Below are positions 1 through 64,000 of a DNA stretch of 64,000 bases, one piece after another (the stretch's first letter is position 1; each line of letters opens with the position of its first letter). Below the pieces are notes generated by a model. The model was not told the origin of the DNA, did not search any database, and was given only the letters and a program-made list of their open reading frames with translations. The translations under genes and the position numbers were made by a program. The stretch spans positions 173,557 through 237,556 of the forward strand of contig CALEIS010000135.1 of the NCBI GenBank assembly GCA_937877675.1, written 5' to 3'. This DNA comes from an uncultured Clostridia bacterium (lineage in GTDB: Bacteria > Bacillota > Clostridia > Oscillospirales > Acutalibacteraceae).

Positions 1-1
1 G

Positions 2-1639
2 GGTGAATTCGTAACAGTTGTTTCTAAGGGTGAAGATGAACTTGACCTTTGGATTCAGAAGTCCACAATGTATCCTGAAATCAATCAGGCATTGGTAGGT
101 GCTCCTACTTCAACTGATTCTGCAAAACTTTTCTCTTGCACGGATGCAAATCAGACTCATAACATTCCTGTAACTTCTGGTAATACATATTCACAGATTA
201 CTGTTAATAAGTTGAATTCAAACTCTTGGTCTAATAATGTAATGTATCTCAAGGCTAAGACAGGTCACACAACATTCTCAGTTGATAAGACTCTTGCACT
301 CTTTGTTCGTACAGACTATAATGGGGGTACAGGTACAGTAATCAAAGTTCCTTTCAATGTTGCTGCTGGTAAATTTAGTATCGCTCAGAAGTATGAAGAT
401 GGTGTAACTGCTGCTACAACATCTCCTTTCTCTGGGTCTATGAGCAGTAAGACTGATAGCAAGGGTACAAAGGTTGAATATTTCTGTGCTCCTTTCGGTG
501 ATGCTGAAGCAGAGTTCGGTCGTATCCCTGGTCAGGCAGAAGTTGAAATCAAGATTACTCAAACTCTTAGTGATATTCTTACTTTGGGTGGTGGTAGTGT
601 TGTATTCAACTGGGCAATTGACAAAGCTACTCTCGATGCTCCTAGTGTTGCTTGGACTTCTGTAAACATGTTCTATACACAGCACAAGAAACCAACTGTA
701 ACATTTGCTTCTGTCGATTACAAGAGCAAGACTCCATCTGCTGCTGTTTCAGGTCTTATCTATAACACAGCAGGTTCAACCGCTACTGTTACGGTTTCTG
801 CTCTTAATAATTCTCAGTGGAAGTCTTCTAACACAAGCGATAAGCGTTTGACTGTATCTGCTGCTGCTAAGACTGATGGTAATGTTTTCAATGCATCTAG
901 CCTCACGAAGACTGGTGCAGATTCTGCTGCTGTTTATTCTGGTTCTGTTGATGTAACACTTGGTAGCACTGGTAATGGTAGTGCTGAAATCAAAGTTAAA
1001 CCTCATGGATTGATTGATGGTGATTACACTACTGCTAAGTATTTGGGTCAGTTCTGGGGTTCTATTCCTACATCATCAACAACGAAAGAAAACTTCGGTG
1101 TTGAAACCTATCGTATGAAGAACTATGATACTCCTACTGATTCCGACCTTAAAGTTGGTCAAACAACGGCTACTGCTGCAAACAAATACCCAAGTGCAAC
1201 ATCAGTTCTTGATGGTTCTGTCGAAACAGGTATTCCTGTAAGTGGTTATGAAGATTGTGTACAGGCTGTATGTCAATACGGTCAGTTGATGCACCCAAAT
1301 GCTGCTGCTGCTGACGCTAATGGTACTTCTTATGGTACATCTACAACCAAGCCAGCAATTTTCATCCGTAAGTTCCAATACACATCTGACCAGAAACTTA
1401 GTTTCTCAGGTACAAATCTCGGTAAGGCTACCGCTGTATATTGGTATGACGGAGCATCATGGAATCAAATCTTGCAAAATTCTGCTGACGGTTTTACTTA
1501 TAAAAAGACTGATAATTCAATTACAGTACAATGGAACAAAGACCTTCACGCACAGATTAATTCAACTAATATTCCTCTTATTGCTATTGTGTTTGCTTCA
1601 AACAATTCAACTAAGATTAGTGCTGTAACTCTTGCGTAA
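2..1639 (+). CDS. virion/tail-associated protein, 5' end outside window
   Basis: The frame of ORF 68..1639 stays open back to nt 2. Composition is Thr/Ser/Ala/Gly-rich. It directly precedes the giant fibre gene and ends in TAA. Confidence 0.6.
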   Translation, partial: GEFVTVVSKGEDELDLWIQKSTMYPEINQALVGAPTSTDSAKLFSCTDANQTHNIPVTSGNTYSQITVNKLNSNSWSNNVMYLKAKTGHTTFSVDKTLALFVRTDYNGGTGTVIKVPFNVAAGKFSIAQKYEDGVTAATTSPFSGSMSSKTDSKGTKVEYFCAPFGDAEAEFGRIPGQAEVEIKITQTLSDILTLGGGSVVFNWAIDKATLDAPSVAWTSVNMFYTQHKKPTVTFASVDYKSKTPSAAVSGLIYNTAGSTATVTVSALNNSQWKSSNTSDKRLTVSAAAKTDGNVFNASSLTKTGADSAAVYSGSVDVTLGSTGNGSAEIKVKPHGLIDGDYTTAKYLGQFWGSIPTSSTTKENFGVETYRMKNYDTPTDSDLKVGQTTATAANKYPSATSVLDGSVETGIPVSGYEDCVQAVCQYGQLMHPNAAAADANGTSYGTSTTKPAIFIRKFQYTSDQKLSFSGTNLGKATAVYWYDGASWNQILQNSADGFTYKKTDNSITVQWNKDLHAQINSTNIPLIAIVFASNNSTKISAVTLA

Positions 1640-1671
1640 TAACTTTTAAACAAATAGAAAAATAATAAATT

Positions 1672-4600
1672 ATGTCTTGGATTAGTACAAATACTACTAC
1701 TGATAATAAAGTTTATCCTAAACAAATTTCACAGGATGTTCTCTCATTCTATCACGGATTCAGTAAGACTCCTGTAGAACCTGAAATCAAAAATGGTGCT
1801 GCAACTGGTTATGCTGCAACAACACTTGCGAATGCCACAACAAAGAGTGGTCACACCGTTCTTGGCTCGGAAGTTTGGGCATCTGAACTTCCTTGGTTCG
1901 GTTTCGCTCCTAACAAAGATGTTGCTTCAACTCGTGTTTCTGGGATAACAAATAAAAACGACCTTATCCGTATAAATGATGTCGGTAAAGATTACATTTA
2001 TATCGGTAAAGGTGGAGAAACATTCACCAAAGCTACTTGGGATACCGTTTGGAAAGAAATCACTCTTACAAATGGTATGGAATTGGCTAACCAATATGGT
2101 GATAAAGTTCTTCGTTATTATGAGAAACAGAGGATGCAAGCTCTTGAGAGTGATAACAATGCTGGTATTGACTCTAAGGGTTATGCAACTCGTCTCTTCG
2201 TTGACGAATCAACTCATACCGCTGTAACTACAGTAGGTCAAGGTTCTGTTATTCCCCAGTTTGCTGCTGCTACCGATAGTATCAAAAACGGTCTTACTTC
2301 CAGTATTTTGAATCCTGTCGTTTACATTGATGGAACACAGAAAGTACCAGGTACACACTTTTATGACTACAATGTTTCAGGAACAATCCTCTGGGACTCA
2401 AACGTAAAGAGTAAAAATGTTACCATCACCTGCTTCCGTTATATTGGTAAATCAGTAACTGCAAAAACTGCTGAAATTGAATCTACAATTGAAGACCTTA
2501 AAATTACAGCAGGTGCAGGTATTACCGTAACTGATGGAACGAAGCAGAAAAAAGGTATTACTACACTTACTCTTGGTGGTTCTAATGGTGTTACTGTAGC
2601 AGTAAATGAATCAACTGGTGCTGTAACATTTGGTGTCGATACTGCTACAATCGCTACAACTGCTTCTGTAACAGCTATTAGCGATAGAATTTCTGCTGCT
2701 GCTTCCGATATTACTGCAACTAGTGAGAAACTTGTAACAGGTAAGGCTGTTTATGATTATGTTTCTGGTGCTACTCTTAATAGCGGTACACAGGGTGATA
2801 ATCAGATTCAGAACGCTTCTGGTGATACTGCTAACAAGCTCGTAACGGCTGCTCAAGTCAAGGAGTATGTAACTGAGAATGCTCAGGTTACTGTAACAGT
2901 TGGTGAAACTGATGTAACTTCTACAGGATTTGAATTCGCAGGTTCTACTGGTAGTGATGTTTCCTTGTCTGCTGCAATGGATGCAAATGGTAAGGTAACT
3001 TACTCTGCTACTCTTACTAAGGCTACTGTTGGTACTGACGGTAAGATTCTTACAGGTGATGAAAACAAGGCTGTAAGCGCAACCGATGCTAAGACTATCG
3101 TTGATACGTCTATCGCCGCTCTTTCTGCTACTGGTGGTGCAATTGCTACTCTTACAGAACGTGTTGGTCAAGCCGAATCTAATGCTGCTGCTTCTGCTAG
3201 TGCTGCTTCTGCTTCTCAGACTGCTGCTGAAGGAGCAAAGTCCGAAGCTGCTGCTGCTAAGACCGCTGCTCAGAATGCCCAAACCGCTGCTGAGGGTGCT
3301 CAGTCCGCTGCTCAGGCTGCTCAGGCTGCTTCTGAAGCTGCTAAGGGTGAAGCTTCTGCATCTGCTACTGCTGCATCTCAATCTGCTACTGCTGCTCAAG
3401 GTTCTGCTACATCTGCATCTCAATCTGCTTCCGCTGCATCTGCATCTCAGACCGCTGCTGAAGCTGCTCAGAGTGCTGCTGAGAGTGCTGCTGCTGAAGC
3501 AAAGGCTGCTAAGGAGTTTGTTGAAGCTACCGCAGAATGGCAAGCTGGTTCTGATGAAGAACTTGGTAACTTTACTGATGCTTCTGCAAGTGGTGTTGTA
3601 ACAGGTACAACTGTTAAGACCGTTGCTGATGAGGTATTGGCTCTCGCTAAGTCTTACTCTAACGGTCTTCACACAACAAGCGTAACATATCATGTAACCG
3701 ATACACTCCCAACTGTTCCAGCAGGTGAGGAAGAGAAATATAAGGGTAGAATCTATCTTGTTCTCACAGGTCTTGATGGAGTAGTTGCCGCCGATGGCGA
3801 CCGCATTGAATACATGTACGTCCAAGAAAATGGCGTATGGGGTTGGGAACAAATTGGTACTACTACTGCTGACCTTTCTGGTTATGCTAAGTCTGTAAAG
3901 ATTAATAGTTCAACTTATGCTGCAAGTGCTGATAATTCAGGTGCTCTTGACCTTGGTACTGTTGTAACAGGTTTGTATAATACACTTCCTACTGGTGTTA
4001 CTAGTGTTACTGGTGTTAATCTTGTAAATGCCAATTCTGTATATGCAGGTATTAATAATGGCATAATGGAAATTGGTGTTGCTGACGCTTCTGCTGATGG
4101 TAAGGGTCTTGTACAACTCGCTGCTAATGTTGCAGATGGTTCTACAACAGACGTTACTACTGCTAAGGCTGTAAAGGATTATGCTCAAAAGGCTCTTACT
4201 GTCAAGGATGGTCGTGGTTACAATGTAACAGAAAATGACTTGTGGGGTACTACTGCAACATTGGATGAAAATGGTAATCTTACCGTTGCTCATAATTGGG
4301 TAACTAATCCTAATGCTTCTAATAGTGTTGCTTGGAATACCTCAATTACTAAAGTTGAAGATAATGGGGCTTATACTTCTTCTAGCTCAATTGTGAACAT
4401 TCAAACTGACATGATAAAAAATGGTCAGTATATGTTCAAAGACTGTTCTGAACTTACCTCATTCTCCTCTGACATGCCTAATTTGACGAATGGTGATAGT
4501 ATGTTCCAAGACTGTTCCCATCTCACCTCATTCTCCTCTGACGTATCAAGATTGACTACGGGTTATAGTATGTTCTATCATTGTAGTGCTCTCACCGCAT

Positions 4601-5523
4601 TCAATGCTGACTTGTCTAGTTTGACGCATGGTAGTAATATGTTCGATACTTGTAATTATCTCGCAATATTCAACAGTGACATGCCTAATTTGACGAATGG
4701 TTCTTACATGTTCAATTCAACTAAACTCTCATCATTCAACCGTGACTTGTCTAGTTTGACGGATGGTCATTGGATGTTCTATCGTTGTAGTTATCTCACC
4801 ACATTCAACAGTGACTTGTCTAGTTTGATGTATGGTGAGAATATGTTCTATCGTTGTATTGCTCTCAAATCATTCTGTGGTGACTTGTCTAGTTTGATGA
4901 ATGGTTATCAGATGTTCGTGGGTTGTACTGCTCTTACTTCATTTACATCTGATTTGTCTAATTTGGGGGATGGTAGAAGTATGTTCAATGATTGTGCTTA
5001 TCTCACTTCATTCTGTGGTGACTTGTCTAGTTTGACGGATGGTTCTTGGATGTTCCTAAATTGTAAACTTGATACTGAATCAGTTGAAATTATTGCTGAC
5101 ACTATCAATGATGTAACAGGGTTTGCAGAGGGAGCTGGAGTTTCCAAGAGAATTGACATTAAGATTGGCAATACTACACCAAACGATGAGGAAGATGCAG
5201 CATTCAAACAGATGCAAGTCAAGGGCTGGAAGGTTTATGTAAATGGTTCTAATACTGAGTATGTTCCAAGAACAGGTGAAGCTTCACTTGATGAAACAGG
5301 TGAAACAACAGTTGCTCCTAAACCATACTGGGCTAAGCCTATTGAAGTAACTGAGGAAGAAGCCGAATTCGTGGGTGAAGATGGTAAGTTCTATCAGGTT
5401 GTAGGTGGTCAATTCATCTATGTAACTGACCCTGATACTTACGGAATGTTCGTAAGCCTTGAAGACGCTGTTGCTAACATGCGTTTGACAAAGTATGTAA
5501 AACCTGTTGAAGAAGAAATCTAA
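1672..5523 (+). CDS. giant tail-fibre / receptor-binding-like protein (1283 aa)
   Basis: Uninterrupted 3.85-kb ORF. It has a central Ala/Ser/Gln tract and a C-terminal array of ~26-aa Leu-rich repeats. A hairpin terminator follows. The antisense ORFs inside it are low-complexity artefacts. Confidence 0.75.
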   Translation: MSWISTNTTTDNKVYPKQISQDVLSFYHGFSKTPVEPEIKNGAATGYAATTLANATTKSGHTVLGSEVWASELPWFGFAPNKDVASTRVSGITNKNDLIRINDVGKDYIYIGKGGETFTKATWDTVWKEITLTNGMELANQYGDKVLRYYEKQRMQALESDNNAGIDSKGYATRLFVDESTHTAVTTVGQGSVIPQFAAATDSIKNGLTSSILNPVVYIDGTQKVPGTHFYDYNVSGTILWDSNVKSKNVTITCFRYIGKSVTAKTAEIESTIEDLKITAGAGITVTDGTKQKKGITTLTLGGSNGVTVAVNESTGAVTFGVDTATIATTASVTAISDRISAAASDITATSEKLVTGKAVYDYVSGATLNSGTQGDNQIQNASGDTANKLVTAAQVKEYVTENAQVTVTVGETDVTSTGFEFAGSTGSDVSLSAAMDANGKVTYSATLTKATVGTDGKILTGDENKAVSATDAKTIVDTSIAALSATGGAIATLTERVGQAESNAAASASAASASQTAAEGAKSEAAAAKTAAQNAQTAAEGAQSAAQAAQAASEAAKGEASASATAASQSATAAQGSATSASQSASAASASQTAAEAAQSAAESAAAEAKAAKEFVEATAEWQAGSDEELGNFTDASASGVVTGTTVKTVADEVLALAKSYSNGLHTTSVTYHVTDTLPTVPAGEEEKYKGRIYLVLTGLDGVVAADGDRIEYMYVQENGVWGWEQIGTTTADLSGYAKSVKINSSTYAASADNSGALDLGTVVTGLYNTLPTGVTSVTGVNLVNANSVYAGINNGIMEIGVADASADGKGLVQLAANVADGSTTDVTTAKAVKDYAQKALTVKDGRGYNVTENDLWGTTATLDENGNLTVAHNWVTNPNASNSVAWNTSITKVEDNGAYTSSSSIVNIQTDMIKNGQYMFKDCSELTSFSSDMPNLTNGDSMFQDCSHLTSFSSDVSRLTTGYSMFYHCSALTAFNADLSSLTHGSNMFDTCNYLAIFNSDMPNLTNGSYMFNSTKLSSFNRDLSSLTDGHWMFYRCSYLTTFNSDLSSLMYGENMFYRCIALKSFCGDLSSLMNGYQMFVGCTALTSFTSDLSNLGDGRSMFNDCAYLTSFCGDLSSLTDGSWMFLNCKLDTESVEIIADTINDVTGFAEGAGVSKRIDIKIGNTTPNDEEDAAFKQMQVKGWKVYVNGSNTEYVPRTGEASLDETGETTVAPKPYWAKPIEVTEEEAEFVGEDGKFYQVVGGQFIYVTDPDTYGMFVSLEDAVANMRLTKYVKPVEEEI
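3172..3532 (+). repeat. Ala/Ser/Gln low-complexity (coiled-coil-like) tract inside the fibre gene
   Basis: Translated run AAASASAASASQTAAEGAKSEAAAAKTAAQNAQTAAEGAQSAAQAAQAASEAAKGEASASATAASQSATAAQG... built from GCT/TCT/CAG-rich DNA. Confidence 0.8.
4393..5062 (+). repeat. tandem ~26-aa DUF285/BspA-like Leu-rich repeats (~9 full units)
   Basis: Repeating ..MF.dCs.LTsFnsDlSsLTnG.. units are visible in the translation (KDCSELTSFSSDMPNLTNGDSMF, QDCSHLTSFSSDVSRLTTGYSMF, and so on). Confidence 0.7.
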
Positions 5524-5550
5524 TAATCTTCTCAATAAGTAAAAATCAAG

Positions 5551-5584
5551 AAACCCTCTCAATTACGAGAGGGTTTCTTTTTTT
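5551..5584. terminator. hairpin + T-run between convergent genes
   Basis: aaaccctctc-aattac-gagagggttt followed by ctttttttt. It lies after the fibre gene and faces the 3' end of the minus-strand glycosyltransferase gene. Confidence 0.75.
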
Positions 5585-5616
5585 AGTATCAAATATTTGA
5601 ATTTGTATTAGGAGTT

Positions 5617-6402
5617 TTATACATAACTATCAACGTATTTCTCCATTACTTTCAAACTATCCTCTCTTGTCCATTTTGCATTACTAATGAACAAATTAGG
5701 TTTGAATGCAACAGAAGTATACTCTTTATAATTGATATTCTAAGGCATCATGAACGCATTACAATTACCTTTTATATTAGGTAACAAATCGACATTGATT
5801 TTCACCAAAGGAGACATTTCAATAAGAACACTAATAACCTTGTCTTCATTGTAACCCATAGTTACACGTTTCTTTAGAATCTGTGCATCTTTAGTTTTAC
5901 CTTCGTTCATCATGTTGAATAAATTATTGATTGCAACGACACCCATCTTACCAAAAGTCTGACAGCATCCCACAATACAAATCTGTGCAAAGTATGTTCC
6001 CATCTCACCAATTTGAGCTTTAGGAATTTTCAACTTATTCATTTCATTCTCAGCAGCAGTGATATAATCAAAGGAGTTCATGACACAATCTGAATCTAGT
6101 TTGATTATGTAATCACAATCAAACTTATCCATAATCTTTTTATATTCTTTGAACATTCCTTCGATACAATCATAACCATTGAGATTACCTTTTCTATCAA
6201 ATGAAGTTTTGATAAGAGTAGGGCTTCCAAAGAGTTCCTTTTTCTTTAGATGTTTCTAACATCTTCCATCATCGAAGACATAAACTCTAACCTCATGCTT
6301 ATCCTTGAACTTATCAATAGTTTTATAGAGAACTTTTAGAGAATTATTAAGGAAGTCTATATCTTTCCAATAACTAAAATAACAAACTGCAATCTTAGAC
6401 AT
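5617..6402 (-). CDS. glycosyltransferase (GT-A-like, DSD motif) read through two TAG codons
   Basis: The ATG at 6400-6402 follows the TAA of the upstream gene by one nt. In-frame TAGs lie at 6256-6258 and 5740-5742. The frame has no TAA/TGA until TAA at 5617-5619. The track shows only the 5740..6156 fragment. Motif KLDSDC. Confidence 0.6.
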
Positions 6403-6404
6403 AA

Positions 6405-7121
6405 TTATAAAATATAATGTTTTTTGATTAAACCGTAAATGCTTTCATCTTTGCAAGATTCCTTTTTTATAGAGTTTCTGTAAATCTCTCCATAAAGATG
6501 AATACACTTTGCACCAAAGACATGATTCATATTGAGCATCCCATTATAGATACCACTTGCATAAAGAGGAGGAATAGGATATAATTCTTTAGAAGGAATT
6601 ACATTGAAGTCATAAGAAGAATAAATGAGATTTACCAAATCATTACCAAGGAAACCCCAAGGAGCTTGAATACGTTGTTCTTCCACAGACAACTTTGCCA
6701 ATTCTTTTTTAGTTGAAATTCTACCATCAGTATCATAATCACAAATGATGGAAGGATTTTCATAAGCGTCAACCACAGCTTTAGCAAGAGGATGACCTTT
6801 TTCGAGAGAAATCATACCAATAGAAATTGTATTTTCTACTTGACCACAAACTGAATTAATAGGGAATTCAAATGGCTGCATACAAACGACATCCAAATCA
6901 GTCCAACGCCCACCCTTATCATAAAGAAGTTTGAATCTAAACCAATCAGAGAAAGGAGCATATGAATTATTCTTTGAATGTTTGAAAACACATTCTTTAG
7001 GAAGAATCTCAGAAGCATCTTTGAGAATACATCCTTTAGGTACTTTAAGAGATTTATTATAACTCCATAAGTTGAATTGGAAACCTAATTTGATAAAAGA
7101 TGTTATGCAAATGTTTTCCAT
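6405..7121 (-). CDS. glycosyltransferase with DXD sugar-binding motif
   Basis: The sequence ...SDWFRFKLLYDKGGRWTDLDVVC... is typical of the Gly_transf_sug-type DXD region. TAA stop. Confidence 0.6.
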   Translation of the reverse strand: MENICITSFIKLGFQFNLWSYNKSLKVPKGCILKDASEILPKECVFKHSKNNSYAPFSDWFRFKLLYDKGGRWTDLDVVCMQPFEFPINSVCGQVENTISIGMISLEKGHPLAKAVVDAYENPSIICDYDTDGRISTKKELAKLSVEEQRIQAPWGFLGNDLVNLIYSSYDFNVIPSKELYPIPPLYASGIYNGMLNMNHVFGAKCIHLYGEIYRNSIKKESCKDESIYGLIKKHYIL

Positions 7122-7130
7122 ATCAGAAAG

Positions 7131-7520
7131 CTAACCACCATGCCAAAAAGAATTAATTTCTTGTTTTTTACTTTTCAATTCAATACTTTTGACATCTTTT
7201 TCTGCCAACACGAAAGTATCAGTACGAACATCATTAGAAGGCATTAGTTCAATAAGTTTCTCAAGGAAAGTATTGAGACTAAAGTTTACAGCAGAAGTCC
7301 AACCACTGAGATTATCGAAACATCTAATCTCAAGGGAAGCTCCTTGTAATCCATAAGGTTCATCTGATTGATAACATGCCCCTTTTTCACCTGTAGGATA
7401 ACCAGGGTCAATTGTAATTTTTACACCACATTGTGCATACGTATCTTTAGGAGCTTTGTGCAACTCTAAGTGCCACAATCCTCTTGCTGCGTCATAAGTA
7501 AAAGGTTTATTAAAATCCAT
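7131..7520 (-). CDS. hypothetical protein; ends at TAG, in frame with 6405..7121
   Basis: 129-aa ORF. Its stop (7131-7133) is TAG. The same frame continues (..HGG*LSDMENIC..) into the glycosyltransferase ORF, so a 371-aa readthrough fusion is possible. Confidence 0.55.
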   Translation of the reverse strand: MDFNKPFTYDAARGLWHLELHKAPKDTYAQCGVKITIDPGYPTGEKGACYQSDEPYGLQGASLEIRCFDNLSGWTSAVNFSLNTFLEKLIELMPSNDVRTDTFVLAEKDVKSIELKSKKQEINSFWHGG

Positions 7521-7525
7521 AATTT

Positions 7526-7792
7526 TTATAATCTTGTAAAGTCTTTGTAATACATCTTATCATCTTCTGTCATATCCCAATCGTCCATGAAAGTCCAATG
7601 GGTACTTCTGACCATTCCTCCTGCGAATTCAACGGTCATTACACCCTTGTCAATACGAATGTCAATATCTTCATCGTCATCATAATCATCAGCATAAATT
7701 CTTCGATTATTGATAACAATCATCGTAGCTCTAAACGTATCAACAGGCTTAGAACTTTCAAAGCTATGGTCTGTAATTGTAAAGTAATCCAT
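7526..7792 (-). CDS. hypothetical acidic protein
   Basis: C-terminal part of track ORF 7526..8131, starting at MDYFTITDH. The upstream part overlaps the plus-strand gene and looks spurious. A TATAAT box lies 9 nt upstream of the ATG. Confidence 0.5.
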   Translation of the reverse strand: MDYFTITDHSFESSKPVDTFRATMIVINNRRIYADDYDDDEDIDIRIDKGVMTVEFAGGMVRSTHWTFMDDWDMTEDDKMYYKDFTRL

Positions 7793-7855
7793 ACATCTAT
7801 AATTATACATCAGTTCTATATAAGGGAATGAAAATAAGATAAATAATACTTGAAA

Positions 7856-8521
7856 ATGTCTAAGTATACAACAGAAACAGCAACACTTAAAGCACTTGTC
7901 ATCGACACGAATGTTCTTAGGGTAAATGGGTATGAAGTAAATTTCAATGATGCAGGGTTGAGTATTACCCCACCTAAAGTGTAGACTATTCCTGACGAAT
8001 AGCCTGAAAATCCTGGTGAGGGTGGAGATACACCATAGCCTACTCCTACTCCAATTCCACCAATAAATCCTGACATCATAATTGGTGGAGGTGCAACTGA
8101 AATCATTAAAGAAACTGTTATTGAAAAACATAATTCAGTAAAAACAGTAACACTAAATCTTGGTAATATTATTGTTGGTGTTTCTAATAAAAATTATACT
8201 TGTAATATTGACGAAGAAGAGGGTAATATAAGTTTCTCATTCAAAGGAGAAAATGTAGATTCCACAGAAAAATGGATTCCAAGTAAAGTTTTGGTAAACG
8301 GACAAGTTGTTCTAGTTCCAATTCATCGAGGATAGGCTAATGAATGGATTATTTCATTATATTCTCATGGTGATTCATTATCAGATATATATGGAGGTCT
8401 TACAGATGAAAGTATTATAAAGATTTATTTCTATCTTTCTGAATAGGTTGCCATTGAAGAGGATGACTTAGAAGGGGATGAAGAAGAATCACCTGAAAAT
8501 CCTGAAGAACCTACAGAATAA
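7856..8521 (+). CDS. hypothetical protein with five in-frame TAG codons
   Basis: ATG at 7856, TAA at 8519-8521. TAGs include 7982, 8000 and 8036, plus two more near the 3' end. Pro-rich contexts (DE*PENP, TP*PTPTP) read smoothly. The gene is invisible in the standard-code track. Confidence 0.6.
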
Positions 8522-8581
8522 TTCTTGACAATCCCACAGAATAATGCTATACTTCCCATGTAAATAAATTTAGCACATACT

Positions 8582-8893
8582 ATGGGCAAGACATGGAAGA
8601 AGCGTGACGGACATGGTAAGCATGTTGGTAATTGGCGTGGAAAAGGTGAAGAGTATGGTCACAATTGGCGACCTAATTCATACCGTGGAGCTTACAGAGA
8701 GTTCTGCGAAACTGATAAAGATTATCCTAAAATGAGAAAAGGGGCAGTTCCCCCTGAGCCTTGGGATGACCAGCAAAGTGAGGGCAGAGTTCGCCCTGAT
8801 AGTTCACGGTTTAATCACCGCTCAATGAAAAAGGCTAAAGATGCTCGCCGTGAGTTTGAAGATAACTTCCCTGACCTTAACATTGAATTCTAA
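8582..8893 (+). CDS. hypothetical basic protein
   Basis: 103-aa ORF with a TAA stop, followed by a shared hairpin. Confidence 0.5.
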   Translation: MGKTWKKRDGHGKHVGNWRGKGEEYGHNWRPNSYRGAYREFCETDKDYPKMRKGAVPPEPWDDQQSEGRVRPDSSRFNHRSMKKAKDARREFEDNFPDLNIEF

Positions 8894-8899
8894 AAACTT

Positions 8900-8925
8900 A
8901 GCCCTTATCGCTTTAGATAAGGGCT
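8900..8925. terminator. hairpin between convergent genes
   Basis: agcccttatc-gcttta-gataagggct. It overlaps the 3' end of 8913..9509. Confidence 0.5.
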
Positions 8926-9509
8926 TCATCATTTAACATCATAAAAGGACTAGGCGTATCTTCATAATAGAAATACAAACAGTAGTCATCTTTGGTATAA
9001 TCTACAAATACCTTGAACTTCTCCTTTGCTTCAAATCTCCGACAGAAGCGTAACTTACCCTCCTTGGTAACTGTATCACTCTTACATAAGATTAGACTAT
9101 TACTTGCTGTGAGTATCTTACTGTTATATTCAATGCAGTCCCATACCTTATCACCTACCTTGAAGTAATGTATGCCTAACTTGTCATCCTTGCCATGATT
9201 TTTCTTTGAGAGTTTTTTAATAGATGTTTTCATCTTCTTTAGTAACTTCTCATCAAACAACTCTTCCACATCACCTAACACATACTTACCCTCTTCAAAT
9301 TCATAAAAGTCCTTTACTTTGAGAATAGGTTTCTTGGGCTTCTTAGGCTTAGGAGGTTCAACCTTTTTAGGCTCTTCCTTTAGAGGAGGTGGTGGAGTAG
9401 ATGCTAGTTTAGGTTCTTCCTCTTTCTTTTTCCTAGTCCTCTTCTTAGGAGGTTCATTGACAATTACAATAGGCTTTACCTCTTCAACTACTTTCTTCTT
9501 CCTTGCCAT
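8913..9509 (-). CDS. hypothetical protein with Lys/Pro-rich N-terminus
   Basis: 198-aa ORF with N-terminal KKKVVEEVKP...PPKPKKPKKP. TAA stop. Confidence 0.55.
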   Translation of the reverse strand: MARKKKVVEEVKPIVIVNEPPKKRTRKKKEEEPKLASTPPPPLKEEPKKVEPPKPKKPKKPILKVKDFYEFEEGKYVLGDVEELFDEKLLKKMKTSIKKLSKKNHGKDDKLGIHYFKVGDKVWDCIEYNSKILTASNSLILCKSDTVTKEGKLRFCRRFEAKEKFKVFVDYTKDDYCLYFYYEDTPSPFMMLNDEALI

Positions 9510-10212
9510 AAGTTCTTTCCTTGGCTATTTTATAGTAGTTCTCGTCTAATTCAATACCAATGAAATTTCTATTCAATTCCTTTGCAGCAAGAGCAGTTGT
9601 TCCACTTCCCATGAATGGGTCAATAACTAAATCACCATCATTAGAAAGTGTTTTGATAAAGAATTTGATAAGGTCAAGTGGTTTCTGTGTAGGGTGAGTT
9701 CCACATTCCTTTTCTCTCTTAGGAGTAACAGACGTTTCAATGAAATCATGAAGTGCTTTACCATCGTTGTTGAAAGTCCCTGTTTTCTTCTTATAGACGA
9801 AGTATAACCAAGGCTCTGTGCTATTGATAAAGTGTAAGTTCATGTTCCTAGGCATAGGATTAGTCTTATGCCATACACCTACAGTCTTATAATAAAATCC
9901 ATGCTCTTGTGCCATTTCAATAATTGTTTCCAATTTCATAATAGACATGAACATGAGTAATGAACCACCTACTTTACTAACTCTTGCAGCTTCCTTGAAA
10001 AAAGAATTCATAAGTTCTTTCCATTCATCGTAGCCTACATTATCCCAACCTGCTGCAACAAAGAAATTGTCACGCATGTTTTGAAGATTGGCTGCTCTGC
10101 TCTTTGCAAATTCTCCCAAGTTATAAGGAGGGTCAGTTACTATCAAATCAACAGTATCATCACCTATCGTCCCTAATACTTTCAAACAGTCATCATTGTA
10201 TAATTCAAACAT
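9484..10212 (-). CDS. DNA N6-adenine/N4-cytosine methyltransferase (beta class), paralogue 1 of 3
   Basis: The DPPY motif lies N-terminal of the FMGSGTT AdoMet motif. The C-terminal tail NRNFIGIELDENYYKIAKER is shared with the two neighbouring genes. Confidence 0.85.
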   Translation of the reverse strand: MFELYNDDCLKVLGTIGDDTVDLIVTDPPYNLGEFAKSRAANLQNMRDNFFVAAGWDNVGYDEWKELMNSFFKEAARVSKVGGSLLMFMSIMKLETIIEMAQEHGFYYKTVGVWHKTNPMPRNMNLHFINSTEPWLYFVYKKKTGTFNNDGKALHDFIETSVTPKREKECGTHPTQKPLDLIKFFIKTLSNDGDLVIDPFMGSGTTALAAKELNRNFIGIELDENYYKIAKERTYGKEEESS

Positions 10213-10951
10213 TTTCTATTCTTTCTTTTGCAATGTTAAAATAGTTCTCGTCTAGTTCAATACCAATGAAATTTCTATTCAAATTCTTACAAGCAACTCC
10301 ACATGAGCCACTACCCATACAGAAGTCCAAAACAGTATCTCCCTCATTGGTAAATGTCTTAATAAGATTTTCCAACAATGCTACAGGCTTTTGAGTAGGG
10401 TGTAATGACGATGTTTGTTTTTCGCTCTTATAAGTCAATAACTGTGTAGGGTATCTATCATATGTAGGCACATACACACTATCTTTCAAAATATCACCAT
10501 ACACTTTGGTTTTAGTTGCCACATCATTTCGTTTTACATTAGCATGAGACAACTTTTCAGCCTTCCACATCTGAGGATTATATGTAGGCTGTTTTCTATA
10601 AAACACAGCAATCTCCTCAATGTTTCTCAAAGGTTGTTTCTTTGCATTCAAAAATCCTACTGATTGTGTTTTCTGCCAATAATACTTGTACTTGAAGTTC
10701 TTTATGTTGGCACTAATCACTTGACTGCTATAAGGCTCTTGACAGAATAAGATTGTAGGAACATTGACCATCGTATTGTCATTTATTAATCCCCACATCT
10801 CTTCTACATCAATTATGTTATCCCATGTTGCCTTTTTGTTCAAACATCCATAAGGAGGGTCTGCCAAAATCAAGTTAGCCCTCTCTAACAACGATGGGTT
10901 GTCTCGTAAAATTTCTAAACAATCTCCTTGGTATAATTCTATGTTAGGCAT
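10205..10951 (-). CDS. DNA methyltransferase (beta class), paralogue 2 of 3
   Basis: ADPPYG, then CMGSGSCG and NRNFIGIELDENYFNIAKER. It overlaps both neighbours by 8 nt. Confidence 0.85.
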   Translation of the reverse strand: MPNIELYQGDCLEILRDNPSLLERANLILADPPYGCLNKKATWDNIIDVEEMWGLINDNTMVNVPTILFCQEPYSSQVISANIKNFKYKYYWQKTQSVGFLNAKKQPLRNIEEIAVFYRKQPTYNPQMWKAEKLSHANVKRNDVATKTKVYGDILKDSVYVPTYDRYPTQLLTYKSEKQTSSLHPTQKPVALLENLIKTFTNEGDTVLDFCMGSGSCGVACKNLNRNFIGIELDENYFNIAKERIENV

Positions 10952-11717
10952 TTTCTATTCTTTCCTTGGCTATTTTATAGTAGTTCTCGTCAAGTTCAAT
11001 GCCAATGAAATTTCTATTCAAAATCTTACATGCAACACCTGTAGTTCCACTCCCCATAGTAAAGTCTAGGACAGTATCACCTTCGTTGGTATAAGTTTTC
11101 ACCAAGTATTCTAATAATGATAATGGCTTTTGTGTAGGGTGAACATATTTACTTTCACAATCAAAGAACAATACATTGGCAGGGTAATTCGTAAATTTCT
11201 GCACATATTCCTTTCCATCTTGCATGAGTAAGTTATCCTTATTGAGATTAGTATTGGAATAAGAAATCAATCCTTGTCGTTTAGAAGTATTCTTCTTTGT
11301 TTTGTTAATAGGCGTAAGACCTTGTGGAAAATAAGTCATGGGAAATGATTTTCCACCAGCAGAAGCATTACCATTACTGAATACAATAATGTCCTCATAC
11401 TTATTCATAGGTCTATAATTAGCATTTGCAAAACCTGTCTGATGATTTTTCACCCATTTCCAATCATATCTGTATTCTTTCAAATTACTTGTTCTAAGCA
11501 ATGAACTAAATGGCTCGTTACCAAAAAGAACAATAGGTGCTTTATCTTTACGGAGTTGTTTCAATAATTCCCACATCCTTTCAGCAGGAATTATTTTATC
11601 CCATTTACTTCTAGTGGATGAATAAGGAGGGTCAGTAATAATAGCATCAACTTTGACACCCATCTTCACCAACTCATCCATTACCTCTAAACAATCTCCT
11701 TGGTATAATTCAATCAT
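10944..11717 (-). CDS. DNA methyltransferase (beta class), paralogue 3 of 3
   Basis: TDPPYS, then TMGSGTTG and NRNFIGIELDENYYKIAKER. The start was chosen at MIELYQGDC, which forms an ATGA overlap with the upstream gene. Confidence 0.8.
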   Translation of the reverse strand: MIELYQGDCLEVMDELVKMGVKVDAIITDPPYSSTRSKWDKIIPAERMWELLKQLRKDKAPIVLFGNEPFSSLLRTSNLKEYRYDWKWVKNHQTGFANANYRPMNKYEDIIVFSNGNASAGGKSFPMTYFPQGLTPINKTKKNTSKRQGLISYSNTNLNKDNLLMQDGKEYVQKFTNYPANVLFFDCESKYVHPTQKPLSLLEYLVKTYTNEGDTVLDFTMGSGTTGVACKILNRNFIGIELDENYYKIAKERIENA

Positions 11718-12052
11718 CATCCTCCACAAGTCTTGAATAGAACGATTTGAGTATGTACATTAGTCTTGGTCTCCTCAATCGCTGTCTTTATTATTTCAAG
11801 CGCAACAGTCCTTGTAATGTAAAACTTTTCTACAAGTACATCTGCTGCTTCATCATAAAAATCTATCGTCTCAAATTGCTTCAAATCTTCATCAATCCAC
11901 ATTCTACTGCAATTCTCTCCACAGTATAGTGATAATGTATGCTTATCGAAACAACCACTTCTTATCAAATCATTGGCGTATTCTTCACCTATTTCTTGGG
12001 TTTCTTCTGCTGTCTGATTCAACAAGAAGTACAAAATGTTATCGAACTCCAT
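11717..12052 (-). CDS. hypothetical protein
   Basis: 111-aa ORF, tightly packed within the modification island. TGA stop. Confidence 0.5.
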   Translation of the reverse strand: MEFDNILYFLLNQTAEETQEIGEEYANDLIRSGCFDKHTLSLYCGENCSRMWIDEDLKQFETIDFYDEAADVLVEKFYITRTVALEIIKTAIEETKTNVHTQIVLFKTCGG

Positions 12053-12058
12053 GCTCTA

Positions 12059-12652
12059 TTATTTACTCTTTCTCCTCTTCTCCAAGTCATATAGGTAGAT
12101 TTCCTTACCTAATGTCTGCTCATAATGGGCTTCACCATTCTCAAGGGCTTCTCTCAATTTCTTGGCAAAAGGTTTCAATTCACCCTTATACTTTGCTCTG
12201 ATAGCCTTGTCATGGTGTCTCTTACCTTCATGAACAATAACCCTACCCTTGGATGTCTGACCTAAATGCTCAAAGTTGGATGCTTGGTAAATCACTCCCT
12301 TGTGACCATAAGTGTTATCAGCATAGGAGATTACCTTCTTCACATTGGTATTCTTGATTAGCCATTTGAGCGTTCTTCCTATAAAGTAACTCTCAGTATT
12401 CTTAGGCGTATCATCAATGCAACACAAGCGTCTAAGTTCAATGATGTCATCTATGGAGTCAGCATATTTCTTCCAACAGTTAGCCATACCTAATCCTCCA
12501 TAAATCATTGCTCCTACCATTGTGTCACCATCCATGAGTTTGAAGCAATAAATGGATGAGAGACCATTGATATTGTGACTGTAGTGCCACTTCTCAATGA
12601 AGTCTCTCACCTCTATTCTCTCACAAGGCTCTACTGTGTATGTAATTGCCAT
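12059..12652 (-). CDS. Mom-like DNA modification protein (putative adenine carbamoylmethylation family)
   Basis: The motifs KWHYSH ... ELRRL ... SYADNTYGHKGVIYQASNF resemble the phage Mu Mom family as I recall it. A TATAAT box lies 6 nt upstream of the ATG. Confidence 0.45.
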   Translation of the reverse strand: MAITYTVEPCERIEVRDFIEKWHYSHNINGLSSIYCFKLMDGDTMVGAMIYGGLGMANCWKKYADSIDDIIELRRLCCIDDTPKNTESYFIGRTLKWLIKNTNVKKVISYADNTYGHKGVIYQASNFEHLGQTSKGRVIVHEGKRHHDKAIRAKYKGELKPFAKKLREALENGEAHYEQTLGKEIYLYDLEKRRKSK

Positions 12653-12679
12653 GAGAGTATTATACAGTAGTTCTACTGT

Positions 12680-14044
12680 TTACATATCCCAAATGACTCT
12701 GTAATCGTTCTGTAAGTAGTTTCTTACTGCTTCTGACTTGAATGCTTTAGTTCCCTTTGAAGTTTCAAAATAAAGAAGATAGGGCTTATGATGTTCAATG
12801 AAATCTTTTATCTTTGTATATTCCTTTTCAGAAATTGTATCATTGAAAAGTCTACAGTTTTTCTTCTTTACTTGCTTTCTAAAGATGAACTTACCATTTT
12901 CTGCCTTTTCAACATAAAGCTCAATGCTCTTATACTGTTCGTTCATTTTCTTTAGATGGTACGCTTCATCCTTAACGCCCATGACTTCTGCCCAAGAATT
13001 ATCAGACTTGAAATAACAAGTAATGGAATCAACATTCTTATATTTCATAGCATTAAGAACATACGTAATAATGTCATCATATGTGAGATAATACTTCTTT
13101 TCTTCTGCATAGTAAGTCTCATAATACCTAACATCAGTAGCCAAGGTATGTTCCACAGCCTTTTTCACTTCCTCATTCTTCTCCTCAAAACAATCTTCTA
13201 TGAACTTATCTTTAGGATTTGAGAATGAATGAAGATAAGCAGTGTAATAAGTTCCATCATCATTAAGAATTGCGAAAAGATACTGTTTACTCTTTTTCTT
13301 ACAAATTCTCCATCGACCTTCGCTGTCTTTGATGTAACCCTCTTTCTTCTTCGTTTCTTCTTCGCCATTCCATGAGTATCTATTTTTCACCCAAGAGCTT
13401 CTTGAATAGACATCATGGCGACCTACGAACATCATCTTCTCTCCTTGCTTACTCTTATAGACATGCCACATCTGCAAGTTCTTAGGAGTAATGTAACCTT
13501 GAGAATTAAGAATGTTAGAATATGCAATGTTATCCTTGAAAGTCTCAGAAGAACAAGGAATCAGAACTCTGTCTTTTCCATCCCAACCATAAACAAACTC
13601 ACCCTCAATGTCACCCTTGATTATAGAACAGTTGTCAATAATCCATGCAAGATTATTTTGTGTAATCTCAAATACCCAACCTCTAGGGTCTTGAATTTCA
13701 AAAGAGACATTACGATAAGAAGCAAATCTGTTATAAGTGAAACGGTTTGCTTGCCTAAAGATTTTGAATCCCTTGGTAGGAACATTATCATGTTCCTCTG
13801 TAGGAACTTTCTCAGAAATCCAATTATTGAAAGAAGTTTCGTGACGGAATTTGCCTTTCTCATCATAATAAGAGACAAACCCAATCTTGTAAGTAGGCTC
13901 TGTTGTTTCTTCAACTTTTACATACTCACCATCAATACGAACGTATCTCTTTACATAACTATCATCCTTTACATATTTGAGGTTGAACCCACACTTGAGC
14001 TTTTTAGGGATGAAAATGTTTTCTTTGATTTCTGCGTTCTTCAT
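12680..14044 (-). CDS. hypothetical protein (454 aa)
   Basis: Long ORF with a TAA stop. No motif recognised. Confidence 0.6.
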   Translation of the reverse strand: MKNAEIKENIFIPKKLKCGFNLKYVKDDSYVKRYVRIDGEYVKVEETTEPTYKIGFVSYYDEKGKFRHETSFNNWISEKVPTEEHDNVPTKGFKIFRQANRFTYNRFASYRNVSFEIQDPRGWVFEITQNNLAWIIDNCSIIKGDIEGEFVYGWDGKDRVLIPCSSETFKDNIAYSNILNSQGYITPKNLQMWHVYKSKQGEKMMFVGRHDVYSRSSWVKNRYSWNGEEETKKKEGYIKDSEGRWRICKKKSKQYLFAILNDDGTYYTAYLHSFSNPKDKFIEDCFEEKNEEVKKAVEHTLATDVRYYETYYAEEKKYYLTYDDIITYVLNAMKYKNVDSITCYFKSDNSWAEVMGVKDEAYHLKKMNEQYKSIELYVEKAENGKFIFRKQVKKKNCRLFNDTISEKEYTKIKDFIEHHKPYLLYFETSKGTKAFKSEAVRNYLQNDYRVIWDM

Positions 14045-14047
14045 TTT

Positions 14048-14473
14048 TTAGTAAATGTCTTTATTCTTTACGAATTCAACACCTTCGAGAATCGTCTTAT
14101 GAGCATACTTCTTATTATCCGTACCTCTCACAGTATTAGTGAAACCCTCAGACCAAGCATCTTTCAAACGCTGTTCCTCAAGAGCAAAACCATCAATAAG
14201 GAAGTTACGAAGGGCAATATCAAAGAGTTTGAGTTCATAATTAACCTTTGAGAAATGGACAAACTTGACAATCATACAACCATCATACCAAGTCCATTTC
14301 CACAGTTTGAACTTGTTACAATCCTCAAGATGGAGAGTAACGGAAGTCTCATCATCAAAATAAAGTTTAGCGCAGCGATAATGATAATAATCATCATCAA
14401 ACTCCACCTTTACGAGATTGCGCTTATCAATGTAAGCCTTTACGTCATCACTGTTTGCGAATTCTGTTTTCAT
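14048..14473 (-). CDS. hypothetical protein
   Basis: 141-aa ORF, 3 nt from its neighbour. Confidence 0.55.
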   Translation of the reverse strand: MKTEFANSDDVKAYIDKRNLVKVEFDDDYYHYRCAKLYFDDETSVTLHLEDCNKFKLWKWTWYDGCMIVKFVHFSKVNYELKLFDIALRNFLIDGFALEEQRLKDAWSEGFTNTVRGTDNKKYAHKTILEGVEFVKNKDIY

Positions 14474-14482
14474 AAAAATTTA

Positions 14483-14770
14483 TTAGTTAAACCACCAATC
14501 TTCAATGTAGCCACCTTCCATGAGCCAAGTGCAACACCAATTGTCACCTTTCTTGACATCACCTTCTGCCATTGCAAAGTCCAATTCTGATTCAGCCTTT
14601 TCAATGAACCAATTAGGATTGTTTACCCTACCCTTGAAGTTCTCAATGATTTCACGAACTTCACCCTCATCATCCTCTACGAATGAGCCACAGTTAGATT
14701 CCCAATGATAAGCATAGTGTCCCCATGCTGCATTGTATGTTAGACGAAGGATTCCTGTTTGAGTATTCAT
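14483..14770 (-). CDS. hypothetical protein
   Basis: The start was moved to MNTQTGILRL, just after the TAA of the upstream gene. Confidence 0.5.
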   Translation of the reverse strand: MNTQTGILRLTYNAAWGHYAYHWESNCGSFVEDDEGEVREIIENFKGRVNNPNWFIEKAESELDFAMAEGDVKKGDNWCCTWLMEGGYIEDWWFN

Positions 14771-14777
14771 AATAGTA

Positions 14778-15191
14778 TTAGGCAAAACGAGGATAACGAG
14801 TTTCAACACCTGTAACTTCACGGAAAATACGAAGCACACAATCACCAGGGATGTTTTCAAGACTGTAAAATTCTTTCACCTTCTTTACGCCCTTATAATT
14901 GGATTCTTTTTCCAACGTCATGTCAATATAATCCCAACCATTGACGGAAAGAGTGAGAAGATTCCATTTAGAACCCACAGAACTCTTAGGGAACTTAAGC
15001 GTCATTGAGAACTTTTTAGTATCAACTTCACGGATTACACAACCTGTGCAATTTTGAAGCATTCCATAAGATTTGGAAAGAAGCTGAGCGAGTGATTCCT
15101 TAACGAAGTCTTTGTCGTACATGTTCGTGTTGTTTGTTGTTCTGAGAGGATTATACATGATTTCACGAATAATGTCAAGTTCTTTTTGCAA
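14778..15191 (-). CDS. hypothetical protein
   Basis: 137-aa ORF with a TAA stop. Confidence 0.55.
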   Translation of the reverse strand: MQKELDIIREIMYNPLRTTNNTNMYDKDFVKESLAQLLSKSYGMLQNCTGCVIREVDTKKFSMTLKFPKSSVGSKWNLLTLSVNGWDYIDMTLEKESNYKGVKKVKEFYSLENIPGDCVLRIFREVTGVETRYPRFA

Positions 15192-15218
15192 AAATTTTGA
15201 TAAATAATTGAAGAAATT

Positions 15219-16724
15219 ATGAAAATTGTTAGTCCTACAAAAGCTACATAGATTTTACAACAACTCATTGATACAGGTAAAAGTGGAGAAGTGACTATTG
15301 GTCTTAAACCTGATTATAGAGTAGATGCAACAGGTCTTGCTTCTCTTATTTCACTTTTAGGGTTGACAGATAAAACAGACCTTGAAGGTGGTGGTTATCA
15401 TGTTGCTAATCCTTTGATTTATGTAAACATTAGAAAAGTTGATTGGGATGGTGAAGTTGTAAATTGGGATTTCCCTGATATGGGACAAGTCACAGCAACA
15501 GAAGATTTTCGTAATTAGTCAAGTTTAGCAATGACAGTGAATGTAGAAGCAGGTACTACTGTTAATTTGAGAACTAATTTCATAACACCTGATAATGAAA
15601 TCATTTACGTTTCTTGGGGTGATGACGATAGTATTTCAACGTATAATACAGGAACAGAAGAAAACGTAACAGAACTTACTCATGTTTATAATACAGCAGG
15701 AACTTATACAATTTTCGTAAAAGGAAAACTTGTAAAAACAACAGTACCAGGCCCTAGCAAAACAACAGATACTGTAACAACCGCTCTTCATTTTATCAAA
15801 CCTACGGTAATTGTAGATGGTTCTATGGGTATTTTAGGTGTATATGAAAAACTTACTGATGTTATTGGAACTATTATTTTAGAGGGTACAGGAACAGTGA
15901 TTAGTAATTTGTTTGTTCTCAATAAAAATATCACTAATGTAAAAGGACTCAAATTAGTATTCCCAGATACATGTATTGACGGTTTAAATATAACTTCAAT
16001 CAATGCAATGTTTGGTATGGGTTGTCAAGAAAATCCCGAACTAAAAGCCAATTTGATAGATGATGTACAACTTATCAATTATAATAGACATTCTATAACA
16101 AAAATTAATACGGCATTCTTTACTTCTGCTATTACAGAATTTCCTTATAGATGGTTTGGAAAAAATGTACAAACTGCTTCACAAGCTTTCAAAAATTGTG
16201 GAAATCTCCAATTTGTACCATCAGGGTTCTTTGAAAAAATAACTTAGGGATATGAAATGTTTTATTGTAATCCTGATGTTGCATCCCCTCTTACAATTTC
16301 ACATAATTTGAAATTCCCAAATTTGACAAATGGAGCAGGTATGTTTGGCAATAGAACATTGTCATTCAATGACATCAAAACGATTTTTGAATCTCTCCCT
16401 AAAAATCCCAATCCTTTGAAAGGTAGAACAGGTAATACTAGGGTCGATGACGTTTCTCCATCCAGTTATTCGATTACTTTTAGTTTTGACCCTGATGAGC
16501 CAAATATCAAACAGAAACTTGTGAAGTATTTCAATCTCAATACAAAGGCTATGGAAAATTGGCATAAAGACAATGATGTGTATTATGGGCAGGAAATAGA
16601 CATGAAAAAACTTTGGGATGGTGGTTGGTATCCTATGTATTTCACTCACTATGGTGATTCATGGGATTATAATAATTATAAAGGTTGGTTCGTGAATTTC
16701 AGAAATCCATATAATTTCACATAA
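15219..16724 (+). CDS. DUF285/BspA-repeat virion protein read through three TAG codons
   Basis: ATG at 15219. In-frame TAGs at 15249, 15516 and 16245. Track ORFs 15291.., 15531.. and 16257.. all share this frame. The repeat motif continues across the last TAG (..GFFEKIT*GYEMFYCNP..). TAA stop. It could alternatively be two genes split at 15531. Confidence 0.55.
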
Positions 16725-16746
16725 ACAAAATAAATAATTACATAAT

Positions 16747-17430
16747 ATGGCTTATACTATAAAACTTAAAGACCGTGGAAATTCTGTTATCAGATGTATT
16801 GACCTCTTCGATGAGTGTCAATACGGAGCAGATAAATTATTCTTCCGTGGCAATTTTGAAACACCACAAGACGTTGCAAAACAGGTAATTGTTGCATTAG
16901 GTGGTGAAGGACTTGATAGGGATAAACTTCAAGAAATCTATGGTGTTGAAATTACTGATGAGTTCATTGCTACCAAACTTGGTATTGGTAATCCTCTCAC
17001 ACCTGAAGATGAAAATGGTATTCAAACCATTCCTACCATCGCTCTCAATCGTTTCAACATTCCTAATAAGAAGTTTTGGAATGATACTCCTCCTAGTGAT
17101 ATTGCTAATCCTTATAAGGCTTCTGCTGCTGTTACTTTCTCATTGAGATTGTATTTCAGAGATGATTATGCTTATATCACATTTGGTTGCCCTTGGAGTG
17201 AGATTATGGACGAATCAAAGTATGAAGATATTACAGTCGAAGAAGGAACTGACCTTATTCGTCATTTCAAACTTCTTCAATGTCATTTTATTTCTAAGGA
17301 AGATGCCATTATAGTTCTCAAAGAATTAGGCTTGAATGTTCCAATGTGGGATAAGAATATCCAAACTCCTGAAGCAACACAACACTTGTTAGAATTAGTT
17401 GACGAAGATGGTTCTGTTATCTCTCTCTAA
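16747..17430 (+). CDS. hypothetical protein
   Basis: 227-aa ORF with a TAA stop. Confidence 0.6.
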   Translation: MAYTIKLKDRGNSVIRCIDLFDECQYGADKLFFRGNFETPQDVAKQVIVALGGEGLDRDKLQEIYGVEITDEFIATKLGIGNPLTPEDENGIQTIPTIALNRFNIPNKKFWNDTPPSDIANPYKASAAVTFSLRLYFRDDYAYITFGCPWSEIMDESKYEDITVEEGTDLIRHFKLLQCHFISKEDAIIVLKELGLNVPMWDKNIQTPEATQHLLELVDEDGSVISL

Positions 17431-17456
17431 TTTTTGTGAGATAAATAAATTTAGCT

Positions 17457-17726
17457 ATGGCAAAGAAAACTAAAACAACTGAAGTAGAAGAGACAAAAGA
17501 ACAATTGCCTTCTTCTAATCCTACTGTAAACGAAGTGACAGATAAGTTGGAAGACGCTGCCACTGCTGTTATCGAAAAAGCTAAGGACGATAAGCACCCT
17601 TGGTATACAAAGGTTGGACTCTACATCGCTGCTACTATTCTTGGCGGTCTTGCATTCCTCTTTGCAAACTTCGGTGATACCATCCTTGTCATTATTGAGA
17701 AGTGGCTTAACGGTCTTGCTCAGTAA
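17457..17726 (+). CDS. small membrane protein
   Basis: 89 aa with one clear hydrophobic helix (VGLYIAATILGGLAFLFANF). A terminator follows. Confidence 0.55.
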   Translation: MAKKTKTTEVEETKEQLPSSNPTVNEVTDKLEDAATAVIEKAKDDKHPWYTKVGLYIAATILGGLAFLFANFGDTILVIIEKWLNGLAQ

Positions 17727-17757
17727 TTTTTATCAACATCTATAAACTAATTTTTAA

Positions 17758-17790
17758 GGAGACAACTTATTCAGTTGTCTCCCTTTTTAT
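17758..17790 (+). terminator. rho-independent terminator
   Basis: ggagacaac-ttattca-gttgtctcc followed by a T-run. Confidence 0.7.
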
Positions 17791-17956
17791 TCTCATAGTA
17801 AATGTGTTCTTTCTCAACTCTCACAACTTCTTTCTTTTCATCGTCCCATTCAAATTCGCTGTGAGTGATGATTACAGGTTTGTCCAATGGAAAATCAGCA
17901 ATCTCAAAAAGAAAATCAGGTTCTTTCATGAGATTATTTATTCTAATGCAGGACAA
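17771..17956 (-). CDS. hypothetical small protein
   Basis: 61-aa ORF with a TGA stop. Confidence 0.4.
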   Translation of the reverse strand: MSCIRINNLMKEPDFLFEIADFPLDKPVIITHSEFEWDDEKKEVVRVEKEHIYYENKKGDN

Positions 17957-18459
17957 CTCAAGAATCCATACGAAATCTCTTCTTCTTTCTTCTCACCTTC
18001 TATCATCTCCATCTCATCCTCAAGTTCAAATTCAGAACTCAAACATACCCATCTCGCATTCTCCTCACTCCTCACATGCTTACTGTTTCCTACAATAATA
18101 GGATTGTCATAACAATAGACATAATGATTCATTACTACCTCTACCTTACATACATTGTCCCAATTCACAAATACATTGCCACTTATACTGAAAATGTTTT
18201 TGTAATTCTCCCTCATCTCTGCCACTACTTCTGACATAAAAATTTGAACAACTTCTTTCTCCGTCTTAAACTTGCTCAAATACTTTACTTCAGGGATAAT
18301 GCTATAATCAACCATTGTCATAAATCGTGTAGGAATATAGGACAACGATTTGCTGCCAAAATAATCTAACTCAATTCTCTCACCATTATTAAGATGAAGA
18401 ACTATCATAGGAAAAGCCTCATACAACTTTCCCTCTTTACTCATAAAAGGAAATTCCAT
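17938..18459 (-). CDS. hypothetical protein
   Basis: 173-aa ORF. Confidence 0.55.
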   Translation of the reverse strand: MEFPFMSKEGKLYEAFPMIVLHLNNGERIELDYFGSKSLSYIPTRFMTMVDYSIIPEVKYLSKFKTEKEVVQIFMSEVVAEMRENYKNIFSISGNVFVNWDNVCKVEVVMNHYVYCYDNPIIVGNSKHVRSEENARWVCLSSEFELEDEMEMIEGEKKEEEISYGFLSCPALE

Positions 18460-18461
18460 AA

Positions 18462-18665
18462 TTAATCTCTACCGTTATATCTTTTCTTGTTACGCTGTTT
18501 CTGAATCTTTTTCAATTCATTCTTCCAACTATGCACCATCATTCGTCTCTCATTGATAGCCTTGAGTTCCTTGTCATAGGCTTCATTCAGATTGATAGTA
18601 GGTTTCAGTTTGTCCAATGCTGCAAAAGGATTAGTGGTCATGCACTTATTATAGCACATGACCAC
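18462..18665 (-). CDS. hypothetical small basic protein
   Basis: 67-aa ORF with a GTG start. Confidence 0.45.
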   Translation of the reverse strand: MVMCYNKCMTTNPFAALDKLKPTINLNEAYDKELKAINERRMMVHSWKNELKKIQKQRNKKRYNGRD

Positions 18666-18695
18666 ATACGATGCAACACTTATTTGTAAAAAAAA

Positions 18696-18965
18696 TTAGT
18701 AATTACCTCTGCGACAACGAACATCGTTGCGAACTTTACCCAAGGTGTCTACGAACTGATTTCTTGCGTAATCTACACCCATTCTTGAAGCCATAGGCAT
18801 TACATAGTTGTGCTGTACATAAGGGTCATCCCATACACTCTTCATTAACTTCTCTTCAGAAGCTTCTACTAACTGAGGGTTCTTATTGAGATGAGAGTAG
18901 AAATGTAAATTCATACCCTTTTGTAATCCTTGTAATGATTTTTCACTTGAACTTTTTCTAAACAT
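18696..18965 (-). CDS. hypothetical protein
   Basis: 89-aa ORF with a TAA stop. Confidence 0.5.
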   Translation of the reverse strand: MFRKSSSEKSLQGLQKGMNLHFYSHLNKNPQLVEASEEKLMKSVWDDPYVQHNYVMPMASRMGVDYARNQFVDTLGKVRNDVRCRRGNY

Positions 18966-19001
18966 ATATCTTATTTACCAATTCATACCATGAATGGTAT
19001 T

Positions 19002-19307
19002 TCATTTACTAATGTCTGTGAGTCTAAAATTAGTAAAGTAATAAAACGTCCCATCCTTCTCAAATGAAATGCGTCCGTCTTTCAATTCAAACTCTCCCTC
19101 ATTCAAGTAGATGCTATTCAAACCATTGACATCTAAACGATAGTTATACGATGCCTCATTGCTAATCTTTTCATAACATAAATGAATGGCAAATGAGAAA
19201 AGAAAAAGAAAAGCAAATACAATTATACATACCATGATAGTGGAAAAGTTTCTATCATACCAACTTTCAAATTTTGATTCTCTAAATTTAAGTGTACGCC
19301 AAGCCAT
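19002..19307 (-). CDS. membrane protein
   Basis: 101 aa with an N-terminal TM helix (IMVCIIVFAFLFLFSFAIHL). Confidence 0.5.
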   Translation of the reverse strand: MAWRTLKFRESKFESWYDRNFSTIMVCIIVFAFLFLFSFAIHLCYEKISNEASYNYRLDVNGLNSIYLNEGEFELKDGRISFEKDGTFYYFTNFRLTDISK

Positions 19308-19705
19308 TACTTTATGTGTCTGTTATCTTCAAGTGTATAATTAGTGAGGACATAAGTAGTTTCACCTCGTTTGATAATCAATGTAGAGCCATCCCTTGTG
19401 ATGTCCTCTTCATTACATCTCAAATGATATTTCTGCCCCCAATGAATTTCGTAATCATAGGTTCTGTCTTCTTCTGCTTCAACATATATACCAAACATGG
19501 CAATTGAAATACCAAGGATAGTGAAACCTACTACAAATAAAAACCATTCATGATTCCAATACCACCATGAACGAATGTCTTCACATCTATCATGAAACCA
19601 TTCCTTTACCTTTTCTTTGTCAATCTTCATAAAAAGAACATCAATGCTATAAATCCAATACCTAACAATACACTGAAAGTAATCATCAAAGTGAGACCAA
19701 TCCAA
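19307..19705 (-). CDS. membrane protein
   Basis: 132 aa with a central TM helix. It resembles the preceding gene in layout. Confidence 0.5.
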   Translation of the reverse strand: MDWSHFDDYFQCIVRYWIYSIDVLFMKIDKEKVKEWFHDRCEDIRSWWYWNHEWFLFVVGFTILGISIAMFGIYVEAEEDRTYDYEIHWGQKYHLRCNEEDITRDGSTLIIKRGETTYVLTNYTLEDNRHIK

Positions 19706-19802
19706 CCAATAAGGTCAGAACTTTTCTTCATCTTCTCAAAATCTTCACTTGCTGCCATCTTCTCGATGAACAACAGTTTCTCTAATTCTTCTTTTCTCAT
19801 AA

Positions 19803-20387
19803 TCAATTACAAATCAAAGAACTAATAAGAATTGCCAAGGAACATGACATTACACATGCAAAGCCAATGTACCAATAGATTTTCTCAAACTTGGTATTGT
19901 TCTCATAGATAACTCTCTTCAATTCACCTCTGCTGATAACTTCCATGTCAGATTCCAAATCCTTATGAACCATTGCATCAGCATGGATTTCAACAGTAAC
20001 TTTATCTGCATTACATTCAGCAGCAGTTTTAGTATAGCAACTACTAGCAGTCTTATTGTAACAACTATCATCAAGCGGTGCTGTTTTCTTACCATTGATA
20101 GTGACATTGCCATCCTTATCAATGACAATCTTTTTACCATTCTTCTTGATAAGAGTTTTGCCATTCACCGTAACAACAGAATTGCCATAAACGATGTCAC
20201 CTACTACATGATTGCCTTGAATAATAGGTTCATCAATGTTACCAATGTTATTAAAAACTGTATTACCTCCCATATCTGCCATCTTCTCCCCAAGTTTAGA
20301 CATCTTTTCACCAAACTTGGTCATTCTCTTTGAGAAGTCTTCTGCCCATGAGAAATCAAAATCATCATCTTCGATTGTATTTTTCAT
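19803..20387 (-). CDS. hypothetical protein with C-terminal TM anchor
   Basis: 194 aa. A consensus promoter sits immediately upstream, with TATAAT 6 nt from the ATG. Confidence 0.6.
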   Translation of the reverse strand: MKNTIEDDDFDFSWAEDFSKRMTKFGEKMSKLGEKMADMGGNTVFNNIGNIDEPIIQGNHVVGDIVYGNSVVTVNGKTLIKKNGKKIVIDKDGNVTINGKKTAPLDDSCYNKTASSCYTKTAAECNADKVTVEIHADAMVHKDLESDMEVISRGELKRVIYENNTKFEKIYWYIGFACVMSCSLAILISSLICN

Positions 20388-20393
20388 GCGATT

Positions 20394-20422
20394 ATTATAC
20401 CTCAGTTCTAATCATTTGTCAA
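20394..20422 (-). promoter_or_regulatory. TTGACA-N17-TATAAT promoter cassette
   Basis: Plus strand shows attata (20394-99) and tgtcaa (20417-22). Leaderless spacing to ATG 20387. Confidence 0.7.
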
Positions 20423-20458
20423 GTGAAATTTATAAAACAAAAAACCACCAAGAAATCA

Positions 20459-20614
20459 TTATACTTCAAGGTGGGGTGTTATTTCAAAATCGTCTTGGCT
20501 AACCAATTCCCAAGTCGGAGGTAAAGAGTTCTGTATTTCAAACTCTGGAGTAGGAGGTAAGGAATTACCGAGTGCTACCGTTGCCGTAATTAGTGTAATT
20601 AGTATCGTTTTCAT
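20459..20614 (-). CDS. small secreted peptide with internal NSLPPT repeat
   Basis: MKTILITLITATVALG signal-like N-terminus, then two copies of NSLPPT.E. Confidence 0.35.
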   Translation of the reverse strand: MKTILITLITATVALGNSLPPTPEFEIQNSLPPTWELVSQDDFEITPHLEV

Positions 20615-20804
20615 AAATGTGTTTTGTTTAAGTTGCTTAAGAATAACCCTCATGAGCGTAGTTCCCATGAGGGGGGTTAGGGTACTTCCCTAACGGATTA
20701 CTAATAACTCCGCAATTTCACTTACGAAGTAGTGAAACTCCGCATTCATTGTTACTGTTCATGACCAGTAGAATGTTGAAGCCCAAGTATAACCTAGTTT
20801 TGTC

Positions 20805-20878
20805 AGTTATGGTGAGAATTGAACTCACGACTTTCCTACGCATCACCGTATTCAGTTCTACCACTGAACTACATAACT
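20805..20878 (-). tRNA. tRNA-like gene with non-canonical anticodon arm
   Basis: Good acceptor (agttatg/cataact), D arm (gttc/gaac) and T arm (gtgag-ttcaatt-ctcac). The anticodon region folds only as tacg-gtgatg-cgta, a 6- or 8-nt loop. Confidence 0.35.
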
Positions 20879-20891
20879 AACTGATTATAAG

Positions 20892-20975
20892 AGCCTTGGG
20901 TCAGATTTGAACTGACGTGCCCATTACGGGTCTCGATTACAAGTCGAGTGCAATCGACCACTATGCGACCAAGGC
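20892..20975 (-). tRNA. tRNA-Thr(UGU)-like with long (type II-like) variable arm
   Basis: Acceptor gccttgg/ccaaggc. Anticodon arm ctcga-cttgtaa-tcgag. About 15-nt variable arm acccgtaatgggcac. T arm gtcag-ttcaaat-ctgac. Confidence 0.55.
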
Positions 20976-20983
20976 TTTAAGGA

Positions 20984-21056
20984 TTGCAGAGGCAGGACTC
21001 GAACCTGCGGTCTTCTGGTTATGAGCCAGATGAGATAACCTCTTCTCTACCCTGCG
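20984..21056 (-). tRNA. initiator-type tRNA-fMet(CAU)
   Basis: cgcaggg...ctctgca gives the C1xA72 mismatch typical of bacterial initiators. Anticodon loop ctcataa. Confidence 0.75.
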
Positions 21057-21065
21057 ATTTATAAA

Positions 21066-21860
21066 TTATTCTATAAAAGTTTTAGCCTTCTTGATTGCTT
21101 CTTTTGGATTGTTATACACATCCTTCCAAATCAATCTCAATACTTCCCATCCATTTTCTTTAAGAAGAGCATCCTTACGCATGTCACGTTCTTTGTAATC
21201 TTGAAATCTTTGGTGTTGCTCACCATCAATCTCAATACATTTCTTCTTAGCAACCCATGCAAAGTCAAGCGAAAATCTTCCAAACGAATATTCTCTAATA
21301 TAGTCTTTGTCATCAAACTCATTCTCAATAACTGACATAAACCATTTTTCAGGGTAAGATGGTTCATTATTCCATCTACTCATGCCAATGTTATGTGCTC
21401 TGTTTTCAGAATGTGCTTTCTTCATTGACTCAGAGATTTTGTTTTTGGTATTATCTGTTAAAGTCTTACCATTACACCAAACTTCAATTTCTCCGTTAGC
21501 ATATCTTCGTTTTAGTTCTTCACTACCTTTACGAACACTTTCATCTGTCTCTTTAGTTAATCCTTTATTCCATGATGTTTTGCCACCATTTTTAGTAAAC
21601 TCAGGATGGATATTTGCTACATGTTCGTAAAGTTTTGCTCTACTGCCGAAGCATTCTCCACAATGAACACACTTCCATTTTGCTGCTCGTATGTTTGCTT
21701 CGTGAATACTGTTACGATTCACAATAGAGGGTAAATTACTCACACGATTCTTAACCTTATTGAGATTGGCTTTTGACCTACAAGACGCAGAACAAAATCT
21801 ACCAGACCCATAAGAGCCATCATGTTCTTTACCACATACTTCACATTGTTTCATGTTCAT
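21066..21860 (-). CDS. homing-endonuclease-like protein (Zn fingers + NUMOD3-like motifs + DUF559/Vsr-like nuclease)
   Basis: N-terminal CxxC...CxxxC and CxxC...H motifs. WNKGLTKET and WCNGKTLTD motifs. C-terminal FSLDFAW...IEIDGEQH...D...L...GWEVLR. Confidence 0.6.
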   Translation of the reverse strand: MNMKQCEVCGKEHDGSYGSGRFCSASCRSKANLNKVKNRVSNLPSIVNRNSIHEANIRAAKWKCVHCGECFGSRAKLYEHVANIHPEFTKNGGKTSWNKGLTKETDESVRKGSEELKRRYANGEIEVWCNGKTLTDNTKNKISESMKKAHSENRAHNIGMSRWNNEPSYPEKWFMSVIENEFDDKDYIREYSFGRFSLDFAWVAKKKCIEIDGEQHQRFQDYKERDMRKDALLKENGWEVLRLIWKDVYNNPKEAIKKAKTFIE

Positions 21861-21915
21861 ACTATTATTTAGTTGAATGGAAAATGCAGGGGACTAAAAC
21901 TTTTACTTTTTTAAG

Positions 21916-22245
21916 CTCGGGTGGTAGGGGTCGAACCTACGACCTAGTGATTACCCAAAAGAATGATAAATGTTTTATCTTTCTTCCGTGGACTTTCTCT
22001 TCATCATGCCATCAATGATGGTTTAGATGCACCGTGTAAAGTCTCTGCACATAAAAGAACGATTGCTCGTTCAATCTTGCTCAGGATTGGGATAAGATTT
22101 ATAGGCACTTATCCGTTCCCTGACTTAGCGATGTTTTCACCTCAAAGTTTCCAATGAAGGCTGCCTGTGCCTCGATTATTGCATAACACGCTTATAATCA
22201 ACATGTTCTGACAGTCACCCGCTCGTTCCACTGAGCTACACCCGA
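21916..22245 (-). tRNA. tRNA-Asn(GUU) (alternatively Thr-GGU) interrupted by a group I intron
   Basis: 5' exon tcgggtgtagctcagtggaacgagcgggtgactgt (22211-22245). 3' exon taatcactaggtcgtaggttcgacccctaccacccgag (21916-21953). Joined, they give a perfect cloverleaf with loop ctgttaa. Confidence 0.7.
21954..22210 (-). ncRNA. group I intron in tRNA anticodon loop (~257 nt, no ORF)
   Basis: The 5' exon ends in U and the intron ends in G. The internal ..gcagagacuuuacacggugc.. resembles the P7/J8-7 core of tRNA-resident IC3 introns, as recalled from memory. Confidence 0.6.
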
Positions 22246-22452
22246 ATTAGTTATTTCACTATCTTTTAATTTACTTTCATCTGCTGTCAAGAACTATTAT
22301 ACATCAGTTCTATTCATTAGATGGAATCTGTGTCAGATTCATTGTCGAGAGCCGTTTGTCCCTCTTTTATTATTTATACTTTTGAGGTCAGAAAGATTGA
22401 AGATTTTGTAAGTTTTTTATCTTTTTTCTTTCTTGTTGCTCGCAACACCATT

Positions 22453-22480
22453 ATTATATCATAGTTCTGTTCGTTGTCAA
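22453..22480 (-). promoter_or_regulatory. TTGACA-N16-TATAAT promoter cassette
   Basis: attata at 22453-58 and tgtcaa at 22475-80, with A/T tracts upstream. Confidence 0.65.
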
Positions 22481-22521
22481 GCATTTTTTCATAATTTTTT
22501 GAAAAAAGTTTGAAAAAGTTT

Positions 22522-22719
22522 TCAAGCTAGAAGTTTCAAGAAAAATGCTAAACCGTAACAGATGTAGATTTTATAATGAAGTGATTTCATTGACTCTTCT
22601 ATTTCATCAGGGGAAACACCAAACTCTTCAATAAGTCTGTCAGTGCTTTTCCACGTTCTCCATAGAAGGAATGTGAGCAATAGACCTATACCGATTAGTA
22701 TGTATGCTATTGTTATCAT
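22522..22719 (-). CDS. small membrane protein
   Basis: 65 aa with an N-terminal TM helix. It overlaps the stop of the HNH gene. Confidence 0.45.
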   Translation of the reverse strand: MITIAYILIGIGLLLTFLLWRTWKSTDRLIEEFGVSPDEIEESMKSLHYKIYICYGLAFFLKLLA

Positions 22720-23477
22720 TTTATGTTATATTTTTCTTTCCACTTTCTAACTGCATTATCAGATACTTTGAAATGTCTGCCCAATGCCAACATAGATTTG
22801 TGAATTTTCATCGCTTCTCGTAATTCTTCCTCACTTGGTATGTTTCTTGCGTTCCAATTATCATAACATTTTCTACAACAAAATCTTTTCTGTTTAGTAG
22901 AAGATAACTGTTTGTTACATACTTCACAAAAACGTGGTTCTGCTTCAACTGTTACTTTTTTCTCCCTTGGTTTTCTCACAGGTTTTTCAATAGTTGGTGT
23001 AATCTTCTTTACAACTTTTGCTTTTTCCTTATGAGAAATTGTATTTGCACCTCTGTAATGTTCTGTTAATGCGTGACAATTAGGACAAACAATCTGTAAG
23101 TTCTCAAATGAGTTATCCAAACGATTGCCGTTCTTATGATGTAGTTCAAGTGGTATCTCTACACCTTGCCACTCTTTCAAGCCACATACTTCACATACTT
23201 TTTCTTTAAGATTGAATTGGAAAATTCGTCTTTTGAGATGATAACTTGATAACATTTTTTCACCTCTAAAAACTTTTTCCAAATCTTCCCTAGTAAAAGA
23301 TTGACTTGAAACTTTTTTACATCCCCTTCCCCCTTGATTTGGTTGAAAACACCCATACTTTTTAGCAAGGCGTGCAAATGCGTTATACGAAATTCCTAAC
23401 GAACCTGCTGCACCTGTTATAGTTTTTCTTTCTTCAAGTGCTTCTCGTATTATGTTTTCTTCTATATCGTATGCCAT
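22716..23477 (-). CDS. HNH homing endonuclease with N-terminal HTH
   Basis: ELHHKNGNRLDNSFENLQIVCPNCHALT, plus a second C-terminal CxxC/HTH region. Confidence 0.8.
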   Translation of the reverse strand: MAYDIEENIIREALEERKTITGAAGSLGISYNAFARLAKKYGCFQPNQGGRGCKKVSSQSFTREDLEKVFRGEKMLSSYHLKRRIFQFNLKEKVCEVCGLKEWQGVEIPLELHHKNGNRLDNSFENLQIVCPNCHALTEHYRGANTISHKEKAKVVKKITPTIEKPVRKPREKKVTVEAEPRFCEVCNKQLSSTKQKRFCCRKCYDNWNARNIPSEEELREAMKIHKSMLALGRHFKVSDNAVRKWKEKYNIK

Positions 23478-23543
23478 ACACTTATTTAGTGCTAAACATT
23501 CCGCAAGGGTTCAGATTTATGTAAATTATTGATTTTTATTGAG

Positions 23544-23627
23544 TATCACGGATGGGACTTGAACCCATACGCTCCGAAGAGCAACGGTTTTTAAGACCGT
23601 TTTGGCTACCGATTACAACACCGTGAC
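23544..23627 (-). tRNA. tRNA-Leu(UAA)
   Basis: Type II. Anticodon arm acggt-cttaaaa-accgt. Variable arm tgctcttcggagcg. T arm atggg-ttcaagt-cccat. Confidence 0.8.
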
Positions 23628-23635
23628 ATTAGTTA

Positions 23636-23719
23636 TAGGGCAAGTGGGACTCGAACCCACACGAGATTTCTCTCATCGCATTTTGAGTGCGACATGACTA
23701 CCAATTCCATCATCACCCC
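23636..23719 (-). tRNA. tRNA-Leu(CAA)
   Basis: Type II. Anticodon arm tcgca-ctcaaaa-tgcga. D loop ggaattggtag. T arm gtggg-ttcgagt-cccac. Confidence 0.8.
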
Positions 23720-23738
23720 ATTTCGTGTTGACGAGACT

Positions 23739-23766
23739 ATTATATCATAGTTCTGTTCGTTGTCAA
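23739..23766 (-). promoter_or_regulatory. TTGACA-N16-TATAAT promoter cassette driving the two tRNA-Leu genes
   Basis: attata at 23739-44 and tgtcaa at 23761-66. Confidence 0.7.
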
Positions 23767-23783
23767 CACTTTTTTTGAAATAA

Positions 23784-23803
23784 GGGGTAGTTTTTTCTAC
23801 CCC
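23784..23803 (-). terminator. hairpin terminator after the small lipoprotein gene
   Basis: ggggtag-tttttt-ctacccc. T-rich 3' flank on the minus strand. Confidence 0.6.
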
Positions 23804-23832
23804 TTGTAATCGCACGCAACAGGTCTTTTTAT

Positions 23833-23955
23833 TTACTTCTTCACAGGAAGAATCTTGACAGGAGCATCCTTCTCCGTCTGAATCTTCTGCTGTTGCTGCT
23901 GCTGACAAGCCACAAGGGCAAGTCCCATCATCGTCATTACCATTACTGTCTTCAT
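23833..23955 (-). CDS. small lipoprotein (40 aa)
   Basis: MKTVMVMTMMGLALVAC-QQQQQK... has a signal peptide with lipobox LVAC. TATAAT lies 6 nt upstream of the ATG and a terminator lies downstream. It is below the track's length cut-off. Confidence 0.5.
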   Translation of the reverse strand: MKTVMVMTMMGLALVACQQQQQQKIQTEKDAPVKILPVKK

Positions 23956-23984
23956 AAGATTATTATACATCAGTTCTTTTTTCT

Positions 23985-24464
23985 TCACCACCAATTTGTG
24001 AAAATCAATTTATCTGTATTTTCCCAATAGATGTTTCCCAACTTTCTGACAATTTCTTTGACTTCGCTATAATCATGTTCATCAAATCGTTTCTTACCAC
24101 ATCTCCATCCATTCATAGGAAACAACTTTAATAATTGCTTCTGCACATCTTCGTCAACTTTCTCAAGAATAGTAGTGAGGTCATTATATATGCTAACTGG
24201 TTCGTTCCTTATTGCATCATCTACTAGGTCAATGGCAAGTTGGCAATCCTTGAGTAGTGCATCAATGTCTTCCTTGTCAACCAAGTAATACTCACAGTTA
24301 TCGACACTGATACCCCAATGTTTATCAAACCACTCCATCAGACAATAGTTCTTTCGGAAATAAGCACACTCACTGTCCGTAGAAGTAGTGAAGAGTGTTT
24401 CCTTTGTCTTAGGATTGTGAACTTTCTTCTGAGTTACGTAATAAAAATTTGTATCAAGCCCCAT
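23985..24464 (-). CDS. hypothetical protein
   Basis: The start was chosen at MGLDTNFYY. Paralogous N-terminus to 25092..25577 (MGLDMYMY..). Confidence 0.5.
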   Translation of the reverse strand: MGLDTNFYYVTQKKVHNPKTKETLFTTSTDSECAYFRKNYCLMEWFDKHWGISVDNCEYYLVDKEDIDALLKDCQLAIDLVDDAIRNEPVSIYNDLTTILEKVDEDVQKQLLKLFPMNGWRCGKKRFDEHDYSEVKEIVRKLGNIYWENTDKLIFTNWW

Positions 24465-24726
24465 AACTATCTTTCTTCTTAGAGTCAATGTAAGTATAAG
24501 CGAAATCAATACCAATACATGCACCAAGGATAGCACAAATAATTAAATCAAACATTGTAATTAGTTCCTTATCATGGACGATGTAGATAACTATTGACAT
24601 AGTAGTGAGCAACTTGATAACAAACCACTTCCAAGGATTATTCTCACGCCAATACTCACAGAACATAATCATACCTAATTCCACGGTCAGTAGAATTCCA
24701 ATAATAATTAGCAGAATAGTATTCAT
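24454..24726 (-). CDS. membrane protein (3 TM)
   Basis: Hydrophobic 90-aa ORF starting at MNTILLIIIG. Confidence 0.5.
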   Translation of the reverse strand: MNTILLIIIGILLTVELGMIMFCEYWRENNPWKWFVIKLLTTMSIVIYIVHDKELITMFDLIICAILGACIGIDFAYTYIDSKKKDSYGA

Positions 24727-25076
24727 TTCTCTTCCTCCTTCTTCCAATTCTCAATCACCTCATCAAAGTGCTTGGAAAACGCTTTCTTTATATATGAGTG
24801 AAGCGTCCACTTGCCAATAAGGGTATTGAAGCAGACAACGAACTTATTATTCTTATATATAGAAATTTTGCCACAGAGAGAGCATTCGTGAAGAGCAATA
24901 CCCAAGGTCTGACCATCTTCCGTCATAAACTCATAGAGTTCGTAATGATGAAGGGTTTTACCATAACCAAAGGTCTGATAATTCACTGCCTTGAACTTAG
25001 TCTCTTCAAGGAACTTTTTGATTGTATTAATGTTCATACGAGATAAAAACGGTGAGTAACCAAATGAATAAAACAA
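24723..25076 (-). CDS. hypothetical protein
   Basis: 117-aa ORF. The start is uncertain. Confidence 0.5.
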   Translation of the reverse strand: MFYSFGYSPFLSRMNINTIKKFLEETKFKAVNYQTFGYGKTLHHYELYEFMTEDGQTLGIALHECSLCGKISIYKNNKFVVCFNTLIGKWTLHSYIKKAFSKHFDEVIENWKKEEEK

Positions 25077-25091
25077 ATAGGATACATAAAA

Positions 25092-25577
25092 TTAGTAAGA
25101 AGCAAGGTAAGTAATTAGTTCATCATCCTTCATTTTCTTGAGGAGATTCATGATACCATTGATAAGGTCTGCCATCATTGTTCCATCTTCGTCACCAAAG
25201 ATGTTCACAGCATTGTGACAATTTCCATAACGAAGTTCCTTATCAAAAACCTTGAGGAATACACGTCCTGCTACATAATACTCACGATGAAGCACATCAT
25301 TAGGAAGCTCTTTCTCCTCTGCATTCGTCATGTCATCATAAGCCACCATTGCAGCCTTATGAATGTTCATGACACTTTCCAAGAGATATGCAACCATATA
25401 AATTACATCATTCTTGGTGAAAATGTACTTACCCTCAACCTCAGTTCTCTTACCAAACCTGACAAAGAGGTCATGAAGGTCACGCTGACCACGCCAATAC
25501 AAGCACCGATTGTCATCACCTTCAAAGTTGATGTCATTATGATGCTTACTGTTATACATGTACATGTCTAATCCCAT
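25092..25577 (-). CDS. hypothetical protein
   Basis: 161-aa ORF. Confidence 0.55.
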   Translation of the reverse strand: MGLDMYMYNSKHHNDINFEGDDNRCLYWRGQRDLHDLFVRFGKRTEVEGKYIFTKNDVIYMVAYLLESVMNIHKAAMVAYDDMTNAEEKELPNDVLHREYYVAGRVFLKVFDKELRYGNCHNAVNIFGDEDGTMMADLINGIMNLLKKMKDDELITYLASY

Positions 25578-25582
25578 AATCT

Positions 25583-25780
25583 TTAAGCGTAATAAGTTGT
25601 ATTATCAATGGCTGCATGCTCAAAGCATTCATTCACATACTTTGTAGCGTCATCAATAAGAGTTTCATCTTCTTCAACGGCAAGGATAATCTTGGCAACC
25701 ACATCGAGAGCATCAAACTCATTCTTGGTCTTACCAATCATATCCACGAACTTCTGTAACTTTTCGTATCCTTCGCACAT
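25583..25780 (-). CDS. hypothetical small protein
   Basis: The start was moved to the first ATG downstream of the promoter (MCEGYEKLQKF). Confidence 0.45.
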   Translation of the reverse strand: MCEGYEKLQKFVDMIGKTKNEFDALDVVAKIILAVEEDETLIDDATKYVNECFEHAAIDNTTYYA

Positions 25781-25801
25781 AAGCTTTATCTTTCCACGAG
25801 A

Positions 25802-25830
25802 ATTATACACGAAATTCTAATTTAGGTCAA
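25802..25830 (-). promoter_or_regulatory. TTGACC-N17-TATAAT promoter cassette
   Basis: attata at 25802-07 and ggtcaa at 25825-30. Confidence 0.6.
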
Positions 25831-25836
25831 GACTTT

Positions 25837-26349
25837 TTATACAATTCCGTGAAAATTCTTGTGATTATCGTAATAATTCTGCTTATAGAAATTGAAAAAA
25901 CCTACGCTTTCATGAGGAAAATAATCTCCTCCACTAAATTGAGATATACCCTCATCACATGTATCCACAAAATGTTCCATAGAAACGAGTGAAGTCAACA
26001 AAGGCATACACTCTTTAATAATTGCTTCGTGGTATTTTTTATCTTTTCTAGGACGTGGACGCTCAATCGCCATGTATAATACCAATTCTTCAGCATCATC
26101 CCAACTTTCAGCATCTTCACTAATTATACCAAGACCATCTTCATCATCAATCCATTTATGAAGAGTTGCAGCGATACGAATATTTACAGGAAGATTACCA
26201 TTATGATAATCAGCACACATTTTATCATTGATTGCATCACAAATCATGATTATCTGTTCAATTGTAAACTTATGATTGTCATCCACCTCAAATTCATCAA
26301 TGTACTCCTCAATCGTTTCAGCAATGTTATTTTCAATAAGGTCTATCAT
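25837..26349 (-). CDS. hypothetical acidic protein
   Basis: Start at MIDLIENN, 9 nt downstream of a -10-like box. Confidence 0.5.
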   Translation of the reverse strand: MIDLIENNIAETIEEYIDEFEVDDNHKFTIEQIIMICDAINDKMCADYHNGNLPVNIRIAATLHKWIDDEDGLGIISEDAESWDDAEELVLYMAIERPRPRKDKKYHEAIIKECMPLLTSLVSMEHFVDTCDEGISQFSGGDYFPHESVGFFNFYKQNYYDNHKNFHGIV

Positions 26350-26358
26350 AACACGGAC

Positions 26359-26387
26359 AAAATACACTAATCTGTAATTCAAGTCAA
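26359..26387 (-). promoter_or_regulatory. TTGACT-N17-TATTTT promoter cassette (degenerate copy)
   Basis: Same cassette context (caagtcaagactttttt) as the other copies. Confidence 0.45.
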
Positions 26388-27262
26388 GACTTTTTTACAA
26401 AATATTGAGAAAAATCTTTCACACAATTTACATCAACCATGTGACATTGACATTCGTAACCATCCATAGGAGTGATAGTGAATTCCAAGTTCTTATGATA
26501 ATGTCCCATGAACCAATGTTTAGGAGTAAGATAGCAAGCCATGTCTGTCAATTCCTCTTGTTCCCTGGCCAGGTCATTCTTCAATTCCTTATCCATCACT
26601 AGGAACTTATCACAGTTACTATTGAATACAATACCGTTGGGAATAGGGCCTGTGTGTCCAATAATGAAATCAAACTGATAAGAATTCTTATAATTATCCC
26701 AAGGGTCAATGTAATCAAAACTTGCCCAATAGTTCTGACCTTCCTTCATCAACATTCTGTTCAAGGAAATTGCACCACCAAATACAAAACCTCTATAACC
26801 TCTGTATTCAATAATTCCCTTGTTCATAGGGAAGATGGTAGTGAAATGTAAGGCATAGTATTCTTGTGTATGATAATAAGCACAATCATGATTACCTCTG
26901 ATAAAGTATGCTATGCAGTTTCGCTCCCTAAAAAGATTATCAAGTTTACGGTATTGTCTCCATGAATCATCATAGAGCATTACTTGGTCTCCAAGCATAA
27001 TGAAAACACAATCACGATAATCATTTTCGAGAAGTTCCTCTTTGAAGCGTTTGTAGTTACCATGCAAGTCTCCAACTAAGAAGATTTGCTTATCGTCAGG
27101 GATTGTGTATGTCAAGATATAATTATTTACATTATAAGCATCATTTATACCTACAATGTCAAACTCATCAACACTAATACAAGGTTTGGGTAACTCCTCT
27201 AAAGGAATTACCTTACCCAAGTGTTGCAAATCTCTCTTATAACTGTTCCAATCTATTAACAT
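26384..27262 (-). CDS. calcineurin-like metallophosphoesterase
   Basis: Motifs GDLHGN, GDQ, GNHD and GHYH. Confidence 0.75.
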   Translation of the reverse strand: MLIDWNSYKRDLQHLGKVIPLEELPKPCISVDEFDIVGINDAYNVNNYILTYTIPDDKQIFLVGDLHGNYKRFKEELLENDYRDCVFIMLGDQVMLYDDSWRQYRKLDNLFRERNCIAYFIRGNHDCAYYHTQEYYALHFTTIFPMNKGIIEYRGYRGFVFGGAISLNRMLMKEGQNYWASFDYIDPWDNYKNSYQFDFIIGHTGPIPNGIVFNSNCDKFLVMDKELKNDLAREQEELTDMACYLTPKHWFMGHYHKNLEFTITPMDGYECQCHMVDVNCVKDFSQYFVKKS

Positions 27263-27549
27263 TTTATCATCTTTACTGAGTTCATAGGAACACGTACTTT
27301 AGTTCCATCCTGAAGTTTTACGAGAACATGAGAAGCAGACCATTGCCAACTATCTACAAGTTCCACATTCTTTGCCACATTATCAGTCTCAATAATAGCA
27401 TACACAGGATAACCTTTACTTAAAGCACTCTTAGCACGTGCAAACAGTTCCAATGTATCGTAATCTACTTGATAATTATGTTTGAGTCTCTGTAAAACAT
27501 CCTTGTTGTTATCCATGATGTTATCAATTTCTTGCATGTAATCAGGCAT
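27256..27549 (-). CDS. hypothetical protein
   Basis: The ORF start was chosen at MPDYMQEID. Confidence 0.45.
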   Translation of the reverse strand: MPDYMQEIDNIMDNNKDVLQRLKHNYQVDYDTLELFARAKSALSKGYPVYAIIETDNVAKNVELVDSWQWSASHVLVKLQDGTKVRVPMNSVKMIKC

Positions 27550-27754
27550 TGTTTTCTTCCTTTCTATACTCATGGCAAACCAAATTTCCATTGTCAAATG
27601 TCATGTGTGAAATTTCGTGGTCTTCTGACTCCTCCCGCAACCAATGATTATCCCAATATATTAACTCAAATTCAAAACTCATCTTTTCGAGTTCTTCCTC
27701 AGTCTTACTATTGAGAAAATTACGCAGTTCTACTAAGTTTTCAATCATTTCCAT
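27542..27754 (-). CDS. hypothetical acidic protein
   Basis: The start was chosen at MEMIENL. Confidence 0.4.
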   Translation of the reverse strand: MEMIENLVELRNFLNSKTEEELEKMSFEFELIYWDNHWLREESEDHEISHMTFDNGNLVCHEYRKEENNA

Positions 27755-27758
27755 AATC

Positions 27759-28016
27759 TTATCCAATGTAATAGTTAGCCAACTCACGAAGTTTGGTAGC
27801 AAGTCCTTGCTCAGAACTAACTACGAACTCTACTCCTACAGCCACATCATACACAATGTAACCTTCATCCCGCCGATAGGATACCATTACCTCACCCTTG
27901 TGGAAAGTAGAGGAAAGCATAGCCTCCAAGTCATCCGTCTGTTCATAGACATCAAAACCGTTACGATAAGCATCCCTATGTACAATACTGTCAAAGTTGA
28001 TTCGATTCATGTTCAT
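27759..28016 (-). CDS. hypothetical protein
   Basis: First ATG downstream of the promoter (MNMNRINFDS). Confidence 0.45.
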   Translation of the reverse strand: MNMNRINFDSIVHRDAYRNGFDVYEQTDDLEAMLSSTFHKGEVMVSYRRDEGYIVYDVAVGVEFVVSSEQGLATKLRELANYYIG

Positions 28017-28044
28017 GTTTGTGTTCCTTTCTTTGTCCACGGAC

Positions 28045-28073
28045 ATTATACACGAATTTATAATCCAAGTCAA
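28045..28073 (-). promoter_or_regulatory. TTGACT-N17-TATAAT promoter cassette
   Basis: attata at 28045-50 and agtcaa at 28068-73. Confidence 0.65.
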
Positions 28074-28176
28074 GACTTTTTTGATAAAAATTCAAATAAA
28101 AATCCCTCATAGACGAAGAATTATCTATGAGGGATACTGATAGACTGTCGCTGGCACAGGCATCTATTAGATGAAA

Positions 28177-28247
28177 TAGTCTCGCAAGGACTCGAACCTT
28201 GTCAGAGGGAATCAAAATCCCTAGTGCTACCATTACACCACGAGACT
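28177..28247 (-). tRNA. tRNA-Gln(UUG)
   Basis: Acceptor agtctcg/cgagact. D arm gtgt-aatggta-gcac. Anticodon arm aggga-ttttgat-tccct. Confidence 0.8.
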
Positions 28248-28258
28248 ATGTTTAGAAG

Positions 28259-28330
28259 GGCGAAGTAAGGGAATTGAACCCTTCTAATCCGAACCACAAT
28301 CGGAGGTTTTACCACTAAACTAACTTCACC
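28259..28330 (-). tRNA. tRNA-His(GUG)
   Basis: Encoded G-1 opposite C73. Anticodon arm tccga-ttgtggt-tcgga. Confidence 0.8.
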
Positions 28331-28331
28331 A

Positions 28332-28517
28332 TTACTTTGTGGTTTGTTCTACAGGAATTTCAATGATGTCCTCAATTACATATACACCACATTCAGGCAT
28401 ATCTCTCAATTCAGGAGCACCTTGTTCACATATGCTTGTACAACATGATGTCAAAGCACACATAATTCCTACAATTGCCATGAAAATTAATACTACTAAA
28501 ATACCTGTCTTATCCAT
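28332..28517 (-). CDS. small membrane/lipoprotein-like protein
   Basis: 61 aa with a hydrophobic N-terminus ending ..ALTSC. Confidence 0.45.
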   Translation of the reverse strand: MDKTGILVVLIFMAIVGIMCALTSCCTSICEQGAPELRDMPECGVYVIEDIIEIPVEQTTK

Positions 28518-28522
28518 GATTG

Positions 28523-28700
28523 TTATTTACTTTTATTGAATGGTGCAACTCTTGCAATTGTAATTCTACAACCAACTTCAACAAAGTCTTTCAACATATC
28601 GGCAGGAATAACCACACCCTGATTTTTTACATATGCTTCATGTAGAAACTGATGGAGTGCATCATCACTTCTCAAATCGTAACTTGTAATCTCTTTCATG
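28523..28700 (-). CDS. hypothetical small protein
   Basis: The start was moved to MKEITSYDL, because the upstream part of the track ORF overlaps tRNA-Gly. Confidence 0.45.
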
Positions 28701-28729
28701 TTTATATTATAACTATGTTCTACAAAAAG

Positions 28730-28801
28730 AGCGGACGATGGGATTTGAACCCACGACATTCACCTTGGCAAGGTGACGCTCTACCGCTGAGCTACGTCCG
28801 C
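28730..28801 (-). tRNA. tRNA-Gly(GCC)
   Basis: gcggacg/cgtccgc. Anticodon arm tcacc-ttgccaa-ggtga. Confidence 0.85.
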
Positions 28802-28938
28802 AAAAAATTAAGGGGCTGACATCCACTTCGGACCGCCCCATGACTAAAAAATGTGTTCATTTTGCTTTCAGAGGGGAACACTCCTATAAAACCTCCCTAC
28901 GAACCTTGACTTCATGCAAGCCGTAGCAGCTCACAGGG

Positions 28939-28967
28939 ATTATACACGAATTTTCCATAATTGTCAA
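28939..28967 (-). promoter_or_regulatory. TTGACA-N17-TATAAT promoter cassette
   Basis: attata at 28939-44 and tgtcaa at 28962-67. A ~135-nt structured leader precedes tRNA-Gly. Confidence 0.7.
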
Positions 28968-28999
28968 GCAAATATTGAAACTTTTTTGAACTTTTTTTA

Positions 29000-29084
29000 C
29001 GGGTGCAGAGGGACTCGAACCCCCAAGGGCATCCCTGCCCCAGCAATTTTCAAGATTGTGTCTTCATCCAGCCAGATTACACCC
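29000..29084 (-). tRNA. tRNA-Ser(UGA)
   Basis: Type II. Loop cttgaaa. Long variable arm ctggggcagggatgcccttg. Confidence 0.75.
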
Positions 29085-29203
29085 TTTTTTCCTACCAACT
29101 GTTGTCAATAGGGGAACATTTTCTCCGTCACGGCTAAAACAGTTCCATTAAAGTCCGCATGATAGTTATCATGATTATAAGAGAAATAATTTCTCAAACC
29201 TAG

Positions 29204-29293
29204 CGGGTGGTGGAGGATTTGAACCTCCGAACCGTATTAACTACGATTAAAGTCTTAGCAGGACTCCGCATTCAGCCACTCTGCCAACCACCC
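29204..29293 (-). tRNA. tRNA-Ser(GCU)
   Basis: Type II. gggtggt/accaccc. Anticodon arm gagtc-ctgctaa-gactt. Confidence 0.8.
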
Positions 29294-29299
29294 GAATTC

Positions 29300-29386
29300 A
29301 AGACACAAGCGGTGGATTTGAACCACCTTTAATTTATGTAGTTGCAGTACATTATATTATCCATTTAGATTTGCTGTAAGTGTCTT
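29300..29386 (-). ncRNA. ACAGCAAAU-box RNA 1 (tRNA-like: anticodon-type hairpin + T arm, closed by 7-bp helix)
   Basis: aagacac-tt-ACAGCAAATCTAA...atgta-ctgcaac-tacat...ggtgg-ttcaaat-ccacc-gctt-gtgtctt. It starts 5 nt after tRNA-Asp. Confidence 0.55.
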
Positions 29387-29391
29387 TTGAA

Positions 29392-29465
29392 CGAAGACGA
29401 AGGGGCTTGAACCCTCAACCTCAGCCGTGACAGGGCTGCGCTCTAACCAATTGAGCTACGCCTCC
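29392..29465 (-). tRNA. tRNA-Asp(GUC)
   Basis: Anticodon arm cagcc-ctgtcac-ggctg. Canonical D and T arms. Confidence 0.8.
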
Positions 29466-29471
29466 AATAAC

Positions 29472-29577
29472 AAGGCTCTTTCACTAATGAGATAACCAAC
29501 TTCTCTATATTTTCAACCGAAAACAATTGGACTTGAACCAATGAACTTTAGCTATGCTAATTTGCTGTATGAGCCTT
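29472..29577 (-). ncRNA. ACAGCAAAU-box RNA 2: circularly permuted tRNA mimic (YrlA/Y-RNA-like)
   Basis: Order is: aaggctc-at-ACAGCAAA; hairpin ttagc-ata-gctaa; agttc; T arm attgg-ttcaagt-ccaat; acceptor-like hairpin tgttttc-ggtt-gaaaata; ta; D arm gaga-agttggtta-tctc; ...gagcctt. Confidence 0.6.
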
Positions 29578-29582
29578 TAGAA

Positions 29583-29655
29583 TGGAGCTGACAGGAATCG
29601 AACCTGCTACCCTCTGCGTGCAAAGCAGATGCTCTACCAAATGAGCTACAACCCC
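29583..29655 (-). tRNA. tRNA-Ala(UGC)
   Basis: G3:U70 is present. Anticodon arm tctgc-tttgcac-gcaga. Confidence 0.85.
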
Positions 29656-29807
29656 AAAATTAGGAACAACCCCCATTATTTAGGGGGCTGCACCTTTTTA
29701 TAAACAAACAAAACACGAACCACAATCATCAACACAATGACTATGGTGTTCCCATCGTTTCACAACGAGAGGTAAGGAGAGGGGGACTACCCCCTCTCTA
29801 AGATTAT

Positions 29808-31340
29808 TTAGTCAACAAGCGTAATGTCAGCATAACGCTTACCATTAAGAACCTGTAACATGAAGTCAGCAGGAGTCTTACCTGAGAGAATTTGCTCAAA
29901 CATACCAGGCTTACAACCACCAACAAGAATTGCACCGTACTGATGCTGAGTTACAGGAAGATTACCGTAATCACGCTGAGCTGCATTCCAGAATACCAAC
30001 TTAGGTACTCGATACCCTGCACAAGAATACATAGTTCTGATACGGTCATATGCTGCTTCATTATTACCACCATATACACAAGCATCAAACTGCATATCAG
30101 AGATAATCACGATTGCTTCAGGCATCTCCTCAGCAGGAAGATTATGTCTCTTTGCTGCATTGAGTACCAACTCAAAGGTAGCAATTAGATTTGTAGAACC
30201 ACCCCAATCAGCAGAAGCAATGTGCTGTACCTTCTTCTTAAGTCCCCACTTGTCATCAAATTCAATGAGATGAGGATTAGACTCAAATGTAATGAACTTA
30301 TTCTTGAACACTCCCTTGTTATGCTCAGACACATACATACCAAGTGAGATTGCTACACCAATAGGCTTAGGATTATCACCCCAAGTCATTGAACCTGAAG
30401 TATCTACTACTGCAAGCCAATTCTTATGTGCTGCATCTCCAAAGTAATCAGGGAGAGAACGCCACATGTTGTCAAGCTGCTTTTCCTCAGTCTTACCTAC
30501 AGAATAGTCAAAGAACTTATTGACAATCTCATAAGGATAGAGAGTCTTGACATTCACCTTTGCCTCCTTGCAGTTTACATCTCCACGCTCAATAGCCTTG
30601 GAAACTGCATCAATGTGAGCACGATAACGCTCACCGTCCTTCTCATGGAAGCACTTACGATACTTCATGTTGGCGTTAGAAGGAACTTCGTTATAGTCAA
30701 AGGTGTAATCCTTGTTCGTAAGATAAGTCTCAAGAATGTTGATACGCTTACGAAGCATGGAAAGCGTCTTACGGTAATGCTTTTCTGTTACTCCCAACTC
30801 CTTGCACAACATCTTACCATAAAGGCGAGTGCGCTTAGAAGAAGCATTTACGGAAGGAAGCCACTTAGCCATAATTGAGATAGGCTTATCAGACTTATAG
30901 TTAGTAATGTCTGACTTCAACTGTTCAACTATGAACTGAATAATCTGCTTGTCAAGGTCATCATGAACTCCAAACAAACAGAACAAATCATCCCATCGAC
31001 CATAAGTGGGAATGTGAGAGATGATGTTAGAGTTAATAAATGTCTTAGGCTCAAGTGTGGCTACCTCATGGATACCCTTGCGGAATACCTCACGCTCACC
31101 CTGTCCACCGTTGCCACGAACATCACGAAGATAGAACAAACAACGAACTGTGGACAACTTGTCCTCTAACCATGCACTCCTTACCATAGTACGAATCCCA
31201 TTAGGATTCTTACGATAAGAAGCACCCTTAGCGAATAAATCGAGAACTGAATTCAACGTAGACTTCCAAGCAGCCATGCCGTTTGTAGTCTCAGTCAAAT
31301 TATCCGTCTCCTTGATTGCATCAAATAATGCGTTTCCCAT
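29808..31340 (-). CDS. Ro60-like protein: DUF2828-type helical domain + C-terminal vWA with MIDAS
   Basis: The N-terminus TETTNGMAAWKSTLNSVLDLF...LFYLRDVRGNGGQGERE matches my recollection of DUF2828. The C-terminus has VVDTSGSM (DxSxS MIDAS). This is the same two-domain layout as Ro60/Rsr. Confidence 0.6.
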   Translation of the reverse strand: MGNALFDAIKETDNLTETTNGMAAWKSTLNSVLDLFAKGASYRKNPNGIRTMVRSAWLEDKLSTVRCLFYLRDVRGNGGQGEREVFRKGIHEVATLEPKTFINSNIISHIPTYGRWDDLFCLFGVHDDLDKQIIQFIVEQLKSDITNYKSDKPISIMAKWLPSVNASSKRTRLYGKMLCKELGVTEKHYRKTLSMLRKRINILETYLTNKDYTFDYNEVPSNANMKYRKCFHEKDGERYRAHIDAVSKAIERGDVNCKEAKVNVKTLYPYEIVNKFFDYSVGKTEEKQLDNMWRSLPDYFGDAAHKNWLAVVDTSGSMTWGDNPKPIGVAISLGMYVSEHNKGVFKNKFITFESNPHLIEFDDKWGLKKKVQHIASADWGGSTNLIATFELVLNAAKRHNLPAEEMPEAIVIISDMQFDACVYGGNNEAAYDRIRTMYSCAGYRVPKLVFWNAAQRDYGNLPVTQHQYGAILVGGCKPGMFEQILSGKTPADFMLQVLNGKRYADITLVD

Positions 31341-31376
31341 AATTATTCTTTCTATGTTTATTATTGATAAAAATGG

Positions 31377-31521
31377 TCAATTCATTCGCCCTTGTCAGGA
31401 TAACTCTTCATATTTGAACAAGTCACTTTTTCTCCACGTTTTATAACCCAAATATAATGTGATTAGATTTGCTGTATGTGACTTTTATTAGGAATTACCC
31501 TAACAAGGATGAATGAATTAA
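31377..31521 (-). ncRNA. ACAGCAAAU-box RNA 3: long 27-bp stem enclosing a 7-bp helix, box and Pro-like anticodon hairpin
   Basis: Outer arms 31377-31403 and 31495-31521. Four of the five non-identical columns are G:U pairs only in the minus-strand RNA. Inner element 31420-31484: aagtcac-at-ACAGCAAATCTAA..ttata-tttgggt-tataa..gtgactt. It lies in the 5' leader of the Ro-like gene. Confidence 0.55.
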
Positions 31522-31522
31522 C

Positions 31523-31660
31523 AAGACCCCATTATTACATTTTTACTGCGCTCTACCAACTGAGCTACTCCCATCATTGCAACAGGAGGCAGGACTCGAA
31601 CCTGCGACATCAGGCTTACAAGGCATATGTTATAATTGATTGATTTGCTGTGTGGGTCTT
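31523..31660 (-). ncRNA. ACAGCAAAU-box RNA 4: circularly permuted tRNA mimic (YrlA/Y-RNA-like)
   Basis: Order is: aagaccc-ac-ACAGCAAATCAA..; hairpin tatgc-cttgtaa-gcctg; atgtc; T arm gcagg-ttcgagt-cctgc; acceptor-like hairpin ctcctgt-tgcaatg-atgggag; ta; D arm gctc-agttggta-gagc; ...gggtctt. Confidence 0.6.
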
Positions 31661-31666
31661 TAAGAA

Positions 31667-31749
31667 TGGGAGCGGTTGGACTCGAACCAACGAAGACCGA
31701 AGTCAGGAGATTTACAGTCTCCCCCCTTTGCCGCTCGGGACACACTCCC
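31667..31749 (-). tRNA. tRNA-Tyr(GUA)
   Basis: Type II. Anticodon arm ggaga-ctgtaaa-tctcc. Confidence 0.8.
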
Positions 31750-31993
31750 AAGTTTGTAACTATCCCTCACCACAGGGAGAACCGTTTCATAAGTTCTTTA
31801 TCCTAGTTACTGAAGATTTAGATTACATCGTACATAGAAGTTTGACGTGGATGTAATCATCCCAATGAGTATGTTCCTTACTTGCCCCCTCATCGGTTAC
31901 TGGGGCGACTGCTCTTTATACATTATCAGGGGAAAGCAGAAAATCCTTTACTGATAAGGGATGAGTTGGTGGTGTCCTACTCATCACAGGAGA

Positions 31994-32065
31994 CAAGGCA
32001 TAGGGGAATTGAACCCCTGTTTAGGGAATGAAAATCCCTTGTCCTAACCACTAGACGAATGCCTC
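31994..32065 (-). tRNA. tRNA-Glu(UUC)
   Basis: gaggcat-tc-gtct-agtggtta-ggac. Anticodon arm aggga-ttttcat-tccct. 4-nt variable loop. Confidence 0.8.
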
Positions 32066-32141
32066 ATGTGTTTTTAACATCGCTGTCAATCTTCATTAGA
32101 GGGTTTTTATTTCCTCTTCACCTTTGGCAGGTGACAAGAAC

Positions 32142-32170
32142 ATTATACATCAGTTCTTTTCTTTTGTCAA
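32142..32170 (-). promoter_or_regulatory. TTGACA-N17-TATAAT promoter cassette
   Basis: attata at 32142-47 and tgtcaa at 32165-70. Confidence 0.7.
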
Positions 32171-32209
32171 GCACTTTTTGAAAGTTTTTTGAACTTTTTT
32201 CTTGAAAAA

Positions 32210-32281
32210 CACTCCATGCGGGATTTGAACCCACCTTCACGATTTTAGAGACCGTTGTCCTAACCACTAGACGAATGGAGC
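32210..32281 (-). tRNA. amber suppressor tRNA (anticodon CUA)
   Basis: gctccat-tc-gtct-agtggtta-ggac-a-acggt-CTCTAAA-atcgt-gaag-gtggg-ttcaaat-cccgc-atggagt-g. Canonical 7-nt loop with U33 and CUA at positions 34-36 (plus-strand tag at 32246-48). Confidence 0.8.
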
Positions 32282-32288
32282 ATGAAAG

Positions 32289-32362
32289 TAGCGGGGATAG
32301 GACTCGAACCTATGACTCCACGAATATGAATCGTGTGTTCTAACCAACTGAACTACCCAGCC
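32289..32362 (-). tRNA. tRNA-Met or Ile2 (CAU)
   Basis: Anticodon arm cacga-ttcatat-tcgtg. One U:C mismatch in the acceptor stem. Confidence 0.7.
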
Positions 32363-32509
32363 ATTTTGATACCGATAACGTGTTTCTCATTACACCATAC
32401 CCACGACCGTTTAGTACGTACTCTAAGTCTTGACAGGCACAGGGAATCTCACCCCAAACATCACCGATACTAGCAGAAATTTTGCGCTAAGGATTTCTGC
32501 AAACCTTAA

Positions 32510-32581
32510 TCAGGGAGGCGAGACTCGAACTCGCAACCACTTGAACCCAAATCAAGCACTCTACCATTGAGCTACACCCTG
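32510..32581 (-). tRNA. tRNA-Pro(UGG)
   Basis: C1:G72. Anticodon arm cttga-tttgggt-tcaag. Confidence 0.75.
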
Positions 32582-33023
32582 AACTGAGGTTCTCACTACC
32601 ACTCGGAGAACACCTAAGTCTGTACACAACCTAGGTACATTATGCTTCATTACTCATAATGAAACGCTTTTGAGCATGTGTGACTCTTGCACAGGTAGCA
32701 CGTTGTCTACCTCGTTTTATAAGACGATGCACATCTTCGTCTCCGTAGATACACATTTATTATCTTCGCACCTGTATCTCATTATCTAAGCCTGATAATG
32801 CCAATCATGAACTTTTGATTGCTATCGTACACCCTATTCAGGTGAGGACTTGGTGCAGCATCTCATGTTTAACTTCCATGAGAAGAATGATAGTTTTACT
32901 ACTGCTATACTATCCAAACAGGGAAGCTCAGGTATTGCCTACCAAGGTTACTTCTTACTGCGAACCTCATAAACAGTCTACTTAGTATGATGAGTGCTTA
33001 TCTCTCATCTTTCATAAGTGGAG

Positions 33024-33095
33024 TAGCCCCTGACAGACTCGAACTGCCGACCAATTCGGTGTAAACGAACCGCTCTACCACTGAGCTAAAGGGCC
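33024..33095 (-). tRNA. tRNA-Val(UAC)
   Basis: Anticodon arm gttcg-tttacac-cgaat. Confidence 0.8.
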
Positions 33096-33128
33096 GTATG
33101 TTGTAGTATTTATCCTCGCAACAAGTAT

Positions 33129-33157
33129 ATTATATCATAGTTCTTTTTACTTGGCAA
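33129..33157 (-). promoter_or_regulatory. TTGCCA-N17-TATAAT promoter cassette
   Basis: attata at 33129-34 and tggcaa at 33152-57. Confidence 0.65.
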
Positions 33158-33189
33158 GATTTTTTTCGTATATTTGTTTAGTTTTTTAC

Positions 33190-33261
33190 AAGACACCTTC
33201 AATCTAACCCTAGAATGACAATACTTTAGTCGGTGTAAATTTGATTTGCTGTATGTGCCTT
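33190..33261 (-). ncRNA. ACAGCAAAU-box RNA 5 (72 nt, 7-bp closing helix)
   Basis: aaggcac-at-ACAGCAAATCAAA....gtgtctt. It starts 5 nt after tRNA-Ile. The interior fold is unresolved. Confidence 0.45.
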
Positions 33262-33266
33262 TAGAA

Positions 33267-33340
<74 letters not shown>

Positions 33341-33347
33341 TTTGAAA

Positions 33348-33421
33348 TGCCACACCTAGGACTTGAACCTAGAACCTCATCATTAAGAGTGATTTGCTCT
33401 AACCATTTGAGCTAGTGAGGC
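33348..33421 (-). tRNA. tRNA-Lys(CUU)
   Basis: Loop ctcttaa. One acceptor mismatch. Confidence 0.7.
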
Positions 33422-33422
33422 T

Positions 33423-33899
33423 TTATAATTTATTGACATCAAGTAATCCATAATGAGCTTCTCTATGACAGTTTGCACATAAAAGAACACATTTGGATAC
33501 TTCATCATTTATAGTATCCATTGAAAGTTGACCAAGTTTTGCTATATTCAATTCAAAACTTTTTTCATCAGGGTTTTTATGATGAAATTCCAATGCTTGA
33601 GGACAACGGTTGTAACCACATGCCATACATTTACCGCCAAACTTGGTATCAATTATTTGTTGTTTGCGTTCTCTTGCACGATTACGATTACTTACAGTTA
33701 TTCGCTTATTTCTTTTTTTACGAAGAAATTCTTTTTCTTCCTCCGTATAATCTTTTACATTGAAAGGTCTATATTTAGTTTTCAATCCATATTTTCCTAA
33801 CCAATGACGAACCGAACTAAAACTTTTATCAAGTTCTTTACAGATGTCACGGATAGAAAGATTCTTGTCAATTAGTTTTTGTAATTCTTCTCGTTCCAT
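33423..33899 (-). CDS. HNH homing endonuclease with N-terminal HTH
   Basis: LEFHHKNPDEKSFELN...LLCANCHREAHYG. Confidence 0.8.
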   Translation of the reverse strand: MEREELQKLIDKNLSIRDICKELDKSFSSVRHWLGKYGLKTKYRPFNVKDYTEEEKEFLRKKRNKRITVSNRNRARERKQQIIDTKFGGKCMACGYNRCPQALEFHHKNPDEKSFELNIAKLGQLSMDTINDEVSKCVLLCANCHREAHYGLLDVNKL

Positions 33900-33952
33900 A
33901 TCTTTATTTAGTTCACTTTACAAATAAAGGAGAGATTTTATTACTGATTTAG

Positions 33953-34026
33953 TGGTAAAGGGTGGAATCGAACCACCGACACCAACATTTTCAGTGTTGT
34001 GCTACTACCGACTGAGCTACTTTACC
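33953..34026 (-). tRNA. tRNA-Phe(GAA)
   Basis: Anticodon arm caaca-ctgaaaa-tgttg. Confidence 0.85.
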
Positions 34027-34031
34027 AATTA

Positions 34032-34105
34032 TAGGACCGCACAGACTTGAACTGTGAACCTAAGGATTATGAGTCCTCCGCTCTAACCGATTGAGCTACA
34101 ATCCC
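34032..34105 (-). tRNA. tRNA-Ile2 (CAU, lysidine-type) or Met
   Basis: Loop ctcataa. The 5' acceptor and D arm (gggattgtagctca) match tRNA-Ile(GAU). Confidence 0.7.
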
Positions 34106-34115
34106 ATATAAAGAA

Positions 34116-34188
34116 TAGGTGCTATGGGATTTGAACCCATGACCAACAGATTAAAAGTCTGCTGCTCTACCGACTGAGCTAAACACCC
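34116..34188 (-). tRNA. tRNA-Lys(UUU)
   Basis: Anticodon arm gcaga-cttttaa-tctgt. Confidence 0.8.
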
Positions 34189-34197
34189 TTTGTGAAA

Positions 34198-34269
34198 CGT
34201 CCTCGGCAGGATTTGAACCTGCGACCCCATGCTTAGAAGGCACGTGCTCTATCCGCTGAGCTACAAGGA
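34198..34269 (-). tRNA. tRNA-Arg(UCU)
   Basis: Anticodon arm cgtgc-cttctaa-gcatg. Confidence 0.8.
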
Positions 34270-34330
34270 CTTATGCGGTAATTGATAACCCACAATTACC
34301 AAAGGGTTGATGATAAATCAAGCAAGAAGA

Positions 34331-34401
34331 CAGGCTGACAAGGACTCGAACCCTGATAAACGGTTTTGGAGACCGTCATTCTACCATTGAATTATCAGCC
34401 T
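34331..34401 (-). tRNA. tRNA-Trp(CCA)
   Basis: Anticodon arm acggt-ctccaaa-accgt. Confidence 0.8.
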
Positions 34402-34634
34402 AGAATAATCATCATAACCTCGTCTCGTATGATGGTATCAATTAGCATCCCCCAAAGTAATAAAATAGATGCTAATTGATTTTTGAGCATGACGGTTTCT
34501 TTTCAAGTGCCACTACCGACAAACACTCCTGAGAGACCTTATTACTGATGGCAGTCATGGTAGGAAATAAAGAAAAACTACCATGAAAGCGGTTTACCAT
34601 CTAATGCAAAGACCTCTAATTGTCATGAAACAAA

Positions 34635-34704
34635 TACGGATAGTGAGAATCGAACTCACAACTAAAGATTGGAAATCTCCTATTTTACCACTAAACTATA
34701 TCCG
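34635..34704 (-). tRNA. tRNA-Gly(UCC)
   Basis: Anticodon arm ggaga-tttccaa-tcttt. Confidence 0.75.
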
Positions 34705-34712
34705 CATGAGAG

Positions 34713-34785
34713 TACACGAAGTAAGACTTGAACTCACAACCCCTTCGTCCGTAGCGAAGTGCTCTATCCATTGAGCTATTCGTGC
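34713..34785 (-). tRNA. tRNA-Arg(ACG)
   Basis: Anticodon arm cttcg-ctacgga-cgaag. Confidence 0.8.
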
Positions 34786-34896
34786 ATTTGTAGTGGTATT
34801 ACCCTGCCACTACTCAGGTTAGAAAGGAGGAGCATCACCTCAATGCCCCAATGAACAACAAATATCAGAACACCGTTTTACGTCTGGCAGACAAAG

Positions 34897-34980
34897 TACG
34901 GAGAACAGGACTCGAACCTGCACGAGATTTCTCTCATAACATCCTTAGTGTTACGTGACTACCAATTCCACCATCTCCGC
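34897..34980 (-). tRNA. tRNA-Leu(AAG)
   Basis: Type II. Anticodon arm taaca-ctaagga-tgtta. Confidence 0.7.
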
Positions 34981-35334
34981 ATTAAGGGGTGGTTTCCCAC
35001 CCCAATTATTGATAGAAAGCAAAAATATGAATAACATTCATGACATCAAAACGTAGGCGGCTTGCAATTCTGTCTATCGCTTGCCATTTTACTGTTTGGT
35101 CAAACTGTCATTCGGATACAACCCCTAGCCTCGTGTATCCCATAGGGTTTCACAACCTCCTATAGAGCAAGACAGTTTATAAAAAAACTGACAAAATTAT
35201 GACAAAATGAAAATACAATAGTAAATCCTGACTTATTATCTCCACCGTCAGAATAGCGCAGAACAACCTTTTAGCAGGAGGATGTAACCTATACTTTGAT
35301 TATGAATACCCACCACAACAACCGTATGATAGAA

Positions 35335-35405
35335 AATCCATGAACGGAATCGAACCGTTACCTCCCCCAAGCACTAAGGGGGCTTGCCCATTACACCACA
35401 TGGAT
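35335..35405 (-). tRNA. tRNA-like gene with 9-nt anticodon loop
   Basis: Perfect acceptor atccatg/catggat. T arm aacgg-ttcgatt-ccgtt. The anticodon arm is ccccc-ttagtgctt-ggggg. Confidence 0.35.
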
Positions 35406-35679
35406 ACCTTCGACCTGAGGTTAATTACTCCTCCAGCCTATTTTCATGAAAAATTGTCGGAAGGATTGTTACCTGCAACCCTTCGCTTAGGTAGTGATTC
35501 TCACCCGCAGAGCGTCCCCTGCGAATTACCAGTCAGAGAGAACCGTTGCCTACCTGATAGTTCCTTATTTTCCTAGGTTGGAAAGGAACTAACAACCTAA
35601 CCAAAAGCGAATTATCGTAGTCGCTAAACACACGGCTCTTATTTTTTACTTCCTCAAGTCGTTGGAAATTTTGAGAACA

Positions 35680-35759
35680 AAATGTAGGAAGGACTTGAAC
35701 CTTCACGGGATTTCAACCCCACCCTTTAACGGCGCGTCTACCATTCCACCACTCACATT
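35680..35759 (-). tRNA. degenerate type II tRNA-Leu(UAA)-like gene
   Basis: T arm gaagg-ttcaagt-ccttc. D loop ggaatggtag. 4-bp anticodon stem with loop gttaaag. Imperfect acceptor. Confidence 0.35.
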
Positions 35760-36007
35760 CATTCTCTTATAAAATCAGATGAATAATTTTGTTATAGTTT
35801 ATAATTACACATCCGATTAGAATTGTTCAATTATTATAACGCTGATACATTCAGGAGTCGAACCTGACCATTGGATAGATTGCAGTCTATCGCCCTCCGA
35901 TACGTCCCTCCCAAAGTGGGTACTTTCTTATCGGCATTACCTCATTATGAAGGGGTTTGCGACCCAAGGTATCGGCTACATACATAATGAGTTTGTTATT
36001 GAACGAA

Positions 36008-36079
36008 AGGTTCGGGTCGGATTTGAACCAACGCATGAGAGATTTGCAGTCACTTGCCTTACCACTTGGCTACCGAACC
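36008..36079 (-). tRNA. tRNA-Cys(GCA)
   Basis: ggttcgg/ccgaacc. Loop ctgcaaa, with one stem mismatch. Confidence 0.7.
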
Positions 36080-36087
36080 ATTATTTC

Positions 36088-36263
36088 ATTATCTCACATG
36101 AGAATACATTGTTCTCTCATTAGGGATTGAACCTACACATGATAACGACATATCTTAATCCTACACCATATCCAGTAGTATAATGTGAATCGAACAACAT
36201 GACTAAGATTATGAACATCTCATCCTGTCCCAACAGTTTGAGTGTACCCTCATGTGAGATAAT
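36088..36263. repeat. 15-bp perfect inverted repeat enclosing two degenerate tRNA-like fragments
   Basis: attatctcacatgag (36088-36102) pairs with ctcatgtgagataat (36249-36263). The interior holds T-arm-like ggttcaatcc and gttcgattc pieces. Confidence 0.5.
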
Positions 36264-36274
36264 TTACAGTTTTG

Positions 36275-36365
36275 GTTCTCATGAGTATGAAGAGTTCCTG
36301 TTATCACAATCCGTAGCTGTTGCTAATCCCTGTGTTCCTGTTACTCTCTTCACACTCATGAGAAC
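36275..36365 (-). ncRNA. long hairpin (20-bp stem)
   Basis: gttctcatgagtatgaagag pairs with ctcttcacactcatgagaac. The single non-complementary column is a U:G pair only in the minus-strand RNA. Confidence 0.4.
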
Positions 36366-36626
36366 TGTTTTATAGTCAGATAATGGTTATCATTGGATAC
36401 GGTAGGCTCGTCCTACACTAACGGTCTATATCACATGGTTAGATATGTTTTACACATCATCCGTTTTCGCATGAAGTTCTAATTGAACTACGCTCCAACC
36501 CACTCCAACTATAAAAAGTTTGGAAAATTTACTGATTCTGTCAATCTCTTTCCTACTGCCTACTGATGATTGGCATTCTCATCAGATTTAGTAGTGGGAT
36601 GTGGCATCCCTTGTTTGTGTGACCAC

Positions 36627-36655
36627 ATTATATCAGAGTTCTGAAACTTTGTCAA
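36627..36655 (-). promoter_or_regulatory. TTGACA-N17-TATAAT promoter cassette
   Basis: attata at 36627-32 and tgtcaa at 36650-55. Confidence 0.7.
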
Positions 36656-36779
36656 GCACTTTTTGAAACTTTTTTGAACTTTTTTTCGCTGTCCTTGATT
36701 TTCTTTTACTGATTCGGACGCTCAGTTCTGTTTCTCGCTTGTCTTTGTTTCGTTCCTCCTGTTTGGTGGCGACAGGCAC

Positions 36780-36808
36780 ATTATACACATGTTCTCCCTC
36801 ACTGTCAA
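36780..36808 (-). promoter_or_regulatory. TTGACA-N17-TATAAT promoter cassette
   Basis: attata at 36780-85 and tgtcaa at 36803-08. It is in tandem with the previous copy. Confidence 0.7.
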
Positions 36809-37076
36809 GCAAATTTTTGAAAAAAGTTGAAAAAAGTTTTCAGAAAAATTCTTGTTCATTGATTTAGAAAGAAAAAGAGCAGAACTTTTTTTAGTCCTGC
36901 CCTTTCACCATTTATGAGATTACATGCAAAGCTTATAGATGTCAAGGGCAGAGTACACACCATTTACCACAGAGCATGTAAAATGGTCTGAGTGAAATGT
37001 GCTTTTCTATGCGAATACTTGTCATCGTCTTTTTCTTATTTATACACTTGAAATTAAAATTGTAGAAATTTTTACA

Positions 37077-37757
37077 TTATTTTCCAAATTTTTTCTATAA
37101 AATTGGCAACATCATCTTTCTTGCTCTAATTACATCACTCTCAGTAACGTCATCATGTAAGCCAAATCTTTCTCTTACCCACTCTTTATTCTCTTCAATC
37201 CACTGTTCTATAACATTCCAAACTTCTTTACCACTCAATGCAAACTGATTCTCTAAATCTGCTTCTAATTCCCATGCGAGTTCAAGACAGAATTCTTCAA
37301 GAGTTTTTCTATCGTCATAATGAGCACTTATAGCACCACTGAAATCATACTCATCACCACCATCTACTCTACCACTTGAATATGCTTCACCTAATGTAGC
37401 CTTATCTTTCGTTTGAGAAGCAGCAGCGATAACACCCTTAGCAAAATCTTCTTGGTCTTGTGGAGTAGTAGAACCACTCATTTGCTTCTGACGAATTTGG
37501 TCAGCACGGTTGAATAATGCTTGTCTAGTACCATCGTCAATGTCTTGTGGAGCATTGAAGTATACATAATTCATTACATCCTTATCTTCTAATCCATCTA
37601 CATCTTTCTCTTGAAGAGTTGGTGTAGCATTAGCAACAAGGTCTGTATCCTGAGCAATATCTTCCGTAGTTTCTTCCTGTGTATCTACATTACCAGGGAC
37701 AGTGGCAGGTTGCATAATTGCTTCCTCATTTATAAATCTTACTCTAAAGCGTTTCAT
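37077..37757 (-). CDS. acidic head-module protein (unknown role)
   Basis: 220-aa ORF ending at TAG (37095-97). TAA follows 5 codons later. It lies directly downstream of the capsid gene. Confidence 0.6.
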
Positions 37758-37780
37758 TACTGTTTTATTTAATAGAAAAA

Positions 37781-37802
37781 GGAGACTTCCGAAGAAGTCT
37801 CC
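37781..37802 (-). terminator. rho-independent terminator after the capsid gene
   Basis: ggagacttc-cgaa-gaagtctcc, with a T-run on the minus strand. Confidence 0.7.
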
Positions 37803-37833
37803 CTTGAAGTTAGATTTGTTTTATCCTATTAGA

Positions 37834-39981
37834 TTAGGCGTTATGATTCCAAACAGAACCTTCAGCAGGAGTTACTGTTACAGCAGTAGGAGCAGTAACC
37901 TGTACAGCAGGGCTGATTGGGAATGCATAGGAAGGAGCAGTACCAGTGGTTTCTGCATGAGCAGCATAACCGTTAGGATACATCTTATTGTCGTTCTGAA
38001 CACCAGGGTTGGAGAAGTCGTCAATAAGGATTACATGGTAGTAGAGGTGAGAACCGAAGATATTGTCCATTACACCGTAACGAGTCATAAGACCTACGTG
38101 TGGTGAGAAGGAGTTAGTATCGGTTGCAGTCTGAACCATGATAGGAATGTATGGGCAGTAAATGATACCTGCATCATACGTATCAGCACCCTTATAACCA
38201 AGCATACAATAGTTAGGAAGTTTAACTTCCTGCTCAGTTGTGTCGAACATATCGCCATAACCCATACCGTAGTCATCAGTGCTGTAAACGGCAGTTCTCT
38301 CATCAATGTAAACATTGAACTTGTTACCACCAAGAGTACCAGCAGCAGCGGTCTGAGCATTGTTAAGCTCGATGGTGTTGTTTACCTGCATAGGAACATA
38401 GTCCTCAAGCATCTGAAGAAGAGCAGCAACGTCAGGAGTACATACGATGAAGTTAGCAGCACCACGGTGGTTGCGAACACGCATTCTCATAGCCATCTTG
38501 ATAATGAACTGATAGAATGCACGAGCACGCTCACCCATCCAACGAGCGTCAGCGAGCTTACCAGACCATACAGACCATTCATTGTGCTTGAGAGCTGTGA
38601 AGAGCATACGAACAGTCATTTCACGGTCGATTTCAGCCTGAAGCTCATAGCTCATCTGCTGAGTAGCTTCGGTGTCGATGTCAATACCGTTGGTGTTCTT
38701 GAGGTCTTCCTGAGTTTCAAGTGTCCAAGAGGTTGAAAGTCTACGAGTACCAGCTTCAACAGCCTGCTTCTCGAAACCGAAGGAGGTACGAGCGATAGCA
38801 CCAGTAGCTTCAAAAGCATGAACGCGAGCAGCGATACCAGTATCCTCAAGACGGAACTGCCAACGACCACCTGCAAGAGGCTGGAGGAGTTGCTTGTCCT
38901 GAGCACCTGTGAAGCGGGTATCAAGACGCTGATAACCCATTTCAGAGTTACCCAAGTCCCACTTACCAGTTACTTCATTGAACTTGATGTCAGAAATCTG
39001 AACGTCACCCTTAGCAGGGTCAGAGATACCAACAATCTTAGTACCATCTGTAGCATCCTCTACACGCTTTTCAGCAGCAGTCTAAATTTTGTCAAGAAGT
39101 TCTGTCTCGGATGAATCAACACCACGCTGAGCAGCAACAACAACAGCTTCCTTAATCTTGGCTTCTGTGATGGTTGTAAGTGTAGCATAATCAACTTCAC
39201 CAATAATCTGTGTAAGAACAGGGTGAACGATGTACTTCTTATTCTTTTCAGAAGCAGCCTTTGTACTTACGAAAGCAGGGTTTGCAACGATTGCAGGGAA
39301 ACTCTGTGGGAAACCATTACCAACAACAGTTACAAGAGTAGCACTACCTTCGGCTGTTGAAGTAGCGTCAGTAATAGTAAGCTTAGCCTTGGTCTCTACA
39401 CCACGGATACCCTGAGCGGTATACTCAGTAGCAGCAGAACCATTGTATACAGTATCACGCTGAGCATATTCAGTTGTTTCACCAGAAACACGAGGACTGT
39501 GAACGTGCTCTGTGGAGCTGTCACCAAGAGCGTTAGCACCCTTGAGGTAACGATAACGGATAGCGAATGCAAGAGCTACAGGGCCAGGCATAGGCTGAAC
39601 ACCAACCGTTTCATTGCTCATAAGAGCAGGATAGATACGGCGAACCATAGGAAGAATAGTCGTTGGGTTACGCATGTCACCAGGAGCATAGAAGTCACTG
39701 TTGCCAAGCTCACCACCGTGAAGACCATTCTGAGGACCGAACATAGCGGTTGTCATTGCAGGACTGTTCTCATTGAGCCAACGCATCTGGTTCTCAAGAA
39801 GCATAGCGGTGTTGTTACGAACAGCCTTGGAGCGAATAGGAGCGAAACCAGCAGTACACTCAAGAAGCTCAGACCAGTTCTTTACTGCCTTGCGAGTACG
39901 CTGACCATTTTTCTGCGTCTGGGTAAGGCGAGCCTTAGGAGCAGCCTGTGCAGTACGCTTTGTTTTAGTAATAATAGCCAT
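37834..39981 (-). CDS. major capsid protein, T4 gp23-like, with one in-frame TAG
   Basis: Track ORFs 39082..39981 and 37834..38955 share a frame. They are joined through TAG 39082-84 with no other stop (..ELLDKI*TAAEKRVED..). The N-terminal part has gp23-type motifs LLENQ..WL, PMVRRIYPALMSNETVGVQPMPGPVALAFAIRY. Confidence 0.75.
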
Positions 39982-40024
39982 AATTGTATAAAAAGTATTT
40001 AGTTATTTGTATTTATTTTAGGGT

Positions 40025-41080
40025 TTATCCCTCAAAATTATCTTCCCAATTCTTTACGAGCTTAGTAAGCCATGAGTTATTGGATTCATTGAGGGGCTTC
40101 TTAGAAGATTTTTCAATAGCAGGTTTTTTACCTTCTGTCATAATTCTGCTCAATTCCTTACGAGAATGTGCAGCGATTTGCTGACTCTTTGAATTAGCAC
40201 GTGTTCTCTCAGCTAATACAGCATTCTCCTTGAGATTGTTTGTGCGATACTGCTTTACAGTATATTCAAAGTTATCCTTGATGAACTGCAAGGAAGCCTT
40301 CTCCAATACACGCTCTACAAACATTCTCTGGTCTTTTGAGGGAATCTCAGCCAATCTCTTAGCAAGATATGCCTTGCGTTCAGCTTCAGCAATAACTGCC
40401 TTAGCCTCTGCAAGTTCTGCCTTGAGTGACTCATTTTCCTCATTGAGAGAACTGATTTCCTTCTTACCATTCTCGATACGATTATATGCTTCGAGAATAG
40501 GACGCTTGAGTGCTTCACTGTTGTAAACTTCCTCAAAATTAAGGAGTTGCTTGAAGGATTCAAGGAGTTCAATAGCCTTGGTGTTCTTTACAGCAGACTG
40601 AATCTGCTCATAAGGAATGCACTTATCAACATTCTCTACGATAAACTTACCAAGTTCCTTAGTAATGCTCTCACGGAATGACTCTGCTTCCTGAGCAGCT
40701 TTCACTTCGTAAGACTCCTTGAGAGTAGCAATAGCCTTGTTGGCATTCTCTCTCATCTCATTGATACGCTTTACAGCCTTAGCCTTTACAGCAGACATCT
40801 CTGCCTGATGATTTTCATTGAGCTTGTTTACAACCTTTACGAGATTGATTTTAGCATTCTCATCAAGTTTAGTAACAAGTTTCTGCATTCTCTCTGTAAG
40901 AGCGGCATCCAATGATACCTCAGCGGATTTAACAGCGGTAGCAATCTGCTCACTTACCTTGCTTTCAACCAACTTATCGAAAGCTTCCTGAAGAGTAGCG
41001 AGACCAGTCTCACTAACTGCTTCAAGTAACTCCTTGGGAAGCAAGTCCTTTACATTTACAGATGTGTCGTTATTATCCAT
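40025..41080 (-). CDS. prohead scaffolding protein (coiled coil)
   Basis: 351-aa Ala/Glu/Lys-rich helical protein between the protease and capsid genes, the same position as gp22 in T4. Confidence 0.65.
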   Translation of the reverse strand: MDNNDTSVNVKDLLPKELLEAVSETGLATLQEAFDKLVESKVSEQIATAVKSAEVSLDAALTERMQKLVTKLDENAKINLVKVVNKLNENHQAEMSAVKAKAVKRINEMRENANKAIATLKESYEVKAAQEAESFRESITKELGKFIVENVDKCIPYEQIQSAVKNTKAIELLESFKQLLNFEEVYNSEALKRPILEAYNRIENGKKEISSLNEENESLKAELAEAKAVIAEAERKAYLAKRLAEIPSKDQRMFVERVLEKASLQFIKDNFEYTVKQYRTNNLKENAVLAERTRANSKSQQIAAHSRKELSRIMTEGKKPAIEKSSKKPLNESNNSWLTKLVKNWEDNFEG

Positions 41081-41093
41081 TGTTATAAAAATT

Positions 41094-41252
41094 TTAGATT
41101 AGTGTTTCTTTACCTACCTTGTGAATCTGCTGACCAATACGTGCAGCCACAAGTTTGTTTAATTCTTCTCTTGCAGCTTCCTTATTGCCCATGAGAACAT
41201 TCTCAATAAGCTTGAGTGTTACTGCTTCTTGTTGTTTAGAATTATCAGACAT
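41094..41252 (-). CDS. small prohead-core-like protein (52 aa)
   Basis: MSDNSKQQEAVTLKLIENVLMGNKEAAREELNKLVAARIGQQIHKVGKETLI. It fills the gap between protease and scaffold and is below the track's cut-off. Confidence 0.45.
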   Translation of the reverse strand: MSDNSKQQEAVTLKLIENVLMGNKEAAREELNKLVAARIGQQIHKVGKETLI

Positions 41253-41310
41253 AAGTTTCAATTAGTATTTAGTGATTTTATCACGAAAAGATGTTTAGGG
41301 GAGGATTTTC

Positions 41311-41982
41311 TTACATTTTCTTCATGAAATCCATAACAGCACCTAAAAGATACTTCTCTACATCCTTCTTAGGAAGTTTAGCCAACTTCTTATCAAAGCT
41401 CTCATACTGCTCTACGTACTTCTCATTGTAGTTACAAATCCAATCTTTACTTTCAAGAATACCATTTACGAATGCTTTCTGACAAGAAGGGTCATGAACA
41501 ATGTCAAATGTGCAAAGTTGGAAATCTGTTACAATACCTGTGCTCTCATCCAAACATCCAAGTGAACGAGAAGAAACACCTAATTGTACACCGTCTCTCA
41601 AAAGGCTTTCTACAATCTTACCTGTAGGTGTGCTCAAAATCTTGGACTTACCATAGAATACATTACCATCCTGCTTGAGAGAAGTAATAAGGTGACATGC
41701 CTTTTCAGCATTCAAGTTAGGATACTCAGGATGTTCCAATTCACCTGTTGCTCTGTGTTGAAGAACGAACTTCTCATTGAACTCATTAATCTGCTGTACC
41801 ATCTCATCAAGAGGATAGATACGATTATTACGGTTACGACTGTTAGCCTCTGTGAATGGGCCTTCAATATAATATCTCTTTTCTTTTGAACCGTCAGGCA
41901 TTTCTACACTCTCATTGAGGAATGAGAATTCATGTCTGTCTTTAGGTTCTTCTACGATAAGTTTCAAACTTTTAGTAATCAT
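41311..41982 (-). CDS. prohead core protease (T4 gp21-like)
   Basis: NRNNRIYP...ATGELEHPE matches gp21-family signature regions. Synteny with scaffold and capsid genes. Confidence 0.7.
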   Translation of the reverse strand: MITKSLKLIVEEPKDRHEFSFLNESVEMPDGSKEKRYYIEGPFTEANSRNRNNRIYPLDEMVQQINEFNEKFVLQHRATGELEHPEYPNLNAEKACHLITSLKQDGNVFYGKSKILSTPTGKIVESLLRDGVQLGVSSRSLGCLDESTGIVTDFQLCTFDIVHDPSCQKAFVNGILESKDWICNYNEKYVEQYESFDKKLAKLPKKDVEKYLLGAVMDFMKKM

Positions 41983-42052
41983 GTTATAATTTATTTATGA
42001 AATTTTGAAAAATATAGTTGACAAATGAACTCTAATGTGCTAGTCTTTATTC

Positions 42053-42760
42053 ATGCAAAACAACAAACATATTATTATGATGGGTGACAATAAGTCACTA
42101 TCTGCAATTTCTGAGAATATTCTTCTTCAATATATTCCTCAAGAAGTTCTTAGAGAAAATATCATTGATACCAACTTTCCAAATTATGAACTGTATACTC
42201 TTCTTGTAGGGAAAACATACGGACATGTAATTGAGAAGAAGATTATCAATGAGCGTTTTAGTGATACACTTCCAAGTGATAATTCTATTACCGATTACGA
42301 TGCAACTTGTAACAATTTGCGTATTGAAATAAAGTCTTCACGTGTTCTTCGTAATAATTCTACAAAACGTGAAGAACTTGGTTTATCATTTTGGGAAGAT
42401 GCTGCATCAATCAATGATAAGAAATATGAATGGTCTTCTCCTTGGCAACAGGTAAAGCCAACATATTGCGATTATTTTATTTTTCACGCATTATACAAGG
42501 ACGGTTCACGGTATTTTGTAGTACCTTCGAGATGCATTGCAAGCAATATCTATGAAGAATCATCTGATGTCATACGTCTTGGAAAACAACATCCATCACC
42601 TGATGAGGGGGTTGTAAACAATAACACTATTGCTAAAAAGAATGCTCACATTTTTGAAATCACAGATGACATTCTAAATCTTCAAGATGCAATCAATTTA
42701 GTGTAGGAACGTTTAAAGACTAATAGTCTAGTTCTACCAAAACCTAGAAAGAAGAAATAA
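42053..42760 (+). CDS. putative PD-(D/E)xK restriction endonuclease
   Basis: D...EIK motif (ITDYDATCNNLRIEIKSS). Convergent with a gamma-class methyltransferase. The ORF ends at TAG 42704 and TAA follows 17 codons later. Confidence 0.4.
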
Positions 42761-42775
42761 TTTTTAAAAAAAGAG

Positions 42776-42800
42776 GGTGGCTCATTTGAGCCACCTTTTT
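42776..42800. terminator. bidirectional hairpin between convergent genes
   Basis: ggtggctc-attt-gagccacc, flanked by an A-run and a T-run. Confidence 0.6.
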
Positions 42801-44185
42801 GGTATACTGAAATAGAACCTCTTATTATTCTTCTTTTTTTCTTTGTACCAATCACTCTTAGAGACTTTGATTATGTAATCAAATACTTTCTCATAAGGTT
42901 CATCAGTATTTTCTTTCCACCATTCCTTAAACTCATCTGTGAGATTATCTTCCAAATTATCAACAGGAACACATCTTGCAGCACCAGGTGATATATTACG
43001 GTTCACATCATAATCACAGAAACCAAAATAATCACCTGAGTTACTAGACGGATTACCTGAGAAGTAAAACGATTTACAAGGATTAGGATTTATCTGATAT
43101 ACGAATTCCTTTACATTCTTCAAACTATCATCTCTATAATACCAATCTACTTTATCTCCACGATTAGTTATAGGCTTATAGTAACTTTCGTCCTTAAGTC
43201 TGTCTAGTATATTTCTACCTTGGATTACCTTTACATAAGAAAGAATAATCTCCAACTTCTTCTGTACTGCTTCACTTTCAAATGGCTTGGAGAATACTTT
43301 CAAGTGAAACTTACCATTGTAACTAAGTCTATCATAAAGTGTCTCGATAGTAATATCATTGTCTGATATAATACTTACAAGTCTATTCTTGAAATGTTCT
43401 AAAGGCTCACCATGTACAGACATCAAAAGACTTTCACAAGGAACAGAACCAAGATATGTACTTTTGAATATTTCATTATAGACAAATTCATCCTTATTTT
43501 CCATGCAGAAATAATCTCTGAGATTAGTAATAGTACCATTTACCAAAGTTTCTGTTGTAGGCGTTTCATATGTATTGAAATGAATATACATCAAATCTTG
43601 AGCAACGCCATCGAATTCATCACCATTAATTTCCTCAATCTTTACAATTTTACACTTAGAAAGCATAAACTCTTTGAACTTGTTATAGAACTTAGAGTTA
43701 TTTTTGATAATAGAGTTAGGAAGAATATAGTGAATATCACCTTGAACTTTATTTGTATAAATGATGTCAAGTGTCTTGAGGATAAAGAATACACATTCTT
43801 CTCTAATACCACTAATGCCATACTTCTTCCTAAGAGCATGAACATATTCTTTATGTGTAGTGAGGGAATATGCAGGGGTTCGATAAGGAGGATTACCAAT
43901 AAAGATTATCTTCTTGTCAGTCTCCAATTCAAAATCATAGAAGTTTTTACAGATTGTATTAGGTGTGTTATACTTTTCAAATAACTCTTCATCCAATTCA
44001 ATACCTAAAACATCATCATACTTTTGTTCCATTAGTTTTAGAAAACTACCCTCACCATAAGAAGGTTCAATATAAATGGCATCTTCATTCTCAATACCAT
44101 CAATTATACTTTTAGATAATTCGTCAGGCGTAAAGAATTGACCAAATAAATTCTTCTTTCCTTGTACATTCTTCGCATCAATCAT
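42782..44185 (-). CDS. N6-adenine DNA methyltransferase (gamma class, TaqI/Eco57I-like)
   Basis: GQFFTP...EPSYGEGSF...FIGNPPY, with a large C-terminal recognition region. Confidence 0.75.
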   Translation of the reverse strand: MIDAKNVQGKKNLFGQFFTPDELSKSIIDGIENEDAIYIEPSYGEGSFLKLMEQKYDDVLGIELDEELFEKYNTPNTICKNFYDFELETDKKIIFIGNPPYRTPAYSLTTHKEYVHALRKKYGISGIREECVFFILKTLDIIYTNKVQGDIHYILPNSIIKNNSKFYNKFKEFMLSKCKIVKIEEINGDEFDGVAQDLMYIHFNTYETPTTETLVNGTITNLRDYFCMENKDEFVYNEIFKSTYLGSVPCESLLMSVHGEPLEHFKNRLVSIISDNDITIETLYDRLSYNGKFHLKVFSKPFESEAVQKKLEIILSYVKVIQGRNILDRLKDESYYKPITNRGDKVDWYYRDDSLKNVKEFVYQINPNPCKSFYFSGNPSSNSGDYFGFCDYDVNRNISPGAARCVPVDNLEDNLTDEFKEWWKENTDEPYEKVFDYIIKVSKSDWYKEKKKNNKRFYFSIPKRWLK

Positions 44186-44269
44186 GTATATATTTTACCA
44201 TAGTTCTATAAAACACAAAAGGCTTCCCAATAACTTAGGAAGCCAATGAATAAATTGTTTTCAGATAAA

Positions 44270-44740
44270 TTAGTCAACGATGCTAATAAAGTTATTACGC
44301 TTTTTAACAAGCCACTGTTTTTCTTTCATGTCGTATACAGCACATGACTTAGAATTAAGTGTGTTTCCTGAGTATGCCCATACCCAAATTCTTCTACCAC
44401 CTGTTGCAGCACTTGAAATTTCAAGTCTATATCTTCTGCCATCTGGAGTATTTCTGTATTCACCGTAACTATATTCACGACCGTTAGACTTACACAATGA
44501 TAAGAGGTCATTTATTGAAAATTGTTCTCTTTGAAGTGGAGCTTTACGAACAGGCTTACTTGTTACTTCTGCATCTCTCATCTACAAACCATAATTCTCA
44601 AGCAAATACTTGGCAGCTTCTTTCAATACATTTCTCATTGATAACTCAGACTTGGACTTTACTACCAAGTTCTTCTGAGGAAGTACACTCTCATTGAGTC
44701 TTCCACTTACTTTCTTAATCTTTACATTATACTCAAACAT
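44270..44740 (-). CDS. MFEYNV-family protein (paralogue 1) with TAG at the N-domain/C-domain junction
   Basis: MFEYNVKIKKVSGRLNESVLPQKNLVVKSK...ENYGL*MRDAEV... TAG at 44582-84. Both track ORFs are in the same frame. Confidence 0.6.
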
Positions 44741-44770
44741 ACGTATTCTTTTATTTATAAATAATTTCAC

Positions 44771-45235
44771 ATGGGTTCTCTCAATCTCAATAGAAATACA
44801 AATTATAAGCAAGGATTCTTTTATCCAAGAAATTTAGACAAGTTCGTTGGTAAAGAAAACAAAGCAATATATCGTAGTGGCTTAGAATTAGAATACTTTA
44901 GAATCCTTGACAAAAACCCTAATGTTTTGAAATGGGGTAGTGAAGAAGTGGTTGTACCTTACTTCTTTGAAAACAAATGGCACAAGTATTACGTAGACCT
45001 TTTTGTTGTATTCAAGTTTGGTGAATCAGTGAAGAAATACTTTATTGAACTTAAACCTTACTCACAGACGGTAGAACCAAAGGTGTCTAAAAGAAAGAAG
45101 CAAATGAGTATGTTGTATGAGGCTAAGCAGTGGGCAAAGAACCAAGCCAAGTGGAAAGCAGCCACAGATTACGCTAAAAAGAATGGATGGGAGTTTCACA
45201 TTCTTACTGAAAAAGACCTAGAGAATAGGAAATGA
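44771..45235 (+). CDS. TnsA-N/PD-(D/E)xK-like nuclease-fold protein
   Basis: YRSGLELEYFRILD...YYVDLFV...IELKP pattern. Confidence 0.45.
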   Translation: MGSLNLNRNTNYKQGFFYPRNLDKFVGKENKAIYRSGLELEYFRILDKNPNVLKWGSEEVVVPYFFENKWHKYYVDLFVVFKFGESVKKYFIELKPYSQTVEPKVSKRKKQMSMLYEAKQWAKNQAKWKAATDYAKKNGWEFHILTEKDLENRK

Positions 45236-45250
45236 TTGTAAATAATCCTA

Positions 45251-46036
45251 ATGAAAGAATTGACGATTATTTTACAGAAGATGTTGGGAGTGGATGCTGA
45301 TGGTGTAATAGGTTCACAGACATTAGCAGCCATTGCCACAGCATTAGGAGCAACGGTTTCTTCCTATAAGGCTACAACAATAAAGAATATTCAGAAGGCA
45401 GTAGGAGCTACTGCTGATGGTGTTATTGGTAGTAAGACATTGAATGCAATTATTAGTAAGTTGGGTAATGGTGTTATTAAGAAGCAAGAGGTAGACCCTC
45501 TTGTACAAAAGTACATTGACAAGCCTATCAAGTATACTGATGTGAATTATAAGTCATCCCTTGTAAAGCAGAGTGTATTGAGAAGTGGTAACAGTGTATT
45601 TGGTAAGGCAGGGTGTGAGAATATGTTAGTAAATGTTCCTGTTCCTGCTAATTATCCTCTCAAGTACGATGGTAAGCCTGTCAAGTCTATTAGAATTCAT
45701 AAACTTGTTGCAGATAGATTGGCAGCAGCTCTTCAAGATATTATCAATCACTATGGAGAAGATATTGAAAAGGTTGCTCCTGGTGCTTGTGTGTATGACG
45801 GTTCTTATAACTTCCGTCAGTCACGAAGTTCTTCATCTCAATCTGTTCACTCATGGGGCGTTGCTATTGACTTCGATGCAGGTAATAATACAATGAAGAT
45901 GACAGCTCCTAAAGCACGTCTTTCACAAGACATTTATAAACCTTTCTTTGACATCCTTGAATACCACGGTTTCAACTCTCTTGGTAGAAGAGGAGATTAC
46001 GATTGGATGCACGTTCAAGCAACCCATTGGGGCTAA
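45251..46036 (+). CDS. endolysin: two PG_binding_1 repeats + M15-type peptidase
   Basis: Two copies of DADGVIGSQTLAAI / ADGVIGSKTLNAI. C-terminal SVHSWGVAIDFD...DWMHVQ metallopeptidase motifs. Confidence 0.75.
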   Translation: MKELTIILQKMLGVDADGVIGSQTLAAIATALGATVSSYKATTIKNIQKAVGATADGVIGSKTLNAIISKLGNGVIKKQEVDPLVQKYIDKPIKYTDVNYKSSLVKQSVLRSGNSVFGKAGCENMLVNVPVPANYPLKYDGKPVKSIRIHKLVADRLAAALQDIINHYGEDIEKVAPGACVYDGSYNFRQSRSSSSQSVHSWGVAIDFDAGNNTMKMTAPKARLSQDIYKPFFDILEYHGFNSLGRRGDYDWMHVQATHWG

Positions 46037-46050
46037 TAAAATTTTAGACA

Positions 46051-46085
46051 AAAAAACCCACTACTAATAATGTAGTGGGTTTTTT
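46051..46085. terminator. bidirectional terminator
   Basis: acccactac-taataat-gtagtgggt, flanked by A and T runs. Confidence 0.7.
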
Positions 46086-46089
46086 GTGA

Positions 46090-46479
46090 TTATCTAATGA
46101 ACTTTTCGTAATTATCACCTATTGTTTTGCCATCTTGTCCATATGGAATTCGCTTCAAAGACAAGATTGCAGTTTGCATTTCGTGAAGTAGTGCATTTAT
46201 TGTGCTTCCATCATATTCTCCTGTCTCGATGGACTTTGACATTTTATTGATTATTGATAATGATTTGAAGTATTGATTCTTAAAAGAATCGTCAACCATT
46301 TCCACATCAGCACTTTCAATTACGAGACCATACTTTTCCTTATAGAACTTGGAAGCCTCAGCAAATACTTCTTTATCAGACTTTTCCGTCTTGGACTTTA
46401 CAACCAAACTCTTGGAAGGCATTGCACTCTCATTGAGAGAACCACTCACTTTTTGAACTTTTACATTGTACTTGAACAT
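46090..46479 (-). CDS. MFEYNV-family protein (paralogue 2)
   Basis: MFKYNVKVQKVSGSLNESAMPSKSLVVKSK...KEKYGLVIE, plus a unique C-terminus. Confidence 0.6.
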   Translation of the reverse strand: MFKYNVKVQKVSGSLNESAMPSKSLVVKSKTEKSDKEVFAEASKFYKEKYGLVIESADVEMVDDSFKNQYFKSLSIINKMSKSIETGEYDGSTINALLHEMQTAILSLKRIPYGQDGKTIGDNYEKFIR

Positions 46480-46493
46480 AATCTTTCAATTAT

Positions 46494-46682
46494 TTATCCC
46501 TCAATGTACATCACAAAATCAAACATGTCCTTAACTTTATTCTCATGTAGAGCACTCATGAAGTTTCTACGAACATAAGCCTCTGCATTATTGAAATCAC
46601 GAAGCAGTCTTCCGTAAAAACCCTGAGACTGAGCAAGTGAAACCAACCAACTACGAACTTCTTTCTGAGTGAGCTTCTTCAT
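46494..46682 (-). CDS. hypothetical small protein
   Basis: Start at MKKLTQKEV, 9 nt from TATAAT. Confidence 0.45.
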   Translation of the reverse strand: MKKLTQKEVRSWLVSLAQSQGFYGRLLRDFNNAEAYVRRNFMSALHENKVKDMFDFVMYIEG

Positions 46683-46691
46683 GACACGGAC

Positions 46692-46720
46692 ATTATACAA
46701 AAATTCTAATCTTTTGTCAA
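46692..46720 (-). promoter_or_regulatory. TTGACA-N17-TATAAT promoter cassette
   Basis: attata at 46692-97 and tgtcaa at 46715-20. Confidence 0.7.
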
Positions 46721-46958
46721 GTTAATTTTGAAACTTTTTTCAATTATTTTTCATCATTTTCGTAACGAAAGCCATAAGTGATTTATTTTCAAGTAGTTCG
46801 ACCAAATGGGATTTTTGAGGTTTTATTTGTAAATAGAAGTAGAGAACTAGGAAAACTGGTCGCTCTAAACAAAACAAACATAACAAAACAAACACGAAAC
46901 ACACATGGTAGTAAGTCTACCAAACACAAACATAACACAATAGAAAGACACAATAACT

Positions 46959-47729
46959 ATGGAATTCAGTAATCCAATGATGACGATGCCTGTCACTACG
47001 GCAGGAGATGCTTACGGTAACGGTAACAACGTATGGAACAACCCATTTATGTATTTGATATGGCTTGCCATTTTCAGACAGGGTGGGTTCTTCGGAAACG
47101 GCACAGACCCTAATGTTGCAGGTCAAACATTAAACTCTGCACAGGTTGATGCCATCCGTGATACAGTTGCTCAGATTCATTCCGATGTAAACTGCGGTAA
47201 TGCAAATGGTATGAGAATACTCGACCAGATTGCTAATGATGCTAGAGCACTTGGCGTTGCTATAACTGATGTAAGCGGAAACATTTGTGATGCTAAAACT
47301 GCTATCCTCGGAGCACTCACTAACATCGCATTCCAATCCTCACAGGAAACAGCAAGTATTGTTGCTGCTGTAAAAGATTGTTGCTGCGCTACACAGAATA
47401 AGTTAGACATGCTCGGATGCAGTATTGAGAAGGGTATTCTCAATCAGACCATCGCAATGAACAACGGCTTCACTACATTAGGTAATGGTATCAGTAACTT
47501 GGGCTTCCAACTCGCTCAGCAAGACTGTGGTATCAAACAGTTGATTGCTAGTGAAGGTTGCGCCACAAGACAGTTGATGCGTGACCTCCATACAGAAGAT
47601 ATTATCACCCAGAAGAATACGCAAATCGCTGACTTGCAGGGTCAAATCTTCAAGTATTCACAGGCTGCTCAGACCGCTGAGATTATCAACGCTCTCAAGA
47701 CAACTACTACCACAACTACTACACCCTAA
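46959..47729 (+). CDS. hypothetical protein (Cys-containing, poly-Thr tail)
   Basis: 256-aa ORF with a TAA stop. Confidence 0.55.
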   Translation: MEFSNPMMTMPVTTAGDAYGNGNNVWNNPFMYLIWLAIFRQGGFFGNGTDPNVAGQTLNSAQVDAIRDTVAQIHSDVNCGNANGMRILDQIANDARALGVAITDVSGNICDAKTAILGALTNIAFQSSQETASIVAAVKDCCCATQNKLDMLGCSIEKGILNQTIAMNNGFTTLGNGISNLGFQLAQQDCGIKQLIASEGCATRQLMRDLHTEDIITQKNTQIADLQGQIFKYSQAAQTAEIINALKTTTTTTTTP

Positions 47730-47809
47730 CCTATAACTGAGGGAGTGTGAGAATGTTAGAGTTCTCCACTCCCTCTTTTGCATAACCAATAGAAAGGAAA
47801 TAAGGAAAT

Positions 47810-48283
47810 ATGATACCTACTCAACCTTATTCACCACATCCATTATTGCCTATACCTCCTATGCCTGATGATGTTGTAAAAACAATCAGAAAACATGTAG
47901 ATGATAGACTTGATGAAGTAATGGCAGGTAAAGACGAGAAGTTATACCACGAATTTGAGAAATATATTTGTCACATCCTTGAAAAGCATAAGAAAACTTG
48001 CTACAAGCATGATGACGATGAAAGTCTTACTTATAAAAAATCACCAATGGAAGCACTTTACTGCACTCTTCACAAACATCAGAAATGTATTCATGAAGGT
48101 AAGTCTATGATGGAAGTAGAACACGAAATTTGGAAAGAGCATGATTTATGCCCTGAAGAAAAACGAGTTCTCGCTTCTCTTCTCAGAGCAGACGGCCCTT
48201 ACACTTTAGCAGGAATGATTGGTATGCCTTATGAAACTTATATTGAGTTCATGGGCAAACTAGGTGAACGCTTTGTAGATTAA
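47810..48283 (+). CDS. hypothetical protein
   Basis: 157-aa ORF. A terminator follows. Confidence 0.55.
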   Translation: MIPTQPYSPHPLLPIPPMPDDVVKTIRKHVDDRLDEVMAGKDEKLYHEFEKYICHILEKHKKTCYKHDDDESLTYKKSPMEALYCTLHKHQKCIHEGKSMMEVEHEIWKEHDLCPEEKRVLASLLRADGPYTLAGMIGMPYETYIEFMGKLGERFVD

Positions 48284-48305
48284 TAACTTAACCATAAATG
48301 TATTG

Positions 48306-48336
48306 GGGCTGACCAATAAAGGTCAGCCCTTTTTTA
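48306..48336 (+). terminator. rho-independent terminator
   Basis: gggctgacc-aataaa-ggtcagccc followed by tttttt. Confidence 0.7.
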
Positions 48337-49062
48337 TTACATTCTTTTATCGTTATTCTTCAAGTTTCTAAACTCTACCTTGAATGTTGTTTCAATCAAA
48401 TCCTCTGTTCTAAATCTTCTAGGACTTTGATTTACATTTCCTAATGTCTCAGGGCATTCGTTGAAGAATTGGAAATAATGAGTTCCTTTATAACCCCACT
48501 TCTCTAATTCTTTTAGAATTTTATTAGCCTTTTCCTCATTGGTAATCTCAGGGTGAATTGTAGTTCTTGTCTCAAACGGAACATTATTACTAATCATGTA
48601 TTCAAGTAACTGTTCCATATGCCATCTAAGCATACTGTTACCGTGGAACTTCAAGTATTCATTAGGAAGGTCAGGGTATTTGTAGTCCAAGGCTACATAA
48701 TCTATCAATCCGTCCTCAATCATCTCAATAACCAAGTTAGGATTAGAACCATTAGTATCTACCTTTACCTTGAACCCTTGCTCTTTACACCACTTCGCAC
48801 TGTCAATTAGATAGTCTCTGTGGAGGGTACATTCACCACCACTGAATACTACATAATCAATGAGATTCTTACGAGAGAGAAGATAATCCTTTATCTCTTG
48901 TGGGTTTAACTCAGGAAGTTGCCCTTTCCATAATTGAACATTATAACAATAGCCACATCGGAAATTACATCTGCTGCTAAACAGAACACAAGATGTATAA
49001 CCTCTCATGTCAATCATGGAAAGTTTCTCCACACCACATACTTTACTAAACACATTACTCAT
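48337..49062 (-). CDS. nrdG: anaerobic ribonucleotide reductase activating protein (radical SAM)
   Basis: CNFRCGYCYN (CxxxCxxC) near the N-terminus. Size and context fit NrdG. Confidence 0.75.
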   Translation of the reverse strand: MSNVFSKVCGVEKLSMIDMRGYTSCVLFSSRCNFRCGYCYNVQLWKGQLPELNPQEIKDYLLSRKNLIDYVVFSGGECTLHRDYLIDSAKWCKEQGFKVKVDTNGSNPNLVIEMIEDGLIDYVALDYKYPDLPNEYLKFHGNSMLRWHMEQLLEYMISNNVPFETRTTIHPEITNEEKANKILKELEKWGYKGTHYFQFFNECPETLGNVNQSPRRFRTEDLIETTFKVEFRNLKNNDKRM

Positions 49063-50024
49063 ACTTTTCTCTTTATTAGAATTCTTGTATAAAGTGCTTT
49101 TCTATCGAGAACAGGGCCTCTTGTTCTCAAAACTTTGCCACTTTTTTCTTCGTATTCTGCATTTTCACCACAGATAAATCCGTTCACATAATCACTTTGA
49201 GAAAACCTATTGAAAATTCCTACAATTTCAAATAAATCCTCTCTCTGCCTATCAATGTAAGTAACAGGAACTCCCATCAGACCATCATAATCAACAGGGA
49301 TGTCTTTACTGTTTTTCACATGAATAGCATCCAAGTTATCATACTTAGGATAATCTTTTTCATTATAATGACATACAGGTTCAATTCCTTTATTATCTTG
49401 TGAGATGTCAAAGTTAGTATACCACCTTACACCATCCACTCTGATGTATTTTACACCTTTTTCATCTATTCTACTTGCCTTTTCACTTAAAGGATAATCA
49501 TCAGGAACTCTAAACTCCCTGTCACCACTATGTATTGAGACACCAAGTCTCACCTCATTTCTCTTGAAATATGGAAACACTTCCTTTGTCACCACTCCTT
49601 TATTCGTTCCAAGAGTAATGAACTTCTTACCGTGTTCCATAATCAACTTCAAATGTTGTCTGAATAAAGAGAATGGAGGATTAGTAACAACTATATCACA
49701 TTGCTTCAAAAACTCAATACATTCTTCACTTCTGAAATCTCCATTACCTTTCATTACAGTTAGTTGCATTTCATCTTTATTGATGTCCTCTAATGTACCA
49801 TGAGGATAAGAAGTACAGATAAGACGCTTCAACCCTAACTTATCAAAATTATCAAAGAAGTATTTTCTAAAATTAGAATAGTGGTCGTCACAGTTGCAAT
49901 ATACAGTTTTATCCTTGAAGAAATGAGTATAATACTTCATTTCTTTTTCAATATCTTCATACGAAGTATAAAATTCATCTGCCTTTCTTCTTTTGGCATC
50001 ATTTAATGTATTTCTAGTTCCCAT
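49059..50024 (-). CDS. adenine-specific DNA methyltransferase (EcoRI-methylase-like)
   Basis: ADEFYTSYEDIEKE...VYCNCDD...VVTNPPFSLF. Confidence 0.7.
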   Translation of the reverse strand: MGTRNTLNDAKRRKADEFYTSYEDIEKEMKYYTHFFKDKTVYCNCDDHYSNFRKYFFDNFDKLGLKRLICTSYPHGTLEDINKDEMQLTVMKGNGDFRSEECIEFLKQCDIVVTNPPFSLFRQHLKLIMEHGKKFITLGTNKGVVTKEVFPYFKRNEVRLGVSIHSGDREFRVPDDYPLSEKASRIDEKGVKYIRVDGVRWYTNFDISQDNKGIEPVCHYNEKDYPKYDNLDAIHVKNSKDIPVDYDGLMGVPVTYIDRQREDLFEIVGIFNRFSQSDYVNGFICGENAEYEEKSGKVLRTRGPVLDRKALYTRILIKRKV

Positions 50025-50881
50025 TATTCGTATCTATCTAACTCCAAGAATTTACTAATACTCAATGCAAACACTTCACAACCATTACGCTCAAAGTGTG
50101 CATCTTCGTGATAGTGACCGTTGAACCAATACTTAGGATTGAACTTGGCAATGATTTTATCAATGTTCTCACGTTCTTCCTCAATAGTTTCTTTCAAACC
50201 CTTGGGGAATTTCTTGTTAGGTTGCCAGAAGTCACCCTCTTTCTCACGGATTGCCCAGTTCTCTACAAAGTGTGACTTCATACATTCAGGAGGTGTCGGC
50301 CCACTATGAGCAAATACTCCGTAAAATTCAGATGCTTCCATCTTATCATACAAATCATACTTCATGTATTCGTCATCCCAATAAGTGAAGCCTAATACAC
50401 GATGTCTACCACTTCTGTCAATGGAGATAGAACCAGGAACTACGAGATAACGCTTACCATTATGACTAATAACAGTATCGCCATCTCTTAAACAATGGAT
50501 ATTATCAAACCAATCCCACAACTTACTATCTTCTGCGTACTTGGAAGGGTCATCATGATTACCTCTGAATACCCATACATCATTGTTGTTACCCTTTGCC
50601 CACTTATCCAATTCCTTCAACCACTTTACATCACCATAAGGCTTATAATCACTATCTTTGTAATCATACCGATAAAATCCTACACCAATGTCTCCAAGGA
50701 TGATGATGTCTGTATTCTCGAAACCACCACACTTATCAACACTATCAAAAAATCCTTTGTGCTCCTCTTCATCTCTAAGGCAACCATGAATATCACCACA
50801 GAGTAAGCACATGTCATGTTTAAGTTCGTATTCCATAATAAAAGAAAAAGGCGTAAAGTTTCCCTTACGCCCATTATACAT
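50024..50881 (-). CDS. calcineurin-like metallophosphoesterase
   Basis: CGDIHGC, LGDIGVG, RGNHDDP and GHYH. Confidence 0.7.
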   Translation of the reverse strand: MYNGRKGNFTPFSFIMEYELKHDMCLLCGDIHGCLRDEEEHKGFFDSVDKCGGFENTDIIILGDIGVGFYRYDYKDSDYKPYGDVKWLKELDKWAKGNNNDVWVFRGNHDDPSKYAEDSKLWDWFDNIHCLRDGDTVISHNGKRYLVVPGSISIDRSGRHRVLGFTYWDDEYMKYDLYDKMEASEFYGVFAHSGPTPPECMKSHFVENWAIREKEGDFWQPNKKFPKGLKETIEEERENIDKIIAKFNPKYWFNGHYHEDAHFERNGCEVFALSISKFLELDRYE

Positions 50882-50897
50882 TAGTTCTTATAAATTG

Positions 50898-51494
50898 TCA
50901 ACCGTAAGTGTAATAAATGTTACCATTTTTTGCTTGAGTGAAATAAATCTGTACATCGTTAGCATTCATCTCACCGTTTGATTCTTGGACAGTATCAATT
51001 ACGAAATTCTTCCATTCATCTTTACCTCTCCAATTATCATTAGCCATCTCAAGCACTTGTTCAAAATCGTAGTCAGTTACATCTTCACCACAAACTTCTG
51101 CCCAACCATCGAATACCTCTTTTTCGAGTGTCTCCAATTGAACATACTTATTAGCAAAGTCAATGTCTGCTTCTTCGATATAGCCACCTCTCTTAATCCA
51201 AGAAGGGCCGTGAGCATCAGCAATCTCTCTTTCCTTACCATAAATGTCAGAAGGATTGTTATGACCATTGATTACGATTTGTTCGCCATCTACCATCTCA
51301 TAGACAATAGGACTGTCAATTGCAGCTTGCTCTAATACGAGATTGTACTTTTCCTTGAGGTATTCACTCACCTTATCGAATGCCTCTTGCTCAGAAAGAA
51401 CTTTTTTAGATTTTACTACAAATGATTCTTTAGGAGTTGCACTTTCCGTCAATACTCCACTAACCTTTAGAATTGTAATATTATACTCAAACAT
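50898..51494 (-). CDS. MFEYNV-family protein (paralogue 3)
   Basis: MFEYNITILKVSGVLTESATPKESFVVKSK...KEKYNLVLE, plus a unique C-terminus. Confidence 0.6.
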   Translation of the reverse strand: MFEYNITILKVSGVLTESATPKESFVVKSKKVLSEQEAFDKVSEYLKEKYNLVLEQAAIDSPIVYEMVDGEQIVINGHNNPSDIYGKEREIADAHGPSWIKRGGYIEEADIDFANKYVQLETLEKEVFDGWAEVCGEDVTDYDFEQVLEMANDNWRGKDEWKNFVIDTVQESNGEMNANDVQIYFTQAKNGNIYYTYG

Positions 51495-51499
51495 AACCA

Positions 51500-52117
51500 T
51501 TAATAATAACTTGTTCCACTTTGAGGTTTACCATCCCACAATGTTGCATACATGTAAGATTTGATTTTGCAACCAGGTCTTCCACTCCAATCAGAAATCT
51601 TTCTTCTAAATGGCTGAGCACCTTCTACAGGTTCAGGAGTAGGAACACATGTGTAATGTCCCCAATGCTTACCATCTTCCTTTCTCTGTGACTTTACCTT
51701 TATCAATGTAACAGAAGTATCTGTCATTTTCAACACTTTGAAGAAATCAATATTGGTCTGCTCATAACCCCAATCAGCTACAAAGTATTGTGGCTCAGCA
51801 GTTTGTGTGGGCTATTCCTTTACCTTATTCTTTGAACCAGCAGGTCTACCTCTTCTCTTAGCAGTAGGCTTATTGAAAGAAGCTCCACCTTGAGTATTCC
51901 CTGTTGTTACATTACTTGGCTCTTCATTGTCAAATCCACTTACTGAGAATTCTTCTACAACCAAACCATACTTCTGCTCATAGAAATTTGCCACCTTGTT
52001 ATACAAAGTGTTCTCATCAAGTTGTGACTTGCTCTTTACTACAAGATTTTTATTAGGGAGTACACTTTCCGTCAATACTCCACTAACTTTTCTAATTTCA
52101 ACTTTATACTCGAACAT
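51500..52117 (-). CDS. MFEYNV-family protein (paralogue 4) with TAG before the C-terminal domain
   Basis: MFEYKVEIRKVSGVLTESVLPNKNLVVKSK...SKNKVKE*PTQTAEPQYF... TAG at 51812-14. Track ORFs 51812.. and 51500.. share a frame with no other stop between them. Confidence 0.6.
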
Positions 52118-52128
52118 GTTGAAATTAT

Positions 52129-53160
52129 TTATTCAACTGTACTGAGTAATCTGTTGTGAAATCTTAGATAATCTCCTACTGTAATGCCATTATCAAAACA
52201 TAAAGTATTGAGCATGTTTGTGATTCTCTCTCCCTTGGTGTATCTCACCCCCTTTGGAATCTCTTTATCTGTCAAGAAATCCTCACACTTCTTCACCCAT
52301 CTGTTAATCTCATCGTAACCAATAGGCTGCTCACTCTTCTTATAGATACCATATAACTCCGCAAGTTCAGTATACTTCTCTAAGTATTTCTCTTTCAAAG
52401 CCTTCCATCTCTTGTTGATAATGGCATAAGGAATACCTGCAACATAGAATACATAACCCTCTACTTCACAACCCTTTACATCAATCTTTCCATTGATAAG
52501 AGACTTGGAACTCTCAGCCAATTTGTCAAGTAGATTAGGAATATCTGACAATTCACAATTCTTGGGAATGTCAACTACTGTATCAATGTCCTCAGTAGGA
52601 ATCATCTCATCAATGAGGTAACACTTAAAACCTTTGTCAGCAGTAATTGTAAAGTACGTCTGAAGTTCTTTCAAAACGAAGTCAACATCCTCATCTTCAA
52701 CATTACCCTTGAACTTACGAATAACAACAGCACCCTTTTTGCCCATACGAACCTTATGATACTTGGTAGCTACTATGGTAACAGTATTGTCAGCATCATA
52801 GTATTCTTGAGGAGCATAAATCAACTCACCCTCAAACTCAAAAGCACCATACTTACGCTTCATCTTCAAAAGTTCCATGAGCATGTGCGTCTGTAAGTGT
52901 TCTACAAGAGCTTGGTGACTAGGTTCTCTGCTAATGTTATCATACTCACCTCTTGCAGTTTTGATAAGGATTCTGTTATCATCTCCTACCTTGACTGCAA
53001 AACATTGACCATCAATCTTTTCAGTAACTCCACCTCCAATACCAAGGGTAAGAAGGTGAAGTTCCTTACGGTTATCAATAAGTCGTGGTTTGAATTGAGT
53101 TCTCAAACGCTTACGACTTACCTTATTCATCTTTATTGTAGAAATTTTATTCATTTGCAA
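52129..53160 (-). CDS. ATP-dependent RNA/DNA ligase-like nucleotidyltransferase
   Basis: Motif I KxDG (GVTEKIDGQCF). Confidence 0.5.
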   Translation of the reverse strand: MQMNKISTIKMNKVSRKRLRTQFKPRLIDNRKELHLLTLGIGGGVTEKIDGQCFAVKVGDDNRILIKTARGEYDNISREPSHQALVEHLQTHMLMELLKMKRKYGAFEFEGELIYAPQEYYDADNTVTIVATKYHKVRMGKKGAVVIRKFKGNVEDEDVDFVLKELQTYFTITADKGFKCYLIDEMIPTEDIDTVVDIPKNCELSDIPNLLDKLAESSKSLINGKIDVKGCEVEGYVFYVAGIPYAIINKRWKALKEKYLEKYTELAELYGIYKKSEQPIGYDEINRWVKKCEDFLTDKEIPKGVRYTKGERITNMLNTLCFDNGITVGDYLRFHNRLLSTVE

Positions 53161-54008
53161 TCATCTTCTAATTGTTCATTCCACCACTCTTTGATTTCAG
53201 AAGGATAATCAAAACCTTCACGTTCCATTTCATCAATGTATTCCTTAACAATGAAGTCAATCCTATCGAAGAGGGGATGCTCAGGGTCACTAATCAAAGA
53301 CCATACATCCATTACATTTCTGAAACTGTGTCTTACATCAATTACATCAAGAAGAATGTACAAGATTTCTTCAGGGTCATTTGTAACGAGTTTCTTTTCA
53401 ATAGTCTTGACAGTCTTATTGATACGTCCATTCTTACCCTCATAAGAACGAGTCATTCGGAACAACCCATGTCTCTGGTCAAAGTACAGACGGTCAAAGT
53501 AAAGAACTGTGCCATCCTCATTTGTATGAACAACAGTATCCTTGTACTTGGAGATAGCACGAATAAGACCATTACGTGTAGCAGATTTCCACGGAGTATC
53601 ACCATCTGTCATCATTCCCCATTCTGCCATACCTACATTTTCCACAGGCATCAAATCAACCTGTACATAACGGTCAGTACGCTTGCCATCCTTATCAAAG
53701 ATAGGGAAAGGTATGCTGTGAATGTCTAAACCTTTAGAATAATTGTATTCAGGAAGTGTTACATACAAATCGTTCAAACGCTTGGTAATCCCTTCCTTAT
53801 CCAATCCTAAACGTCTCATCGCTACATTTACATCAAATGCAATGTCAATGTCTCCACAACTTTCACGAACTAAGAATGAACCACAAGGTACATACTCTCC
53901 AATTACCAAACCAAGGGCTTGATAGATATGTTCTCTCAGAACTTCATAAGTAGTTTCCATTTCCTCCTTATGAATTCGTCCTACTGTCTTTAGTGCTTTG
54001 CCTCCCAT
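53151..54008 (-). CDS. Pol-beta-superfamily nucleotidyltransferase
   Basis: GSF...CGDIDIAFD signature. Confidence 0.5.
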   Translation of the reverse strand: MGGKALKTVGRIHKEEMETTYEVLREHIYQALGLVIGEYVPCGSFLVRESCGDIDIAFDVNVAMRRLGLDKEGITKRLNDLYVTLPEYNYSKGLDIHSIPFPIFDKDGKRTDRYVQVDLMPVENVGMAEWGMMTDGDTPWKSATRNGLIRAISKYKDTVVHTNEDGTVLYFDRLYFDQRHGLFRMTRSYEGKNGRINKTVKTIEKKLVTNDPEEILYILLDVIDVRHSFRNVMDVWSLISDPEHPLFDRIDFIVKEYIDEMEREGFDYPSEIKEWWNEQLEDDCK

Positions 54009-54298
54009 AAAATTGTATCGTAATCTGATTCGTTAATTTCGTTAGTCTCCATGTGTCGCCATAATCCTACCACAGTGAGTCTGTGTTCGTCAAGCTCAAA
54101 CTTACGAGGATGTCCTGCAAATTCTCCCAAAGTCTGTACTATCTTTTTGAATTTCTGTTTACCAAATATCTTATACATCTGTCCTTGTGTCCAATCGACA
54201 GTTTCAGTCTTGTAAAGCTCTTGGTAACGGAAGTAATCTCCTTCCAACACAATTACCCATTCGTTAGGTATTCCGTATAATACTCCTGTAAATTTCAT
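53990..54298 (-). CDS. hypothetical protein
   Basis: 102-aa ORF. TATAAT lies 9 nt upstream of the ATG. Confidence 0.5.
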   Translation of the reverse strand: MKFTGVLYGIPNEWVIVLEGDYFRYQELYKTETVDWTQGQMYKIFGKQKFKKIVQTLGEFAGHPRKFELDEHRLTVVGLWRHMETNEINESDYDTILWEAKH

Positions 54299-54307
54299 GG
54301 CACAGTT

Positions 54308-54336
54308 ATTATACTACAACTCCTAATCTCTGTCAA
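54308..54336 (-). promoter_or_regulatory. TTGACA-N17-TATAAT promoter cassette
   Basis: attata at 54308-13 and tgtcaa at 54331-36. Confidence 0.7.
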
Positions 54337-54350
54337 TACTTTTTTGAAGA

Positions 54351-54377
54351 AAAATAAAACCCTCCATCTCAGGAGGG
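54351..54377 (-). terminator. rho-independent terminator after the nrdD tail ORF
   Basis: ccctcc-atctca-ggaggg, with a T-run on the minus strand. Confidence 0.65.
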
Positions 54378-54411
54378 TCTATTATTACATTCTGTTATCG
54401 AGGTTTAGTAA

Positions 54412-54588
54412 TCAGCAACCACAAGAGCATTGACAACCCTTGACCTTAAAGAACTCACGCTCAGCGAATTCTGACTTCTTACCAACATTGAATGAATTAA
54501 CATTACGATAGTAACCCATTACACGAGAGAATACCTCACAACGCTGTCTCTCACCCTCATACTTACTTAAAAATTCTTTCTTGCCCAT
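54412..54588 (-). CDS. stand-alone glycyl-radical domain of NrdD (58 aa)
   Basis: MGKKEFLSKYEGERQRCEVFSRVMGYYRNVNSFNVGKKSEFAEREFFKVKGCQCSCGC contains the class III RNR C-terminal RV.GY..(N).N.GK..E motif. It is below the track's cut-off. Confidence 0.6.
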   Translation of the reverse strand: MGKKEFLSKYEGERQRCEVFSRVMGYYRNVNSFNVGKKSEFAEREFFKVKGCQCSCGC

Positions 54589-54686
54589 AATTGTATAACT
54601 ATTTACATGCTACTTTTTGCTATTTCTCTTTTATTATTTCTGAATTTCTGTTGAATTTCCTTATTCATTGTCGTAGCATCAATGAC

Positions 54687-55466
54687 TTATGAAAAATCAA
54701 CAATTTCTAATCTTTTTTTGGCATACTCAGTTTGAGCTTCTGATAGTTCAATGCCTATGTAACTCATACCCAAGTTCTTACATGCCATTCCTGTTGTCCC
54801 TGTTCCACTAAAAGGGTCAAGTACAACCATTCCCTCTTTACCGTATAATGACAATAACTTCTCACACAACTCTGTGGAATATGTGCATTTGTTCAAGTCA
54901 TTAGTTCCATCGTTATTCTTTGCTTCAATGAAGTTGTAATAACACTCATAAAACTTCTGTCCATGATGACTAACACTCTTCACAGCCTTGTTTGTAGTGA
55001 ATGTTTTTATCTCATCCTTTCTACAGAGAACAAACACATGCTCCCAAATTCTTGTCAACTGAGTGGCTGATACATTATTAGGAATAGCACTTCTTTTCTT
55101 CCAACAAATGTCATCTGCCATTGTGAAGCATGTATTCCTAAAGATGTCTGCTAATGTCAAATACATACATTCTGTGTTCATTCCACCATAGTTCATGTTC
55201 CATAAGATTACTCCATTAGGTTTCAATACACGCTCAAACTCTTTGAAGTATTGAAGCATCCACTCAGAGTATTCTTCATTCGTCATTGTATCAAGTCTGA
55301 TGTCATAACGAACAGTAGGATGTCCCTTTGTGTTCTGCTTTCCTAATGTTGCTCCACCTTTTTTATTCGTATTATAAGGAGGAGAGGAAAGAATGATGTC
55401 GATAGAATGGGAGGGGTGGTTTTTCAACCACCCCAATGAATCACAGTTATGAAGTTGAAGATTCAT
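54687..55466 (-). CDS. DNA methyltransferase (beta class, SPPY motif; N4-cytosine or N6-adenine)
   Basis: LSSPPYN...DPFSGTGTTG. It sits between the two parts of nrdD. Confidence 0.8.
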   Translation of the reverse strand: MNLQLHNCDSLGWLKNHPSHSIDIILSSPPYNTNKKGGATLGKQNTKGHPTVRYDIRLDTMTNEEYSEWMLQYFKEFERVLKPNGVILWNMNYGGMNTECMYLTLADIFRNTCFTMADDICWKKRSAIPNNVSATQLTRIWEHVFVLCRKDEIKTFTTNKAVKSVSHHGQKFYECYYNFIEAKNNDGTNDLNKCTYSTELCEKLLSLYGKEGMVVLDPFSGTGTTGMACKNLGMSYIGIELSEAQTEYAKKRLEIVDFS

Positions 55467-57406
55467 TATGCCTTATTGGGGTCAATTTCATCAGCATGTT
55501 TTGCCATCAACTCCTTGTCACACAACGGACAGAACTCATGGATACCAGGGATTCTGCCATGCTTAGGACATGTGGAGAATGTTGCTGTGAAAGAAACATA
55601 AGGAAGTCTATAGTTGGTGAGAACTTTACGAAGAAGAACTTTACATTCCTCTGCTGTTACATCCTCATCATTATAAATGTGGAGAACCGTACCACCTGTA
55701 TATGCCTTCTGTAAGTCATCCTGTAAATCCAATACTGCAAATACATCATCGGAGAAATCTACAGGAAGTTGTGAAGAGTTGGTGTAATAAGGAGCATCAG
55801 GGAAACCTGCCTGAATAATGTCAGGATAACGCTTAATGTCTTCACGAGCAAATCGTGTAGTAGTACCCTCAGCAGGGGTTGCTTCCAAATTCCACAATGC
55901 CTTACCTGTTTCCTGATAACCTACCATTCGCTCATTCATCCACTTGAGAATATCCAATGCCATCTTCTGTCCACGTGGGTCAGTAATGTTATACTCATCA
56001 TTGGTGAAATTACGTACCATCTCATTCATACCATTTACACCAATCGTAGAGAAGAATGTATCCAAGGTACGAACATATCTGCGAGTGTAAGGATAAAGAC
56101 CACGAAGATTCATCTCCTCTACAAATGCACGCTTCTTATCAAGAGTAGAACGTGCCATGTCCATCAACTGTCCAAGACGCTTATAGAGAGCCTTCAAATC
56201 TCCCTTGTAAAGATAACCAAGACGAGCCATGTTAATAGTTACTACACCAATAGAACCTGTCTGTGCATCAGAACCAAAGAGACCACCACCACGCTTTCTA
56301 AGTGCCTTACGGTCAAGCTGCAAGCGACAGCACATACTTCTTACGTCATCAGTAGAGTAAGCACTTTCATCACGGATAGTGAGCTTACCGTTTTCATCAC
56401 GGAGATACTGAGAGCCAATGAAGTTCTGGAAATAGGTAGAACCATAGAGAGCAGCATTCTCAAAGAGGAATTCATACTCAGGATTATCCCATTCAAAGTC
56501 CTCAGTAATGTTTACGGTAGGAATAGGGAATGTGAAAGGCTGTCCTACGCAATCACCCTCAGAAAGAACCTCATAGTACATCTTAGAGATAATCATCATC
56601 TCTTTCTTGAAGTGTTCATAAGTGAGGGAATAGAGAATAGTTTCCTCATCACTTTCAAAGTCATTGAGACGCTTACGTGCTTCTGCGAACAATCTATTCC
56701 AACCCTCATTATTAGTATCAGTTTCGCTCTCACAGAACTCACGATAATTACGAACAAAATAAGGTTCTTCACCACGCTGAGGAGCAAGATACTTCATATG
56801 ATTAGGAACAGTCATGTCAATAGTAACATTGCTGAAAGGAGACTGACCCCATCTGCTAGGAACATTGAGATTATAGACAAATGAAAGTAGAGCTTTCTTT
56901 ACATCACGTTCATCAATACCCTCTACTGTCATATCAAAAAACACATAAGGTGCAAGGAGAGTATCGAATGAGGAGAAAGCCTGAGCACCTGCCCACTCAC
57001 TCTGTAGAATACCTACGAAATTAGCCATCTGACCTAGTGCTTCACGGAAATGCTTGGGTGGCTTAGAAGATACACGGCTTACAACACCATTGAAACCTTC
57101 CTGAAGCAAACGCTGCAAATCATGTCCACAACAATAAGCTCCAAGAATGTCAAGGTCATGAATGTGATAATCGCCATTACGGTGAGCATCGCCTTCCTTC
57201 TTAGTGTAAACCTTATCAAGCCAATAGTTAGCAATAGCTTTACCTGCGAGATTATTCACAAGCCCTGCTGCACTATAACCTGTATTAGCATTAGCATTGA
57301 TACGCCAATCACTCTTGTTAATATACTCTTCAACTGATGCTACGCAATCCATCTTCGTAGCACGAGCAGAGTCCGCTTTAATTACATCTTGTAGTCCTTC
57401 AATCAT
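55466..57406 (-). CDS. nrdD: anaerobic ribonucleoside-triphosphate reductase, large fragment lacking the glycyl-radical tail
   Basis: 646 aa with class III RNR hallmarks. It ends just after the Zn-ribbon cysteines (CPKHG...CPLCD) and has no RV.GY motif. Confidence 0.75.
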   Translation of the reverse strand: MIEGLQDVIKADSARATKMDCVASVEEYINKSDWRINANANTGYSAAGLVNNLAGKAIANYWLDKVYTKKEGDAHRNGDYHIHDLDILGAYCCGHDLQRLLQEGFNGVVSRVSSKPPKHFREALGQMANFVGILQSEWAGAQAFSSFDTLLAPYVFFDMTVEGIDERDVKKALLSFVYNLNVPSRWGQSPFSNVTIDMTVPNHMKYLAPQRGEEPYFVRNYREFCESETDTNNEGWNRLFAEARKRLNDFESDEETILYSLTYEHFKKEMMIISKMYYEVLSEGDCVGQPFTFPIPTVNITEDFEWDNPEYEFLFENAALYGSTYFQNFIGSQYLRDENGKLTIRDESAYSTDDVRSMCCRLQLDRKALRKRGGGLFGSDAQTGSIGVVTINMARLGYLYKGDLKALYKRLGQLMDMARSTLDKKRAFVEEMNLRGLYPYTRRYVRTLDTFFSTIGVNGMNEMVRNFTNDEYNITDPRGQKMALDILKWMNERMVGYQETGKALWNLEATPAEGTTTRFAREDIKRYPDIIQAGFPDAPYYTNSSQLPVDFSDDVFAVLDLQDDLQKAYTGGTVLHIYNDEDVTAEECKVLLRKVLTNYRLPYVSFTATFSTCPKHGRIPGIHEFCPLCDKELMAKHADEIDPNKA

Positions 57407-57533
57407 AACTGTGTAATGTGTAATCTTTACTTACTGCCTTTCATTATACGGCAGTTCTATTCATTTGCATGATTTTCAGATAAATTTCACTCATAATCTT
57501 TTGAGTGTTTGAGGATGATAAATAATACACAGA

Positions 57534-57980
57534 ATGTTTAAGTGTTTTAAATTTATTGATGACATGATGAAGCAGCTCAATGAAGCTGATGAAATGCCTA
57601 TGGATGATGATACTGAAATGGGTGGTGATGATGCTGCTATGGAAGACCCTGCTGCTGAGGGAGATATGGATATAGAAGGCGGTGAAGCCCCTGTTGAAGG
57701 TGCGGAAAGTAACCCTGCTTCAAATCCTGAATAGATTGCAGAAGTAGATAACGGTACGTTTATTTCTGACCTTGGTAATGCAGAAGTAGCAAAAACACTT
57801 CTCAAAGCAGTAACAAAAGCATTGCCAAATGAAATTATACCTCCTCAATTTGAAACTGTCACAACTGATAACGCTAATGCAGTAATTCAATACGCAAAAA
57901 ATCTTCTTCAACTTGATGGTACTGATGAAAGTAATCCATATGAAAATATGACTTACGATGATGCTCTCAAAAATGCTTGA
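57534..57980 (+). CDS. acidic protein read through one TAG
   Basis: ORF 57534..57734 ends at TAG 57732-34. The frame continues for 81 sense codons (IAEVDNGTFISDLGNAEVAKTLLKAV...) to TGA 57978-80. The antisense track ORFs here look spurious. Confidence 0.55.
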
Positions 57981-58023
57981 GAAAAAGCTTGACAATTTTA
58001 GATTCATGAGATAGAATTGGGCT

Positions 58024-58485
58024 ATGAGAAATCATAGCCCTTTTTATTGTCTAATACCTGGCTCATTTCGTCCTCCTCATCAAGGACATTATGAGATGAT
58101 AAGTCATTACCAATCTCTTGCTAGTGAGGCAGGAGGTAAGGTGATTGTAATGGTGTCTAAACCATCTAAGAAGAATGAGAGATTGACAGGGAGTGGACAG
58201 GTAATTACTCCACAGTTTGCTAAGGAGAAGTTACATGAAATGTTTGGAGATAGTATTGAAGTAAGAATCTCTGAGCAAAGCCCTGTACGTGATTGTTATG
58301 AATTTGGTTCTGAGATTACGGAGGGAACTGTAATGTTTTGCTGTGCGAATAAGGATAAGGATATTGAGAGATTTGATATGATAAAGGATTACTATAAAAA
58401 GAAAAACCCCCACATTAAAGTGGAGGTTAGTCCTTTTGAGATTAAGACACAGATAAGTTCTAGTGAGATTAGAAGTAATATGTAA
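58024..58485 (+). CDS. cytidylyltransferase-superfamily (HxGH) nucleotidyltransferase
   Basis: GSFRPPHQGHYEMI near the N-terminus. 153 aa. Confidence 0.5.
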   Translation: MRNHSPFYCLIPGSFRPPHQGHYEMISHYQSLASEAGGKVIVMVSKPSKKNERLTGSGQVITPQFAKEKLHEMFGDSIEVRISEQSPVRDCYEFGSEITEGTVMFCCANKDKDIERFDMIKDYYKKKNPHIKVEVSPFEIKTQISSSEIRSNM

Positions 58486-61400
58486 TATTATCAGCAGTAT
58501 GTCGCCCTTCTGCACCCTACCATTCGATAAGGTCATATGATTTATTTTTATCAGTGAAAGTAAACCAATACATGATATAATCACCTGCACTAAAAGCCTA
58601 ATTCAACTACAATTGACCTGTACTCATAGGTATTGAACATTTCTTAGCATCCTGTGGTATGTATTTTACTACTTGTGTCTAATTACCTTTTTCATCCTAT
58701 TCAGTTACAATGGTCATTTTTACTAAAATGTAATTGATAGCCAAATTTGTCATATCTTTATAATGAATGTTACATTTTACACTGAAATATTTGTAAGGTG
58801 CTACATTCTTTACTTGGTATGAATAATCCATAGCTTGATTCGACTTCAATTTTACGTCTAATTGTGGAATGATTTGGTCACATGATGTATCATTTACATC
58901 CCAACCACATTTATATATTGAACTTGAAACATTATCAGTATTAGCCGAATGATAATCAATAGTCATCGTATATTTGCCAGGTTTTCTATATGGTATACTG
59001 ACACTAAAGTTTGAACGAATGTTGGATTGATATACTTCTTTACCTTGCTAATCATACAATTTACAAATTGCATCATTAGTATCTAAAATTTCAGATGGTG
59101 ATAAGATACCTTTCACGTCTATTCTCATATAGTCATAAGCACTCTAATAATTGGAGGAAACTTCTATATTTTTTTCTTTTAAGAAAGATTTAACATCTGT
59201 CAATTTTGTTGCAGTCCAAGTATCATCAAGGGTCTAAACACATGGCTAATAACGGAAGATTTTAGCATTTGTGTCAATGTCAGTATAACGACAACCTTTG
59301 AAAAGAATCTTTAGTTCATTATCATCTACTGAATAATAATTGGCATCCTTACCATAACTATAATATACATCATTAGTGTTATTTGGAGAAGTCCATTTAT
59401 ATGCTTTCTTTATATTATAAACACTTGTGTTTATCAATTCATAACCGTTTCTTTGAATATTATCTTTATCGAGATACACTTTAGACGATGAAATGTTTTC
59501 ATTTGTGGTGTCAATATTCAAAAAGTCTTCATATAAAGTAAGAGGTGTTCTAGTGATACAATATCTTCTAGGATATTGTTCTTTTCTTTTATATATTGAA
59601 TCTTTAGAATCGTATCCTACTGCACTAATATCAGAAGATTTCAAATCAATTATTCCATTCTAATCTGCTTCATATGCATAGTTTGTTTCTAATCCAAACT
59701 AACTAATAGGTAAATCAAATGAACCATCAATGTTTGGCGTAAATGATTTAGTTCCACATAAAATTTCCAAACCTCTTTCTGAGTTATCTTCGGAAAGATT
59801 TATTAGCCCTTTCATATATGGATAAAATCTATTACCTATCTTTTTCAAATATGATACAAAATTACTAATGGTAAGTCTAGGTACAGGATAATTGTATGTA
59901 TAATAATTGTTCTAAACTCCATCAATAACTTCTTTATACATTCTAATATCTTGTCTCTGACCAACATACTTATTCATTGGAATTATATGTCCAATCTCAA
60001 CCTTATAAATTCCATTAGGAATGCTTTCACAAGAAATTTTCTAACTAAAGTATCCATCGGTCGTTGGTTTATAATCATCAAAAGGTATCTTTTTATCGAC
60101 AATATAACTTATAACCTTTTCAGGATTTTTAGTAGACATTTGTGAAACACGATATAATACATCACCTCGCTCAGGTTCATTTGTTATCCTCCAAGAAGTT
60201 TCCATCTTTTTATTGTTTATTGAAACCATTGGCTAACTCACATTACCTACACTTGTGTATAATAATGTGACAGAAGGAATTTCTGCAATTTCAGAACCCT
60301 AATACACGTTGCTCTAATACATATCATCAGAACTTTTACATATTTCCTTTACTTCAACACTAAATGTATATTCTCCATTTGGTATTTCCCTAAATGGAAT
60401 TTTAGTCTAATAATATGTTTCTGAAATTTTATCTTCTTTGCCATTCTAATCAGTTATAATAACCTCTTCCGTTTTAGGATTTTCAAAGTTAAGGTCATAT
60501 GTTATCAATAATGGCTATAATTCTCTGAAATCATCAGCATGTTTTATATCAATACCACTGTTTGAATCATCATATTTGCTTGTTGTCAAATGCAATTTTG
60601 CATATTGCAAATGGTTAGGACAAGTGTCTTGTGGCAAGCAATATCTGAATATAATAACTTTGTCATCATTTTTACACTATGTTATTGGTGAAGATTGTGG
60701 CACTTCTAATTTATCAGGTTGAATACTTTCACTTGTCTTTTTATATACATACTGAGATACTCCTGATACACCATTGATACCTGTAACCTACATGTATATT
60801 TTGTAAATACCTGTCTCCAAGTTTTCCTTTATACCATTTACTACATTGTAAATCTTAAAACTTCTTTGATTCTAATTTCTCTAAATGTTTGAAACCTCAA
60901 CATCATCAGGACTACAAACTTTGTAACATTTTGGTATCCAATTACTTTCAATGTTTACATTTTTCTAATCAAATGAACAACTAAAACATGTATATTTTCT
61001 ATTAGGTTCATTCTCCTTTTCTTCAACCTATTCAACAATATCCACATTCAAAGCAATAATAGGTACATCTGACCAATTCCATATTATACTTTCTTCATTT
61101 ACAAACTCATCAGCATAATCCTAAGAAATATAATCGTCACTTATATAGACAATCTAATCCTATCCATAAATCTTTTTCCAATTCTTTACAGCGACTACAA
61201 TCAAACTATCATCTCTTTTATCATTGAGAACAAAACTACTTCTATTCTAATTTGAAACATTTGCACTCTTCAAATTGTACTAAATGCCTAAATCGTAAAA
61301 TGATTTATAAACGAGTTTATAAGGGATATATATTGTGACTCTATCATCGAAAGAACTATAAAAAGTGATTGCAATTTTTGGTAAAACTCTAACATCATCT

Positions 61401-61723
61401 GTCAAATAAACATTGAGTTTATCCACATTAAATGTATGTTTTACAATTTTCCAATTCTACTAATTGAAAATACCTAAAGAAGATGATGCTGAGTACAATT
61501 TTTTGATATACGTATCAGAAGTATTATCACCCCAATCAATTTTTACTTTGATAATTTCGACACCTTTAATCGAAGTATCGTTATTTTGAAAAACAACACC
61601 ATCAAAATCGAGAATGAACTCATCGTTATTGAAAATCTCAATAACACCTTTCATTATATTTTGTGTTTGACCATTTAGATAATCGGTCAATTGGTATTTT
61701 TTGACAATCTGTGCAGCACTCAT
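58469..61723 (-). CDS. large virion/fibre-like protein (1084 codons) with 32 in-frame TAG
   Basis: ATG at 61721-23. Every triplet was checked by hand: 32 cta (TAG) and no tta/tca until TAA 58469-71. The four track ORFs here all share this frame. Confidence 0.7.
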
Positions 61724-61736
61724 ATTTTTCTTTTAC

Positions 61737-62870
61737 TTATTTTACAACAAATCCCTTTGGTTTTTTATATCCAAAAATAGCATATGGTGTATACATACTA
61801 GAATCTGTATAATTGGAGTCCTACCAAAATCTTTGTAATTTACTCTTTGAACTTGATTCATTTGTTACTTTTGTTCTTATACTTGACGCATTCTATTCAG
61901 ACCAAGAATATGTTTTATTTTTATGGAAAGTAATCAAATACACAACGCCTTCCTCATACTAGTAATTATATAACTTAGGGAAGAACCATTCATATTTCTA
62001 ATTATTGCCATAATTACCTGTATTACGAGACACACATAACGGTGTTGAATTTTCAAGATAATAACTAATATCTGTTGGTATTACGTTACCTGCTGTTGTC
62101 TATCCCTCAATCACATTCTGACATTTTCTTATTACACAATATACATCACTAAAAGCCTAATTTGGGTCTTTCTTTATACTCAAATAATTTAACCCATCCA
62201 TTTTAGTATCTGTTGAGTTTGGTACATATGTAAACGCAGATATATTTTTATCTACTCCACTAAAAGTTGAACTAGCCATTGCATCATGTTCTTTCTAACA
62301 TTCCTAATTATATTCTATTGATAAAACATCTAACAACTAACGCAACTAGCATAATTCCTATTCAAAAAGAGAGTTACCACCTCCACCACCGATAATCGAA
62401 CTTATTTTTAGTAACTAAGATTCAACATAATCCTTAGATGCTATTGTATTTGTATTAACAGATATCTTTGGATTTTTATCTGAGTTAGATGTATCTACAA
62501 TTATACCTGTTCCTTGAACAATAGATTGAATACCATCACCTCCAGTATCATCATCACCCGAACCAGAAGCTTCATTAGTTATGGAAGTTGGTACATAAAT
62601 GTTATAATCAAGAGTTTGACCTTTCCATGTACCTGTCTAATGTTTTATTCTGGCAGTTCCTAAATGAATGTTTAGTGTATATGGGTCAATATATAACTGT
62701 GTTTTTATATTATTTGCTATACCTGGTGAGTTTATATATACATAGTTCAAATCATTTGAATTAGAAATCTAATTCTATACAGAATTTATAGAACCGTAAC
62801 TTTTACCTCCAAGATATAAGTCTGAAGGATAAACATCTGAACTTTTTATATTGACATCTTTTTCACTCAT
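61737..62870 (-). CDS. fibre-like protein (377 codons) with 15 in-frame TAG
   Basis: ATG at 62868-70, directly after the TAA of the upstream gene. 15 in-frame TAG, no TAA/TGA, TAA at 61737-39. No track ORF exists in this frame. Confidence 0.7.
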
Positions 62871-62872
62871 AA

Positions 62873-64000
62873 TTATACCTTGGTTATCTTAACAATAATA
62901 TCAGCAGAAAGCGAATGGAATACTTCTATTACGCATCTTTCATTTTCTACAACCGCAACTTCATATTTCACATCATCTTCACTTATTTCAGGATTCATTC
63001 TCTTACCATAACAAATTGACACATCACCATTATAATTTTCATCAAAATTGTTGATAACAATATATGTACTAGAGCCTATTTCAGGATTACTAAACCAGAA
63101 TGTATATTCAGGTGCTCCCTTTGGTACAAATTCAATGAAACCTTTCTGTTGTTCCATATCAATATCAAACTCAGTTTCTTCTGAAAGTGGAGTTGCATCT
63201 ATTGGTGTATTAGTATCAGTATCGTCATTTACAATATCAGGCTAGTAAACAGCATCTCCTGTTATAACTTCACCTTTAGCGTCATATGCTACTGAACACG
63301 ATGAATGAACAACAATATCTAATAATGAATCCTTGGTGTGTAAGAATTGAACGATACCTCTATAATTTGGTGGTACTATTAGTACAGGTTGGCAATAATT
63401 TCCATCTTCTGTGTACCATCCATAATACAATACGAAGTCTTGAGACGCTCTTGCAAATCTACGCCCCTAATTAGTAAACTACTTACCATTTTCATAAACA
63501 TATGGAAGACCTGTATTATCAACAACCACGTTAGTTATTGTGCCAGGTACAGGATTTTCAAAATAAATGTATTCTTCTGTATATCCACCACCTGAGTTGA
63601 TTTCAAGAAATCCTTGTTTATTTTTCAAATCAATAATTGTAGTTTCAGCGTTATTTACAGTATCAACAACTCGGTCTTTACCAACTATTAACTAACCTGA
63701 TTCATCAAAACATGCAGCTAATGCATAAGGTGCTATTTCATTTACAACAACTTCTTCAAATCCATCAGGAGGATTGACTGGAACATCAGGTGTTCCACCT
63801 CCACCCTGTCCCCACTAAGGGTCTTGTTTAATGGCAACAATAATGTCATCTCGAATGAGTTCATAGTTCATTCGTATGTTCATTGTTTTTTCAACACCAT
63901 TTTCGTCCTTATATTTCTTATATCCAACAAATACCATTTCGTCAGGTTTTGTGTTTCTTTCAAATTCAGAAAACTTTTTACGTGATATTGCTATTGGAAC
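62873..64000 (-). CDS. virion protein, 5' end outside window, with at least 5 in-frame TAG
   Basis: The frame is open from 64000 to TAA 62873-75, apart from TAGs at 63242, 63467, 63479, 63692 and 63815. Confidence 0.65.

Follow-up and report, generated by a model that had tools for sequence, protein, structure and literature searches.

In-frame TAG codons evolve like glutamate codons in late-type genes of a T4-like jumbo phage encoding a tRNA-Glu-like amber suppressor

Introduction

How are three adjacent genes interrupted by dozens of amber codons expressed, and which amino acid would those codons specify? The question arises at one end of a 64-kb stretch of DNA (the window, analysed here over its full length), where a first-pass annotation had proposed that three minus-strand genes can be read through only with TAG as a sense codon, with glutamine, as in genetic code 15, as the best-fitting meaning. 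The source of the window is a T4-like jumbo phage from an animal-gut clade with genomes of 245–375 kb, a group that is not represented in IMG/VR above 34% identity of the major capsid protein (MCP).

Results

TAG is a sense codon in gA, gB and gC

58469..61723, minus strand: gA, 1084 codons plus TAA, 32 in-frame TAG (codon count)
61737..62870, minus strand: gB, 377 codons plus TAA, 15 in-frame TAG (codon count)
62873..64000, minus strand: gC, 375 codons plus TAA, 5 in-frame TAG, 5' end outside the window (codon count)

Our recount reproduced the annotated numbers of TAG codons and found no TAA or TGA ahead of the terminal TAA in any of the three genes, which are separated, as had been noted, by very short spacers (2 nt, TAA TT ATG, and 13 nt). 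Computed from local base composition, the probability of encountering no TAA or TGA by chance is 10^-33.7 for gA, 10^-11.5 for gB and 10^-10.2 for gC, and below 1e-55 for all 1836 codons combined; TAG is at least as frequent as expected at random (32 observed against 23 expected in gA). Under the standard code, the minus-strand open reading frames (ORFs) of at least 60 residues are exactly the six short pieces described previously, all in the gA and gC frames, with none in gB. With TAG read as sense, ORFs of 150 residues or more cover 0.98/1.00 of the last 8 kb instead of 0.48/0.00, against just 0.62/0.15 when TGA and 0.52/0.30 when TAA is made the sense codon. When genes are called in this way, with TAG as sense, each of the 74 models terminates at TAA or TGA, and TGA, closing 23 of them, is an ordinary terminator.

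Homologues in related phage genomes of 250–370 kb contain up to 79 in-frame TAG codons in a gene but no in-frame TAA or TGA, with full-length ORFs kept at identities of ~26–38%. We found 14 full-length homologues of gA, syntenic gB homologues with 2–29 TAG each in five genomes (L010, L012, L014, L015, L017), and gC homologues with between 0 (L014) and 32 (L012). A TAG near the C-terminus is followed by a conserved C-terminal sequence. The nearest relative (L010, 97% DNA identity) retains 50 of the 52 TAG codons, and 75 of the 128 codon differences are synonymous, an excess that indicates purifying selection on gA–gC. Since homologues keep in-frame TAG but never TAA or TGA, TAG is read as a sense codon in all three genes; ORF statistics, at least six divergent homologues free of TAA and TGA, and a window-encoded tRNA(CUA) all uphold this part of the first-pass annotation.

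An AlphaFold model of gA, made with a 97% identical homologue (P0001) in which TAG was entered as Q, is all-β, with about ten FN3/Ig-like sandwiches and a mean pLDDT of 75, and its Foldseek matches were solely of a generic multi-FN3/Ig kind, with phage structural, tail and FN3 proteins among them. Sequence searches found no match for gA in Pfam or PHROG and none for gB in Pfam, PHROG or PDB, and gA–gC fall into no recognisable family in the searches made. The gB product combines Gly-rich linkers with a short helical stretch that is acidic; gC, the first gene of the operon, encodes 385 residues in L010. The probable role of gA is structural, at the virion surface or as a tail adhesin-like protein, and the whole gC-gB-gA unit probably encodes virion-surface or fibre-like proteins.

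TAG is concentrated behind late-promoter-like boxes

58405..58428, minus strand: intrinsic-terminator-like hairpin with T-run, 41 nt after the gA stop codon
57534..57980, plus strand: gene for a small, very acidic protein, one TAG, ATAAATA box at -16
37834..39981, minus strand: T4-type MCP (Gp23 family), one TAG, inside a variable insertion
7856..8521, plus strand: 221-codon TAG-using late-type gene, five in-frame TAG, ATAAATA box at -17
15219..16724, plus strand: 501-codon PKD-like gene, three in-frame TAG, ATAAATA box at -19

The Gp23-family capsid protein anchors the phage family. The hairpin behind gA likely marks the end of the gC-gB-gA transcription unit; in relatives, a terminator hairpin lies ahead of gC, followed by an ATAAATA late-promoter-like box and, ~13–20 nt further on, the ATG. 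Six of the ten window genes of at least 100 residues with such a box contain TAG, whereas genes without one avoid it almost wholly and are hence translatable by the host's standard code. The gC-gB-gA genes are the extreme users: if TAG is Glu, it makes up 13–50% of their Glu codons, reaching half in gB. The acidic-protein gene has a homologue in L012 with 17 TAG in 153 codons, mostly opposite E or D.

The amber suppressor is a tRNA-Glu paralogue

32210..32281, minus strand: amber-suppressor tRNA, anticodon CUA, loop CUCUAAA (ARAGORN, Rfam tRNA model, cloverleaf fold)
31993..32065, minus strand: tRNA-Glu(UUC), paralogue and presumed parent of the suppressor (ARAGORN, Rfam tRNA model)
32288..32362, minus strand: tRNA-Met(CAU), 5 nt upstream of the suppressor (ARAGORN)
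32142..32170, minus strand: perfect sigma-70-type promoter consensus (TTGACA-17-TATAAT), between suppressor and tRNA-Glu
28176..28248, minus strand: tRNA-Gln(UUG), used for comparison, D-arm unlike the suppressor's (ARAGORN)
28330..28335, no strand: empty site, precisely lacking an 83-nt insertion of relative L042 (alignment with L042)

The tRNA array lies wholly inside the window (genome ~250 kb) and holds a single tRNA(CUA), a full-length match to the general Rfam tRNA model (55.6 bits). This suppressor is a tRNA-Glu paralogue, conserved as a tRNA. It is 69% identical to the phage tRNA-Glu, located 143 nt downstream on the minus strand, against 51–52% to tRNA-Gln, and its D-arm matches at 20/20 positions against 14/21. 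Compared with orthologous suppressors, 12 of 21 base pairs stay paired through compensatory changes, and G1.U72, U11:A24, U13.G22 and a 4-nt variable region are common to tRNA-Glu and all Glu-type suppressors. A eukaryote-looking tRNA-Gln from a metagenome (L039) has the D-arm GTCTAGTGGTTAGGAC as well, so the D-arm alone is no proof of Glu identity.

In E. coli, the core determinants of GluRS are U11:A24, U13:G22-A46, delta-47, U35 and A37 (PMC9283866), and an augmented D-stem is also among them (PMC2777447). By these E. coli rules, the suppressor has the GluRS core determinants and lacks those of GlnRS (U1:A72, G2:C71, G3:C70, G36, U38). One of the missing pairs, U1:A72, is what the bacterial amidotransferase recognises too. 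Its anticodon lacks U34 and C36, both important to E. coli GluRS.

Adjacency of tRNA-Met and suppressor is common to L033, L041 and the unrelated AT-rich lineage L023. The promoter between suppressor and tRNA-Glu, kept in a relative that has no suppressor (L018), would place the suppressor in an upstream Pro-Met-Sup unit and tRNA-Glu in the next.

TAG has the substitution profile of glutamate

The first-pass annotation favoured TAG=Gln; tabulating the residues opposite TAG in homologue alignments gave a Glu profile instead. In symmetric log-odds scores, S(TAG,E)=1.70 is near S(E,E)=1.62 and S(TAG,TAG)=1.77, whereas S(TAG,Q)=1.00 is near S(E,Q)=0.94 and far under S(Q,Q)=2.81. Scores towards D (+0.54, +0.74 and -0.51 for TAG, E and Q) and towards K (-0.13, -0.04 and +0.87) follow the same pattern, and in four genomes including the window the profile of TAG is that of Glu and unlike that of Gln. 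An independent alignment of 14 sequences gave the same profiles. A codon-masking control mis-called CAA as Glu, revealing a bias against rare amino acids, so that a simple likelihood test alone is insufficient. In a window-only test whose held-out controls were called correctly in 100% (E) and 98% (Q) of cases, E ranked best of the 20 amino acids, with a log-likelihood ratio of E over Q of 42.2 nats (site bootstrap 17.9–65.7) and 39 of 52 TAG sites leaning to E against 12 to Q.

Composition points the same way. The rest of the window has 2.7% Q and 7.2% E; canonical codons in gA–gC give 2.15% Q, barely depleted, and 5.4% E, clearly depleted. Adding TAG brings E to 8.3%, near normal, and Q to 5.0%, about twice the norm. 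Across gC homologues, E+TAG is nearly constant (37, 44, 37, 38) and Q+TAG varies (13, 38, 9, 26). The earlier count of canonical Gln codons in gB (CAA 4, CAG 2) was correct, and TAG accounts for 4.0% of the codons there.

TAG also falls on conserved Glu residues in relatives: twice in NrdD, one of these conserved as far as Thermotoga NrdD, in the motifs 'GKKS#FAEREF' and 'HKKSPM#ALY' (# denotes TAG), in the scaffold and prohead protease, and in 'KFG#SVK'. TAG opposite Gln is the minority, and includes the acidic-protein gene at 57534..57980 (Q, Q, K) and a protease site in L040; between the window and L010 there is one TAG<->GAG and one TAG<->CAA change, a pair that favours neither residue. 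Evolutionarily, TAG behaves as Glu, and from these substitution patterns together with the resemblance of the suppressor to tRNA-Glu we infer the assignment TAG=Glu.

Relatives provide a natural control

An insertion of 83 nt in L042, placed between the stop codon of a small ORF and tRNA-His, contains a Gln-like tRNA(CUA); the flanks of the insertion are, by eye, near-identical to the window, and tRNA-His and tRNA-Gln are identical. This genome has the Gln-like suppressor without the Glu-type one, and TAG stands opposite Q at 6/8 sites. The same holds at 9/9 sites in L043 and 16/21 in L044, in neither of which a suppressor was seen. The method thus recovers Gln where that is the correct answer, and the site-level contrast, tallied by hand, gives a Fisher p=3e-4. 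Both suppressor types circulate in the phage family, and some TAGs are common to Gln-type and Glu-type genomes, for example in 'NTNITQ#KDTITM' and 'PIL#KKFGK'. In the lineage L023 (GC 22%), which has a Glu-type suppressor, TAG coincides with the Glu that is catalytic in the FEN motif 'EADD' and with Glu positions of E. coli RecA, namely that of the P-loop 'GPESSGKT' and both in 'KAEIEGE'. To judge by these alignments, the meaning of TAG apparently differs between close relatives, Glu in some and Gln in others.

Discussion

We consider it likely that a phage tRNA(CUA), derived from tRNA-Glu and charged with glutamate, reads TAG as Glu rather than as a terminator. A tRNA-Glu gene would have duplicated, and two anticodon changes (UUC to CUA) would have yielded a suppressor that, keeping the tRNA-Glu core recognised by GluRS, could be charged with glutamate by that enzyme. 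TAG would then act as a third Glu codon, used by the subset of genes behind T4-late-type ATAAATA boxes, presumably late in infection; production of gA, gB and gC would have to wait until the suppressor has become abundant and RF1 is out-competed or disabled at UAG. No RF2, GluRS or RF1 antagonist was seen within the 64-kb window.

Classical code 15 would have TAG mean Gln, the suppressor being charged by GlnRS via its CUA anticodon, or glutamylated and then transamidated by GatCAB. In the recoded-phage literature consulted the assignment is Gln, with proteomic validation in crAss-like phages; mischarging of amber suppressors by GlnRS is known, with CUA anticodons attracting the enzyme (Borges et al. 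preprint); and TAG stands opposite Gln in three close relatives and at a few window sites. Yet profile, composition and the conserved Glu sites of NrdD, protease and scaffold all disagree with Gln, the E. coli GlnRS acceptor-stem pairs U1:A72, G2:C71 and G3:C70 are absent from the suppressor, and the site of the Gln-like suppressor is empty in the window, which makes this reading unlikely here. Decoding could instead be ambiguous or host-dependent, through mixed charging or a second suppressor elsewhere in the genome, with a Glu/Gln mixture at TAG tolerated because gA–gC are fast-evolving surface proteins. Roughly one in four TAG sites of the window leans to Q, and both the shared TAGs and the circulation of two suppressor types fit such a mixture. 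Amber suppressors derived from E. coli tRNA-Glu are reported to insert some Gln besides Glu. However, nothing sets the TAG profile apart from that of pure Glu, S(TAG,Q) against S(E,Q) leaving no excess of Q, TAG is tolerated at strongly conserved enzyme Glu residues in relatives and at a catalytic Glu in L023, and the complete tRNA array holds one tRNA(CUA) only; we regard ambiguous decoding, too, as quite improbable.

That TAG encodes another or non-canonical residue, or that gA–gC are decaying pseudogenes or give truncated products only, we consider very improbable. ARAGORN labels the suppressor tRNA-Pyl, a label given to any CUA tRNA, and gA–gC lack a recognisable family; against this, the tRNA has an ordinary cloverleaf and a tRNA-Glu paralogue body, no pyl genes are among the proteins annotated in the window, and none of the remaining 19 amino acids comes closer to Glu than 42 nats. 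Pseudogenes are excluded by the absence of TAA and TGA, the conserved full-length ORFs and the synonymous excess.

Glutamate decoding by a tRNA-Glu-derived suppressor can be set beside several known systems. Code 15 phages, among them crAss-like phages, Lak megaphages and the Garnet and Amethyst clades (Ivanova 2014; Devoto 2019; Yutin 2021; Borges 2021/22; Peters 2022), share in-frame TAG with a phage-encoded tRNA(CUA), concentration of TAG in a late or structural subset with early genes compatible with the standard code, and a low-GC genome with a large tRNA set. They differ in that TAG is Gln there and behaves as Glu here, where the suppressor is a tRNA-Glu paralogue and the phage a T4-like jumbo myovirus type (Gp23 capsid) with no RF2 in the window. 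To date, the isotypes predicted for reported suppressors comprise Gln, Trp, Ile and Tyr and do not include Glu (PMC10879173). Reports on Lak megaphages and huge phages, which belong to a different family, chose Gln or left the question open and proposed no Glu-type suppressor or assignment (Crisci 2021, PMC8346664; Al-Shayeb 2020, PMC7162821); huge phages do encode GluRS genes. Code 4 phages (Jade, Agate, Sapphire, Topaz), which read TGA as Trp, show the same gating of late genes by a phage suppressor tRNA with another codon and amino acid; in the window TGA terminates. In the nuclear code of peritrich ciliates (NCBI table 30), TAA and TAG are read as Glu via tRNA-Glu-like suppressor tRNAs. 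The likeness lies in a stop codon becoming glutamate through such a tRNA, but that code is eukaryotic, genome-wide and covers both codons, whereas the phage, a virus of bacteria whose host presumably uses the standard code, has TAG alone in part of its genes. Laboratory amber suppressors made from E. coli tRNA-Glu, cited in PMC9283866 (Normanly et al. 1990; Gregory & Dahlberg 1995), have the same design, a tRNA-Glu body with CUA relying on core and D-arm GluRS determinants. They are engineered and carry G1:C72 and U2:A71, whereas the phage suppressor is natural, is conserved with compensatory changes across phage genomes, and has G1.U72 and C2:G71.

Recoding of stop codons in late genes was already known in phages; what would be new here is the assignment of TAG to glutamate, and a codon meaning that apparently depends on which relative carries it.

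TAG is a sense codon in three adjacent genes

Three adjacent minus-strand genes at the end of the window, of which gC is the first in the operon, are interrupted by TAG codons throughout.

58469..61723, minus strand: gA, 1084 codons with 32 in-frame TAG, ending in TAA
61737..62870, minus strand: gB, 377 codons with 15 in-frame TAG, ending in TAA
62873..64000, minus strand: gC, 375 codons with 5 in-frame TAG, ending in TAA, its 5' end lying beyond the window

Codon-wise reading reproduced the counts of the first-pass annotation for each gene, together with its total of 52 TAG codons and the absence of in-frame TAA and TGA. Given the local base composition, these genes would by chance lack both TAA and TGA with a probability of 10^-33.7 for gA, 10^-11.5 for gB and 10^-10.2 for gC, and TAG in these genes is at least as frequent as randomly expected. 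Under the standard code the region yields, as had been claimed, just six short minus-strand ORFs and none in gB; the coding-density comparison proposed at that stage, run on the last 8 kb, showed ORF coverage rising from 0.48/0.00 to 0.98/1.00 with TAG alone as sense. Across all homologous loci fetched, in-frame TAG codons number 7–79 in gA, 2–29 in gB and 0–32 in gC, with no in-frame TAA or TGA. The nearest relative, 97% identical in DNA, keeps 50 of the 52 window TAGs, and its codon differences are mostly synonymous. That the homologues all carry TAG and never TAA or TGA, with mostly synonymous changes between the window and its nearest relative, argues that TAG is a sense codon in expressed, selected genes. 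ORF statistics, these homologues and a tRNA(CUA) in the window bear out the earlier claim that the genes are readable only with TAG as sense, and of this assignment in gA–gC we are nearly certain. A pseudogene, Pyl, TGA recoding and TAA recoding were each ruled out for the window by ORF coverage, stop-avoidance statistics and a site test over 20 amino acids.

With TAG as sense, the window holds 74 gene models, terminated by TAA in 51 cases, TGA in 23 and TAG in none. TAG makes up 2.9% of codons inside gA–gC versus 0.23% outside, where the majority of gene models are TAG-free: the capsid gene has one, and the protease, scaffold and endolysin genes have none. At 37077..37757, a conserved C-terminus continues past a near-terminal TAG. 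The window comes from an alternative-code phage as Borges et al. use the term: coding density is restored, a matching suppressor is present and TAG never terminates. A Pfam and PHROGs scan of the window proteins, which represent 64 kb of a ~250 kb genome, detected neither RF2 nor a matching aaRS. Such accessory code-change genes occur in some recoded phages only and are not strictly defining.

Relatives of the window phage

Judging by its genes, the window is from a T4-like jumbo phage with a Gp23-type capsid.

37834..39981: Gp23-family capsid gene (phrog_138 at 4e-71; 29–34% identity to cyanophage and other T4-like major capsid proteins)
41311..41982: prohead protease (Peptidase_S77), adjoining the capsid gene together with a scaffold gene

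PF07068 was matched on every capsid homologue, and further window genes encode NrdD/NrdG, an endolysin, a Mom-like protein and numerous DNA methyltransferases. A Megablast search with 24 kb returned no DNA-level match among 50,697 phage records (INPHARED), and IMG/VR, queried with the major capsid protein (MCP), held no relative above 34% MCP identity. A large protein collection contained more than 120 MCP clusters at 71–95% identity, many on contigs of 245–256 kb and 355–371 kb, along with 14 full-length homologues of gA; overall, the relatives' contigs span 245–375 kb. One of them (L043, JAGBVI010000001.1, 375,692 bp) is labelled 'MAG: Paludibacteraceae bacterium RGIG9480, Yak_Cecum' in GTDB/GenBank. 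Its capsid protein is 74% identical to P0135, a 95%-identical relative of the window capsid protein, and the contig is evidently the genome of a jumbo phage binned as bacterial, its label giving a weak hint at the ruminant gut and Bacteroidales as habitat and host. The gene order in every fetched locus is Dam methylase, gC, gB, gA, two small opposite-strand genes and NrdD.

DNA-modification genes are unusually dense in the window (9484–11720, 12059–12652, 42782–44185, 49059–50024 and 54687–55466) and include three tandem N6/N4-type methyltransferase paralogues, the Mom-like gene and Eco57I-like and EcoRI-like methylases; the Dam methylase lies immediately past the window end, as seen in the nearest relative. 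The window NrdD looks split into a main gene (55466–57406, minus strand) and a ~58-aa ORF (54412–54588, minus strand) about 0.9 kb downstream, with a methyltransferase gene between them; relatives' versions of this ORF match Pfam NRDD ('GKKSEFAEREF'). The NrdD of a 363 kb relative (L012:14587-17514) carries, directly after the conserved 'PSRWGQ', a ~330-aa insertion without counterpart in the window NrdD (55466..57406), which starts with Cys and ends in '...FLTGN' just before S, and looks like an intein.

Substitution patterns point to glutamate at TAG

The first-pass annotation had favoured glutamine (code 15) as the residue at TAG, a reading that now has the substitution profile, the composition, conserved Glu sites and a tRNA-Glu-like suppressor against it. 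A database homologue 97% identical to gA does show Q at all TAG sites, but public translations assume TAG=Gln, so this is no evidence for glutamine, and DNA was used instead. The rest of the window encodes 7.2% E and 2.7% Q; gA–gC contain 5.4% canonical E, 2.15% canonical Q and 2.9% TAG, so that E plus TAG is near normal, and Q plus TAG would double the norm. Among gC homologues, E plus TAG is near-constant (37, 44, 37, 38) and Q plus TAG variable (13, 38, 9, 26).

Substitution profiles were derived from gA, gB and gC alignments of five genomes and expressed as symmetric log-odds S (bootstrap SDs 0.12–0.32). TAG behaves towards Glu as Glu does itself (S(TAG,E)=1.70, S(E,E)=1.62, S(TAG,TAG)=1.77), and its exchange with Gln resembles that of Glu (S(TAG,Q)=1.00, S(E,Q)=0.94, S(Q,Q)=2.81); substitution towards Asp and Lys follows Glu too. 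For the residues opposite the 52 window TAGs, Glu, not Gln, was the best of 20 amino acids, with a Glu-over-Gln log-likelihood ratio of 42 nats (18–66 nats in a site bootstrap, never below 0). Held-out controls of this test were classified correctly for 100% of true-E and 98% of true-Q sites, and the Glu profile was repeated in three relatives (L012, L014, L015) and in an independent 14-sequence alignment. A simpler likelihood test also placed Glu best, and its codon-masking control was correct in 45 of 48 cases; because it mis-called CAA as Glu, revealing a bias against rare amino acids, we set it aside and relied on the symmetric log-odds, held-out E/Q sites and natural Gln-type genomes.

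Individual conserved sites outside gA–gC agree. In relatives' NrdD, TAG (# in the peptides) stands at a Glu retained by all other orthologues in 'YTKK#GDAHRN', and in 'MMV#GIDERD' at an orthologue-wide Glu that is found in Thermotoga NrdD as well. Glu is likewise kept by all other orthologues at the TAG of relatives' 'GKKS#FAEREF' and 'HKKSPM#ALYCKL', of the scaffold peptide 'TLK#NYE', of the protease peptide 'CLD#STG' and of 'KFG#SVK'. The exceptions are a TAG in a window acidic protein, opposite Q, Q and K, and one protease TAG of the 363 kb genome (L040), opposite Q. Codon comparison between the window and its nearest relative, and between identical pairs, was uninformative, with two TAG substitutions only, to GAG in one case and to CAA in the other. 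Taken with the tRNA evidence below, glutamate inserted by a tRNA-Glu-derived suppressor is in our judgement a quite probable, and the best, explanation of TAG in the window.

The window suppressor resembles tRNA-Glu

The window contains a minus-strand array of 29–30 tRNA genes (ARAGORN, Rfam).

32210..32281, minus strand: tRNA(CUA), the only one in the window, separated by 5 nt from the preceding tRNA-Met and by 143 nt from the following tRNA-Glu
31993..32065, minus strand: tRNA-Glu(UUC)
28176..28248, minus strand: tRNA-Gln(UUG)

In pairwise comparison, the suppressor is 69% identical to the phage tRNA-Glu, with a D-arm matching at 20/20 positions, versus 51% to the phage tRNA-Gln. It shares with tRNA-Glu G1.U72, U11:A24, U13.G22 and a 4-nt variable region; the determinants of E. 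coli GluRS are U11:A24, U13:G22-A46, delta-47, U35 and A37 (PMC9283866; PMC2777447). The E. coli GlnRS determinants U1:A72, G2:C71, G3:C70, G36 and U38 are absent from the suppressor, and U1:A72 is required also by the bacterial amidotransferase (PMC2777447; PMC9283866). Judged by these elements, the window appears to lack the glutamine-type suppressor expected under code 15. Suppressor orthologues occupy the corresponding position in L041 and L033, and compensatory changes among orthologous suppressors preserve the cloverleaf in 12 of 21 pairs.

A pattern combining the Glu-type D-arm with CUA had 0 matches in IMG/VR and 0 in 185,579 species genomes; metagenomes gave 19, some of them eukaryote-looking. 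One metagenome locus (L039) holds a eukaryote-looking tRNA-Gln whose D-arm is identical to that of the suppressor, and the D-arm was therefore discarded as a stand-alone criterion for Glu.

Several other features of the arrays were noted. Rfam adds a tRNA at 20804-20878 (minus strand; 47.9 bits) that ARAGORN missed, and two ARAGORN tRNAs (35335-35405 and 35679-35760, minus strand; a second His and a second Leu-UAA) fall below the Rfam tRNA threshold. ARAGORN reports the unusual anticodons ACA (Cys) and AUA (Tyr) in relatives (L018:3518-3592; L019:3173-3247, 3676-3751), possibly as mis-calls. Inside the window array lies a gene for a DUF2828/DUF7788 (vWA, Ro60-related-like) protein (29808-31340). 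Its chromosomal homologue in an Akkermansia sp. MAG (L020, JAFYWX010000020.1; 56% identity) lies downstream of a Cas12b (C2c1)/Cas4-Cas1/Cas2 locus, at a distance of ~5.5 kb. A related phage has an IS605 OrfB/TnpB-like (Cas12f-like TNB) gene (L019:21109-21545) within its tRNA region.

Sister genomes carry different suppressors

Relative L042 (MCP 80% identical) is visibly near-identical to the window at both tRNA sites, its tRNA-His and tRNA-Gln being identical. It is without the Glu-type suppressor; the tRNA(CUA) that it carries instead has a D-arm of Gln-like sequence, matching tRNA-Gln at 18/21 positions. This suppressor gene (21033-21106) is a clean 83-nt insertion beside tRNA-His/tRNA-Gln, which the window precisely lacks at 28330-28335. 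The converse case is found in L018 (6801-6937 versus window 32209-32300), where a clean ~90-nt deletion lies between tRNA-Met and tRNA-Glu. As an observation on the arrays, the suppressor tRNAs are clean 80–90 nt presence/absence cassettes at two sites of an otherwise near-identical array. L041, which belongs with L014 to one 247.7 kb genome, has a Glu-type suppressor positioned as in the window; in the 363 kb genome (L012/L040), the tRNA array is not adjacent to the capsid gene.

The residues opposite TAG differ between these genomes. TAGs stand opposite Gln at 6 of 8 sites in L042. The proportion is 16 of 21 in L044, where a Glu-type suppressor is absent between tRNA-Met and tRNA-Glu (the His/Gln site falling outside the covered sequence), and 9 of 9 in L043, the yak contig, in which a suppressor was not observed. 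Those of L040/L012, L015, L014 and the window stand opposite Glu. Hand-tallied from alignments, the site-level contrast is 9:2 versus 0:9 (Fisher p=3e-4). Since the TAG-residue method returned Gln in L042, L043 and L044, it is not biased towards Glu. TAG meaning thus probably varies between sister genomes with the suppressor cassette carried, the Gln side comprising about ten sites and one genome with a known suppressor. We lean towards a history in which two suppressors captured amber within one jumbo-phage family of the ruminant or animal gut, so that TAG would be Gln or Glu in close relatives, gain or loss of a ~80–90 nt tRNA would switch the code, and TAG would have expanded massively after the switch to Glu, to as much as 7–11% of codons in the hypervariable, presumably late operon.

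A possible second lineage

The metagenome scan for the Glu-type D-arm with a CUA loop recovered the window's own tRNA block (L033) and, in addition, AT-rich phage contigs (22–25% GC) with Glu-type tRNA(CUA): L023 (Ga0265294_10030867, 219-3575), L028 and L038 (Ga0265293_10003686). L023 shows Met-Sup tRNA adjacency, and L038 has two Glu-type tRNA(CUA) copies. Replication genes of these contigs (FEN, RecA/UvsX-like) contain 6–9% TAG. In L023, TAG occupies the catalytic Glu of the FEN motif 'G(Y/F)EADD' and, on alignment to E. coli RecA, the Glu of 'GPESSGKT' and both Glu of 'KAEIEGE'. Such sites support the notion that Glu-type tRNA(CUA) genes accompany TAG=Glu, and the three contigs may represent a second TAG=Glu lineage, with TAG in DNA-metabolism genes too.

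Among the other contigs, L037 encodes a tRNA(UUA) ochre suppressor together with a Glu-type tRNA(CUA) (1090-1162, 2842-2914). With TAA as sense, ORF coverage rises from 0.42 to 0.93 in L037 (TAA only) and from 0.65 to 0.97 in L022 and L024, and the three may be TAA-recoded elements.

The gC-gB-gA unit and a model for its translation

In relatives, a terminator hairpin is followed by an ATAAATA box 13–20 nt 5' of the gC ATG, which resembles the T4 late promoter TATAAATA.

58405..58428: terminator-like hairpin, 3' of gA

Among window genes encoding ≥100 aa, ten have an ATAAATA box on the 5' side, and TAG is present in 6 of the 10. For gA, a structure predicted through the 97%-identical homologue (14 aligned sequences; mean pLDDT 75) is all-beta with about ten FN3/Ig-like sandwiches; Foldseek returned generic matches only, including phage FN3, structural and tail proteins. 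Searches of gA–gC against PHROGs, Pfam and PDB sequences gave no match, and gB and gC had no detected relatives outside the phage clade. The three proteins are probably virion-surface or fibre-like. The gA protein is hypervariable, its second-best homologue being 38% identical (best 97%) versus 71–95% for capsid proteins. The GC content around gA–gC (58001-64000) is 29–34% versus ~33–46% for most other 2-kb bins, with the same contrast in all relatives.

In the mechanism that we propose, genes without late-type boxes, which are almost TAG-free, would be translatable by the unmodified host, and the phage tRNA array would provide a Glu-accepting amber suppressor on which the late-type genes, chiefly gC-gB-gA, would depend. 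The suppressor would be charged by a host or phage GluRS; huge phages carry GluRS genes (PMC7162821). Suppression of 95% per site would leave <20% full-length product with the 32 ambers of gA and 2% with the 79 of its L012 homologue. Because so many ambers per gene give little full-length product even at this efficiency, RF1 action at UAG would have to be nearly abolished; no candidate for its neutralisation was seen in the 64-kb window.

Discussion

That phages recode stop codons of late genes through suppressor tRNAs has been well documented; what would be new here is TAG=Glu through a tRNA-Glu-derived suppressor. In the literature compared, TAG of recoded phages is either Gln or left unresolved. 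Peters et al. validated Gln in crAss-like phages, and Cook et al. and a 2026 jumbo-phage survey applied code 15. Lak phages show some TAG opposite E, yet these were read as Gln (Crisci et al., PMC8346664), and 'TAG to X' was left open for huge phages (Al-Shayeb et al., PMC7162821). The suppressor isotypes predicted to date comprise Gln, Trp, Ile and Tyr (PMC10879173). A full-text literature search found no report of a TAG=Glu code in phages. To our knowledge, the sole TAG-to-Glu code is the nuclear code of peritrich ciliates (ciliate table 30), and the code proposed here, if true, would be the first outside ciliates.

Prodigal-gv, Pharokka-gv and 'code 15' pipelines each translate recoded TAG as Gln. 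If TAG is Glu, ~3–8% of residues would be wrong in some database proteins of this clade, and a catalytic Glu would be affected in the other lineage. A 32-amber gene, with 79 in a relative, would be expressible only with nearly complete suppression, which predicts a means of neutralising RF1 as well as an unusually good natural Glu amber suppressor, accepted by GluRS despite its CUA anticodon; both would be of interest to genetic-code engineering.

For the phage family itself, the finding, if true, would be a live case of sense-to-sense codon reinterpretation between sister lineages. Two TAG meanings, each linked to a small tRNA cassette, would illustrate the ease with which a freed stop codon is re-captured, and the chemical similarity of Gln and Glu would be shown to ease a code switch. 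The confinement of the extreme TAG load to one hypervariable, presumably late operon, whose products are probable surface proteins, suggests tight translational gating or protection of host-recognition proteins.
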